Assembly: GCF_000010625.1 (NCBI RefSeq)
Contig: NC_010296.1
Location: 750,001 to 782,000 of the forward strand
Source of the DNA: Microcystis aeruginosa NIES-843
Lineage (GTDB): Bacteria > Cyanobacteriota > Cyanobacteriia > Cyanobacteriales > Microcystaceae
Reading direction: 5' to 3'
DNA: 32,000 bases
The position numbers and the translations under genes are program-made. Each line of letters starts with the position of its first letter. Positions within the stretch are counted from its first letter, which is position 1. The notes below the pieces were generated by a model. That model was not told where the DNA came from. It worked only from the letters and a program-made list of their open reading frames with translations, and did not search any database. Positions 1 through 32,000 of the stretch are shown here, one piece after another.

Positions 1-306
1 TTAGGGACGGTACTCGGTTTAATTACCTCTTTGGCCAATATTCAATTAAGTGACCTGGGAACTTCCTCGACGGCGGGAGTAACTTTAGGTATTAGTGAAG
101 CTTTAATTTCCACCGCTACCGGCTTAATTGTCGCTATTTTTAGCCTCGCTTTCTATCGTGTTTTTCAGGGACTCTGGTTCAATCAAGCCCGAATTTTTCG
201 CAAGGCCGGCAGTGATTTAGAAATTATCTACCGCCAACGCTGGTTACACCAAGAAGACCAACAATACGCCCTCAGTGCTAACCTAGAAAAACCTCTCGAT
301 CGCTAA
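1..306 (+). CDS. exbB: MotA/TolQ/ExbB-family proton-channel protein, C-terminal part (5' end lies outside the window)
   Basis: Frame 1 is open from base 1. The translation [10 protein letters not shown]...[26 protein letters not shown] matches the conserved C-terminal TM region of ExbB/TolQ. An ExbD-like gene follows 19 bp later. Confidence 0.75.
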
Positions 307-324
307 ATCTCTCCCTTATCAAGC

Positions 325-894
325 ATGGCCGAAACTAAATCTCTTAACCACAAAAAGCCAAAAAGTAGCCATATTACGGCTCGTCCGCTCAAATTATGGC
401 ATGATCAACACCGCATTCAAGAGGATGTGCAGGTTAATATCATTCCCTTGATCGATGTAATTTTCTGTATTCTCACTTTCTTTATTCTCGGTGCAGTGGG
501 ATTATCTCGCCAACAGGCTATCAGTCTCGATTTACCGAAAGCTAGTACCGCCACCACCCCGATGCGGGAAATGTTGGTGGTTAGTCTCGATGATTTCGGA
601 CAACTCTACGTCGAAAAACAAATGGTGACTCGCGCCCAGTTGTTCGAGGCGATCAAGAATTATCATCAATATAGTCCCAATGGACTGATGGTACTGAATG
701 CCTCCAGAAATGCCAGTTATAACGAAGTGGTTGGGGTTTTAGACCTACTGCGACAGGTAGGCGGTGATCGTGTGGCTTTAGCGACTCTATCGGGGGAGGC
801 TAATAATCCCACCCTGGAAAATAGCAATCCTTTGCCCAATTTGCCGACTAATCCCACCTTGCCCAGTTTACCCAATCCTCTGGGCAGCAATTAA
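325..894 (+). CDS. exbD: ExbD/TolR-family biopolymer transport protein
   Basis: Single N-terminal TM with the ExbD-type motif VNIIPLIDVIFCILTFFIL, a periplasmic domain and a Pro-rich tail. Operonic with the ExbB-like ORF. Confidence 0.8.
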   Translation: MAETKSLNHKKPKSSHITARPLKLWHDQHRIQEDVQVNIIPLIDVIFCILTFFILGAVGLSRQQAISLDLPKASTATTPMREMLVVSLDDFGQLYVEKQMVTRAQLFEAIKNYHQYSPNGLMVLNASRNASYNEVVGVLDLLRQVGGDRVALATLSGEANNPTLENSNPLPNLPTNPTLPSLPNPLGSN

Positions 895-1245
895 CTAGGA
901 ATGGATGCGATAGCTGAGTAATTGTTCTTCGAGGGCGGCAATGCGATTGTAGGCCGCCGTCAATTGTGCCGTTAATCGGCGAATTTGGATTTCATCGGCA
1001 AAAGAATTATCGCCATTGACAGCTGGGGCTTGTTTGCCACCGTGATCCCGGAGAATATCTTTATGATCGTAGAGGCTATTATCGGATAACTCGGAAAAAC
1101 CGACCATTTCCAGGGATTCTCGCCTGGAATGACTCGATTTATCCCCAGCTAGGATAGCAATTTGCTGGCTGAGGCTTTCGACAATATCCTGTAGACGCTC
1201 GACTTTCTGCTCAAGACTGATAATCTGTTGTTGTAGTCCATTCAT
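895..1245 (-). CDS. hypothetical coiled-coil protein
   Basis: 116-aa ORF with heptad-like Leu/Ile/Gln-rich ends. No family recognised. Its stop abuts the exbD stop (convergent). Confidence 0.45.
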   Translation of the reverse strand: MNGLQQQIISLEQKVERLQDIVESLSQQIAILAGDKSSHSRRESLEMVGFSELSDNSLYDHKDILRDHGGKQAPAVNGDNSFADEIQIRRLTAQLTAAYNRIAALEEQLLSYRIHS

Positions 1246-1347
1246 GCAATTACCTAGGGATAAAGGAGGTTTCCCCTCTATGCTAGGCTCTGGAGGAAAT
1301 GGGCTATAACAATTTCTGATTGATTTAACGATCCCTTTACTGCCCTT

Positions 1348-1405
1348 AACGAAAATATGGCACGGGAAGTCCCCACACGAGACCGAAGCAGGATGGGGAT
1401 GTGCC
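1348..1405 (-). terminator. candidate intrinsic terminator downstream of csaB
   Basis: Minus-strand hairpin GGCAC..UCCCCA / UGGGGA..GUGCC (1359-1405) followed by AUAUUUUCGUU. It lies about 115 nt after the csaB stop. Confidence 0.35.
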
Positions 1406-1519
1406 GAGTGCCTCCTTTCCCCTTGATCAAAACCTATGCCACAACAAGGACTTAAGCATATTTTGAGACTTTTTAGAATGAAATAGCCCTGGCATCGGTA
1501 ATCGCACTCGACATAAAAA

Positions 1520-2557
1520 TTAGCTCACCAATCTAGATAAAATTTCTCGATGAATTAAAGCTCGATCGATTAAAAAATGTTTGCGATCGCTGGTTAATCC
1601 CTCTCCATTGGCATAAAAATCAATCCAAGTGGTACTAATATCATTAACTGCCTCTGGTAACTGATCTAATTCCCAACCCGGCATCGGTACTTCGGCAATT
1701 AATCGCGACACTTTCGGATCATAACTCAGGGCAAAACAACGACAATCTTCTGCTGCGGCCATAATTAAACTATGAAAGCGCATTCCGATCACCATTTCTA
1801 CCCCGCGAAATAAGCCTTTTAACTGTCTTGGATCCTCTAAACTAATGATTTTATGATTTTCCCTTAATTGACAGGCTACAGCTTCACAAAGGGGCAAATC
1901 CCGCGACTTTTGAAAAGGGACTAAGAGAATAAACGCCCCCGTACTGATTTGTAAATCAATTAAAGCTTGGGTTAATTTATCTAATTTTGCCGGGGTTAAT
2001 AGGGGATGGGGACGTAAATTGACGGCGATTCTTGGGGCGGGTAAATCCGATAATCCCTTGACTGATTGAGCGTCTAAAGCCCATACTGGATCGGGGGCAA
2101 CAATGGGATGAATACCCCAATTGGCGACTAAATGAGCCGAAGTATCATCGCGCACACTAACTAAACTACATTTTTGTAAAACTTTTTTGGTTAACCAACG
2201 GGTAAAAGGTCTATTTAATGGTCCAATTCCCTGCCCCCAAGCAATAGTTTTTAAGCCCAATAATTGAGCAAGAGCCATTAAACCACCGTAATAAATTGGA
2301 CTGGCAAAACTGGTGACATCCTGCATTAAACTGCCGCCACCCCAGATAAATATATCCGCTTTTTTCATAGTTTGAAAAACTTGCCACCAATCCCTACTAG
2401 GACAGGCTTCCACTCCATAACGTTGACTGGTTTCTCTGGGATTATTTGACAAAACAATAGGTTTAATTGCTGAGGGCAACATCTGCAATAGAGACACTAA
2501 TAATGCCTCATCTCCTCCGTTTCCTCTCCCATAATATCCACAAATTACTGCACGCAT
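1520..2557 (-). CDS. csaB: polysaccharide pyruvyl transferase CsaB
   Basis: 345 aa. The N-terminus MRAVICGYYGRGNGGDEALL and the overall length and pattern are typical of cyanobacterial CsaB pyruvyl transferases. Confidence 0.8.
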   Translation of the reverse strand: MRAVICGYYGRGNGGDEALLVSLLQMLPSAIKPIVLSNNPRETSQRYGVEACPSRDWWQVFQTMKKADIFIWGGGSLMQDVTSFASPIYYGGLMALAQLLGLKTIAWGQGIGPLNRPFTRWLTKKVLQKCSLVSVRDDTSAHLVANWGIHPIVAPDPVWALDAQSVKGLSDLPAPRIAVNLRPHPLLTPAKLDKLTQALIDLQISTGAFILLVPFQKSRDLPLCEAVACQLRENHKIISLEDPRQLKGLFRGVEMVIGMRFHSLIMAAAEDCRCFALSYDPKVSRLIAEVPMPGWELDQLPEAVNDISTTWIDFYANGEGLTSDRKHFLIDRALIHREILSRLVS

Positions 2558-2860
2558 ATATCAGTTATCAGTTATCAGTTATCAGTTATCAGTTCTCAGT
2601 TGTCAGTCAGAAAAAGGCAAGAGTCAAAAGGCAAAAGGCAAAAGTATGGTAAATTTGTCTCCTGTCTCCTGTCTCCTGTCTCCTTTGTCCTCTTTGTTAC
2701 TTTTTTCTTGAAAAATGTCCCTTAGTTTCTTAAGTTATGCTGTCAGCTACAAGTTAGCAGTGACCAGTTTTATTGGATTGCAGTTATCAGTTTATCTATT
2801 TTATTATTCCCACTCATAACTAATAGCTTAAACCTGATCAGTGATCACTGATCACTGATT
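2558..2860. repeat. intergenic block made of several different heptanucleotide tandem repeats (STRR-like)
   Basis: Read directly: (TCAGTTA)n 2561-2608, (AAAGGCA)-type units 2611-2644, (GTCTCCT)n 2657-2684, (CTGATCA)-type units 2834-2859. Confidence 0.85.
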
Positions 2861-3954
2861 TAGTCGTCCATTTGCCAGGGTTCGGTGATGTTTTTTTCAT
2901 CGAGGATATTTTTGGCTCTTAAAATCAAGACCAATTGACCTAGGATGGTGACATCGGGGGGACTATCAAACCATTGTAAAGAGACGGAATTATCTCTCTC
3001 TACTAGATAATAATTGTTCACGTCCCATTCAGCCAAAACTCGATCGATTACTAATAACACTTCCTCAGACCTAGTGGCAATCGATCGAGGTAATTGATCG
3101 CTAGGCCATAAAATCGCTACAGGATCGATCGCTTTGAGAATTGCTTGCCAACCGGGGAGAGGCACGATTGTTTGTTTATCCCCCACCGTTACCAGTCGAA
3201 AAGGTTCCTCGACGCTCAAACTTTCTGTGTGTTTTATATCAGTTACTGTCACCGGAAATCTTCCCACTAAAGGAATAATTCGGGCTAATTCGTCCTCATC
3301 CTGTAAACGATGGACGGGTAGCAACGGTGCGCTACGGGAGGGAGTAACGGTAAAATCTTGTAGTAAAGACTCGATCGCCTGTCTGGCCGAGTCAGAATGG
3401 GCAAATTTCAACCCTTTAGCGATTAATTTCGCTCTTTCGGCTAAATCTCGCTTTTGTTTGCCCCGTTTCCAACACTGGTAAGCGATCGCATCTCCAGGAT
3501 GACGGGTAAATTCACTGGGAATCTGGGATAAACGGGAAAAATCTTGGATAGCTTTGGCGATATCGTGTGCTTCAGCCACCTCAATCCTTTTTTCTGCCGC
3601 TAATTTCGCTGCCCCTAGTCTTTGTTCTTGGTTGAGAATCCGCAATTCGTATAGCACATCACTGCGCGGCCCGATGTAGTAACTTAACAAATCTTCAGCT
3701 GCTCCCGCTTTGATTAAACTCTCAAAAACTTGGGCAGCGACAATAATTAAATTTTGTTGGGCATTTTGAAACCCAGTTTGTTCAAAAATTAACTGGGAAT
3801 CGTAGCCAGCTTTTTGCAGTTTTTGACATTTTTGCCCCCAATTCACCCAATTTCCTTCCTTATGAAGCAGCGAGCGCATTAATTCGGTCGCTTCCGTTTC
3901 GCTGATTCGATCATCTGTACTGCGAGGCTGTTCTGTCATAGACAACTTGATCAA
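2860..3954 (-). CDS. raf1: RuBisCO accumulation factor 1 (Raf1)
   Basis: 364 aa. The N-terminal region ...LMRSLLHKEGNWVNWGQKCQKLQKAGYDSQLIFEQTGFQNAQQNLIIVAAQVFESL matches my recollection of cyanobacterial Raf1. Divergent neighbour of a carboxysome shell gene. Confidence 0.7.
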   Translation of the reverse strand: MIKLSMTEQPRSTDDRISETEATELMRSLLHKEGNWVNWGQKCQKLQKAGYDSQLIFEQTGFQNAQQNLIIVAAQVFESLIKAGAAEDLLSYYIGPRSDVLYELRILNQEQRLGAAKLAAEKRIEVAEAHDIAKAIQDFSRLSQIPSEFTRHPGDAIAYQCWKRGKQKRDLAERAKLIAKGLKFAHSDSARQAIESLLQDFTVTPSRSAPLLPVHRLQDEDELARIIPLVGRFPVTVTDIKHTESLSVEEPFRLVTVGDKQTIVPLPGWQAILKAIDPVAILWPSDQLPRSIATRSEEVLLVIDRVLAEWDVNNYYLVERDNSVSLQWFDSPPDVTILGQLVLILRAKNILDEKNITEPWQMDD

Positions 3955-4086
3955 GCTACAATAACTAAAATTTATCTAATCCCTCAAAAATCTTCAATAG
4001 CAATTAAGGTTAACAGGATAGACTAGATAGTAACAGGATAGCTGACAATCACCCCCTTCGTACCTGTTAGGGCAAGTTTATCTTCA

Positions 4087-4953
4087 ATGTCTAGATTAAG
4101 AGTTAATGGAAGCATTCCCCCCTCGTCCACAACTAACCCCGGTCAAAGGACGATGAAAACCAAACGTCACCCCAAAGATAGCGCCTTGGGTTTAGTCTCT
4201 ACCCTCAGCTTTCCGGCGATCGTCGGGACGGCGGATATGATGCTAAAATCGGCAGAAGTTACCCTCGTGGGTTACGAAAAAATTGGCGGTGGTCACTGTA
4301 CGGCGATCGTGCGTGGTAATATTGCCGATGTGCGGTTAGCAGTGGAAGAAGGGGCAAAAACCGCCGCACAGTTCGGACAATTGGTATCTAAATCGGTTAT
4401 TCCCCGACCGATGCCCAATTTAGAGGTAATTTTCCCCATTGGTAGCCGTTTAGCCGAAATTGCCCAAAGTCAACGGGGTTTCAGCAAACTGAGCAATATG
4501 TCGATCGGTCTCTTGGAAACCAGGGGTTTTCCCGCTATGGTGGGGGCAGCCGATGCCATGTTAAAATCGGCCGATGTGCAGTTAGCTTCCTACGAAACAA
4601 TTGGGGATGGTTTGTGTACGGCCATTATCCGGGGTTCCGTCGCTAATGTGGCCGTAGCCATTGATGCGGGAATGCGGGAAGCAGAGAAAATCGGTGAACT
4701 GCACGCGGTGATGATTATTCCCCGTTTATTGGAAGATTTAGAACATACCCTACCGGTAGCCAGCTACTGGTTAGAAACTCCCGAACCTTTACCGATGTTG
4801 TTACCCAATACTGTCCGGGAAAAACAACGGGAATTGGTCGCTTTACCTGAATTGGAAAAAACCAAAATACCGATTCGTCGCCAAGAAATGCAGGAGAAAG
4901 TGTTAGAAGAAGTGATTCCCGTGGAAGTTATCACCGATGAGGACAGTTATTAA
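4087..4953 (+). CDS. ccmO: carboxysome shell protein CcmO (two tandem BMC domains)
   Basis: Two BMC-domain repeats (LGLVSTLSFPAIVGTADMMLKSAEV... and IGLLETRGFPAMVGAADAMLKSADV...) plus a C-terminal tail. The ATG at 4153 (MKTKRHPKDSALGLV) is a plausible alternative start. Confidence 0.75.
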   Translation: MSRLRVNGSIPPSSTTNPGQRTMKTKRHPKDSALGLVSTLSFPAIVGTADMMLKSAEVTLVGYEKIGGGHCTAIVRGNIADVRLAVEEGAKTAAQFGQLVSKSVIPRPMPNLEVIFPIGSRLAEIAQSQRGFSKLSNMSIGLLETRGFPAMVGAADAMLKSADVQLASYETIGDGLCTAIIRGSVANVAVAIDAGMREAEKIGELHAVMIIPRLLEDLEHTLPVASYWLETPEPLPMLLPNTVREKQRELVALPELEKTKIPIRRQEMQEKVLEEVIPVEVITDEDSY

Positions 4954-4966
4954 TTTTTATTTTCAA

Positions 4967-5002
4967 CTTTGCTCCTGTGCTGCTAAAAGTACAGGAGCAA
5001 AG
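4967..5002 (+). terminator. hairpin terminator candidate after ccmO
   Basis: Perfect 12-bp inverted repeat CTTTGCTCCTGT / ACAGGAGCAAAG with a 12-nt loop, starting 14 bp after the ccmO stop. The following U tract is weak (GTTTGAATT). Confidence 0.5.
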
Positions 5003-5012
5003 GTTTGAATTA

Positions 5013-5080
5013 GGGTTTGCGGCAAAAAGTTTGTTGGTGGGTGTGGATTTCCAGGTAAAAAATCTTTACAGAGTCCCCCG
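5013..5080 (-). repeat. degenerate fragment of MITE family B (heptamer-tract end)
   Basis: GGGTTTGCGGCAAAAAGTTTGTTGGTGGGTGTGG... matches the terminal sequence of the MITE copies at 18008 and 23991. The internal part is deleted or diverged. Confidence 0.45.
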
Positions 5081-5473
5081 ACAGTTAAACCAATCGAATA
5101 ATTATAAATTTTTATCAAGAGGTGCGGCCAGATCGAATAATCGTCGCTAGAATGAGCCTAGTTGTCAGAAATTTAGTTAAATAAGGTTTTTGGCAATATG
5201 CTAATTTGGGCAGGTTTTGCTCTAGGCTACAATGGGTCAGGCTATCGTGCTAATAGGTACGATACCAAACTTGCTAATGCTTACCATAGATCGCTTTCTG
5301 CCTAATACCATTTTTCTTTATTCGCGTCACAACGAATACAGGCTTGGCAAGCATTCGAGCGTGGATGTCTGTCATGGATTTAGAAATTTGGTATAACAAA
5401 TACGTCCTTTCGTATTGTCCATCTTTGACTCACCAATAGAAATCAAATCCTTGTCTCATCTAAATACTACTCT

Positions 5474-5773
5474 ATGAATACCCCCACCCCCCCAGCCACC
5501 ACAACCGATCAGCAACCATCCCCGTCTTTTGTTACTACCAACCCCTCAATCAATCGAAAAGTCGCTTTTGCATCAGTCGGTGCTGCACTAGGCTCTATAA
5601 TCAGCCTCTTTTTAGCAACCTTTTTGCTGAACCTTCCATTTCTAGCGAATATTTCACCAGAAGATAAGGGTACACTCAAAACCAGTTTGACTTCAGGTAT
5701 TACTGCACTGGTAACGCTGTTAATTGGTTACCAAACGAAACCTGGAACCGGAGATGGTATAAGAGAAGAATAG
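5474..5773 (+). CDS. hypothetical small membrane protein (two predicted TM helices)
   Basis: 99-aa ORF with a Pro/Thr-rich N-terminus and two hydrophobic stretches. No family recognised. Its TAG stop lies inside the target duplication of the adjacent IS. Confidence 0.4.
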   Translation: MNTPTPPATTTDQQPSPSFVTTNPSINRKVAFASVGAALGSIISLFLATFLLNLPFLANISPEDKGTLKTSLTSGITALVTLLIGYQTKPGTGDGIREE

Positions 5774-5920
5774 CTTGGGGAGCATCTCACTTATGCAATG
5801 AGTATTAATACTTATAGCCGTCAACAACTAGAAAATCTTCAACTTGATCACAAAGAGAAATGAGATTATAATAGTTATAACTTACAATTCAGAATAGCTC
5901 TCGATGGGAGGAATAATTCA

Positions 5921-6130
5921 ATGTTATCAGAAAATGAAAAAAGAATTAAAGAGTTATGTCAAGAGTTAGGGCAATGTCTCTATGAGCAATCCCCAATTAA
6001 TAAATTTAATAACTTGGGAGAGATAGAGGAGACAGTCAGAGATTTAATGATTCAGTATGTCAACCCAGAAATCGGTATTTTTTTGTCAAAACAAGCACAG
6101 GAGAAACAGCTGGTCGGACAAGAAAAGTGA
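5921..6130 (+). CDS. IS transposase orfA (N-terminal part)
   Basis: 69-aa ORF homologous to orfA of the second IS copy (31043-31252). It ends about 43 nt after a T-run slippery site. Confidence 0.65.
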   Translation: MLSENEKRIKELCQELGQCLYEQSPINKFNNLGEIEETVRDLMIQYVNPEIGIFLSKQAQEKQLVGQEK

Positions 6131-6984
6131 AAAGTATTTTGGGGGAATTACCAATTACAGAAAAACAAGCGAAAAAATTAGAAATAAAGTCTCGGACTCA
6201 GATGAGTCCAATGTTAGAGAAGAACTGTTTGCTATTAAGTGGCGATGAATCCTACGAGAAATCGGCGCAGAAAATCAAATCATTGACAGGGATTGCTGTT
6301 TCTCACAGTACCCAACAACGCCTCGTACATCGCTATGCTTTTGAAGAATTACCGTCTAACCCAGAAGTGGAAGTGGAAGAAATGAGCCTAGATGGCGGTA
6401 AGGTACGACTAAGAACTGCCAAGGGAAAAGCCTTAATTTGGCGTGATTATAAAGCAGTGAGTTTTCATCAACTGGGGGTAGCGGCTTTTTTTCAAGATAA
6501 CTCAGCTTTATTAGATTTGGTTAATTCTCAAGTTTTGGCCAAGCCTTTAATTTGTTTAGGAGATGGACATGATGGTATCTGGAATTTATTTCGTGAGATA
6601 GGAGAGAAACAGGAAAGAATTGAAATATTGGATTGGTATCATTTAATCGAAAACCTCTATAAAGTTGGCGGGTCATTCCAGCGAATTGAGGAGGTAAAAT
6701 GTTTTCTCTGGAAGGGGGAAGTGGATGCTGCTATCTCCTGTTTTGAGGGATGGTCAGAGCCGCAAGTGGAGAATTTTATTATTTATTTGAACAAGCATAA
6801 ACATCGAATTGTCAATTATGGTTATTTGCAGGCAGAGGGCATTTCGATTGGCTCTGGCTCTGTTGAATCAAAAATTAAACAAATTGCTCATCGTCTTAAA
6901 ATTACTGGTGCAAGTTGGGAATCTGGTAATGTACCGCAAGTCCTTCGTCATCGCTGTGCTTATCTAAATGGTTGCCTTTTTTAA
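6127..6984 (+). CDS. IS transposase orfB (DDE catalytic part), in the -1 frame relative to orfA
   Basis: Contains the motif LGDGHDGIWNLF...ILDWYHLIENL, typical of ISKra4/ISLre2-type transposases. The -1 frame is already open and homologous to copy 2 from about 6076 (YFFVKTSTGETAGRTRK). Confidence 0.7.
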   Translation: MKSILGELPITEKQAKKLEIKSRTQMSPMLEKNCLLLSGDESYEKSAQKIKSLTGIAVSHSTQQRLVHRYAFEELPSNPEVEVEEMSLDGGKVRLRTAKGKALIWRDYKAVSFHQLGVAAFFQDNSALLDLVNSQVLAKPLICLGDGHDGIWNLFREIGEKQERIEILDWYHLIENLYKVGGSFQRIEEVKCFLWKGEVDAAISCFEGWSEPQVENFIIYLNKHKHRIVNYGYLQAEGISIGSGSVESKIKQIAHRLKITGASWESGNVPQVLRHRCAYLNGCLF

Positions 6985-7065
6985 CTTTTTTATTGAGATC
7001 ATTAAGCATTTCTACTTATTGCAAAGGTGAGATGCTCCCTAAACTGAATAGCTTGTAGCAATCTT

Positions 7066-7164
7066 GTAGGGTGCGTTCCCTAATCTGGCTCCTACTTCTC
7101 CACTAATAGATTTTTGGGGAACGCACCATGCACATTGATTGAAACTGTGGGTTAAAGTGCGATG
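7066..7164 (+). repeat. structured ~100-bp repeat (family C), copy A
   Basis: GTAGGGTGCGTTCCCTAAT..(variable)..TTTTGGGGAACGCACCATGCACATTGATTGAAACTGTGGGTTAAAGTGCGATG. An 11-bp perfect stem pairs 7070-7080 with 7117-7127. Repeated at 12702-12760 and 13547-13644. Confidence 0.7.
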
Positions 7165-7276
7165 TGGGCTAATCTGGCTAACAGGCTTTTGGGCGTGATA
7201 TAGGGAAAAGTTCTGGCGATTGCGCCTAAATAGAGTGATATGCCGAAAGTTAACCCATATCGTTAGTCTGGAGAGT

Positions 7277-7316
7277 GTTATACATAAAGTTGGTGTATAA
7301 TTTTTAGTTATACATA
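7277..7316 (+). promoter_or_regulatory. candidate promoter/operator of the R-M operon
   Basis: Extended -10 TGTATAAT at 7294-7301, about 65 bp upstream of the R gene ATG. It is flanked by two direct copies of GTTATACATA (7277-7286, 7307-7316). TTATACA / TGTATAA form an inverted repeat. Confidence 0.35.
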
Positions 7317-7365
7317 CATTATCTGTAGCAGAAAGTGGAAGATTTAAGTAAAGAAAAGGCACAAT

Positions 7366-8202
7366 ATGACTAAAAAGAATCAATCAAAAAGATTAACGAA
7401 TCAACATAAAGAGTCTAAAGGTGTAGTTGGTATATTTGGAGATGAAGCAAAATCACACGACATAACTGTTGGAAAAATTTCACTTTTTGTAATTGAACAG
7501 CTTGAAAAGGAGTTTCCTCAATTATCTTTTCAATACAAAACGAGCATAAAAAAAGAAGAAATAAACGAAGCATTAAAGAAAATTGACCCAGAATTAGGAC
7601 AAACACTTTTTGTATCAAATTCAAGTATTATACCCGATGGTGGAATAATAGAAGTAAAAGATGATAACGGTAATTGGAGAATCGTTTTAGTTTCGGAAGC
7701 TAAACATCAGGGGAAAGACATTGAAAACATCAAAGCAGGAAAACTTGTAGGAGCAAAAAATGATCAAGATTTGATGGCTGCTGGTAATGCGATAGAAAGA
7801 TCCCATAAAAACATATCTGAAATCGCTAATTTGATGTTATCTGAATCTCATTTTCCCTATGTATTATTTCTAGAAGGCTCAAATTTTTTAACAGAAACTA
7901 TTTCAATTAAAAGACCCGATGGAAGGGTTGTAACGCTTGAATACAATTCAGGAACGCTAAATAGATTAGATAGGTTAACTTCTGCAAATTATGGAATGCC
8001 CATTAATACCAATTTGTGTAAAAATAAGTTTGTCAAGCATAAAGATAAAACAATTATGCTTCAAGCAACTTCTATATACACACAAGGAAATGGCGAAAAA
8101 TGGGATGTCAAAAAAATGTTTGATATTATGCTTGAAATTTCTAAAACCTCTCTTAAAGTATTAGGCAGTGAGATATTTAATCAGATAACCAAAAGTAAAT
8201 AA
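7366..8202 (+). CDS. ecoRIR: type II restriction endonuclease, EcoRI family (predicted GAATTC specificity)
   Basis: 278 aa, collinear with my recollection of E. coli R.EcoRI over its whole length (QSKRLTNQHK.., SFQYKTSIKKEEINEALKKIDPELG, PDGGIIEVKDD..LVSEAKHQGKD, MAAGNAIERSHKNISEIANLMLSESHFPYVLFLEGSNF). The catalytic D91, E111 and K113 sit at the same positions. Confidence 0.9.
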   Translation: MTKKNQSKRLTNQHKESKGVVGIFGDEAKSHDITVGKISLFVIEQLEKEFPQLSFQYKTSIKKEEINEALKKIDPELGQTLFVSNSSIIPDGGIIEVKDDNGNWRIVLVSEAKHQGKDIENIKAGKLVGAKNDQDLMAAGNAIERSHKNISEIANLMLSESHFPYVLFLEGSNFLTETISIKRPDGRVVTLEYNSGTLNRLDRLTSANYGMPINTNLCKNKFVKHKDKTIMLQATSIYTQGNGEKWDVKKMFDIMLEISKTSLKVLGSEIFNQITKSK

Positions 8203-8239
8203 CTAAAACAAAGATTTATTAAATCAAAATAGGTTGAAA

Positions 8240-9250
8240 ATGGCAAGAAATGCAACAAACGAATTATTACAAAAAGCTAAAAAATCAAAAAGTGACGAGT
8301 TTTATACACAGCTTTCAGATATAGAAAGCGAATTACAGCATTATAAAAGTCATTTTGAAAATCAAGTAGTTTATTGCAATTGCGATGACCCCCGAATTAG
8401 TAACTTTTTTAATTATTTTACCTCAAATTTCAATGAATTAGGTCTTAAAAAAATAATAACATCTTGTTATAGAGAGCAAGTAAAAAATTTATTTAATACA
8501 GAAGAAGATGAAAAAGGGTTTTTCTTTGAATATACAGGTACAGAAGGGGAAAAAAACAAACCAAGTTCAACTGACCTAGTTTACTTTAATGGAGATGGTG
8601 ATTTTCGTAGTTCGGAAAGCATTGAACTATTAAAGCAGTCCGATATTGTTGTTACCAATCCCCCATTTTCATTATTCAGAGAGTATGTAGCTCAATTGGT
8701 TAAATACGATAAAAAGTTTTTGATAATTGGAAATATTAATGCAATAACCTATAAAGAAATTTTCAAACTTATTAAAGAAAACAAGGCGTGGTTAGGAATA
8801 AATCTTGGTAGAGGTATTTCAGGTTTTATTGTACCTGAACACTATGAACTATATGGAACAGAAACTCGAATAGATAACTCTGGTAATAGAATAATCTCAC
8901 CGAACAATTGTTTATGGCTTACTAATTTAGATAATTTTAAGCGGCACGAAGATATAAAACTTACAAAAAGATATTTTGGCAACGAAGTTCAATATCCAAA
9001 ATATGACAATTATGATGGGATTAATATTAATAAAACACAAGACATACCAATAGATTATAAGGGATATATGGGGGTGCCAATAACATTTTTACATAAATTT
9101 AATCCCGACCAATTTGAAATAATTAAATTCAGGAAAGGGAATGATGATAAAGATTTATCAGTAAATGGGAAATGTCCGTATTTTAGAATACTAATAAAGA
9201 ATAAACGAATACAAACTGAATATATTGATTTAACTGACAAAGAAAGATAA
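8240..9250 (+). CDS. ecoRIM: N6-adenine DNA methyltransferase, M.EcoRI family
   Basis: The N-terminus MARNATNELLQKAKKSKSDEFYTQ and the motif SDIVVTNPPFSLFREY..KYDKKFLIIGN match M.EcoRI as I recall it. The R-then-M order is the same as in the EcoRI operon. The ORF track starts at TTG 8234, but ATG 8240 fits the homolog. Confidence 0.9.
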   Translation: MARNATNELLQKAKKSKSDEFYTQLSDIESELQHYKSHFENQVVYCNCDDPRISNFFNYFTSNFNELGLKKIITSCYREQVKNLFNTEEDEKGFFFEYTGTEGEKNKPSSTDLVYFNGDGDFRSSESIELLKQSDIVVTNPPFSLFREYVAQLVKYDKKFLIIGNINAITYKEIFKLIKENKAWLGINLGRGISGFIVPEHYELYGTETRIDNSGNRIISPNNCLWLTNLDNFKRHEDIKLTKRYFGNEVQYPKYDNYDGININKTQDIPIDYKGYMGVPITFLHKFNPDQFEIIKFRKGNDDKDLSVNGKCPYFRILIKNKRIQTEYIDLTDKER

Positions 9251-9524
9251 TGTATAACAAATCGTTGTACCTGACATTTTAGCTCTTCGGTTTGTGTTAT
9301 GCAATGGACGAGGGTTATAAGGGATGGAACCATTATAGAGAAAGGCATTTAGCGATTTTTGTCAATTGTTTTTGATCTAGAGCGAACTAATCAATTAAAT
9401 CTCTTGCCAGATAAGGATTTAGTCGATTTATGCCCCCTATCGAACCATACCAAGTAACGAAGAACCGACATTGTTCCGCTACGATCCAAAATGTCGGTGA
9501 AATCGATCGTTATGCTCCAAAGCT

Positions 9525-9550
9525 AGTGCGATACCGAAGGCACTGGGTAG
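9525..9550 (+). repeat. fragment related to the 3' extension of repeat family C (copy D)
   Basis: AGTGCGATACCGAAGGCACTGGGTAG versus AGTGCGATGCCGAAGGCACTGCGTAG at 13636-13661. Confidence 0.4.
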
Positions 9551-9702
9551 CCCCCCCTAGATGGGGTTGGAGGGCTTGCTTTAGGGCGCGATACTGGGTT
9601 ATAGGGGTTTTCAAGATTAGTGCTATTTCTCATCAAATCCTATGCTAGACTGATGGTAAGATCAGTTATCAACTACTACAAAAAGTTGAATTGGTAAAAT
9701 AC

Positions 9703-9912
9703 ATGAGTACATCAGCAAAATCACTAGAAGAACTGGTGAGACAATTATCGCCCCAGTTAAAGGTTGAAGTACAAACGTTTGTAGAGTCACTTTTAAGTAA
9801 ATCTAACCAACCTATAAAACGTAAACTCCGTCAAGACTGGGCAGGGACGCTTAAAACTGATTACACATCAATTGAGTTACAGCATCTTGCAGTTGAATGG
9901 AGAAATGGCTAG
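9703..9912 (+). CDS. putative antitoxin partner of a PIN-domain toxin
   Basis: About 70-aa ORF (ATG 9703; the track starts at TTG 9691) that overlaps the downstream PIN ORF by 16 bp. The C-terminal LRQDWAGTLK..TSIELQHLAVEWR pattern resembles antitoxins found upstream of cyanobacterial PIN genes. Confidence 0.55.
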   Translation: MSTSAKSLEELVRQLSPQLKVEVQTFVESLLSKSNQPIKRKLRQDWAGTLKTDYTSIELQHLAVEWRNG

Positions 9913-10154
9913 TGTTTCTTCTGGATACGAATATTTGGCTAGAACGCTTATTAGGACAAGCACAGGCGGAGGTTGTTGCGGAGCTACTTGATACGCTCTC
10001 ACCGTCTGATATGTGTATGACTGATTTTACTTTACATTCTATCGCGGTGATCTGCAATCGGCTGAATCAACGAGAGGTTTTTATCAAATTTGTGGATGAC
10101 GTTTTGATTGATGCTGGTGTTGTACTGGTCAGTATTCCTGCTAATGGGACTTAA
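9897..10154 (+). pseudogene. PIN-domain (VapC-like) toxin, C-terminally truncated
   Basis: It has the N-terminal PIN signature VFLLDTNIWLERLL but is only 85 aa. The reading frame runs into repeat family C and is then cut by the IS701-family insertion at 10145. The distal acidic PIN residues are absent. Confidence 0.6.
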
Positions 10155-10187
10155 ACAAATTTCAAGCCCAAACAAAGCCTAAACTGG

Positions 10188-10369
10188 GGGAGCATCTCAC
10201 TTACGCGATAAGTAATTATACTTAGCCTAAAAGCCACTCTTAATCGTGTCTTGGAACGAAATAGAGGCTTTTAAAGACTGCGTACATGGAGAATTAAAAC
10301 AAGAATTACCCTCGAAAAGCCTATTTTTCCACTAAGTATTTATGCTCATTGCAAAGGTGAGATGCTCCC
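10188..10369 (+). mobile_element. 182-bp MITE (family A) derived from the ISKra4/ISLre2-like IS, copy 1
   Basis: It shares both termini with the IS at 5778-7039 (GGGAGCATCTCACTTA.. / ..TTGCAAAGGTGAGATGCTCCC) and has no ORF. Flanked by the 8-bp direct repeat TAAACTGG (10180-10187, 10370-10377). Identical to 28326-28507. Confidence 0.85.
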
Positions 10370-11467
10370 TAAACTGGCTTTGTAAGCGGCAAACACATCC
10401 CGATTCTCGGTCAGCCACTCAAAGAAACGGAAAGACATCGCTGTCCGAAAAGCTTCCAAGGCTTCCACAAAAGTGTTTAAAGGTCGATTCGCCCACTGCC
10501 TTTGCAATCCCCCAGTTAACTTATGCCACAGGATAAATGTATAGGCACAAAACACCAGGATAAAATGACGAAGTAAGCTTCGTTTATCCCTGACTTGATA
10601 TTCCCTTAACCCTAACCATCCTTTGGCTTCTCGGTAGAATACTTCCACCCAATTTCTTTCGGTGTAAGTCCTCACTATCCACGAAGCTGTTACTGTATCT
10701 GCCTCAACTACATTGGTGATGAAATAGTCCACCTCTGTGGCTTTTTCCATTGAACTTGCATTCATGACGATCGCCAAGTTCCTTTCTCCTTCTAGTTGAG
10801 ATATTTTCGCTCTGAATACCGCTACCCAAACCGTTTTCTCTTTATCTAGATTTAGGGTGATTTTCTCCCAATCCTTTTCTGATAGGCTTTTTGCTAGTTG
10901 CTCAAGCTGGATTGTTTCTTCCACACCCCCTTCTTTTTCAATAATTACTTTTCGATTTTTTGCCAATCCTCCTAAGTATTTTAGCTTTCTTTCTTCCAGG
11001 GCTTTGAGAAAATTTGTGTTGTTGCCATAACCAGCATCTATTAAGACGATTTTCGGTCGATAGCCTCTGGTTAAGCTCCGGTCAATTAAATCTATCGCTA
11101 TCTCTGGTTTCTTCTTAAATTCTTTGTCTTCTTTCCCCTCGGCTAAGGAACTAGCCGGTTGATAAATTTCAATGTCTAGGGGGACACTTTTTTTGCCGTC
11201 GTAGAGATGAGTAGTGACGGCGACTATTCCGTTGTCTGTCTTGCCAATTTCTCCTAGGTACTGCCTGCCAACTCCGGCGGTCAGATTGCCACTTTTTCGA
11301 TGTCCTGAGTCATCGACAATCAGGGAAAATCCTCGGGGGATTTGCGTCTGGCGGCATTGGTTCATCACTTGCAACCGACATTCATTCACCTGACGGTCTG
11401 ACCAAGGAGATTCGGTCAAAAAGTGATGTAATCGGTTATAAACTACTCCGACGGCATTATTGGCCAT
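10346..11467 (-). pseudogene. IS701-family DDE transposase, interrupted (largest fragment)
   Basis: Carries LHHFLTESPWSD and the DDSG..DAGYG.. pattern. The ancestral ORF is restored as complement(10162-10179, 10370-11515, 12520-12624), about 422 aa (MKETTPAAMPPCFDRWCRRFD...FRQYLGGLLGESERKNLTQMANNAV...ASLGFVWA), by deleting both MITEs plus one copy of each target duplication. Confidence 0.8.
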
Positions 11468-11515
11468 TTGAGTGAGGTTTTTCCTCTCACTTTCCCCTAA
11501 TAATCCTCCTAAATA

Positions 11516-12513
11516 GGGCTGGCTGAATAAATCTAAAAACCTTGTTGGATAAGACTTTTGGACTTTTTTCCCCTCAAAAAGTACCAGATATGGGAGTGAT
11601 CAGGGGTAAATTCAGGGACTTTTTCCCTGAAAATTAGGTAATTGACCCCCTCAAAATCGGTAAAACCCCACACCCGTTACAGTAGAGCAGGAAGTCGCCT
11701 TCCCACCCCCTGCTTCAAAACCGGACTTACGACTTTCGCCGTATCCGGCTCCTGAGTAACTAGGCTACTGTCATTAGTAGAATAATAATGGGAATTATTA
11801 TTTCCTTGTCTATTCAACCCTCTTGGCTGTATCCCCACCAGACAAGATTGTTGGTTTTAGGGCGTATATGACCGTTGATTGTTGCTTAGACTTCCTAGTT
11901 ACCCGTCCTTTGTCAGCATATCTTTGATATTACTCAAAGCCTTGGCTTTTAAGGACATCCTCTCCCTCTATTGACTTGCGGATGGTTTCCTACTGCCCCG
12001 AACGGGCAGAGTCAATCAGGGTTACTTCGTTCCCTATAACCATTGGTTGAACCCTTAGGATGATACTGTCCACAACAGAGTAACGGGAATGCCTTACTGA
12101 TAGTGGTATGAGCTATCAGCCCCAACTCTGTTAACTTTTGTTTCGAGCCTGTCAGCCTTTTGGCTCGTGGGTGTTGACGATGGTTAATTCGTATCTTCGC
12201 CCCAGGGCTATCCATAGGTTCTGGCTCAACGGGTTTCTGATTTAGGCTATCAGATACCGCTTTTTTTTTCCTCGCTCACTACCTCAGATGTACCAAGTCT
12301 AAAGCAGCAGGAAATGCCGTCACTCTAGGCATCTAGAGGACAGGACTAAGGTTATTACTAACCCGCACCTGTAGGGTTATAAAGTTATCAAGGTACTACA
12401 TTTACCAAGCGGCTAATCCTCTAAACGTCTTACTGTCTAGTTTCTAGCCAACGAATCGCACCACACCCCACACCCTACACCCTGCCCCTAGGAAAAACTT
12501 TTTCAGCAGACCC
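11516..12513 (+). mobile_element. MITE family B copy, itself carrying a group II intron
   Basis: 11516-11675 and 12462-12513 align with the complete copy at 23778-23991. Flanked by the direct repeat TAAATA (11510-11515, 12514-12519). Confidence 0.7.
11676..12461 (-). ncRNA. ORF-less group II intron (786 nt)
   Basis: The minus strand starts GTGCGA (12461 downward). Domain V is GAGCCGGAUACGGCGAAAGUCGUAAGUCCGGUUU (complement 11718-11751), with the AGC triad, a 2-nt bulge and a GAAA loop. A domain VI hairpin with a bulged A follows, and the 3' end reads ..CUACUGUAAC at 11676. Domain IV is a short AT-rich stub with no RT ORF. Confidence 0.8.
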
Positions 12514-12701
12514 TAAATATTGTCTGAAGCCGTTTTTTTGCGCTTCGTTTTTGAAGCAATTGTCAAACCGCCGACACCATCGGTCAAAGCATGGGGGCAT
12601 TGCGGCTGGGGTTGTCTCTTTCATCGCTGATCTTTCAACGTAAAGTGCTTACTCTTTAACGATTATACTCGATTTGATCTTTATTTGGCGTTTAAGTCCC
12701 A

Positions 12702-12760
12702 CTAATAGATTTTTGGGGAACGCACCATGCACATTGATTGAAACTGTGGGTTAAAGTGCG
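12702..12760 (+). repeat. repeat family C, copy B (3' part; the 5' part lies left of the IS701 insertion at about 10113-10144)
   Basis: CTAATAGATTTTTGGGGAACGCACCATGCACATTGATTGAAACTGTGGGTTAAAGTGCG is identical to the corresponding part of copy A. Confidence 0.65.
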
Positions 12761-12814
12761 GTCGCCGATCTTAATAAGCTATATTAACAACAATACTTAA
12801 AGAGAAGGCTTAAA

Positions 12815-13117
12815 ATGGTTAAATCAACTTTGTACAGGACAGCAAAAGTCCTACCGGGAAATAGAATTGAAATTGAATCTCCAGATCTGACTGTAGGACA
12901 AACTGTTGAGGTAGTTATTTTGGTTGAAGAAGTTAGTTCTGATTCTTCTACCAGCGAATATATCTCTCCATCCTTAAAACAGCGTCTTGCTTTTCTGAAG
13001 TTACCAATGACTGAACGGAGGAATATTCTCAAAAGTCAAGCCGATATAATGCTCTCTCACTATCAACAAGATTCTGAATGGCAGGAGTTAATGGCAGGTG
13101 ACATCATTGAGTATTAA
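12815..13117 (+). CDS. putative MazE-like antitoxin
   Basis: 100-aa ORF overlapping the downstream MazF/PemK ORF by 20 bp. Small acidic C-terminal half. Assignment rests on operon context. Confidence 0.6.
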   Translation: MVKSTLYRTAKVLPGNRIEIESPDLTVGQTVEVVILVEEVSSDSSTSEYISPSLKQRLAFLKLPMTERRNILKSQADIMLSHYQQDSEWQELMAGDIIEY

Positions 13118-13472
13118 CCCTGAGCTGCCAAAACGTGGAGAAATTTGGTTAGTCAACTTCGATCCTACTGTTGGTGCAGAAATCAAAAAATTGCGTCCTG
13201 CCGTCGTCATCAGTTCCGATTCAGTAGGAAAGCTTCCTATCAAGCTTATTGCTCCTATTACAGACTGGAAAACATATTTTTCAGCAAATTTATGGCACGT
13301 TAAAATTGAACCTAACAGTATCAATGGATTGAATAAAGCTTCTGCAATTGATACTCTTCAACTAAGAGGGGTGGATTTACAAAGGTTTATTCGTAAATTA
13401 GGAAGCGTTTCTGAAATTACAATACTGGAAATTGTAGCCTCCATTGCTACTGTAATCGAATTTGAGGTCTAA
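13098..13472 (+). CDS. mazF: MazF/PemK-family mRNA interferase toxin
   Basis: PKRGEIWLVNFDPTVGAEIKKLRPAVVISSD is the canonical PemK/MazF N-terminal motif. About 120 aa. Confidence 0.85.
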   Translation: MTSLSINPELPKRGEIWLVNFDPTVGAEIKKLRPAVVISSDSVGKLPIKLIAPITDWKTYFSANLWHVKIEPNSINGLNKASAIDTLQLRGVDLQRFIRKLGSVSEITILEIVASIATVIEFEV

Positions 13473-13546
13473 CAAATCATTGCACCCGACCAACAAAAAG
13501 CGACTGATGCTGGAAAATAGACCAAAATGGCGGGTGAATTCAGCTG

Positions 13547-13661
13547 GTAGGGTGCGTTCCCTAATGCAAGTCCTACTGCTCCAGCGCTCGATTTTGGGTA
13601 ACGCACCATGCACATTGATTGAAACTGTGGGTTAAAGTGCGATGCCGAAGGCACTGCGTAG
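13547..13661 (+). repeat. repeat family C, copy C (with 3' extension)
   Basis: It has the same arms and the same 3' core as copy A, but a different sequence between the arms. The extension CCGAAGGCACTGCGTAG is shared with 9525-9550. Confidence 0.7.
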
Positions 13662-13834
13662 CAGTACGCCGCTCTGGTGGGTTAGGTTGACGGCAGACCC
13701 CCAACTGTGATCTTTGACTTCATGCCAATTTGTGCGGACTGTATTCAGGTGTTACCTGCTGTGATAGTTAGTAAGTGAGCCTGTTCGTTGAGTTGAGGAG
13801 TAAAATAGGAGAAGTCCTAATCTAAGATTTAGTA

Positions 13835-14110
13835 ATGGATAGAAGCATTATAGAACGGCAACCGCTACTTGAAGCAGTCAAGGCTCTCCCTGATGAGGCT
13901 TTAGTGGAACTGTCTAATTTTCTGGACTATCTTCGCTATAAAGCAGCCCATCAAAGAGAACTGACCACTCATTCTTCTAGTTTTCTGCTTGCAGTTGCAG
14001 GTTTAGGCAACTCTGGTCAACAGGATATTTCAGAACGTGATGAAGAGATTCTAGGCAATGAGATTGATCCGGTGTCCGGCTGGAATCTTAACCCAAGCAA
14101 TTCAGTATGA
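13835..14110 (+). CDS. putative VapB-type antitoxin
   Basis: 91-aa ORF with a 4-bp ATGA overlap onto the downstream PIN gene. The N-terminal LPDEALVELSNFLDYLRYK helix motif is common in cyanobacterial antitoxins. Confidence 0.6.
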   Translation: MDRSIIERQPLLEAVKALPDEALVELSNFLDYLRYKAAHQRELTTHSSSFLLAVAGLGNSGQQDISERDEEILGNEIDPVSGWNLNPSNSV

Positions 14111-14520
14111 CGGCGATACTTGACACCAGTTTTTTGTTTGCCTTGACCGATCAGGGCGATCGCAATCATCAACGGGTGTTGGCTATTGCTCAAAGCGTGA
14201 ATGAGCCATTGGTTCTACCTGTCGTTGTCCTGCCTGAGGTCTGCTATCTGATTGCATCAAGATTGAGCCACCAAGCAATGCGCCGTTTTGTATCCAGTAT
14301 GACACCTGATGCGGTTCAAGTTGAACCTGTAATCCCAGAAGACTTGGTACGAGTGCATGAGATATTGGAACAATATGCTGACAATCAGCTTGACTTTACA
14401 GATGCAGCGATCATTGCCATAGCTGAAAGGCTTACTATTACTCGCGTTTACACACTTGATCGCCGAGATTTTTCGATTATTCGTCCAAGTCACTGCGATT
14501 ACTTTGAGTTATTTCCTTGA
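14107..14520 (+). CDS. vapC: PIN-domain ribonuclease toxin VapC
   Basis: 137 aa with the full set of PIN acidic residues in the expected contexts (ILDTS, LPE, FTDAA, TLDRRDF). Confidence 0.85.
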   Translation: MTAILDTSFLFALTDQGDRNHQRVLAIAQSVNEPLVLPVVVLPEVCYLIASRLSHQAMRRFVSSMTPDAVQVEPVIPEDLVRVHEILEQYADNQLDFTDAAIIAIAERLTITRVYTLDRRDFSIIRPSHCDYFELFP

Positions 14521-14792
14521 ACCACCAGCTAACACTGCGTGGCAGCGGACGGTCGCAATTCGTCGCTGCCGAGCTTGCTTTCTAATGCCGTCGCTGATTT
14601 GAGCCGTTAGCGATCGAGCGCGCTACGCACCGATCGGGTTCTGGACTTCCCCATTGACAAAAAGCCATAACCTGTGCTGCAGGAAGGATTAACAGAATTT
14701 CCGATACCCCCTTACTGGGTACAAATTAAGAAAACCTCTAATAAATCTAACGCCGTACAAACTCCTCGTCAATAGCAAATCAGGTTATACTT

Positions 14793-14851
14793 CACACCCC
14801 ACACCCCACACCCCACACCCTACCCCCACGAAAAACTTTTTCAGCAGACCC
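14793..14851 (+). repeat. MITE family B fragment (heptamer-tract end)
   Basis: CACACCCCACACCCCACACCCCACACCCTACCCCCACGAAAAACTTTTTCAGCAGACCC matches the right end of copies 23778-23991 and 11516-12513. Weaker similarity may extend upstream to about 14725. Confidence 0.55.
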
Positions 14852-14873
14852 TACCTATCGATCCCATTTTTAC

Positions 14874-15881
14874 CTATTCTAAGCGCAGGATTTCTCCACC
14901 TCTGGCTAGAGATAATTCTGCTGCCTGGAGGATTTTGACTAATTCCGTCCCTACCGATCCCGAAGATACAGGAGAATTGACACCCGTAGCCACCGACTCT
15001 AAAAAATGTTCGCACAATGCTTTTAGGGGTTCACCATCGGCAATAGGGATAGATTCCGTCTCCTGTCCCCGGGGAATAAAATAGGCTTCCTGACGTTCAA
15101 AATGGCCCTTTTGTCGGGTTAAAGGCGATCGAGAGTCTAATTCATTGAAAATTAAAGTCCCTTCGCTGCCAACTATCCCTAAACGTCGCTGTTTATCGGG
15201 ATTCAACCAACAAAGGTGAATAGTCGCTTGAAAACCATCGCCATAGATCAGGGTTAACCAGACTAAATCGGCTAGATTAGGTTGTAGCCAGAAGGTTCCC
15301 CTTGCCTGTACTAATACAGGAGTACTATTTAGCCAATGATTAAAAATCGAGATATCGTGAATAGCCAGATCCCACAAAGCGGACACATCCTGACGAACTG
15401 GCCCCAGGTGGGTGCGAGTGGCATAACCATAAAGAGGTTTACCGATACCCCCGGATTGCAGGACTTTTTGTCCAGTGATAACGGCCGGATGAAAAAGATA
15501 GGTATGATCAACTAATAAAATACGCTGTTTTTTAGCCGCTAATGCCGTTAATTCGGCACATTCTTGGGGATTGAGGGTTAAGGGTTTTTCGGCGAGGACG
15601 TGATAACCTAAATTAAGAGCATCTTTAATCAGGGGATAATGACTGATGGCGGGAGTAACGACGACCACAGCCGAGATTTCGGGGTGATTGCGAATAGATT
15701 CCCAGTCATTGGCTAAAATAACCTTATTAGTATCGAGATTAAATTGATCGCGACAGAGATGAAGTTTTTCAGGGGAGGAGTCAACGATCGCCACTACTTG
15801 TGCTGAGGGATGTTGAGAAAAATGACGGACGTAATGCACTCCCCAACGTCCTACCCCTAAAATAGCGATTCCTGTGGACAT
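14874..15881 (-). CDS. Gfo/Idh/MocA-family NAD(P)-dependent oxidoreductase
   Basis: N-terminal Rossmann motif IAILGVGRWG, the EKPL motif (VLAEKPLTL), 335 aa. Confidence 0.8.
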   Translation of the reverse strand: MSTGIAILGVGRWGVHYVRHFSQHPSAQVVAIVDSSPEKLHLCRDQFNLDTNKVILANDWESIRNHPEISAVVVVTPAISHYPLIKDALNLGYHVLAEKPLTLNPQECAELTALAAKKQRILLVDHTYLFHPAVITGQKVLQSGGIGKPLYGYATRTHLGPVRQDVSALWDLAIHDISIFNHWLNSTPVLVQARGTFWLQPNLADLVWLTLIYGDGFQATIHLCWLNPDKQRRLGIVGSEGTLIFNELDSRSPLTRQKGHFERQEAYFIPRGQETESIPIADGEPLKALCEHFLESVATGVNSPVSSGSVGTELVKILQAAELSLARGGEILRLE

Positions 15882-15965
15882 TTTGCTTACTCAGATAGAT
15901 CAATCTAGTTTATTTTAAAAGGATTAGGCGCAATTGTTAATTGATTCTGAGAACTGGAAGGGATT

Positions 15966-18005
15966 ATGTTAAAATTTTTTATCGATCGAGGGGGAACTTT
16001 TACCGATATAGTGGCGATAATCGATCGACCAGAAATTATTGAACGACTAGCTAGAGATGCCGCTAGATTTCTGATTGTTCCCCTTGCCGATCAACAGTGG
16101 ATTGTTCTCTATAAACTGCTCTCGGAAAATCCCGAAAAATACTCGGATGCAGTCATTCAAGGGATCAAAGATATTAGTGGTTCCCTAGATAACATCGAAG
16201 TGATTAAAATGGGAACAACGGTAGCCACCAATGCGCTGTTAGAAAGAAAAGGAGAGCGCACGGTTTTGTTAATCACCAAAGGTTTTAAAGATGCCTTGAG
16301 AATTGGCTATCAAAATCGCCCCGATATTTTTGCACGTCAAATTATTCTTCCTTCTTTATTATACGAACAAGTTATCGAAGTGGCCGAACGGTACGATCGT
16401 CAAGGACAAGAATTAATCGCCGTTAATCCCGCCCAAGTTAAAGCCGATTTAATACCAGTTTATCAAGCGGGTATCCGAAGTTGTGCGATTGTTTTTATGC
16501 ACGGTTATCGTTATCCTGACCACGAAAAACAAGTGGCAGCCATTGCCGAAGAAATCGGCTTTACTCATCTAGCCATTTCCCATCAAGTCAGTCCTTTAAT
16601 GAAACTGGTATCCCGGGGAGATACCACGGTAGTCTCTGCCTATTTATCGCCAATTTTACGCCGCTATGTTGATAGTATTAGCCAGCAATTACCGAAAACT
16701 AGCTTGTTATTTATGAAATCCGATGGCGGTTTAGTCACCGCCGATAAATTTCAGGGTAAAGATAGCATTTTATCTGGTCCTGCGGGGGGAATAGTCGGGG
16801 CAGTACAAACCAGTTTAAGGGCGGGATTTAGTAAAATTATCAGTTTTGATATGGGAGGAACTAGCACCGATGTTTCTCATTTTCAAGGGGAATACGAGCG
16901 CCAAACAGATAACGAAATTGCTGGCGTAAGAATGCGAGCGCCGATGTTAAGTATTCACACCGTGGCCGCTGGTGGGGGTTCGATTTTAGTCTATGATGGT
17001 TATCGTTTTCGGGTCGGACCAGAAAGTGCCGGAGCTAATCCGGGACCTGCCTGTTATCGACGGGGTGGACCATTAACAATTACCGATGCTAATGTTTTGT
17101 TAGGAAAAATTCAAGCTGCCTATTTTCCCGCTATTTTTGGACAAGAGGGAAATTTACCCCTAGATAGAGAGATTGTGCTGACAAAGTTTCACGAATTAGC
17201 GGCAACAATGGGGGGTAATAATAGTCCTGAACTCCTGGCTGCCGGGTTTATTCAAATTGCCGTGGAAAATATGGCTAATGCGATTAAAAAAATCTCTCTA
17301 CAAAAGGGTTATGATCTCAGTGATTATACTCTTTGTACCTTTGGCGGTGCCGGGGGTCAAGTGGCCTGTTTAATTGCCGATACTCTGGGAATGAAAAGTA
17401 TTTTTCTCCATCCCTATGCCGGGGTTTTAAGCGCCTACGGCATGGGTTTGGCCGATTTGAGGGTAATTAAAGAAAAAGCGATCGAACAGCCGTTAAATGC
17501 CGATTTAATCGGGCAGTTGCTCACGGAAATGAACGAATTAGAAGTTTTAGCGGGTCGGGAATTAGAGGATTATAATCAGGTGCGGCAGCAAGTTAGTTTA
17601 AAATATCAAGGCAGTGATGCCACTTTAGCGGTTAATTTTAGCGATCAAATGCGTCAGGATTTTGAACGGGAACATCAAAGACGTTATGGGTTTAAGCAAG
17701 AACAAAAAGCTTTAATTGTTGAGTCGATTGCCGTGGAATTGATCCAGACTATGGACAGTCCCAAAGAAGCAATTTTAACTCGCTCCCGTCCGATGGGAGA
17801 ATTACCTCCTATCCTCGATCGAGTAGCGGTTTTTATGGCTAATCAATGGCGAGAAACGCCAATTTATCAGCGTTCAGATCTGCAACCTTTTGATTGTCTC
17901 GCCGGACCCGCAATTATTATCGAAAAAATTAGCACGATTGTGATTGAACCGGGTTGGATGGCAAAATTAACGGAGAAAAATCATTTAATTCTCTCCAAAG
18001 ATTAA
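15966..18005 (+). CDS. hydantoinase/oxoprolinase family protein (HyuA-type, A subunit only)
   Basis: N-terminus FFIDRGGTFTDIVA, the FDMGGTSTDV motif, 679 aa. Confidence 0.8.
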   Translation: MLKFFIDRGGTFTDIVAIIDRPEIIERLARDAARFLIVPLADQQWIVLYKLLSENPEKYSDAVIQGIKDISGSLDNIEVIKMGTTVATNALLERKGERTVLLITKGFKDALRIGYQNRPDIFARQIILPSLLYEQVIEVAERYDRQGQELIAVNPAQVKADLIPVYQAGIRSCAIVFMHGYRYPDHEKQVAAIAEEIGFTHLAISHQVSPLMKLVSRGDTTVVSAYLSPILRRYVDSISQQLPKTSLLFMKSDGGLVTADKFQGKDSILSGPAGGIVGAVQTSLRAGFSKIISFDMGGTSTDVSHFQGEYERQTDNEIAGVRMRAPMLSIHTVAAGGGSILVYDGYRFRVGPESAGANPGPACYRRGGPLTITDANVLLGKIQAAYFPAIFGQEGNLPLDREIVLTKFHELAATMGGNNSPELLAAGFIQIAVENMANAIKKISLQKGYDLSDYTLCTFGGAGGQVACLIADTLGMKSIFLHPYAGVLSAYGMGLADLRVIKEKAIEQPLNADLIGQLLTEMNELEVLAGRELEDYNQVRQQVSLKYQGSDATLAVNFSDQMRQDFEREHQRRYGFKQEQKALIVESIAVELIQTMDSPKEAILTRSRPMGELPPILDRVAVFMANQWRETPIYQRSDLQPFDCLAGPAIIIEKISTIVIEPGWMAKLTEKNHLILSKD

Positions 18006-18007
18006 CT

Positions 18008-18200
18008 AGGGTTTGCGGCAAAAAGTTTTTCGTGGGGGTAGGGTGTGGGGTGTGGGGTGTGGGGTGTGGGGTTTTACCAGTTTTGAGGTGGCCAATTACC
18101 TAATTTTCAGGGAAAAAGTGCCTAAATTTCCCCCACTTTTTGATTTCAAAAAAGCCTAAAGATATTATCCAACAAGGTTTTTAGCTTTATTCAGTAAACC
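18008..18200 (-). mobile_element. MITE family B copy (inverted orientation)
   Basis: GGGTTTGCGGCAAAAAG..(GGGGTGT)n..TTATTCAGTAAACCC aligns end to end with 23778-23991. It begins 2 bp after the hydantoinase stop codon. Confidence 0.75.
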
Positions 18201-18206
18201 CTACAT

Positions 18207-18439
18207 AGGGTTTGCTGAAAAAGTTTTTCCTGGAGTCAGGAGTCAGGAGTCAGGAGTCAGTAGCCGGTCGTCGGTCGTTTCAGGCTTTGTTGCCCTCTTT
18301 TTTTGTACCAGTTTATGTACTATGAGGAGAATAATGCAAGGTTTTTGAATGTCCCAATCCTATTTTCTTGCACTAACATCAGATTTTAACAGGTCAAAAG
18401 CCTTATTTTCAAAGGGTTTTACCATTATTCAGCAAGTCC
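18207..18439 (-). mobile_element. MITE family B variant carrying (GGAGTCA)n and (GGTCGTC)-type tracts
   Basis: Related termini (GGGTTTGCTGAAAAAG.. / ..TTATTCAGCAAGTCC). Flanked by TACATA(G) at 18201-18206 and 18440-18446. Tandem to the previous copy. Confidence 0.65.
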
Positions 18440-18461
18440 TACATAGAAATATCTACAGCAG

Positions 18462-19082
18462 TTATCCTAATTGATCAATTCTCATTTCGCCGAGGTATTT
18501 ACGGAGATAGGGAGAAAAAACCTCGTAAATCAGGGTAAGGGGTTGGCGAGCGTGCCAAAATAGGTAATGACGACCCCAAAATGCTCCTTTTTCCCCAAAA
18601 GCTATTTCTAATTCCGGGGAATGACCGTAATAAAGTCCCTGCACATCGCGATACAATTCCGTGTGCAGCCGCGAGAGACTTTCCCAAATCGGTAGGGAAC
18701 GATTTTCCAGATATTCGTCCACTTGATTGACAGACCACCAAGAAGCGGCATAGGCTAACCTTTGACCACTAGCTGTGCGTAACCAGACTTGACGACGCAA
18801 TCTCGGCCCCGGAATCAGGCTAATTTTCATCGGTGCGCCATCCTCATCGTCGCCGATGGGGGACATATCGATCACATCCACTTCCGTTTTTTCACCCGTT
18901 AAAAGTTGTAAATGACGGGTGGGAGAACCATCGCCGAGAATTAAAATCTGCCACGGGGGTGCGAGTTGGCTATGGGGTAAACCTTGTTTAACATCGGTTT
19001 CGTCTCCTTGCCAGAGAGGGGACAGGGAGTACCAAGGACGATTAAGCAGGGGCTTTTCTTGGGGGCGGAGGATAGCAGTCAA
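18462..19082 (-). CDS. chorismate lyase-like protein (DUF98/UbiC-like)
   Basis: 206 aa. The LILGDGSPTRHLQLLTG motif resembles the UbiC/DUF98 N-terminal signature. Confidence 0.6.
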   Translation of the reverse strand: MTAILRPQEKPLLNRPWYSLSPLWQGDETDVKQGLPHSQLAPPWQILILGDGSPTRHLQLLTGEKTEVDVIDMSPIGDDEDGAPMKISLIPGPRLRRQVWLRTASGQRLAYAASWWSVNQVDEYLENRSLPIWESLSRLHTELYRDVQGLYYGHSPELEIAFGEKGAFWGRHYLFWHARQPLTLIYEVFSPYLRKYLGEMRIDQLG

Positions 19083-19230
19083 GGTTTGTTACAAAACTTT
19101 ATGATTTTTTCATTAATGATAACACGGGATTTTTGTCTGCTGGCGATAAAAGCGATCGCCTTGCTCTAATCCTCTCTAATTTTTCGGTTAGCAGATGCAC
19201 TCTTGCCACAGGAGATCGGCTATTTTGATT

Positions 19231-19527
19231 TTAACGATAGAAAGGTATCAATATCTGGAGGAATTTTTGTAATCTTCTCAGGGCAATTAATTGTCGAATC
19301 TTGGGATTAATTTGGGGGGGATAAATGCTGGTGGCTAATTGTTCTTCTAGTAAGGCATATTCTGCCGCAGTTAGGGGTTGATTATCAAGGGGCGATCGAG
19401 CCGAAGTGATAATTTCTGCTCGTAAAACTTCTTCGGGAATATCTTCAGGAGCGGGCAAAGCAAGGGCTTTCAGGGGCGATAAGAAAACGATCGAGATGAG
19501 GATGATAATTTTGGTCGTTCGCTGCAT
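19231..19527 (-). CDS. hypothetical secreted protein
   Basis: 98 aa with a signal-peptide-like N-terminus. Its start codon directly follows the GST stop (TAAATG), which suggests co-transcription. Confidence 0.45.
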   Translation of the reverse strand: MQRTTKIIILISIVFLSPLKALALPAPEDIPEEVLRAEIITSARSPLDNQPLTAAEYALLEEQLATSIYPPQINPKIRQLIALRRLQKFLQILIPFYR

Positions 19528-20223
19528 TTAATTTAAACCGGGGGGCAATTTTTCCCGACACTGTTGATGAATTTCCCCGATTCTAGCAAACAACCAGGGA
19601 TATTTTTGACGATAACTGGGAATTAGAGCCAGAGGACTGAGTAGGGCAGTGGCGGCAATATCGGCTACACTTAATTTATCCGCCACCAAATAGGGCTGAT
19701 TTTGCCAATATTCTAGAATCTTGAGGGCATTTTCTAGTCGCTCCTCCGCTAGTTTTACCCTTGCCGGGGTGATTTTATATTGTTGTCCCACGATATTAAT
19801 AATTATTTGACTACTCAGGGAAGGATCGATCGCTTTTCCCTCTCCGGCGCGATAATTATAATAGACAAATCTAGTCGCTACTCCAATACTTTCATCTAAC
19901 CAATCCTCTAGTAACCAAGCTTGATTTTTCTCCTTTTCCCCAGCGGGAATAAAAGAGGGGAAAGGAACTACTTTTTCTAAATATTTTAAAATGGCAGTAG
20001 AATCGGCAATAATCTCATCTGCTGCCATTAAAACGGGGACAGTGGTTAACCCTTTGGTTAGGGACCTGAGTTTGAGAATATGTAGTCCGGGGGTGAGATT
20101 TTCTACTTGGTAATCAATCCCCTTATAACCTAGGGCTAAACGAGCTTTGCGACAGTAATGAGATGTGCTAAATTGAAGTAAAAGCATTAAGTGTTGTTGG
20201 TTGCTATAGTAGTTATCAGTCAT
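19528..20223 (-). CDS. glutathione S-transferase family protein
   Basis: Thioredoxin-like GST N-domain (LLQFSTSHYCRKARLALGYKGIDYQ..TVPVL) and a helical C-domain. The likely true start is the internal ATG at 20187 (MLLLQF). Confidence 0.7.
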   Translation of the reverse strand: MTDNYYSNQQHLMLLLQFSTSHYCRKARLALGYKGIDYQVENLTPGLHILKLRSLTKGLTTVPVLMAADEIIADSTAILKYLEKVVPFPSFIPAGEKEKNQAWLLEDWLDESIGVATRFVYYNYRAGEGKAIDPSLSSQIIINIVGQQYKITPARVKLAEERLENALKILEYWQNQPYLVADKLSVADIAATALLSPLALIPSYRQKYPWLFARIGEIHQQCREKLPPGLN

Positions 20224-20310
20224 CAGTTATCAGTTATCAGATTTGAGTTTTAAGTTAACTGATCACTGTTTACTGATCACTGTTTACTGAATTGGCAATA
20301 GGTCTATACT

Positions 20311-21408
20311 ATGAGCAAACCCTCCCTTTTTTCGGCTGTTTCTCGTCCTTATGCGACTAATTCACAAGCAAAAGATCCTTGGTTAGCGGTCAATCTCTCG
20401 ATGTTTTTCCCCGGTTTGGGACAATGGTATGCTAACAAAAACCAAAAAGCAACCATTTTGGCAATCGCTCAAGTAATATTAATAATTGTGACAATTTGGT
20501 CAATTTTTAGCCACAATGGCCATGTAAGCTGGGGATTAGGGGGAATAGTTGCTCTGGTTATCGTTTACATTAGCAATATTTTTGACGCTCACTGGACTGT
20601 TTATTATTCCAGACAGAATAACAGCTTAGAGAAAATTCCCCGGAAACAGAAAAACCCATGGTTTGCCGTCTTCGCTAACCGGATTATACCCGGGTTAGGG
20701 CAATTGTACGCCGATAAGGTGATCTTAGGGATAATTTTTCTGACTATATCCCTGATTACCCTGAAAATAGATGATTTTTTGGACAATATCCTCTTTCTTA
20801 CCCCTTTAATTACAGCAATCGCTGTTTATCATGTTTACCACACTTTCCCCGATCAATTTCATCCCCATCGTCACACCTATCGTTCCATTTTGGCGCTGAT
20901 GGTGGCAGCAATTTTTACTTGGGGAATTATCTGTAATTATTTTCCCGATTGGTTACATCAAAGAATAGAATTTTTCGAGATTCCGAGCGAATCCATGCTG
21001 CCTACCCTCGCAGTAGGTGATCGCATTTTCGTCAGTCAATCTGGTAATTATCAAGCGAAAAGAGGCGATATAATTGTTTTTATAACTCCCGAAAAAATTA
21101 AGCAACTAGAGCCTAATTCTGGAGATTTTTTTATCAAACGAGTCATCGCTATTGCTGGGGATACCATTGAAATCCGCAGGGGTAAAGTTTATCTCAACTG
21201 GCAAGTTATCGAGGAACCCTACACCGCCGAGTTGGCCAATTATGAAATAGAATTTATGACTGTACCCCCAAAAACCCTGTTTGTTTTGGGAGATAATCGT
21301 AACCATAGTTTTGATTCCCATGCTTGGGGTTTTTTGCCGGAAAGTTATATCGTTGGTCAAGCCTATAAAGTTTACTGGCCTCTAGATCGTGTCCAGTCTT
21401 TGCTATGA
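20311..21408 (+). CDS. lepB: signal peptidase I (S26) with an extended N-terminal membrane region
   Basis: Catalytic motifs SESMLPTL, FIKRVIAIAGD and VLGDNRNHSFDSH. Confidence 0.85.
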   Translation: MSKPSLFSAVSRPYATNSQAKDPWLAVNLSMFFPGLGQWYANKNQKATILAIAQVILIIVTIWSIFSHNGHVSWGLGGIVALVIVYISNIFDAHWTVYYSRQNNSLEKIPRKQKNPWFAVFANRIIPGLGQLYADKVILGIIFLTISLITLKIDDFLDNILFLTPLITAIAVYHVYHTFPDQFHPHRHTYRSILALMVAAIFTWGIICNYFPDWLHQRIEFFEIPSESMLPTLAVGDRIFVSQSGNYQAKRGDIIVFITPEKIKQLEPNSGDFFIKRVIAIAGDTIEIRRGKVYLNWQVIEEPYTAELANYEIEFMTVPPKTLFVLGDNRNHSFDSHAWGFLPESYIVGQAYKVYWPLDRVQSLL

Positions 21409-21587
21409 TGGGGATGACTAAGCTGTTGACTATCTGAATTACTCGTTAAGACTTCATGGGAGCAGGGAGAGGGGGGTTGAGCATTTGTCCTAAAGTTTAC
21501 AATACGCAGTTTAAATGCAGTACAGCATCCCTTGAATTGTTCCTGAAAAATTACCACTGGTGCTAGATAATTAACTTCAATCTTTTC

Positions 21588-22172
21588 TTGATTAATATGC
21601 TGTTAAAATTCCCTCAAAAGCTGAAAATTAAGCAAATAATATTATTAGTATTCTGGCTAGGAATAGGGATATTTTTCTGGTGGTTATCGTGGCAATCCCC
21701 CGGGATGAGCCAAATTCAACGACCCGAAACAGTTGCTCAACAAATTTATCAAGCAATGCCAGATTTACCGAAAGAAAACAACTATACCCGTCGAGATACA
21801 GGGGCGATCGATCCGAATAATACTTTAATAAGTCGCTTTCTTCGTTATCATCAAGATACAAAAAAAAGGTTTACTCTCATCCGTTTTGATTGGCAATTAA
21901 CCCTAGGGGATTATCTAGGAGTGAACGAGAAAATCAGCGAAGAAAACTATCCCGGACAAGCAACCCTTACGGTTAACCCGATGGCTGCCGATATCAAAGC
22001 GATTAACAGTCTTAATCGTCGTCAAAGGCAGCAGTTAGTCACCCTTCTAGTCGAAATTTATAACCCCGCCATTCTCCCCCAAGAAACCCCCAATCCTAGC
22101 CCTTCTCCCAGTCCTTCTCCCCGTCGTCCATCTTTATCAAAACCGGGAGATGCCGACCTATTAAAATTCTAG
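21588..22172 (+). CDS. hypothetical membrane-anchored protein with a Pro/Ser-rich tail
   Basis: 194-aa ORF (TTG start in the track) with one N-terminal TM. No family recognised. Confidence 0.4.
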   Translation: MINMLLKFPQKLKIKQIILLVFWLGIGIFFWWLSWQSPGMSQIQRPETVAQQIYQAMPDLPKENNYTRRDTGAIDPNNTLISRFLRYHQDTKKRFTLIRFDWQLTLGDYLGVNEKISEENYPGQATLTVNPMAADIKAINSLNRRQRQQLVTLLVEIYNPAILPQETPNPSPSPSPSPRRPSLSKPGDADLLKF

Positions 22173-22178
22173 AAAATT

Positions 22179-22547
22179 ATGGAAAAAATTCTCAAATATG
22201 GTTCAGGTTGGCGACTCGGTTGGGATCCTAAGGCAGCCATTTATAAAGGATTAATTGGTGGCGATGATTGGGCGATCGAATTGACCGAGGCCGAGTGGCA
22301 AGATTTGCGTCGGTTACTATCACAATTGACCGCAACTATGGCGGCCATGGCCACAGAATTAATGGATGAAGAAAGTATTGCTTGTGAAGCGGAAAGCGAG
22401 CTTTTATGGTTAGAAGCGGCAGGATTTCCCGATAATTATTCCCTGCGATTTATTCTCTATCAAGGTCGCGGTTGTGAGGGCAATTGGTCGGCCACTGCCC
22501 TGCCAGAGTTGCTCGCCGCTTGGGACAATTTGCTTTACAATTTTTAA
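22179..22547 (+). CDS. conserved hypothetical protein
   Basis: 122-aa ORF starting 7 bp after the previous gene. No function recognised. Confidence 0.45.
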   Translation: MEKILKYGSGWRLGWDPKAAIYKGLIGGDDWAIELTEAEWQDLRRLLSQLTATMAAMATELMDEESIACEAESELLWLEAAGFPDNYSLRFILYQGRGCEGNWSATALPELLAAWDNLLYNF

Positions 22548-22612
22548 GAAAGCGGTGGGCATAAGTTAATTTTTGTCTCCCCCTCTTGACTTTTTGATTC
22601 CCCTGTGCTGCT

Positions 22613-23683
22613 ATGCTTGCCCATCCGAGGACGAAGACCGATAATCTCACCTACACTCCGCCCCCATTGCTGAAAAACGGTTTTGCCATGACTCTCTATG
22701 TGTCCCTAAAAGCGCGAGAAACCTGGCAAAATACGATCGCTATTCCCGAACCAGTCTATCAAGAAACCATTTTCACCGGGGCCAATGCCGTCCCTATCTA
22801 CGGGATTGTTTCCATTCCCCCGCAAGCGAAAGGAACAATTATCGGCACCTACGGCATCACGGGAGACTTAGATAATCAATGGTTTTTAAGAATTTTAGGC
22901 AGAAAAGCCGTAGCAAGAAACTACGCAGTCGTCCTCTTCGATTGGCGGGCCCACGGTAAGACAGCCGAATTATCCCCGACTCTCACCTCCGATGGCATCT
23001 ATGAAGGGCTAGATTTCCTTCATATTGCCGCCCAAGCCCAAAAAATGGGCTGTCCTGCTCCTTTTTGGTTCACGGGTTACTCTCTGGGGGGACAATTGGC
23101 CCTCTGGGGAATTAAATCGGCAGAGAATCAGGAAGATATGGGGATCGATCCCGTCGATATCGGTGGTGGTGCGGTAATTTGTCCTAATTTAGACTCTAAT
23201 CGTTCTTTATCCTATCTCGTCCGGGATCCCTGGGGGAAACATTTGGAAAAAGCGATCGCCAGGGAATTACGCAAGTTAGCCAAACGCATCCATCAAGCTC
23301 ATCCCGATCATATCGATCCCGAAGCAATTACTCGCGCCACCACGATTGCCGGATTCGATCGAGAATTAGTGATTAAAAAGCTAGGATTTGAGACAGTTTT
23401 TGACTATTATGCCGCTAGTAGTCCCTTGCCCTTTCAACCCTATTTAACTAAACCCACTTTTATCCTCTACGCAGCCGATGATCCCCTCTTTTCCCCCGCA
23501 GTTATTCCCGATCTGCAAGCAGCGATCGCCGATAATCCCCACGTGGATCTACTCTTAACCAACTATGGCGGTCATGTGGGTTATATCAGCAGTTTATCCT
23601 GTCAGCGTCAGTGGGGCGATAGCGATCGCTGGTGGGCATGGAATCGGGTTTTAGACTGGTTTGACCAAAAAACTGGCAAATAA
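22613..23683 (+). CDS. alpha/beta-fold hydrolase (YheT-like)
   Basis: Nucleophile elbow GYSLGG and distal D/H-containing motifs (AADDP.., GGHVGY). 356 aa. Confidence 0.75.
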   Translation: MLAHPRTKTDNLTYTPPPLLKNGFAMTLYVSLKARETWQNTIAIPEPVYQETIFTGANAVPIYGIVSIPPQAKGTIIGTYGITGDLDNQWFLRILGRKAVARNYAVVLFDWRAHGKTAELSPTLTSDGIYEGLDFLHIAAQAQKMGCPAPFWFTGYSLGGQLALWGIKSAENQEDMGIDPVDIGGGAVICPNLDSNRSLSYLVRDPWGKHLEKAIARELRKLAKRIHQAHPDHIDPEAITRATTIAGFDRELVIKKLGFETVFDYYAASSPLPFQPYLTKPTFILYAADDPLFSPAVIPDLQAAIADNPHVDLLLTNYGGHVGYISSLSCQRQWGDSDRWWAWNRVLDWFDQKTGK

Positions 23684-23777
23684 TCCTAAATCCGTTGAGT
23701 ATAGGTTACATATCACGATAGGCACTCATGCAAGAGGGGGAATAAATAATCAGTTTTTAATAACCAGATTTAGTATA

Positions 23778-23991
23778 GGGTTGGCTGAATAAATCTAAAA
23801 ACCTTGTTGTATAAGACTTTTAGACTTTTTTCCCATCAAAAAGTGCCAGACATTGGGGTGATCGGGGGGGAAATTTAGGCACTTTTTCCCTGAAAATTAG
23901 GTAATTGACCCCCTGAAAATGGGTAAAACCCCACACCCCACACCCCACACCCCACACCCTGCCCCCACGAAAAACTTTTTGCCGCAAACCC
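23778..23991 (+). mobile_element. MITE family B, complete copy
   Basis: Termini GGGTTGGCTGAATAAA.. / ..TTTTTGCCGCAAACCC, an internal (CCCCACA)n tract and no ORF. 7-bp direct repeat TAGTATA at 23771-23777 and 23992-23998. Confidence 0.8.
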
Positions 23992-24002
23992 TAGTATAGT
24001 TT

Positions 24003-24998
24003 CTAGGAGTCAAAGGCCACTAGAAACTCCTCCACCTGTTCCCGAGTCGGTTGGGAGGCGATCGCTCCTGCCCCCCTTGTCACCATTGTCCCCACCGCAC
24101 AGGCATAAATCACCGCCTTACGGGCTAAATCGGCATTTTCCCCAATTTGATCGCCTCCAAGACCGGCAAGAGCCAAAAAACCCGCCACAAAGCCATCTCC
24201 TGCCCCAGTTGTATCCACCACCTCCCCGGGAAAAGCCTCGACAGTGCCGCTATTTTTGCCTAAATGATATTTACAACCTTTTGCGCCGCCAGTAACCAGA
24301 ATTGCCCCTAAATTGGGGTATTGTGATGATATTTCTCCGGGGGTATCAGTGCCAAATAACCATGCGGCTTCTTCCTCGCTACATTTGAGCAAATCGGCCC
24401 GGAAGATAAAATCTCGAATCCGATCGGGAGCGGCCTCAAGATTAGGCCAAAAAACCGGCCGCCAGTTGATATCGATCAATACTTTCACCCCGTAAATTTT
24501 AGCTAATTCGAGGGCGCGCATCATCGCCGCTCTCGCCGGGGGATAGGCTAACCCTAGGGTTCCCATCACTAGATAATCGGCATTTTTAAACAGATTTTCG
24601 GGCAATAGGTCAGCGTTAAGGGCAGTATCGGCAAAATCCGTCGTTTTAATGCCGCCAAAACCCGCAAAATGTCTGTCCCCCCCAGCATCGCGGGTGACAT
24701 AAACTTGTCGGGTGGGTAGGGTGGCATGATACTGTACACCCGTGGTATCGACTCCAAGAGCGTCTAGCAAGGCGATTAACTGTTCTCCGGGTTGATCTTT
24801 GCCCACGCAACCGATAAAAGCCGAATTTATGCCCAATTTTCGCAATCCACAGGCCACGTTTGCCGGCGCCCCCCCGGTATAGGTTGTCCAAGAAGTCACT
24901 TGCTCTATAGCGCGATCGCTTTGATCGGCAATTAGATCAGAGAGGATTTCCCCTAAACAAATGACAGACACTGGCGAAGATCTTTGATTGTTAAGCAT
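24003..24998 (-). CDS. PfkB-family carbohydrate kinase (fructokinase-like)
   Basis: Motifs GGAPANVA and the C-terminal DTTGAGDGF. Start placed at ATG 24998 (MLNNQRS..). The track ORF runs on to 25163 only by translating the heptamer repeats. Confidence 0.8.
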   Translation of the reverse strand: MLNNQRSSPVSVICLGEILSDLIADQSDRAIEQVTSWTTYTGGAPANVACGLRKLGINSAFIGCVGKDQPGEQLIALLDALGVDTTGVQYHATLPTRQVYVTRDAGGDRHFAGFGGIKTTDFADTALNADLLPENLFKNADYLVMGTLGLAYPPARAAMMRALELAKIYGVKVLIDINWRPVFWPNLEAAPDRIRDFIFRADLLKCSEEEAAWLFGTDTPGEISSQYPNLGAILVTGGAKGCKYHLGKNSGTVEAFPGEVVDTTGAGDGFVAGFLALAGLGGDQIGENADLARKAVIYACAVGTMVTRGAGAIASQPTREQVEEFLVAFDS

Positions 24999-25000
24999 TG

Positions 25001-25153
25001 GTGTGGGAAGTGGGGTGTGGGGTGTGGGGTGTGGGAAGTGGGAAGTGGGAAGTGGGGTGTGGGGTGTGGGGTGTGGGGTGTGGGGTGTGGGGTGTGGGGT
25101 GTGGGAAGAATAAATAAAAATAATCTCCTGACGACCGACGACCGACGACCGAC
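25001..25153. repeat. heptanucleotide tandem repeats (GGGGTGT / GGGAAGT, then ACGACCG)
   Basis: Counted by eye: 25005-25108 holds 10 GGGGTGT and 5 GGGAAG(T) units. 25131-25153 holds (ACGACCG)x3. Confidence 0.9.
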
Positions 25154-25320
25154 TCCCGATCACTGATTAATAACTTGTCAAGAAATCACGATAAATCAAC
25201 TAGAGATTATCTGAGGCATTGAGTATAATCAAACACATAGATTAGGGGAAATTGCTCATAAATCAGTCCGATCGAGCGTGAATCCTCTTTTATTTTTTAG
25301 TCGTAGACTAAGGAAATATC

Positions 25321-25791
25321 ATGGTTGATTGTAGTCAGATTCAGTTTGACGAGGATAAAAGCAAGATAGATCTATCGCAACTACGAGAATTATTTAATTT
25401 AACCGCATTTTGGGCAATCGATCGCCGTTTAGAAGATTTAGAAACCGCAATTGACTATAGTGATCCGGTGGTGACGGTGTGGAATGAGCGGCAATTAATT
25501 GGTTTTGCTCGCGCCATTTCTGACGGCATTTATCGGGCAACTATTTGGGATGTGATCGTTCATCCCGATTATCAGGGAGCGGGTTTAGGGCGTAAATTAG
25601 TAGAAACAGTCTTGGCCCATCCCCGAATAAATCGGGTGGAAAGAGTCTATTTGATGACTACTAATCAAGAAAATTTTTACCGGCGCATTGGTTTCCAAAG
25701 CAACGCCACCACGACGATGGTATTATTTAATCGTTATCCCGAGGAGTTTTCCTATCCGGCGATCGAGGTAAAGAAAAAACGATCCGTGTGA
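25321..25791 (+). CDS. GNAT-family N-acetyltransferase
   Basis: Acetyl-CoA binding motif VHPDYQGAGLGRKLVE. 156 aa. Confidence 0.8.
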   Translation: MVDCSQIQFDEDKSKIDLSQLRELFNLTAFWAIDRRLEDLETAIDYSDPVVTVWNERQLIGFARAISDGIYRATIWDVIVHPDYQGAGLGRKLVETVLAHPRINRVERVYLMTTNQENFYRRIGFQSNATTTMVLFNRYPEEFSYPAIEVKKKRSV

Positions 25792-26536
25792 GCTTGTCCT
25801 GACTATTGTTATCGATTTGATCTAAGCTCATTTCCCCCCCCGAGACTTCGATAATGCCTTTCGCTAACTGAAATTTAAGACCGGGAGAAAGACCGATAGC
25901 TTGAGTAAATTGTTTGACTTCTTCTGGCTTTGATTCTAAACTCAAAGGAGAAATTTCTGGCATTTGCCAGAGAGCGATTTCCCCCGGAAATTCTAGGGTA
26001 ATAGTGACTTTTTTCTCGCCAAGGGCGCTTACCGATATACAAATAGAGCCACTCGTTAAGTTGGCGATCGCCGCATCGACGAGAAGGACAAGAGCGGAGG
26101 ATAAACGTTGATAATCGGCAATAATAGCAATATCATCGGTCAAAGGGCTAAATTTAAGCTTAATATTGCGATTAGCTGCCTGTAAATAGGTTAGACTTGC
26201 CCAATCTTGCCAAAGTTTAGTTAAAGAAAAAATTTCTTGATCGAGAGGTATAGTACCCGACTCTAGTTTGGAGAGATTAATCATCTCATCGACCATTGCC
26301 ATCAGTTTACAGCCCGCCAGTTGCCCCTGGGCGATAAATTCCCTTTCCTCGGCCGGACTTTCACAAAGATCGGCGAGAATCAGTTGATGGAGACTGATCA
26401 TACTGCTCAATGGCGATCGCAATTCGTGGGCAACCCGTGCCAAAAAACTGCTTTTGAGGTGATTAATTGCCACGGCCAGGTGATAAGCGAGGCGAGTTTG
26501 CTGTAATTCCCGTTTTAAAGCGTCAATATCGTCCAT
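25727..26536 (-). CDS. histidine kinase-like protein (HisKA domain, divergent ATPase domain)
   Basis: H-box FLARVAHELRSPLSSM. The likely start is ATG 26536 (MDDIDALK), 2 nt after the tsaC stop; the track start is 26590. Confidence 0.6.
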   Translation of the reverse strand: MDDIDALKRELQQTRLAYHLAVAINHLKSSFLARVAHELRSPLSSMISLHQLILADLCESPAEEREFIAQGQLAGCKLMAMVDEMINLSKLESGTIPLDQEIFSLTKLWQDWASLTYLQAANRNIKLKFSPLTDDIAIIADYQRLSSALVLLVDAAIANLTSGSICISVSALGEKKVTITLEFPGEIALWQMPEISPLSLESKPEEVKQFTQAIGLSPGLKFQLAKGIIEVSGGEMSLDQIDNNSQDKLTRIVFSLPRSPDRKTPRDND

Positions 26537-26538
26537 AT

Positions 26539-27126
26539 TTACAGAAAAACTGCCCCTTGTCGTAAGATATCCCATCCTTGACATTGCCAACGCGCAACGG
26601 TGGAGGGTTGTCCACTATTGATTATTCCCCATGCTTGCCTTTCTGTGGGCGCTAACACCGTCACCGAGGGAAAAGTAGTCATAATCGCTTCTGGAGTCAA
26701 TAAAGGCTCTTGTCCTGACAGATTAGCACTTGTGGTCGCTAAAACACCAGTTCGACCAAGAATTTCTCGTGCGATCGCATGAGCGGGAACTCGGATACCA
26801 ATCGTGCTAGGATTTTTAGGGTTAAGAACTTTTGGTACTTTTTCAGCAGCAGGTAAAACCAAAGTTAGGGAGCCGGGCCAGTGTTTTTCGGTCATTTGCC
26901 GCCAAATTTCCCTTTCTTCCTGATTTCCCTCGACATAATCCCATAAATCTGCTGCTGAGGCCGCCATGAGAATTAAAGGTTTATCAAAAGTCCGTTTTTT
27001 AGCGGCAAAAATTAAGGCAGCATAGGGGGGAGAAACTGCTAAAGCGGGAACTGTATCCGTGGGAAAAGAAACCACTTGACCACTTAAGGCCGCGTGAACA
27101 ATTTCGTTAAGAGAAGCAGTAGGCAT
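26539..27126 (-). CDS. tsaC: L-threonylcarbamoyladenylate synthase (TsaC/YrdC/Sua5 family)
   Basis: Motifs VVSFPTDTVPAL, LILMAAS and TTSANLSGQEP. 195 aa. Confidence 0.85.
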   Translation of the reverse strand: MPTASLNEIVHAALSGQVVSFPTDTVPALAVSPPYAALIFAAKKRTFDKPLILMAASAADLWDYVEGNQEEREIWRQMTEKHWPGSLTLVLPAAEKVPKVLNPKNPSTIGIRVPAHAIAREILGRTGVLATTSANLSGQEPLLTPEAIMTTFPSVTVLAPTERQAWGIINSGQPSTVARWQCQGWDILRQGAVFL

Positions 27127-27341
27127 TGAGAATTGATCATTTTTGGGGACTAATTTAGCCTAAAACTTTTCGGTGAAATATAAAACCAGAACAACCCCCC
27201 CCCGATGAAAGTGACAAAACTTATAGCTGAGTGCTGTCAGGGACTGGCGTAAAAATAAGATGCCAGCGTTGAGAGTGGGAGCAACAAGTTGCCTCTCCAG
27301 TCTAGACGGTAATTTATTCATACGCAAGTTCCTAAGCATAG

Positions 27342-27851
27342 TTAACGAATCCTGTACCAAATTTCCCCACCAGTCAGTAACTGATTTGCTCCTTTCATCT
27401 GAAAACTCCCCGATGAGGACTGACCTAAAGTACCAGCAAGAGATTGAACTGTCGTACAAGCGTCAAGCATTTGGTTAGGAGCCGGCGGACAATAGTACCA
27501 GATTCCCCCGACCATGGTTCTACCTCGCAGCGGGGTAAAGACAAAGGAATTAGCACCAGTCAACCGGTAATTGCCTGTCCATTCAGTCAACGCCGGCGGA
27601 CTGGGAATGTTCGAGCCAGAGCCGATCGCATAACTACCACGATAGGTGCCATCTGGGAAAAAACTCATTTGTTGAGTTGCAGGCGGATCACCAGAAGTCG
27701 AATGTCGCCAAGTACCGATCAGAGGAGAATTTTGTTGGGCTAACCCTAATTGAGTAGCTAGGGATGAAATAAGTAGCAGACACATAGGCAGCCCGATAAG
27801 AGTAATTGGAAGCAATTTGTTGAAAGTCCGAATCCTATCTGTAATATTCAT
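27342..27851 (-). CDS. hypothetical secreted protein
   Basis: 169 aa with an N-terminal signal/TM segment. Gly/Ser/Thr-rich, beta-type composition. No family recognised. Confidence 0.5.
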   Translation of the reverse strand: MNITDRIRTFNKLLPITLIGLPMCLLLISSLATQLGLAQQNSPLIGTWRHSTSGDPPATQQMSFFPDGTYRGSYAIGSGSNIPSPPALTEWTGNYRLTGANSFVFTPLRGRTMVGGIWYYCPPAPNQMLDACTTVQSLAGTLGQSSSGSFQMKGANQLLTGGEIWYRIR

Positions 27852-28325
27852 TTTTAAGACCTCCCAGTTTCGCTCTAAAGTTGATCAGGCCATCTCGAAG
27901 TGCTTACTATCCAAAGACGCTAACCAACTTAATCAAACTTAATATTGTCTTTTGTGTCCTCCCTTGTACAGCCATATTGTAACATTCTTGACCAAAAACT
28001 AACGAGTGCAAATAAAAACTTTTGCTCCTTTAGATGGGCTTGTTTTTGACTCAATTGTTCACTCTAGAATTAGCAATAGACCCTAGAGGTATGTGTTTAG
28101 TCTTTTAGACTACTCGCTTGCTGGCAAAATATGACCAATGTATTTGATTAACTGGACTGGGAGCAACAAAAATTAATTTTTCCCACTGTCTGAGTAGATT
28201 GAGCCTTGGCCCTACTTTTGCCTGTAAATCAGGGAATAATAAGCCTAAGATTCGCTGGCTGTCCTTGTTATTTATGAGTGACTATCCCGATTTTTCCGCT
28301 TATGGCTATCAGGTAAGCAAAATCC

Positions 28326-28507
28326 GGGAGCATCTCACTTACGCGATAAGTAATTATACTTAGCCTAAAAGCCACTCTTAATCGTGTCTTGGAACGAAAT
28401 AGAGGCTTTTAAAGACTGCGTACATGGAGAATTAAAACAAGAATTACCCTCGAAAAGCCTATTTTTCCACTAAGTATTTATGCTCATTGCAAAGGTGAGA
28501 TGCTCCC
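28326..28507 (+). mobile_element. 182-bp MITE (family A), copy 2
   Basis: By eye, base-for-base identical to 10188-10369. No flanking direct repeat here (GCAAAATCC versus GATCGTGTT). Confidence 0.85.
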
Positions 28508-28584
28508 GATCGTGTTCCCGATTGCCTTGGCTGGTTTAGCATTAGATACAACTCGTAACGTGGGCTTTGGTTTTTTAGGAATAT

Positions 28585-29804
28585 TAGACCTCTTGCATAA
28601 TTTTTTTATGGTATAATATAAGGTTTTGCTTTTTTCTCAATTCTTAGATTGAAGTGGAAAAAAGAATAAAATGTGATCTTAGGTCAGGAAATCATCTATA
28701 ATTTTGCTATGTTTATTAGCAAAATTATGGATTATCAAAACTTATCAGATGAACAATTCAAACGCCGTTTCGGTGTGTATAAACAAACATATAGAAAGAT
28801 GGTAGAATCAGTAAAAAGTGTTGAAGCCGACTCTAATTCACCATCTAAAAGGGGACCGAAACCTAAACTATCTATAGAAGAACAAGTTTTAGTAACGTTA
28901 GAATATTGGCGAGAATATAGAACATATTTTCACATTGGTACAAGCTGGGAACTATCAGAATCAACTATATGTCGGATTGTAAATAAGACGGAAAAAATGC
29001 TTTTACAATCGGGAAACTTCCGTTTAAAAGGAAAAAAAGCTTTACTCAATCAAGCAGAGATACCGGTCATAACGGTAATGGATGTAACGGAAACTCCCAT
29101 TGAACGCCCCCAAAAGAAACAGAAAGATTTTTTGGGGGGTAAAAGAGGTTATCATACTTTAAAATCCCAATTAGTAGCTGATCAAAATACAAAGGAAATT
29201 ATCTGTGTCTTTTGTGGGAAAGGTAGAGGTCATGATTTTAGTTTATTTAAAAAAAGTCGAGTTCGTTTTCATCCTTTAACTACCAGCATAGAAGACAGTG
29301 GTTATCAGGGAATAGCTGCATACCATAGTAATAGTTATACACCGAAAAAGAAATCGAAAAATAGAAAATTAACAGAGTTAGAAAAAGAGTATAACAAGGC
29401 TTTAGCCAAAGAAAGGATTATCATTGAACCTATAAATAGGAAACTCAAAATCTTTAAAATCTTATCCTGTAAATATCGGAATCGTCGTCGAAGATATAGT
29501 TTAAGAGTTAACTTGTTGGCGGCTATTTATAACTGTGAGTTAGGGATAGGTATAGCAGCTTCTTAAAAGTTGCCTAAAGATTAATCAAGTCAAGGAGAAT
29601 TTATTCTCAATTTTTATAATTGAGATAGTTTGTGCCGCTTAAATAAAGAGGTTTTGATAACCAAATTAAAGCAGCTCTAAAGAGTTTTGAGTTAAAAGTT
29701 AAACTTCAAGTTTTCATTCAGGACAAATGTACTGATTAACTAATTTTTTGGGGAAAATTAGTTAACCCATCATTATAACATATAATTAATTTGCAAGAGT
29801 TCTA
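28585..29804 (+). mobile_element. IS5-family-like insertion sequence
   Basis: Terminal inverted repeats TAGACCTCTTGCATAATT (28585-) and AATTTGCAAGAGTTCTA (-29804) enclose a single DDE transposase ORF. The target duplication is not resolved. Confidence 0.65.
28727..29566 (+). CDS. DDE transposase (IS5-family / DDE_Tnp_4-like)
   Basis: N-terminal HTH region (KRGPKPKLSIEEQVLVTLEYWREY), then D (VMDVTE), D (EDSGYQG) and E (ERIIIEPINRKLK) blocks. ATG 28727 is preferred over the GTG at 28673. Confidence 0.75.
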   Translation: MDYQNLSDEQFKRRFGVYKQTYRKMVESVKSVEADSNSPSKRGPKPKLSIEEQVLVTLEYWREYRTYFHIGTSWELSESTICRIVNKTEKMLLQSGNFRLKGKKALLNQAEIPVITVMDVTETPIERPQKKQKDFLGGKRGYHTLKSQLVADQNTKEIICVFCGKGRGHDFSLFKKSRVRFHPLTTSIEDSGYQGIAAYHSNSYTPKKKSKNRKLTELEKEYNKALAKERIIIEPINRKLKIFKILSCKYRNRRRRYSLRVNLLAAIYNCELGIGIAAS

Positions 29805-30200
29805 TTGATTAGTTTAGATATTTGGTTACAAGAAAACCAGGATTTTCCTAAATGGCTTTATTTAACTATCTCAACACTTCTTTACATTAACCTCATCATT
29901 CCTATCCACTCTATTATAGTTGATTATCCACCTTCTCTACAGGACTATCCCTACCGAGGTCTTTATCAAATAATTCATTCTATTTTTCTTTAGTGTTATG
30001 ATTTCCCTATATTTTGAACTGGTAGATAAAATATGAACAGGATAATTAAGGTTGCTTTAGTTGCCTTACTATGGATAATTGTGACTACTTCCGCAGTTGA
30101 CCTCGGAGGAGATACATCACGTCGTTTGGACATGGCTCATGCTTGGTGGACAGGTCAACCGGAAATGGGAGCATCCCAGTTTTGCAATGAGTAAAAATAC

Positions 30201-31127
30201 TCAGGCAATATCGCCGTTGAGATAAGCACAACGTAGCTTCAAATACTGAGGAACATTCTCTGCTTTCCATTGTGCTCCCACAATTTTCATTCTTGCACCT
30301 ATTTGCTTAATCTTTGACTCTACACTTCCAGAACCGATGCAAATCCCTTGTGATTGATAGAGTTCGTAATTGGGTATTCTTTCTCGATGTTTATCGACAT
30401 ATTTGGTGAAATTTATAGCCTGTTTCTTTTTGCATCCCTCTAATTCCTCTAAAACTCTTTTCACCTCTCCTTTCCATAAATTCTCTTTGATTCTATTCAG
30501 ACGCTTGTTTGACCCGCCTATTTTCTTCATATTCTCTACTAAATGATACCAATCCAATATTTCTCTCCTTTTAACACCGATTTTCTCCATCAGATTCCAC
30601 ACCCCATCATGACCATCTCCTAAACAGGTGACTACCTCTGTTAAGGGCTGACGGTTCACCCATTCCAGTAATTCTTCATTTTGCTGAAAAAATCCCGCAC
30701 ATTCTTGACCATGCAGACTTACTGCTTTGTAATCTCGACCTTGACTCGGTTGTCCTTTGGGCGTTCTGATTCTGACTTTTCCGACCTCTACACTCAATGC
30801 TTCTACCGGACTCTTTGCTTCTGCTTCCTCAAATTTATATCTTTGTACAAGCCTCTGTTGACTACTGCCTGAAACTGCCATTCCTGTCGCCATTTTGATA
30901 GCTTTTTCCGCATCTTCAAAAGAGACTTTAGCCACTGCTCCTAAGCAACATTTCTCCAGCATGGGACTTAATCGATTATTCTTGCTTAATCCTAGTTTAT
31001 CGGCTTGTTTCTCGCTTATCTTGACTTTCCCTATGATACTGCTTACGCTTTTGGTTCGCCCTGCTTGGGTTCCTGTTGCTGATTCAAAAAAAAATTGCCT
31101 ATGGCAGGACCCAATGTAGTCAGCCAA
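30201..31127 (-). CDS. IS transposase orfB (copy 2), in the -1 frame relative to orfA
   Basis: Carries CLGDGHDGVWNLM..ILDWYHLVENM..GSGSVESKIKQIG and is collinear with 6127-6984. Confidence 0.7.
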   Translation of the reverse strand: MADYIGSCHRQFFFESATGTQAGRTKSVSSIIGKVKISEKQADKLGLSKNNRLSPMLEKCCLGAVAKVSFEDAEKAIKMATGMAVSGSSQQRLVQRYKFEEAEAKSPVEALSVEVGKVRIRTPKGQPSQGRDYKAVSLHGQECAGFFQQNEELLEWVNRQPLTEVVTCLGDGHDGVWNLMEKIGVKRREILDWYHLVENMKKIGGSNKRLNRIKENLWKGEVKRVLEELEGCKKKQAINFTKYVDKHRERIPNYELYQSQGICIGSGSVESKIKQIGARMKIVGAQWKAENVPQYLKLRCAYLNGDIA

Positions 31128-31252
31128 TGGTCTCGCAGGGCGGTTTCAATGCCCTCAAAGCTACGTAGTTGTTCTTCTGGGGTATTATCGACTAGAATTT
31201 GAGCAATGGCTTTTAAATGTTGATCTAGTTGTTCTTTTTGGTCTGTATTCAT
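31043..31252 (-). CDS. IS transposase orfA (copy 2)
   Basis: 69-aa ORF homologous to 5921-6130. It ends about 40 nt after the T-run slippery site. Confidence 0.65.
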   Translation of the reverse strand: MNTDQKEQLDQHLKAIAQILVDNTPEEQLRSFEGIETALRDHWLTTLGPAIGNFFLNQQQEPKQGEPKA

Positions 31253-32000
31253 GATTCTACCGTTTAATTGTTTCTCTTTATTTTGCCTTAGCTAACGTTT
31301 TTAGTCTCTAAGCATTTATACTTATGGCAAAATTGGGATGCTCCCACCGGAAATATCCTTAACATCGGATTATAAACCTGAAGTTCGCGGAGAACAGTGG
31401 ATGGTTTTTGGAGTTGATAATAAACCTTACATTTTTTATGAAGTAGGACAATCGGTATTAATGCTTCCTGCTGATTGGATAGGAACTCAATTACATCAAT
31501 ATTTTCCTGATATAGGTGAAAAAGATTTCCGTCGTTTGTCCGTAACTTTTTTGACTTTTATTCCTCTTAACGTTGCTACAGTTATTGCTTGTTTTTGGTT
31601 ACTAAGAATTTTTAAAGTTAACGAAAATCTAGCGGCTTTTAGTAGTATTATATGGTTAATTGGTAGCACTTTTCTACACTATGCCCAAATTCCATTTCAG
31701 AACAATCAGGTGCTATTATTGGTTATACTCGGGTATGGTTGTGCTTTAGTCGCTTCCCTCGATCAAAAACCTCTTTTTGCCCTACTTGGTGGATTATGCT
31801 TAGGATTGGCCATTTTAATTCGGGTTAGTTCTATTCTTCATGTTCTAACTGTGTCTCTGTTCTTTATTACTTACCTTTTTTACAAGTATCGACATAGAAA
31901 AATTATCTTTCAGTACGGATTAATCTGGTTGGGAGGCTTTCTCCCTCTATTTTTATTGGGGAGATTGCTCGATTATATCCGCTATGGAAGCCCCTGGATG

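Follow-up and report, generated by a model that had tools for sequence, protein, structure and literature searches.

A probable GTAG-tagged REP/BIME-type repeat among restriction-modification and toxin-antitoxin cassettes of Microcystis

The repeat found among the restriction-modification (R-M) and toxin-antitoxin (TA) cassettes of the stretch of Microcystis DNA analyzed here (32,000 nt, hereafter the window) is probably a composite element, specific to Microcystis, of the GTAG-tagged REP/BIME kind, which marks cassettes and carries portable homology for their exchange. From strain to strain, the number of cassettes and their order change at the repeats or close to them, and the repeat copies are themselves recombinant mosaics. 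A preliminary description of this DNA could not assign the repeat to any known class, but it can be placed in the REP/BIME class, of which it is an unusual variant.

The 41-nt core ACGCACCATGCACATTGATTGAAACTGTGGGTTAAAGTGCG has three exact matches in the window, all on the + strand (at 7121, 12720, and 13601), where shuffled sequences are expected to give none. The arm GGTGCGTTCCC and its complement were located at 7070 and 7117 in copy 1, at 12716 in copy 2, and at 13551 and 13597 in copy 3, with one mismatch at the last position. From the copies and fragments listed earlier, two complete units and one 3′ part were retained (Table 1), but those at 9525–9551 and 10113–10144 were not. The former is module A, which matches the sequence located 3′ of copy 3 and is neither a piece of the hairpin nor of the core; the latter is PIN coding sequence, as another strain has an intact 140-aa PIN gene with which the segment 9897–10144 is collinear. 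No repeat copies were found in the approximately 18 kb of housekeeping DNA of the window. As previously described, all the copies in the window share the orientation of the genes, and a comparison of the copies confirmed that the center between the arms is variable. The core was also identical in the three copies, as claimed, but the arms were not, copy 3 having GGGTAACGCACC.

The repeat was not present at every cassette boundary, contrary to what had been proposed: the EcoRI–PIN1 junction contains only module A, and the PIN3–chromosome junction only an A-like motif (12/14 matches), which, from its sequence, is possibly a decayed junction. In other strains, a full repeat unit was found at exactly the EcoRI–PIN1 junction point. 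The 3′ flank of the EcoRI cassette always ends in ...CCAAAGCTAGT, and the consensus of module A is AGTGCGAT[A/G]CCGAAGGCACTG.GTAGC. Module P was found in other strains upstream of TIR, hydrolase, second R-M, and other non-TA cassettes.

Table 1. Cassettes, repeat copies, and junction modules in the window.
Feature	Position	Strand	Details
Repeat copy 1, complete	7066–7161	+	GTAG 7066–7069; left arm 7070–7080; loop 7081–7116; right arm 7117–7127; tail 7128–7161, final GTGCG
Module P, shared leader of ~170 nt ending in a TATAAT-like box	7166–7340	+	5′ of EcoRI in the window
EcoRI-type R-M cassette	7366–9250	+	Restriction endonuclease 7366–8202; methyltransferase 8234–9250
Module A′ (AGTGCGATACCGAAGGCACTGGGTAGC)	9525–9551	+	EcoRI–PIN1 junction
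DUF2281 antitoxin and truncated PIN toxin	9691–10154	+	Antitoxin 9691–9912; PIN 9897–10154, cut at codon ~83
IS701-family element, terminal GGGACTTAAAC repeats	10146–12700	-	Contains a MITE (10181–10369) and an ORF-less group II intron (~11672–12461)
Repeat copy 2, 3′ part only	12701–12760	+	Loop end; right arm 12716–12726; tail 12727–12760
Antitoxin and MazF/PemK toxin cassette	12815–13472	+	Antitoxin 12815–13117; toxin 13098–13472
Repeat copy 3, complete	13547–13641	+	GTAG 13547–13550; left arm 13551–13561; right arm 13597–13607, one mismatch; tail 13608–13641
Module A (AGTGCGATGCCGAAGGCACTGCGTAGCAGTACGC)	13636–13669	+	Overlaps the GTGCG end of copy 3
Degenerate second palindrome (CGCTCTGGTGGGTTAGGTTGACGGCAGACCCCCAAC)	13670–13705	+	Likened by eye to the RAYT-flanking GTAGGTTGGGTT..AACCCAAC REP type
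DUF2281-like antitoxin and PIN toxin cassette	13835–14520	+	Antitoxin 13835–14110; PIN 14107–14520
A-like motif CACTGCGTGGCAGC	14533–14546	+	Weak; 12 of 14 positions agree with the second half of module A

The architecture of the unit was analyzed in a wider sample of 143 fetched loci, which were chosen by the presence of the repeat itself. In these loci, a 5′ GTAG is followed by a stem of 11–12 bp (GGTGCGTTCCC/GGGAACGCACC) enclosing a variable loop of 31–32 nt, and by a tail of ~36 nt ending in GTGCGAT. GTAG was found directly 5′ of the palindrome in ~143 of ~150 forward copies, its columns being invariant in the copy alignment, and each position of the arms was at least 97% conserved across the forward copies. 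Among 172 distinct contexts, conservation rose from ≤0.55 to ≥0.9 exactly at GTAG and fell only past GTGCGAT, 36 nt beyond the right arm. Given the enlarged loop, the palindrome spans 58–62 nt in total, an atypical length compared with the imperfect palindrome of 20–40 nt that serves as the REP yardstick. A relative with the same stem, a short loop, and the look of a classical REP (30 nt; GTAG GGTGCGTT AATGAAATGT AACGCACC) was observed at L061:5488-5517. Units were also found in tandem with a spacing of 79–133 nt, including without intervening cassettes, and the 5′ neighbor of the unit is often a HIP1-containing linker (GCGATCGC.ATCTT) or the 33-nt module A.

The units are extragenic, located mainly 3′ of ORFs and between unidirectional genes, which is the position expected of REPs; the cassette arrays that hold them are hypervariable. 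At the loci selected by the repeat, the ORF upstream of the unit shares its strand in 178 cases and is on the opposite one in 14, and a median of 60 nt separates its stop codon from GTAG; for the downstream ORF, these numbers are 136 and 37, and its start lies at a median distance of 188 nt. The neighboring genes at these repeat-selected loci mostly encode PIN, MazF/PemK, DUF2442, DUF433/DUF5615, HicA, DUF3368, and YafQ proteins, as well as EcoRI R/M, other R-M systems, an N6_N4 methylase, a type I-like fusion, TIR, AIPR, and ApeA-HEPN proteins. A scan with an exact 20-nt core gave one to four matches per species-representative genome, and a metagenome scan for the repeat gave at least 120 stretches. 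Within a genome, the family occupies several unrelated chromosomal loci, in many different contexts.

The comparison of strains bore out the expectation that cassette content varies at repeat boundaries. In more than 10 genomes, the island located between the ccmK-like and oxidoreductase genes differs in its set of cassettes and in their order, and both filled and empty alleles exist among strains at the 3′ end of the EcoRI cassette. The breakpoints are concentrated at repeat modules: those between loci were enriched ~10-fold at A[GC]TGCG (32/280 versus a background of 1.2%). The 3′ edges of conservation were scattered over more than 20 positions, which is compatible with recombination or indels and does not indicate a single cleavage site. 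Moreover, the four-haplotype test revealed all four haplotypes for every pair of polymorphic sites within the unit. The units are thus recombinant mosaics, and therefore provide portable homology for recombination or gene conversion. Mosaic intergenic blocks made of a few short modules, like the Microcystis repeat, exist in Neisseria, where NIMEs consist of RS units bounded by dRS3, are concentrated beside variable cassette loci, and are thought to promote recombination. However, the sequences are unrelated, the organism is different, and dRS3, which is no GTAG palindrome, is targeted by an IS110-like recombinase or by a phage.

The nearest known system is that of the GTAG-tagged REPs and BIMEs with their REP-associated tyrosine transposases (RAYT, or TnpAREP), as in the REPs of E. 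coli and Pseudomonas and in the cyanobacterial families GTAG-12, GTAG-15, and GTAG-16 (Di Nocera et al., 2013). Like REPs, the unit has an unpaired GTAG 5′ of an imperfect palindrome, lies outside genes shortly 3′ of ORFs and between co-directional genes, and is grouped, as in BIMEs, in tandem or mosaic arrays whose linkers vary. Cyanobacterial GTAG REPs, some of them with large loops, mostly follow ORFs, in intergenic regions whose flanking genes are unidirectional or convergent (PMC3733652), and enlarged loops are known in the GTAG-15 family; the species list of the survey of GTAG REPs published in 2013 (Di Nocera et al.) does not include Microcystis. Unlike REPs, the unit has a much larger loop and a conserved tail of ~36 nt, an apparently low copy number in the exact-core scan, and copies which, among the loci fetched by the repeat, are mostly located in TA/R-M/Abi cassette arrays; nearly all of them are oriented as the cassettes and do not form head-to-head dimers.

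A RAYT gene is found in the same genomes, within Microcystis TA/R-M arrays; with NF047646, which has a cutoff of 80 bits, the RAYT ORF gave scores of 124.7 and 176.2 bits. It is flanked by GTAG palindromes in inverted orientation (GTAGGTTGGGTT..AACCCAAC), which form a sister GTAG type different from the palindrome of the unit. In a REPtron, the cognate RAYT would be flanked by the same REP. The Microcystis RAYT, with its sister GTAGGTTGGGTT palindrome, is disrupted in every Microcystis contig examined, either by a MITE or by a frameshift. We infer that a RAYT may once have been involved with the repeat. The earlier suggestion of a small mobile element came near the mark, given the GTAG-tagged REP hallmarks and the RAYT gene in such arrays.

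The units are shared boundaries, and it is there that the cassettes of different strains diverge in content and order; homologous recombination or gene conversion between units would add, remove, and reorder cassettes. The unit most likely marks the 3′ ends of cassettes and supplies portable homology for their exchange. A Y1 HUH REP-associated tyrosine transposase may have had the family as its substrate when the latter arose, and perhaps also, at one time, while it spread. By analogy with the REP literature, the 3′ hairpin may also stabilize or end the upstream transcript. TnpAREP requires GTAG, cleaves single-stranded DNA, and exchanges strands (PMC3333891). A bolder and rather speculative possibility is that GTAG palindromes and the RAYT-type HUH transposase form a single-strand "cut and rejoin" platform capturing and reshuffling defense and addiction cassettes, at present or until the decay of the enzyme. 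Such a platform would be a functional analog of the integron, in which a Y1 transposase takes the place of the tyrosine recombinase and the unit is the recognition site at the cassette end.

Among the other explanations, we considered that the unit might primarily be an RNA element, namely a hairpin in the 3′ UTR that terminates or stabilizes the cassette mRNA, insulates TA operons, and travels with the cassette. Its location, at a median of 60 nt 3′ of a same-strand stop codon, and the hairpin predicted for copy 1 (−36.1 kcal/mol, z = −2.6) are in agreement with such a role, and similar RNA roles are reported for REPs elsewhere (PMC3733652). However, the fold of copy 3 was no better than that of shuffled sequences (z = −1.1), and ~143 distinct copies showed 0 compensatory, ~21 stem-breaking, and ~7 wobble changes. 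The proposed check for stem covariation was negative in all two-sided tests, with arms at least 97% identical. Nor do the copies belong to an Rfam family: the E-value mode gave only chance-level matches, and the sole match at the gathering score in the whole window was a group II intron (11676–11753). The structured non-coding RNA put forward earlier thus finds no support in stem changes or in Rfam. The same holds for a terminator module of the intrinsic kind, as the terminator scan detected no terminator-like site at any copy, with no T-run after the stem, hence no U-tract, and a loop of 31–36 nt. In addition, the unpaired GTAG and the conserved tail suggest sequence-specific recognition and not recognition of shape. 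A primary RNA function is thus unlikely.

It is somewhat less likely still that the units are inactive, passive scars of cassette insertion, left by the long target duplication of one intergenic segment. In the R-M long target duplications studied by Nobusato, Furuta, and Kobayashi, R-M genes with no mobility gene are flanked by direct repeats, from tens to hundreds of bp in length, and one repeat copy is present at the empty site of another strain. Furuta et al. (2010) list a Microcystis case, an R-M gene of Microcystis aeruginosa NIES-843 with 88-bp direct repeats and an empty site in PCC 7806. Serial insertions into one target would also yield arrays in which cassettes and repeats alternate. 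By contrast, the Microcystis unit is a dispersed REP-like family found at several unrelated loci per genome and in many contexts, with no unique target, and it also bounds TA and abortive-infection cassettes. Its sharp 5′ edge at GTAG, conserved palindrome, short-loop relatives, and tandem units without cassettes are further arguments against scars; dispersed loci, a GTAG edge, a palindrome, and tandems are unlikely to come from a randomly duplicated target.

The units also resemble attC sites, at which an unlinked site-specific recombinase would insert and excise cassettes, always at the same core near AGT|GCG. As with the VCRs of Vibrio chromosomal integrons, an imperfect-dyad repeat of ~100 bp, of one polarity and high within-genus identity, is often located at the 3′ end of small co-oriented cassettes, in arrays that are rich in TA systems and differ by whole cassettes between strains. 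The junction AGT|GCG recurs at the 3′ ends of the EcoRI cassette and of PIN1 and at the end of the unit, and the ~10-fold breakpoint enrichment at A[GC]TGCG points in the same direction. However, no RYYYAAC/GTTRRRY box pairs were found on either strand of five junction regions (0 in 7000–14800, versus a shuffle mean of 0.8), so that R″/R′ and L″/L′ boxes are lacking. The junctions are not G|TT but AGT|GCG, GTGCGAT|, GTGCGATG|, ..GCCG|, and elsewhere, and the 3′ edges are dispersed over more than 20 positions. No adjacent integrase was detected: Pfam scans revealed no tyrosine or serine recombinase in the scanned ORFs of the window or in the 143 loci, and phmmer probes, of limited sensitivity, gave no match to XerC-like or resolvase-like genes in the six-frame ORFs of the window and all the fetched loci; an unlinked gene may nevertheless exist. 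Conservation of the sequence without structural covariation is the reverse of what is seen in attC. Finally, the unit is missing at some boundaries, its copies are mosaics in which crossovers have occurred at many points, and, unlike integron cassettes, many Microcystis cassettes have their own promoter-like leaders of 55–200 nt, such as the shared module P. A cassette-recombination site of the canonical integron kind, one of the classes suggested earlier, is thus very improbable.

Least credible of all is the reading of the unit as a MITE that stems from an IS with a DDE transposase, with the 11-bp arms as terminal inverted repeats. These inverted repeats are perfect, Microcystis is MITE-rich, and the presence of the unit is polymorphic at the EcoRI 3′ end. 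However, there is no target-site duplication, as the unit itself includes the conserved bases beyond the arms (GTAG to the left and ATGCAC... to the right), the arms match none of the IS ends in the window, and the 178:14 orientation bias relative to upstream genes is unexpected for DDE MITEs.

The truncation of the PIN gene in the first TA cassette had been ascribed to the gene reading into the repeat. It does not, because a deletion of ~236 nt linked to the IS701-family element removed the 3′ end of PIN and its 3′ flank, together with the left arm and most of the loop of copy 2. Besides the one inserted in this element, the window contains other MITEs, of which Microcystis has many.

The ~100-bp repeat marks the ends of gene cassettes in Microcystis, cassette content varies at these ends, and the copies of the repeat recombine. 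The unit can be written as GTAG-GGTGCGTT...AACGCACC, the two sequences being the arms of a palindrome, followed by a tail. In a conservation profile drawn from 172 distinct contexts, conservation rose from at most 0.55 to at least 0.9 exactly at the GTAG that abuts the left arm, remained high across the arms and about 24 nt further, and decayed past GTGCGAT, 36 nt beyond the right arm. The loop was variable and measured 31-32 nt in most copies. The sequence found 5′ of GTAG was cassette-specific, a HIP1-containing linker (GCGATCGC.ATCTT), or module A, a short shared non-coding module. Tandem units spaced by 79-133 nt without an intervening gene were also observed, as was a short-loop relative whose stem is identical to that of the unit.

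The repeated core noted in the preliminary description was recovered as a 41-nt sequence with three exact occurrences in the window and none in shuffled sequences, and the 11-nt stem arms lie where they had been placed. Two of the proposed copies are complete, and only the 3′ part of the third is present. Two other stretches had been taken for repeat fragments: 9525-9551 showed no match to the hairpin or core and matches the 27-33 nt module A located after copy 3, and 10113-10144 is PIN coding sequence, the segment 9897-10144 being collinear at every base with an intact PIN gene (140 aa) carried by another strain. The repeat is absent from some cassette boundaries, and thus does not lie at every one as had been stated. 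It is also not what truncates the PIN gene, since a deletion of about 236 nt linked to IS701 took the rest of this gene together with the left half of copy 2. The flanks of IS701 are not contiguous when aligned to the intact PIN1 allele, which indicates that a deletion was involved and rules out CTAAT as a target site duplication.

Table. Positions of the features discussed, in the window unless a fetched locus (L number) is named.
Feature	Position	Strand	Remark
Repeat copy 1	7066-7161		complete
Repeat copy 2	12701-12760		3′ part
Repeat copy 3	13547-13641		complete
EcoRI-type endonuclease + methylase	7366-9250	+	window cassette 1 (EcoRI)
DUF2281 antitoxin + truncated PIN toxin	9691-10154	+	window cassette 2 (PIN1)
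Antitoxin + MazF	12815-13472	+	window cassette 3
DUF2281-like antitoxin + PIN	13835-14520	+	window cassette 4 (PIN3)
Module A insert	13643-13666		
Module P	7166-7340		
Module Q	~5080-5210; L001:8374-8560		
IS701	10146-12700		
IS701 transposase, main ORF	10346-11467		
IS701 transposase, N-terminal coding part	~12500-12625		
Group II intron	11672-12461	-	5′ GTGCG at 12461
Intron domain V/VI	11676-11753		Rfam match, 55 bits
189-bp MITE	10181-10369; 28319-28507		first copy nested in IS701
~1.2-kb IS copies	5772-7045; 30166-31346		
~190-bp MITE-like insertion	9283-9466		GACATT duplication
~190-bp MITE-like element, NIES-102	L001 ~6997-7183		GAGTCG duplication
7-nt tandem tracts	2543-2621, 14785-14858, 18035-18087, 20191-20283, 23924-23997, 25000-25122		
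RAYT pseudogene, Microcystis	L061:3327-3635; L073:7103-7267; L143:1791-2111; L144:1536-2030		

When one genome per species was scanned with a 20-nt core, matches were confined to Microcystis, apart from two stray ones. The first, on contig JBIPMW010000441.1 (L010) of a 'Crocinitomicaceae' MAG, shows the Microcystis repeat, a MazEF cassette, and module P, and this contig is probably mis-binned Microcystis DNA; the second, in Geobacteraceae, looks like chance. Metagenomes were scanned with the right arm, and loci were taken from among the matches listed. The analyzed set comprised 143 loci including the window (1.03 Mb), picked by the repeat itself. In these repeat-selected loci, 178 of the nearest upstream ORFs shared the strand of the unit and 14 were opposite, and the median distance between their stop codon and GTAG was 60 nt; downstream, 136 of the nearest ORFs were co-oriented with the unit and 37 were not, their start lying a median of 188 nt away. 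Among 150 distinct protein clusters encoded at most 1.5 kb from a unit and scanned for families, PIN, PemK/MazF, DUF2442, PG_binding_1, DUF433, DEAD-box helicase, DUF5615, HicA, DUF3368, and UPF0150 had the most clusters. Within this repeat-selected set, these are mostly toxin-antitoxin (TA) families. Among individual neighbors were EcoRI endonuclease and methylase, a second restriction-modification (R-M) pair, a type I-like fusion, a TIR protein, AIPR, ApeA-HEPN, DUF29, and YafQ/RelE, and housekeeping genes lay at array edges.

Cassette turnover was seen in one island, flanked by the CcmK-like and GFO/IDH/MocA oxidoreductase genes, whose cassettes differ among genomes: EcoRI, PIN1, MazEF, and PIN3 in this window; EcoRI, PIN1, UPF0175/DUF3368, hydrolase, MazEF, and DUF433/DUF5615 in Microcystis viridis NIES-102; EcoRI, a second R-M, MazEF, PIN1, and a second MazEF in BLCC-F210; and EcoRI and PIN3 in M. 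ichthyoblabe. The window is cyanobacterial in content, since Raf1 and a BMC protein of CcmK-like type are encoded and HIP1 sites occur in it. It shares its MazF protein with NIES-102, where the array is syntenic and has the same flanking genes. The order of cassettes also changes, PIN1 being 5′ of MazEF in the window and 3′ of it in BLCC-F210. The 3′ end of the EcoRI cassette was constant (...CCAAAGCTAGT) and was followed by the PIN1 cassette, by module A and a unit, by a unit alone, or by a 34-nt mini-module; at this point, alleles filled with the unit and empty ones both exist. Breakpoints between loci fell at A[GC]TGCG in 32 of 280 cases, against a background of 1.2% (about 10-fold enrichment), and many further breakpoints were located at the GTAG edge; 3′ departure points were scattered across many positions. 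Polymorphic sites within the unit showed all four haplotypes for every pair. The copies are thus recombinant mosaics on which homologous recombination or gene conversion acts, with no single crossover point.

By its GTAG tag, palindrome, location, and mosaic clusters, the unit fits with repetitive extragenic palindromes (REPs) and their mosaic clusters (BIMEs). However, it differs from these elements by its long loop, its conserved tail, a copy number that appears low, and, in the loci examined, a uniform polarity and its position mostly inside arrays of defense and addiction cassettes. According to a survey of GTAG-REPs, cyanobacteria have GTAG-tagged REPs, some of them large-looped, REPs are found mainly 3′ of ORFs, where the neighboring genes are unidirectional or convergent, and Microcystis is absent from the species listed there (PMC3733652). 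A phmmer probe for a REP-associated tyrosine transposase (RAYT, or TnpAREP) matched one ORF family when the fetched loci were translated in six frames. The truncated protein scored 124.7 bits on NCBIfam NF047646 (cutoff 80), the protein reconstructed across a frameshift scored 176.2 bits and covered the whole profile, and database relatives carry Pfam Y1_Tnp and the name REP-associated tyrosine transposase. From these profile matches, the ORF is predicted to encode a REP-associated tyrosine transposase. The gene sits within TA/R-M arrays in Microcystis contigs and is flanked by inverted GTAG palindromes of a sister type (GTAGGTTGGGTT...AACCCAAC), also present in other homologue-bearing contigs. 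It was disrupted in every Microcystis contig seen, either by a MITE insertion after ...STSRQH or by a frameshift together with a change of the HUH motif PDHIH to PAPIH. Other cyanobacterial contigs (L146, L147, L149) carry homologues that also look split.

TnpAREP requires the GTAG tag for binding and cleavage, acts on single-stranded DNA, which it cuts at C^T close to REPs, and carries out strand exchange; this can explain BIME variability (PMC3333891). With regard to the C^T rule of the E. coli enzyme, some junctions fit CT(T), among them GATCT^T and CAGCT^G at the MazEF cassette, and others, such as that between AGT and GCG, do not. We infer that the unit may descend from, or may once have been mobilized by, a RAYT. 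By analogy with other systems, it might also act on the upstream transcript. A Microcystis R-M gene that lies between 88-bp direct repeats, interpreted in an earlier publication as an 'insertion with long target duplication' (PMC2853133), may have the same architecture as the unit-bounded cassettes.

The unit is conserved as a sequence, and its upkeep as an RNA fold was not supported: compensatory stem changes were absent from 32 aligned copies and from ~143 distinct hairpins, in which ~21 substitutions break pairs and ~7 lead to wobble pairs; copy 1 folded better than shuffled sequences (z = -2.6), copy 3 did not (z = -1.1), and no Rfam family matched the copies. As overall divergence between copies is low, this is an absence of support rather than a disproof. 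A minus-strand gene through the unit was also considered, since ORFs on this strand cluster across loci, but about half of the copies have an in-frame stop and the length of the T-run varies; these are ORFs derived from the repeat and not a gene. The copies do not correspond to attC sites of integrons, as they have neither R″/R′ boxes nor a junction between G and TT, and sequence is conserved rather than shape. Our recombinase search relied on partial Pfam scans and a small number of phmmer probes. It detected no integrase among the window ORFs scanned, nor, using a XerC probe, among ORFs from six-frame translation of the fetched loci; these window ORFs also gave no recombinase domain, and the only transposases seen there were of the DDE type. 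Literature searches for Microcystis with integron or attC gave nothing relevant, and those with repeat sequence strings found no relevant paper in the collection searched. The reading as a DDE-type MITE was rejected because the bases beside the arms are part of the unit and no target duplication is present, and BLAST of a 158-nt A-unit-A sequence against plasmid and phage collections gave no match. No promoter-like or terminator-like site was detected at the copies by scanning, and a promoter in the tail was rejected, its candidate boxes TTGATT and TAAAGT being just 12 nt apart. Finally, the end of the unit, GTGCG, equals the group II intron 5′ consensus, but the sole intron of the window has unrelated exons and lies on the opposite strand within IS701 (Rfam).

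Microcystis, whose genomes are notorious for their plasticity, has among the largest known loads of defense and toxin-antitoxin genes. To our knowledge, neither integrons nor the abundant IS elements account for how these small modules come together in arrays and pass between strains. A REP-type element found mostly in cassette arrays, at cassette 3′ ends, with strain-level cassette turnover at or near it, offers a testable handle on how such arrays are assembled and exchanged, and the roles proposed for REPs and RAYTs would extend past housekeeping intergenic regions. In practice, the unit provides a sequence tag with which variable defense islands can be found and delimited in genomes of Microcystis and in metagenomes of blooms.

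Several other short elements were observed. In many loci, module A appears to be GTGCGAT followed by CGC (HIP1), or GTGCGATGCCG followed by CTCTGG, into which 23-24 nt that include a hairpin (GCCGAAGGCACTGCGTAGCAGTAC) are inserted; this insert is bounded by short repeats, and forms with and without it were both found. The arrangement recalls very small nested repeats known from Nostoc. Module P, a ~170-nt leader with a TATAAT-like box at its 3′ end, precedes many cassettes that are not TA and are unrelated to one another (EcoRI, TIR, hydrolase, second R-M, and a coiled-coil protein of 635 aa). Module Q, a ~150-nt segment after the BMC gene, is duplicated within the NIES-102 array. The 7-nt tandem tracts, (CCCCACA)n / (GGGGTGT)n and (TCAGTTA)n, lie within longer repeats of 60-130 nt that recur around housekeeping genes in both orientations. 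The group II intron, which is ORF-less, interrupts the IS701 transposase gene at a (CCCCACA)n heptamer tract, between the N-terminal coding part and the main ORF. The two copies of the 189-bp MITE are 98% identical, with terminal inverted repeats of ~45 nt (GGGAGCATCTCAC...), and the same ends bound the ~1.2-kb IS copies, whose ORFs show weak UPF0236 matches. In the window, the ~190-bp MITE-like insertion (GCTCTTCGGTT...AACGAAGAACCGA) lies in the 3′ flank of the EcoRI methylase gene, a site at which it is missing in other strains; in NIES-102, the same element splits the PIN1 gene.

What the first reader, a model, noticed from the sequence alone, without database searches (positions are those of the whole stretch)
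10145..12701. Four-level nested insertion: intron in MITE in IS in repeat/PIN-toxin 3' end
All junctions can be read directly. (1) An IS701-family element (IRs TGGGACTTAAAC, TSD CTAA) sits in repeat family C at the 3' end of the truncated PIN gene. (2) Its transposase gene is split near the 3' end by MITE-A (TSD TAAACTGG). (3) It is split near the 5' end by MITE-B (TSD TAAATA). (4) MITE-B carries a group II intron in its heptamer tract. Removing each element plus one TSD copy restores a continuous transposase ORF of about 422 codons. This gives a relative chronology of four mobile elements in 2.6 kb.
Basis: seen in the sequence. Interest (0 to 1): 0.65.

Follow-up and report, generated by a model that had tools for sequence, protein, structure and literature searches.

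The report
Intron in MITE in dead IS

Summary

- **Restoration:** Removing MITE-A, MITE-B and one target-duplication copy of each gives a 1,363-bp IS. Its 422-codon ORF aligns without gaps to intact 422-aa IS701-family (ISMae34) transposases at 96-97% identity.
- **Intron:** The insert in MITE-B is a 786-nt ORF-less group II intron (Rfam domain V/VI, 55 bits).
- **Empty-site allele:** Microcystis NIES-102 carries the same IS::MITE-B junction with a 212-bp intron-less MITE-B identical to the in-silico excision.

The interpretation needs three corrections.

1. The two CTAA flanks are not a simple target duplication. In NIES-102 they lie 2,626 bp apart. The PIN 3' half and three genes are missing here, so the IS marks a deletion.
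2. The NIES-102 IS::MITE-B copy sits at a different locus with its own CTAG duplication. The composite therefore most likely moved as a unit, and MITE-B most likely predates arrival at this locus.
3. The intron is not in MITE-B by accident. Its EBS1 and EBS2 pair with two consecutive GGGTGTG heptamers, and seven related copies (six loci) lie after the same TAGGGTGTRGGGTGTR motif, in at least five different upstream contexts.

The elements are of known kinds. The heptamer-homing ORF-less intron appears undescribed. Overall interest is modest.

The parts
10145..12701 (-). ISMae34-like IS701-family insertion sequence. It is 2,557 bp as found and 1,363 bp once the inserts are removed. It is non-autonomous because its transposase gene is in three pieces.
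   Evidence: The restored element aligns 1-1363 with intact copies L009 (96.8%) and L001 (93.7%), and at 99.5-99.7% with L076.
10145..10156 (.). IS terminal inverted repeat TGGGACTTAAAC, at the transposase 3' end.
   Evidence: The same termini are seen in L001, L004, L007, L008, L009 and L076.
12690..12701 (.). IS terminal inverted repeat GTTTAAGTCCCA, at the transposase 5' end.
10141..10144 (.). CTAA on the PIN side. It is native PIN sequence and the IS insertion point in PIN codon 82.
   Evidence: L010, L011, L014 and L019 read ...CCTGCTAA|CCAAATGAAG.
12702..12705 (.). CTAA on the repeat-C side. It is native to the repeat-C hairpin loop and lies 2,626 bp from the other CTAA in NIES-102.
10188..10369 (.). 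MITE-A, 182 bp (the same length as MaeMITEc of Kaneko 2007). It splits the transposase after codon 418.
   Evidence: A 100% identical copy lies at 28326-28507. Its roughly 37-nt terminal repeat is shared with ISKra4-family IS copies at 5778-7039 and 30167-31345.
10180..10187 (.). TAAACTGG target duplication of MITE-A. The second copy is at 10370-10377. It reads as 9 bp (CTAAACTGG) if the outer G/C is assigned to the target.
   Evidence: Intact IS copies and L013 have a single TAAACTGG.
11516..11675 (-). MITE-B, distal part. The whole MITE is 212 bp without the intron, the same length as MaeMITEe.
   Evidence: Other copies lie at 23778-23991 (90%) and 18009-18194 (79%).
12462..12513 (-). MITE-B, proximal part, ending in the heptamer tract that forms the intron's 5' exon.
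11510..11515 (.). TAAATA target duplication of MITE-B. The second copy is at 12514-12519. It falls between transposase codons 36 and 38.
   Evidence: There is a single TATTTA in intact IS copies and the same duplication in L076.
11676..12461 (-). ORF-less group II intron, 786 nt, in the same orientation as the transposase gene.
   Evidence: Copies in L022 (99.6%) and L036 (98.5%). No RT, maturase or other Pfam domain in its two ORFs.
11676..11753 (-). Intron domains V and VI: AGC triad, GAAA tetraloop, and a bulged A 8 nt from the 3' end.
   Evidence: RF00029, 55 bits, E = 2e-8. (fold -41 kcal/mol, z = -5.5).
12105..12110 (-). EBS1, CAUACC, in a 9-nt hairpin loop. It pairs with the last six exon bases, GGUGUG.
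   Evidence: The homologous loop pairs 6 of 6 with its own exon in 11 of 16 related introns, against 5% of cross-pairings.
12169..12174 (-). EBS2 candidate, ACACCC. It pairs with exon positions -14 to -9, GGGUGU.
   Evidence: The homologous variable segment pairs 5 of 6 with its own exon in most relatives; support is weaker than for EBS1.
12520..12624 (-). Transposase fragment 1, about codons 1-35.
   Evidence: The 49-aa ORF that reads into MITE-B is identical to a called gene in NIES-102.
10378..11515 (-). Transposase fragment 2, about codons 36-415, which holds the DDE domain.
10162..10187 (-). Transposase fragment 3: the last codons (GFVWA) and the stop codon.
   Evidence: W421 and A422 are invariant in the homologues.
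9897..10144 (+). VapC/PIN toxin gene, truncated at codon 82 of about 135-140.
12702..12768 (+). Right part of a repeat-C hairpin element; the left arm is absent.
   Evidence: Complete copies lie at about 7075-7161 and 13544-13648.

Best explanation
The window comes from Microcystis aeruginosa NIES-843. Positions 10145-12701 hold a dead copy of the IS701-family element ISMae34.

The most likely history has four steps.
1. A 212-bp MITE (MITE-B) inserted between transposase codons 36 and 38 of an ISMae34 copy and duplicated TATTTA.
2. The resulting non-autonomous IS::MITE-B composite was moved in trans by transposase from intact ISMae34 copies to new NTAR target sites. One copy landed in a DUF6883 gene in NIES-102. 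One landed in the vapC (PIN) / repeat-C region of NIES-843.
3. In the NIES-843 lineage, an ORF-less group II intron retrohomed into the GGGTGTG heptamer tract of MITE-B. It was guided by EBS1 (CAUACC) and EBS2 (ACACCC) pairing with two consecutive heptamers, and presumably used a reverse transcriptase supplied by one of the genome's ORF-containing introns.
4. A 182-bp MITE (MITE-A), which shares terminal repeats with ISKra4-family IS copies in the same window, inserted near the transposase 3' end.

At some point about 2.6 kb next to the IS was also lost: the PIN 3' half, a UPF0175/DUF3368 pair and a hydrolase gene. Possible routes are recombination between two same-orientation IS copies at two CTAA sites, or a transposase-initiated adjacent deletion repaired on the CTAA microhomology.

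Shown: all junctions, the restored ORF, the empty-site alleles, the non-contiguous flanks, the intron's target motif and the EBS1 covariation.
Inferred: the order of steps 3 and 4 and of the deletion, the deletion mechanism, mobilisation in trans, and that the intron splices.
For: - Restored IS and ORF.
- Source genome: the truncated PIN protein is on a 5,842,795-bp contig, the NIES-843 genome size given in PMC2779907. That paper lists ISMae34 (IS701 family, 1,368 bp, 32 copies) and MaeMITEs of 182 and 212 bp.
- IS::MITE-B at a second locus: it has its own CTAG duplication, a gene is restored on excision, the MITE is 100% identical and the IS 99.5-99.7% identical.
- Non-contiguous flanks.
- IS target sites in other copies are CTAG, TTAG, ATAG and CTAA. 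Matching tetranucleotides at two independent sites are therefore unremarkable.
- Intron family: seven loci, at least five different upstream contexts, all inserted after (G/A)TAGGGTGTRGGGTGTR.
- EBS1 covaries with the 5' exon in related introns.
- Related ORF-containing introns encode RT, maturase and HNH domains.
- NIES-843 has seven group II intron RT genes (PMC8934634).
- The MITE-A terminal repeat is shared with ISKra4-family IS copies.
- L012 and L016 independently reproduce the PIN | IS | MITE-A junction.
Against: - Only one genome (NIES-102) has both IS flanks on one contig. The size and content of the lost segment in the direct ancestor of NIES-843 are therefore inferred.
- No allele was found with an IS at only one of the two CTAA sites next to intact sequence on its other side.
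- The identical IS::MITE-B junction at two loci could also come from gene conversion between IS copies rather than transposition of the composite.
- The MITE-A-less allele (L013) is a scaffolded metagenome contig that ends 12 nt past the site. It may mix reads from other IS copies.
- No ORF-containing parent of the intron was found among the 54 loci.
- EBS2 support is weaker than EBS1 support.
- Two perfect target motifs in the window are unoccupied, so homing is infrequent.
Confidence: 0.8

Rival explanations
1. ISMae34 inserted once into a contiguous PIN/repeat-C site and duplicated CTAA. MITE-A and MITE-B then inserted into it here, and the intron came last.
For: CTAA is present on both sides of the IS. 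Each inner element has clean duplications, and removing them restores the ORF.
Against: The flanks are 2,626 bp apart in NIES-102, and CTAA is native at both sites. The PIN 3' half follows the left flank in four other contigs. The repeat-C left arm precedes the right flank in two other contexts. No listed PIN homologue (top 120 of 212) has the predicted fusion C-terminus. The same IS::MITE-B junction exists at another locus.
Confidence: 0.08
2. The intron reached this site passively. It inserted once into one MITE-B copy, and the MITE-B::intron composite was then spread by DNA transposition, without repeated retrohoming into heptamer tracts.
For: L036 has the intron at the same position in another MITE-B copy.
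Against: The L036 and window MITE-B sequences are only 88-96% identical, while their introns are 98.5% identical. L022, L023, L032/L060, L054 and L062 have the intron after the same motif but in other contexts that lack the MITE-B terminus; L022 is at the end of a long free heptamer array. The otherwise identical MITE-B in L076 is intron-less. EBS1 and EBS2 are complementary to the heptamers.
Confidence: 0.1
3. MITE-B is at the same IS position in NIES-843 and NIES-102 because of gene conversion or recombination between IS copies, or because of two independent insertions into a hotspot. The composite did not transpose as a unit.
For: ISMae34 has about 32 copies per genome, which gives ample substrate for conversion. 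The IS flanks here have themselves been rearranged.
Against: The L076 composite has its own perfect 4-bp CTAG duplication, and a gene is restored on excision. That is the signature of a transposition event by the whole 1,581-bp unit. The MITE sequence is 100% identical and the TSD is the same, which argues against independent insertions. The two IS copies are 99.5-99.7% identical to each other but about 97% to the intact copy L009.
Confidence: 0.12
4. The structure is an assembly artefact, that is, repeats joined wrongly.
For: The region consists almost entirely of multi-copy repeats.
Against: Two independent metagenome contigs (L012, L016) reproduce the PIN | IS | MITE-A junctions at 99.9-100% identity. 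The IS::MITE-B junction is reproduced in a complete NIES-102 genome. Full-length intron copies with identical ends occur in L022 and L036.
Confidence: 0.02

Closest known systems
ISMae34 (IS701 family) of Microcystis aeruginosa NIES-843 (Kaneko et al. 2007, PMC2779907)
   Same: The transposase is an IS701-family equivalog hit (NF033540, 344 bits). It is 96-98% identical to proteins named 'IS701-like element ISMae34 family transposase'. The restored length is 1,363 bp against a listed 1,368 bp. It has 12-bp terminal repeats, and intact copies have 4-bp NTAR duplications.
   Different: This copy is inactivated by two MITEs and an intron. Its two flanks are not contiguous in relatives, so it marks a 2.6-kb deletion.
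MaeMITEs of M. aeruginosa (MaeMITEa-h, PMC2779907) and the 187-nt ISL3-type MITE of PCC 7806 (PMC11448079)
   Same: MITE-A (182 bp) and MITE-B (212 bp) are short and non-coding, have terminal inverted repeats and target duplications, and occur several times in the window. Their lengths equal those of MaeMITEc and MaeMITEe.
   Different: MITE-B has an internal heptamer array that serves as the intron target. MITE-A shares its terminal repeats with ISKra4-family IS copies, not ISL3.
ORF-less group II introns mobilised in trans in cyanobacteria (Thermosynechococcus elongatus; Mohr, Ghanem and Lambowitz 2010, PMC2882425)
   Same: This is a short ORF-less intron with an intact ribozyme core. Near-identical copies occur at several sites, in a genome that also encodes group II intron reverse transcriptases (PMC8934634).
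   Different: The target here is a tandem heptanucleotide tract found in MITEs and in free arrays, not unique gene sequences. The helper protein and the autonomous parent were not identified. I did not read the Thermosynechococcus paper in detail; the comparison rests on its abstract and on general knowledge.
Group II introns that home into other repeated or mobile DNA (for example RmInt1 in ISRm2011-2, and class C introns after terminators or attC sites; general knowledge, not tested here)
   Same: A multi-copy sequence serves as the homing site. This provides many harmless targets and lets the intron travel with another mobile element.
   Different: The target is defined by EBS1 and EBS2 pairing to two consecutive copies of a 7-nt tandem repeat plus a TA variant two repeats upstream. 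I found no description of this in the papers searched.

Membership tests
IS701 family insertion sequence | DDE transposase that matches the IS701-family model over its full length | tested here: met
   NF033540 scores 344 bits (cut-off 150) over profile positions 1-362 of 363. Pfam DDE_5 scores 149.5 bits. The alignment to intact 422-aa homologues is gap-free.
IS701 family insertion sequence | Terminal inverted repeats and an element length of about 1.4 kb | tested here: met
   The 12-bp repeats are perfect. The restored length of 1,363 bp equals L009 and is close to L001.
IS701 family insertion sequence | 4-bp target-site duplication produced by a single insertion | tested here: inconclusive
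   Intact copies have CTAG or TTAG duplications. In the window CTAA is on both sides, but the two flanks are 2,626 bp apart in NIES-102 and CTAA is native at both sites.
IS701 family insertion sequence | Transposition activity | not testable with these tools
   The gene is in three pieces, so this copy cannot make its own transposase. Mobilisation in trans is inferred from L076.
MITE (miniature inverted-repeat transposable element) | Short (under 600 bp), non-coding, with terminal inverted repeats | tested here: met
   MITE-A is 182 bp with 13-nt perfect and about 45-nt imperfect repeats. MITE-B is 212 bp with termini GGGTCTGCTGAA and GGGCTGGCTGAA.
MITE (miniature inverted-repeat transposable element) | Target-site duplication confirmed against an empty site | tested here: met
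   Intact IS copies have a single TAAACTGG and a single TATTTA. Both are duplicated in the window.
MITE (miniature inverted-repeat transposable element) | Multiple dispersed copies | tested here: met
   A second MITE-A copy is at 28326-28507 (100%). MITE-B copies are at 23778-23991 and 18009-18194, with a partial copy at 14777-14851. More copies are in L022, L023, L036, L054 and L076.
MITE (miniature inverted-repeat transposable element) | An autonomous IS with matching terminal repeats | tested here: inconclusive
   For MITE-A, ISKra4-family IS copies at 5778-7039 and 30167-31345 share the repeat GGGAGCATC.... No partner was identified for MITE-B.
Group II intron | Domain V and VI consensus structure | tested here: met
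   RF00029 scores 55 bits against a gathering score of 40, over model positions 1-77 of 77. The fold has z = -5.5, a GAAA loop and a bulged A.
Group II intron | 5' GUGYG and 3' AY boundaries, with exons that rejoin precisely | tested here: met
   The ends are GTGCG ... AC. The intron-less allele L076 equals the in-silico junction exactly.
Group II intron | EBS1/EBS2 pairing with IBS1/IBS2 | tested here: met
   EBS1 CAUACC pairs with GGUGUG, and the homologous loop covaries with the exon in 11 of 16 relatives. EBS2 ACACCC pairs with GGGUGU, with weaker support.
Group II intron | Domains I-IV recognisable | tested here: inconclusive
   There is only a weak match to group-II-D1D4-2 (24.5 bits against a gathering score of 36). 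The first 60-100 nt and nt 389-444 are 74-87% identical to ORF-containing cyanobacterial introns.
Group II intron | Intron-encoded RT/maturase | tested here: not met
   The intron has no ORF longer than 67 aa, and its two ORFs have no Pfam domain. It is therefore an ORF-less member, which is a recognised state. Relatives encode RVT_1, GIIM and HNH domains.
Group II intron | Self-splicing and retrohoming | not testable with these tools
   Recent mobility is inferred from copies that are 98.5-99.6% identical at different loci.

The most novel reading that the evidence does not exclude
A family of ORF-less group II introns in Microcystis uses tandem GGGTGTG heptanucleotide tracts as its homing site. 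Its EBS1 and EBS2 each read one repeat unit, and a TA variant two units upstream sets the register. Such tracts are carried inside MITEs, and the MITEs ride inside trans-mobilised IS elements. The retroelement's landing pad is therefore itself spread by two layers of DNA transposons, which would be a three-way dependency among mobile elements. It would also give the enigmatic cyanobacterial heptamer (STRR-like) arrays one concrete biological interaction.
Probability: 0.5. Interest if true: 0.55.

Novelty: new member of a known kind. Interest (0 to 1): 0.35.

Why it matters
The locus is a clean worked example of how mobile elements pile up in Microcystis, whose genome is about 12% IS and MITE sequence (PMC2779907). 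It yields three lessons of wider use.

- **Matching flanks can mislead.** Matching short repeats around an IS with a preferred target (NTAR) are not proof of a simple insertion. Here they hide a 2.6-kb deletion that removed half a toxin gene and three neighbouring genes.
- **A dead IS can still move.** An IS killed by a MITE can still move as a composite, so nesting order does not equal order of arrival at a locus.
- **The intron has a repeat target.** An ORF-less group II intron family appears to be programmed for heptamer repeat tracts. This would explain why it sits in a MITE. It suggests an assayable target for studying intron mobility in a bloom-forming cyanobacterium that is hard to manipulate.

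None of this changes how any of these element classes is understood.

Tried and rejected
- The viral-contig scan for the intron's domain V 33-mer found nothing.
- The plasmid blastn with the whole intron found only short conserved segments in Nostocales introns, and no close copy.
- The look-up of the 373-aa middle transposase ORF found no exact match on record.
- The look-up of the truncated 85-aa PIN returned only L012 and L013 again.
- L013 looked like a clean MITE-A-less intermediate allele. It is a scaffold with an N gap and ends 12 nt past the site, so I downgraded it to suggestive.
- I searched the 54 loci and all Microcystis loci for an ORF-containing parent of the intron. None is more than 86% identical outside the 5' end, and there is no RT gene in the Microcystis loci.
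- I considered that MITE-B makes only a TA duplication like IS630 elements, because all six copies are flanked by TA. I rejected this for this copy because intact IS copies have a single TATTTA, so 6 bp are duplicated.
- I considered EBS2 candidates at intron nt 85-91, 170 and 596. I rejected them in favour of nt 288-293, on position and on homology with relatives.
- The second MITE-A copy has no target duplication. I did not follow this up.
- Literature searches for Microcystis plus group II intron, nested MITE or heptanucleotide found no description of this intron or of this nesting.
Full report
**1. What is in the sequence**

The stretch 10145-12701 begins with TGGGACTTAAAC and ends with its reverse complement GTTTAAGTCCCA. 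CTAA lies immediately outside each end.

- **MITE-A.** A 182-bp element (10188-10369) has GGGAGCATCTCAC termini and is bracketed by TAAACTGG.
- **MITE-B.** A second element (11516-12513) has GGGCTGGCTGAA / TTCAGCAGACCC termini and is bracketed by TAAATA.
- **Intron.** Inside MITE-B, Rfam finds group II intron domains V and VI on the minus strand at 11676-11753 (RF00029, 55 bits, gathering score 40). Read on the minus strand, the intron starts GTGCG at 12461 and ends ...CTACTGTAAC at 11676, which makes 786 nt. Removing it rejoins GGGTGTA GGGTGTG GGGTGTG | GGGTGTG GGG.

**2.

Deleting MITE-A, MITE-B (with the intron) and one duplication copy of each leaves 1,363 bp. This holds one ORF of exactly 422 codons.

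- The protein scores 344 bits on NCBIfam NF033540, 'IS701 family transposase' (cut-off 150). The match covers profile positions 1-362 of 363 and so runs across the MITE-B junction. Pfam DDE_5 scores 149.5 bits.
- A database search returns intact 422-aa Microcystis proteins at 96-97% identity. Partial proteins at 97-98% are named 'IS701-like element ISMae34 family transposase'.
- The alignment has no gap. Residues on both sides of each junction are invariant: L37 G38 G39 L40 L41, and S416 L417 G418 ... W421 A422.
- At DNA level the restored element aligns end to end with intact copies: L009 2924-4286 (96.8%, 1,363 bp, flanked by CTAG/CTAG) and L001 (93.7%, TTAG/TTAG).

**3. Source and what is already catalogued**

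The truncated PIN protein of the window lies on a contig of 5,842,795 bp. That is the size of the M. aeruginosa NIES-843 chromosome (PMC2779907). That paper lists ISMae34 (IS701 family, 1,368 bp, 32 copies) and eight MITE families. These include MaeMITEc (182 bp) and MaeMITEe (212 bp), the lengths of MITE-A and of intron-less MITE-B. IS and MITE sequence together make up 11.8% of the genome. The DNA-transposon components are therefore known kinds in a genome known to be saturated with them.

**4. The CTAA 'duplication' hides a deletion**

I looked up the antitoxin gene upstream of the PIN gene in other assemblies and aligned the loci to the window.

- *Left flank.* It is PIN codon 82. In four other contigs (L010, L011, L014, L019) it continues ...CCTGCTAA|CCAAATGAAGAG..., the rest of a 135-140-aa PIN protein.
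In NIES-102 (L010) and in an unrelated context (L021) the left arm GGGTGCGTTCCC precedes this point. The left arm is missing in the window.
- *Distance.* In NIES-102 the two flanks align at 99.5% and 99.7% but lie 2,626 bp apart. CTAA is present natively at both points. The intervening PIN 3' half, UPF0175, DUF3368 and hydrolase genes are absent from the whole window apart from repeats.
- *No fused allele.* None of the listed PIN homologues (top 120 of 212 hits) extends into the fusion C-terminus that a contiguous empty site would encode.
- *Target preference.* Other ISMae34 copies sit at CTAG, TTAG, ATAG and CTAA. Identical tetranucleotides at two separate insertion or breakage points are therefore unremarkable.

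I conclude that the IS marks an IS-associated deletion. Two routes are possible: recombination between two same-orientation copies, or a transposase-initiated break repaired on the CTAA microhomology. I cannot tell which.

**5. MITE-B probably entered the IS before this copy arrived here**

The 49-aa ORF that runs from the transposase start into MITE-B is also called as a gene at a different place in NIES-102.

- There, an ISMae34 copy 99.5-99.7% identical to the restored window IS carries MITE-B at the same position with the same TATTTA duplication. Its 212-bp sequence is 100% identical to my in-silico intron-less MITE-B. It has no MITE-A and no intron.
- This composite has its own CTAG duplication inside a DUF6883 gene, and the gene's reading frame is restored on excision.

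Two conclusions follow. The intron boundaries are confirmed by a natural empty site. And the 1,581-bp IS::MITE-B unit, which cannot make transposase, most likely transposed as a whole using transposase from intact copies. Nesting order therefore does not give the order of arrival at this locus. Gene conversion between IS copies is a less likely alternative.

**6. MITE-A**

- A second, 100% identical copy lies at 28326-28507, without a duplication.
- The roughly 37-nt terminal repeat of MITE-A is shared by two IS copies in the window: 5778-7039, and 30167-31345 (9-bp duplication ACCGGAAAT). Their ORFs score 260-270 bits on the ISKra4-family model, cut-off 205. These are the likely mobilising partners.
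- Metagenome contigs L012 and L016 reproduce PIN | IS | MITE-A at 99.9-100% identity.
- L013 reads through the site with a single TAAACTGG, that is, without MITE-A. It is a scaffold that ends 12 nt later, so I treat it only as suggestive of an intermediate allele.

**7. The intron and its target**

The intron has no ORF longer than 67 aa and no Pfam domain. Domain V has the AGC triad and a GAAA loop. Domain VI has a bulged A 8 nt from the 3' end.

A metagenome scan with the first 22 nt returned 54 loci.

- Most are other cyanobacterial introns that share only the 5' end and encode RT, maturase and HNH proteins.
- Seven belong to this family: L022 and L036 are full length (99.6% and 98.5%), and L023, L032, L060, L054 and L062 are partial.
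- All seven, like the window, are inserted directly after (G/A)TAGGGTGT(G/A)GGGTGT(G/A). There are at least five different upstream contexts.
- L036 is in another MITE-B copy that is only 88-96% identical to this one. L022 is at the end of a long free heptamer array.

The intron's recognition sequences fit this target.

- *EBS1.* A 9-nt hairpin loop at intron nt 350-358 contains CAUACC, which pairs with the last six exon bases GGUGUG. In an alignment with 15 related introns, the homologous loop pairs 6 of 6 with the intron's own 5' exon in 11 of 16 cases (mean 5.69). Only 5% of cross-pairings reach 6 of 6 (mean 4.08).
- *EBS2.* The homologous EBS2 segment reads ACACCC, complementary to GGGUGU at positions -14 to -9. 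Support from relatives is weaker: own-exon mean 4.56 against cross-pairing mean 3.82.

The intron is thus built to recognise two consecutive heptamers, and its presence in MITE-B follows from its target specificity. Two perfect target motifs in the window, at 14804-14822 (-) and 18039-18057 (+), are unoccupied. This fits infrequent, trans-dependent mobility. NIES-843 encodes seven group II intron reverse transcriptases (PMC8934634). Which one serves this intron, if any, is unknown.

**8. Comparison with what is known, and verdict**

The IS is a member of the IS701 family (ISMae34). The two small elements meet the MITE definition. The insert is an ORF-less group II intron. ORF-less introns mobilised in trans are known in cyanobacteria (PMC2882425). 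From general knowledge, introns that home into other mobile or repeated DNA are also known.

I found no paper describing this Microcystis intron, heptamer tracts as its target, or this nesting. In related genomes the same intron is itself interrupted by a 1,145-bp IS (L032/L060), so such stacking is routine in Microcystis.

- The finding is a new member of known kinds and of modest interest. The heptamer-homing intron is the part most worth following up.

Noticed in passing
window 9282-9468; L010 6461-6648: There is a 187-bp MITE with (G/A)GCTCTTCGG termini. It appears to belong to the ISL3-associated MITE family reported in M. aeruginosa PCC 7806 (PMC11448079) and matches MaeMITEb in length. 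Here it lies between the EcoRI-type methylase gene and the DUF2281/PIN pair. In NIES-102 another copy interrupts the PIN gene itself.
   Followed up: partly
window 5778-7039 and 30167-31345: Two ISKra4-family IS copies (NF033572, 260-270 bits) share their roughly 37-nt terminal repeats with MITE-A. The second has a 9-bp duplication, ACCGGAAAT. In the first, the duplicated GAATAGCTTG is separated from the right end by an extra TAAACT, which resembles the MITE-A target TAAACTGG.
   Followed up: partly
window 28326-28507: A second MITE-A copy is 100% identical to the one in the IS but has no target duplication. It lies next to an IS5-family IS (ORF 28673-29566). This may be another rearranged junction.
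   Followed up: no
window 14804-14822 (-) and 18039-18057 (+): Two perfect copies of the intron target motif TAGGGTGTGGGGTGTGGGG lie in MITE-B-like copies and carry no intron (0 expected by chance).
   Followed up: yes
window 25000-25105: A 15-copy GGTGTGG heptamer array lies inside the 5' part of the mechanical ORF of a PfkB-family kinase gene (24003-25163, minus strand). It has no TA variant and no intron. The window also holds many other heptamer arrays (TATCAGT, AAAAGGC, TGTCTCC, CTGATCA, GGAGTCA, AGTTATC).
   Followed up: no
L032 3410-4556 (same as L060): In another Microcystis metagenome contig, the same intron family is itself interrupted at nt 115 by a 1,145-bp IS. That IS has TACCAAATTTC termini and a TTA duplication, and the intron is truncated after nt 229. 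This shows deeper nesting elsewhere.
   Followed up: partly
window 7075-7161, 12702-12768, 13544-13648; L010 and L021: 'Repeat C' is a dispersed element of about 100 bp with the arms GGGTGCGTTCCC and GGGGAACGCACC. It lies between toxin-antitoxin cassettes in several strains. Its nature (REP-like or MITE remnant) was not determined, and one copy did not fold better than shuffled sequence.
   Followed up: partly
window 7366-9250 and 9703-14520: An EcoRI-type restriction-modification pair is followed by three toxin-antitoxin cassettes: DUF2281/PIN, a 100-aa protein with MazF, and DUF2281-like/PIN. The 100-aa/MazF cassette with its repeat C also occurs in an unrelated chromosomal context (L021).
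   Followed up: partly
L025, L027, L053, L064 and other loci: Many otherwise diverged cyanobacterial group II introns share an identical 22-nt 5' end. In several, the reading frame of the intron-encoded protein runs through domain V (C-terminus ...EEPDEVKVSRPVLKTSG). A relic of that frame is visible in the ORF-less intron here (ORF 11677-11838: EPDTAKVVSPVLKQG).
   Followed up: no

What the first reader, a model, noticed from the sequence alone, without database searches (positions are those of the whole stretch)
11676..12461. ORF-less group II intron whose exon-binding sites match a heptamer repeat
The intron is 786 nt on the minus strand. It has a GUGCG 5' end, a textbook domain V, a domain VI with a bulged A, and no reverse-transcriptase ORF. 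It interrupts the (GGGGTGT)n tract of a MITE exactly: the 5' exon ends ..GGGTGTGGGGTGTG and the 3' exon starts GGGTGTGGGGTTTTACC. Candidate EBS1 is CATACC, in the loop of the hairpin CTGATAG-CTCATACCA-CTATCAG (complement of 12105-12110). It pairs with the last six exon nucleotides GGUGUG with one G-U pair. Candidate EBS2 is ACACCC (complement of 12169-12174), which pairs with the upstream GGGUGU. An intron aimed at a multicopy simple repeat carried by a MITE would have many potential homing sites. It must rely on an intron-encoded protein supplied in trans.
Basis: partly seen in the sequence, partly recalled or inferred. Interest (0 to 1): 0.75.

Follow-up and report, generated by a model that had tools for sequence, protein, structure and literature searches.

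The report
ORF-less intron homing to heptamer repeats
This is a real 786-nt self-splicing (group II) intron that has lost its own reverse-transcriptase gene, and its two guide sequences match a GGGGTGT repeat common in Microcystis genomes; it is a neat new example of a known kind of selfish element, not a new kind of system.

Summary
Window 12461→11676 (minus strand) is a group II intron:
- It starts with GUGCG.
- Rfam RF00029 matches domains V and VI over the full model (55 bits, gathering score 40).
- Domain VI has a bulged A 8 nt from the 3' end.
- The fold z-score is -5.8, and no ORF exceeds 67 aa.

A 99.6-99.8% identical copy of the host IS::MITE in another genome (L140) lacks exactly these 786 nt. 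That is a precise filled-site/empty-site pair.

There those loops covary with each intron's own 5' exon at -6..-1 and -14..-9. The cognate pairing is the single best of 40,320 permutations.

At least eight sibling insertions in Microcystis genomes and metagenomes all follow GGGTGT(A/G)GGGTGT(G/A) and precede GGG. They occur in MITE and non-MITE arrays, so the target is the heptamer, not the MITE.

The intron is an ORF-deletion derivative. I found no RT with its domain V/VI-encoded C-terminus among 5.8 billion protein clusters. The resident Microcystis RT-HNH intron homes to tnpB and has a different domain V and EBS1, so mobilisation in trans is inferred, not shown.

Verdict: new member of a known kind with an unusual target.

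The parts
11676..12461 (-). ORF-less group II intron, 786 nt (intron nt n = 12462 - window coordinate)
   Evidence: GUGCG 5' end; RF00029 hit; z-score -5.8; exact filled/empty pair with L140
12457..12461 (-). 5' splice-site consensus GUGCG
   Evidence: Read directly; conserved in all relatives aligned
12462..12467 (-). IBS1 GGUGUG (5' exon -6..-1)
   Evidence: Pairs with EBS1 at 6/6 positions including one G-U; conserved in 8 of 9 sibling 5' exons
12471..12476 (-). IBS2 GGGUGU (5' exon -14..-9), followed by a 2-nt unpaired spacer at -8 and -7
   Evidence: Pairs with EBS2 at 6/6 positions; relatives use the same -14..-9 position; -8 varies A/G among siblings
12169..12174 (-). EBS2 ACACCC (intron nt 288-293), in the loop 5' of hairpin CGAGCC/GGCUCG in subdomain ID
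   Evidence: Homologous columns covary with exon -14..-9 in L095 (6/6), L034 (6/6), L073 (5/6), L103 (5/5) and Fremyella (5/6)
12097..12119 (-). EBS1 hairpin CUGAUAG-CUCAUACCA-CUAUCAG; EBS1 CAUACC = 12105-12110 (intron nt 352-357)
   Evidence: Terminal 9-nt loop of a long ID stem in the MFE and centroid folds; the homologous loop pairs with exon -5/-6..-1 in Fremyella, L059, L095, L089 and the Microcystis tnpB intron
11754..11904 (-). Domain IV with ORF remnants. The former start codon region is ATATACG at about intron nt 590-600, where the Fremyella intron has ATATATG. The C-terminal remnant continues into domain V.
   Evidence: Alignments; tblastn match of RT residues 571-598 to intron nt 666-749, E 0.002
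11718..11751 (-). Domain V, GAGCCGGAUACGGCGAAAGUCGUAAGUCCGGUUU, with the AGC triad and a GAAA loop
   Evidence: RF00029 alignment
11679..11713 (-). Domain VI helix with GCGA loop; bulged branch-point A at 11683; the intron ends ...CUGUAAC
   Evidence: RF00029 alignment and MFE fold
11673..11675 (-). First 3 nt of the 3' exon, GGG (+1 G is the presumed IBS3)
   Evidence: All seven sibling 3' exons start with GGG
11516..12513 (-). Host MITE, about 211 bp without the intron. Imperfect TIR GGGTCTGCTGAAAAAG / GGGCTGGCTGAATAAA. Target-site duplication TATTTA(G) at 12514-12519 and 11510-11515.
   Evidence: Alignment with intact copies at 18009-18201(+) and 23778-23991(-), the latter with TSD TATACTA
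10145..12701 (-). Host IS (DDE_5 / IS701-like transposase). Terminal IR TGGGACTTAAAC. 4-bp TSD TTAG at 12702-12705 and 10141-10144. The transposase gene is split by the MITE between ...FRQYLG and GLLGESERKN.
   Evidence: Pfam DDE_5 4.6e-35; comparison with L140, where the same IS::MITE has TSD CTAG
18009..18201 (+). Intron-less sibling MITE with three unoccupied target sites
23778..23991 (-). Intron-less sibling MITE with three unoccupied target sites

Best explanation
Window 12461→11676(-) is a IIB-type (chloroplast-like lineage) group II intron that has lost almost all of its reverse-transcriptase/maturase ORF. It keeps all six ribozyme domains.

Its EBS2 (ACACCC) and EBS1 (CAUACC) base-pair with GGGUGU-NN-GGUGUG, which is one and a half units of the GGGGTGT heptamer repeat. 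The intron RNA reverse-splices after ...GGGTGTG and before GGG wherever two such units lie in tandem. This holds both in MITEs that carry the repeat and in free-standing intergenic arrays.

In the window it entered a MITE that had already inserted into an IS701-like transposase gene, giving IS ⊃ MITE ⊃ intron.

Shown: ribozyme identity, exact boundaries, the EBS/IBS pairing register, multiple independent insertions into the same motif, and derivation by ORF deletion.

Inferred: that splicing and mobility need a maturase/RT supplied in trans by another intron (a 'driver' IEP, as for the ORF-less TeI3 introns of Thermosynechococcus elongatus), and that the family is still mobile.
For: Ribozyme:
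- RF00029 scores 55 bits against a gathering score of 40 over the full model.
- The 5' end is GUGCG, domain VI has a bulged A, and the intron ends in AC.
- MFE is -259.5 kcal/mol, z = -5.8.
- Domains I-III align block by block with RT-encoding introns from Fremyella, Hormoscilla and Microcystis.

Exact excision site:
- L140 (AP019314.1) carries the same IS::MITE at 99.6-99.8% identity without the 786 nt.

EBS assignment:
- Among 8 related introns, the cognate EBS1+EBS2 versus exon score is the unique maximum of 40,320 permutations.
- Mean score is 9.0 for cognate pairs and 5.3 for non-cognate pairs.
- Relatives also show the 2-nt spacer.

Target specificity:
- Nine independent 5' junctions all end GGGTGT(A/G)GGGTGT(G/A): window, L121, L122, L123/126, L124, L125, L127, L145.
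- Seven 3' junctions all start GGG.
- Distal flanks differ, and both MITE and non-MITE arrays are hit.

Recent spread:
- Full-length siblings are 98.5-99.6% identical.

ORF deletion:
- The start-codon region is retained with ATG changed to ACG, and a C-terminal remnant is present.

Precedent for trans mobilisation:
- PMC2882425.

Candidate IEP source:
- Microcystis genomes encode RT-X-D-HNH intron proteins.
Against: - No RT-encoding sibling was found. The peptide encoded by domains V/VI finds only two tiny Microcystis ORFs among 5.8 billion protein clusters.
- A metagenome scan with the 5' 29-mer found only ORF-less or IS-broken copies.
- The resident Microcystis RT intron has a different domain V and a different EBS1 (GAUAGA), and shows no blastn similarity to this intron. 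A driver IEP would therefore need relaxed specificity.
- Occupancy is low: 17 perfect unoccupied sites against 1 occupied in 32 kb.
- Some siblings are decayed or broken by IS elements (L144, L122, L123).
- No Rfam D1-D4 model reaches its gathering score. The best is RF01999 at 24.5 bits against 36.
- EBS3/IBS3 could not be assigned.
- Splicing was not tested.
Confidence: 0.82

Rival explanations
1. The intron is an immobile relic. Its copies multiplied passively by transposition of MITE::intron or IS::MITE::intron composites, and by recombination or gene conversion between heptamer arrays. The EBS match would then only record one ancient homing event.
For: - The window and L124 carry the intron at the same heptamer register in the same MITE type at different loci.
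- The IS::MITE composite itself exists at two or more loci.
- No cognate RT was found.
- Several copies are decayed or disrupted.
- Most target sites are empty.
Against: - The intron occurs at three different registers in MITEs (window/L124, L069, L145).
- It also occurs in at least five non-MITE contexts with unrelated distal flanks.
- L140 shows that the IS::MITE existed without the intron.
- Full-length copies keep every catalytic element and are 98.5-99.6% identical.
- Recombination between arrays would not by itself keep the junction fixed at the EBS-predicted nucleotide in every case.
Confidence: 0.13
2. The intron splices and moves without any intron-encoded protein, by self-splicing and protein-independent reverse splicing, or it uses a host factor rather than a group II RT.
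For: There is no cognate RT in the databases. The ribozyme is compact and strongly structured.
Against: From established knowledge: cDNA synthesis in retrohoming needs an RT, and bacterial IIB introns need a maturase under physiological Mg2+. Microcystis does encode group II RTs. Domain IVa, the usual IEP-binding region, is retained.
Confidence: 0.04
3. The EBS/heptamer complementarity is a chance match in a G/T-rich context, and the feature is not a functional intron.
For: Short 6-mers complementary to a low-complexity exon are easy to find in 786 nt. No D1-D4 Rfam model passes its gathering score.
Against: - The two 6-mers sit in the loops that covary with exons across relatives, 1 of 40,320 permutations.
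- Every sibling junction matches.
- The RF00029 hit and the filled/empty pair support a real intron.
Confidence: 0.01

Closest known systems
ORF-less TeI3 introns of Thermosynechococcus elongatus (subgroup IIB1; Mohr, Ghanem & Lambowitz 2010, PMC2882425)
   Same: - Cyanobacterial IIB introns derived from an RT-encoding ancestor by deletion of the ORF in domain IV, with N- and C-terminal ORF remnants.
- Multi-copy.
[quoted passage not shown]
- Often located in other mobile DNA.
   Different: - In T. elongatus the driver IEPs are encoded by closely related TeI4 introns in the same genome, and mobility was shown experimentally.
- Here no close RT-encoding sibling was found, and the only resident RT intron identified is a diverged lineage.
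- The target here is a simple tandem heptamer, not a unique site.
RT-HNH-encoding intron on Fremyella/Tolypothrix plasmids (L129; AP018240.1) and its Nostocales/Oscillatoriales relatives
   Same: - It is the closest sequence relative found: 77% identity over the first 86 nt.
- Domains I-III are alignable, with the same positions for EBS1, EBS2 and the 2-nt spacer.
- Its ORF runs through domain V, which explains the C-terminal remnant here.
   Different: - It encodes a 607-aa RT-X-D-En protein.
- Its EBS1 and EBS2 (UUCUG, AACGCA) target a unique plasmid sequence.
- Its domain V upper helix differs.
Resident Microcystis RT-HNH group II intron that homes to IS605-type tnpB genes (P0160/P0162; L147-L150)
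   Same: - Same host genus and the same structural family.
- It also targets a multicopy mobile element.
- It is a possible source of a trans-acting IEP.
   Different: - Domain V is GAGCGGUGUGAGGUGAAAGUCUCACGCACCGUUU.
- EBS1 is GAUAGA, pairing with UCUAUC.
- It shows no blastn-level similarity to the ORF-less intron.
- Its RT is 59% identical to the Fremyella RT.
Group II introns that home to repeated genomic elements. From my own knowledge, not tested here: RmInt1 in ISRm2011-2; class C introns after terminators or in attC sites; archaeal introns in other introns.
   Same: The strategy of choosing a multicopy, mostly non-essential target, which gives many safe homing sites.
   Different: - Those targets are IS genes or structured motifs that are partly recognised by shape.
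- Here the target is a 15-nt stretch of a tandem heptanucleotide repeat, read by ordinary EBS1/EBS2 pairing.

Membership tests
Group II intron (ribozyme) | Domain V: a 34-nt helix with the AGC triad, an asymmetric bulge and a GNRA loop | tested here: met
   RF00029 scores 55 bits (gathering 40) over the full model. The sequence is GAGCCGGAUACGGCGAAAGUCGUAAGUCCGGUUU.
Group II intron (ribozyme) | Domain VI with a bulged branch-point A 7-8 nt from the 3' splice site; 3' end AY | tested here: met
   The bulged A is at nt 779 of 786 and the intron ends ...CUGUAAC.
Group II intron (ribozyme) | 5' GUGYG | tested here: met
   GUGCG at 12461-12457(-).
Group II intron (ribozyme) | EBS1 and EBS2 loops in domain I complementary to the last ~14 nt of the 5' exon | tested here: met
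   Both pair 6/6. Relatives covary at the same positions, and the cognate assignment is the best of 40,320 permutations.
Group II intron (ribozyme) | A domain I-IV covariance model match | tested here: not met
   No Rfam D1-D4 model reaches its gathering score; RF01999 scores 24.5 bits against 36, E 0.017. This is offset by direct alignment of domains I-III to bona fide RT-encoding introns.
Group II intron (ribozyme) | Splicing (ligated exons, lariat) | not testable with these tools
   Needs RT-PCR or RNA-seq. The only indirect evidence is the precise filled/empty DNA pair.
Subgroup IIB / chloroplast-like lineage | EBS3 in the coordination loop pairing with +1 of the 3' exon; an IEP of the CL class | tested here: inconclusive
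   - +1 is G in all siblings, but no column covaried cleanly with +1 among 6 relatives.
- The architecture (EBS2 loop, three-segment ID stem, terminal EBS1 loop) is as in IIB.
- Domain V also matches the plastid ndhA/ndhB domain V model RF04356 at 41.7 bits, below its gathering score of 61.
- The relatives' RTs are RT-X-D-HNH.
- The exact class (CL1 or CL2) was not determined.
ORF-less deletion derivative of an RT-encoding intron | No RT ORF, with recognisable ORF remnants flanking a deletion in domain IV | tested here: met
   - No ORF exceeds 67 aa.
- The start region ATATACG corresponds to ATATATG in Fremyella.
- The C-terminal remnant gives E 0.002, although much of that similarity is imposed by domain V.
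Mobile (retrohoming) intron mobilised in trans | A compatible IEP in the same cell, and demonstrated new insertions | not testable with these tools
   - Multiple independent insertions and the filled/empty polymorphism argue for past mobility.
- No cognate RT was found.
- A diverged resident RT intron exists in the genus.
MITE (host element) | Short, non-coding, with terminal inverted repeats, a target-site duplication and multiple copies | tested here: met
   - About 211 bp, with an imperfect ~16-bp TIR.
- TSD TATTTA(G) here and TATACTA at 23778-23991.
- Three or more copies in the window and more in L069, L121, L124, L125 and L145.
IS701-like insertion sequence (outer host) | DDE_5 transposase, terminal IRs, short TSD | tested here: met
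   PF13546 at 4.6e-35. IR TGGGACTTAAAC. 4-bp TSD TTAG here and CTAG in L140. Assignment to the IS701 family is from the Pfam domain and my own knowledge, not from ISfinder.

The most novel reading that the evidence does not exclude
A lineage of group II introns in Microcystis has specialised on a simple tandem heptanucleotide repeat, GGGGTGT, as its homing site. Every pair of repeat units is then a target, and arrays and repeat-bearing MITEs serve as an abundant 'safe haven'. The lineage persists with no RT gene of its own anywhere in sampled diversity. It is propagated by a relaxed-specificity 'driver' IEP from an unrelated resident intron that homes to tnpB. If so, this would be a natural example of a fully non-autonomous retroelement, a SINE-like group II intron parasitising both a simple-sequence repeat and a heterologous RT.
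Probability: 0.4. Interest if true: 0.6.

Novelty: new member of a known kind. Interest (0 to 1): 0.45.

Why it matters
- It adds a clean, well-delimited case of how group II introns survive in bacterial genomes. The intron shed its ORF and chose a highly repeated, harmless target.
- A target made of tandem identical units is unusual. The full-text library I could search held no paper describing a group II intron that homes to a heptanucleotide repeat. Such a target gives a simple natural system for asking how site choice within an array, IEP contacts and occupancy are controlled.
- The apparent absence of any cognate RT makes it a candidate SINE-like group II intron dependent on a heterologous driver protein.
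- There is a practical consequence. These copies are unannotated, or called as 53-61-aa hypothetical proteins. They also break Microcystis assemblies: contigs L056, L069, L125, L126 and L127 end inside the intron.

Tried and rejected
- Rfam D1-D4 models gave no hit at gathering score.
- A blastn search of the plasmid collection with the intron found only short 5'-end or domain V matches in Nostocales. These were useful as relatives, not as siblings.
Only two true siblings came out of it.
- Viral-contig scans with the EBS1 hairpin and the exact domain V sequence gave 0 hits.
- An RT-profile scan of viral contigs gave 9 loci, none related to this intron.
- A protein search with the Fremyella RT returned 120 top hits, all from other cyanobacteria and none from Microcystis.
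- A tblastn search of the plasmid collection with the same RT found no Microcystis hit among the 60 best records listed.
- A search with the 53-aa remnant ORF, meant to catch an RT sharing the domain V/VI-encoded C-terminus, found only two small Microcystis ORFs. I therefore rejected the idea that a close autonomous parent is present in the sampled data.
- A search with the Gloeothece RT finally found Microcystis RTs. Their intron is a different lineage that homes to tnpB. I rejected it as the direct parent but kept it as a possible driver.
- The EBS3/IBS3 assignment by covariation was unresolved.
- A global pairwise alignment to define the deletion breakpoints misaligned the middle of the intron. 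The breakpoints are therefore only approximate.
- An exact-protein look-up of the 373-aa truncated transposase found nothing on record, so the window's own strain was not identified.
- I looked for a rule governing which heptamer unit is chosen (first complete site, or last unit). None holds across all copies.
Full report
**1. Observation**

On the minus strand the sequence reads ...AGGGTGTGGGGTGTG | GTGCGATTCG ... CTCTACTGTAAC | GGGTGTGGGGTTTTACC. The intron is window 12461→11676, 786 nt.

- Rfam's group II domain V/VI model RF00029 matches 11753-11676(-) end to end. It scores 55.0 bits against a gathering score of 40, and it is the only gathering-level RNA hit in the 32-kb window.
- The alignment shows a canonical domain V: GAGCCGGAUACGGCGAAAGUCGUAAGUCCGGUUU, with the AGC triad and a GAAA loop.
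- Domain VI has a bulged UA. This places the branch A at intron nt 779 (window 11683), 8 nt from the 3' end.
- No D1-D4 Rfam model passes its threshold. RF01999 reaches 24.5 bits against 36.
- The longest ORF inside the intron is 67 aa.
- The RNA folds to -259.5 kcal/mol, 5.8 sd below dinucleotide shuffles. The fold has a six-domain layout in which CUCAUACCA is the 9-nt terminal loop of a long domain I stem.

**2. The host: three nested mobile elements**

The flanks translate to an IS701-like DDE_5 transposase (PF13546, 4.6e-35). Its reading frame...FRQYLG|GLLGESERKN..., is split by a ~211-bp element.

- That element has imperfect terminal inverted repeats and a TATTTA(G) target duplication.
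- Intact intron-less copies occur in the same window at 18009-18201(+) and 23778-23991(-), the latter with TSD TATACTA. A partial copy lies near 14850. It is a MITE.
- Deleting the 786 nt regenerates exactly the (A/G)GGGTGT×4-GGGGTTTTACC tract of the intact copies.
- The IS itself spans 10145-12701(-), with IR TGGGACTTAAAC and TSD TTAG.

**3. Filled site versus empty site**

The 49-aa N-terminal transposase fragment, which runs into the MITE, was looked up by exact sequence. It returned GenBank AP019314.1 (L140).

- L140 matches window 12704-12461 at 99.6% identity and window 11675-10368 at 99.8%.
- L140 reads ...GGGTGTAGGGTGTGGGGTGTGGGGTGTGGGGTTTTACC across the junction.
- So the same IS::MITE exists without the intron, at a different genomic site (TSD CTAG). 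The intron boundaries are exact.

**4. Are the proposed EBS1 and EBS2 the real ones?**

The closest RT-encoding relative found is an intron on Fremyella/Tolypothrix plasmids (L129:3501-5927). Its first 86 nt are 77% identical, and its 607-aa ORF is RT-X-D-HNH.

I aligned domain I of the window intron with the Fremyella intron and six Hormoscilla introns whose RTs are 50-57% identical to the Fremyella RT.

| Intron | EBS2 column / exon -14..-9 | EBS1 loop / exon -6 or -5..-1 |
|---|---|---|
| L095 | CGUACA/UGUACG (6/6) | AUCCA/UGGAU |
| L034 | CAUUAA/UUAAUG (6/6) | weak (contiguous run of 1) |
| L073 | 5/6 | 5/6 incl. 2 G-U (run score 3.5) |
| L103 | 5/5 | weak (3 bp) |
| Fremyella | AACGCA/UGCGCU (5/6) | UUCUG/CAGAA |
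| L059 | weak (run score 3) | UCAAG/CUUGA |
| L089 | weak (run score 3) | UUGACU/AGUCGA |
| Microcystis tnpB-homing intron | no clear pairing at -14..-9 | GAUAGA/UCUAUC |

I scored contiguous pairing of these regions against every exon. The cognate assignment is the single best of all 40,320 permutations (mean 9.0 for cognate pairs against 5.3 for non-cognate).

The 2-nt gap between IBS2 and IBS1 is a family trait. It also fits the A/G variation at -8 among siblings. I could not assign EBS3.

**5. Siblings and their contexts**

The source is Microcystis.

- The 3' 102-115 nt are 100% identical to contig ends of an M. aeruginosa MAG (L056, L069).
- A metagenome scan with the 5' 29-mer gave seven contigs (L121-L127).
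- The remnant-ORF search led to M. aeruginosa PCC 9443 (L145) and another MAG (L144).
- Full-length ORF-less copies (L121, L124, L145) are 98.5-99.6% identical to the window copy.

All nine independent 5' junctions end GGGTGT(A/G)GGGTGTG, except L125, which ends ...GTGTA. All seven 3' junctions begin GGG. The contexts differ:

- The same MITE type at other loci and at three different heptamer registers (window/L124, L069, L145).
- Long free-standing arrays and compound repeat modules that are not MITEs (L121, L056, L122, L123/126, L127, L144).

So the specificity is for the heptamer, not for the MITE.

Within the window, the motif GGGTGT[AG]GGGTGTGGG occurs 17 more times unoccupied, so occupancy is low. 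Some siblings are dead:

- L123 is split at about nt 115 by an IS630-like element.
- L122 is broken at nt 140.
- L144 lacks domains II-III and domain V.

**6. Origin and the missing RT**

tblastn with the Fremyella RT finds no RT anywhere in the window or in about 90 kb of Microcystis loci. It finds only a 28-aa match (E 0.002) where the ancestral ORF ran through domain V. The ORF start region is retained with ATG changed to ACG. This is the pattern described for the ORF-less TeI3 introns of T. elongatus (PMC2882425).

In this family the ORF ends inside domains V/VI, so an RT-encoding sibling would share the C-terminal peptide ...EPDTAKVVSPVLKQGVGRRLPALL. A search of 5.8 billion protein clusters with that remnant found only two small Microcystis ORFs.

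The literature reports seven group II RTs in M. aeruginosa NIES-843, six of them near-identical and fused to an HNH domain (PMC8934634). I recovered this kind of protein (P0160/P0162, 586 aa, 59% identical to the Fremyella RT) and its DNA from four genomes.

- Its intron always sits in the 5' end of an IS605-type tnpB gene.
- Its domain V and EBS1 differ from those of the ORF-less intron.
- It shares the overall architecture but has no blastn-level similarity.
- It is not the parent of the heptamer intron, but it is the only candidate IEP source identified in the genus.

**7. Mechanism**

Shown:
- The element is a complete IIB-type ribozyme.
- Its guide loops pair with GGGUGU-NN-GGUGUG.
- It has inserted repeatedly and precisely at that motif.

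Inferred from established group II biology:
- The intron is transcribed with its host array. In the window it is in the sense orientation of the disrupted transposase gene.
- It is spliced with the help of a maturase.
- It reverse-splices as an RNP into double- or single-stranded DNA at the heptamer.
- It is copied by an RT supplied in trans.

Whether a Microcystis IEP accepts this RNA is untested. A relic that spread partly by hitch-hiking on MITE or IS transposition remains possible for some copies, notably the window/L124 pair. It cannot explain the range of registers and non-MITE contexts.

**8. Comparison and novelty**

ORF-less bacterial group II introns, their mobilisation by driver IEPs, and homing into other mobile DNA are all known (PMC2882425, PMC8919778; and from my own knowledge RmInt1/ISRm2011-2 and class C introns). 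This element differs in two ways: its target is a tandem heptanucleotide repeat, and it appears to have no cognate RT. I found no description of either for Microcystis in the searchable library.

I file it as a new member of a known kind with an unusual niche, of moderate interest.

Noticed in passing
window ~10188-10367 (-): A second, unrelated MITE of about 180 bp lies inside the 3' end of the same IS and alters the transposase C-terminus. It has a perfect 13-bp TIR (GGGAGCATCTCAC) and TSD CCAGTTTAG(G). It is absent from the otherwise 99.8% identical IS copy in L140.
   Followed up: partly
window 18208-~18420 (+): A variant of the host MITE has the same left end (GGGTTTGCTGAAAAAGTTTTTCC) but carries GGAGTCA heptamers instead of GGGGTGT. 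It starts 6 bp after the MITE at 18009-18201. The MITE family seems to carry interchangeable heptamer cassettes.
   Followed up: no
window 25000-25159 (+); also 2559-2684, 20211-20290: These are compound intergenic modules: one heptamer array, a short spacer (GGGAAGAATAAATAAAAATAATCT), then a different heptamer array. A sibling intron (L121) sits exactly at the end of the first array of such a module. The window copy at 25000-25105 offers 8 unoccupied target sites.
   Followed up: partly
L147-L150 (M. aeruginosa NIES-2549 and other assemblies), intron about 956-3335 in each locus: The resident Microcystis RT-HNH group II intron is inserted at the same position in the 5' end of IS605-type tnpB genes in four genomes and three different loci. 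The exon reads ...KAFKYRIYP|TDQ..., and EBS1 GAUAGA pairs with UCUAUC. This is a second Microcystis intron lineage that homes to a multicopy mobile element.
   Followed up: partly
L123:3411-4555; L122:12611 onward: Sibling copies of the ORF-less intron are themselves disrupted. An IS630-like element (HTH plus DDE ORFs) sits at intron nt ~115 in L123. An element similar to window 28634-29804 sits at nt 140 in L122.
   Followed up: partly
L144:1-289 (M. aeruginosa MAG SFBG01000073.1): This is a decayed sibling that lacks intron nt 427-580 (domains II-III) and most of domain V. Its EBS1 loop variant is CUUAUACCA. It lies in a non-MITE GGGGTGT array followed by GGGAATTATGAATTATG repeats.
   Followed up: no
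window 7366-9250 (+); 13098-13472 (+); 14107-14520 (+): The window carries an EcoRI-type restriction endonuclease and methylase pair (Pfam 1e-151 and 2e-130), a PemK/MazF toxin and a PIN-domain toxin. Between the methylase and the PemK gene the window has the IS::MITE::intron, whereas AP019314.1 (L141) has five other genes there.
   Followed up: partly
L034, L089, L103 (Hormoscilla MAG loci): Several RF00029 hits lie within a few kb on both strands, and the RT ORFs are interrupted. This suggests nested or tandem group II introns (twintron-like arrangements) in Hormoscilla, where the same domain V pattern occurs dozens of times.
   Followed up: no
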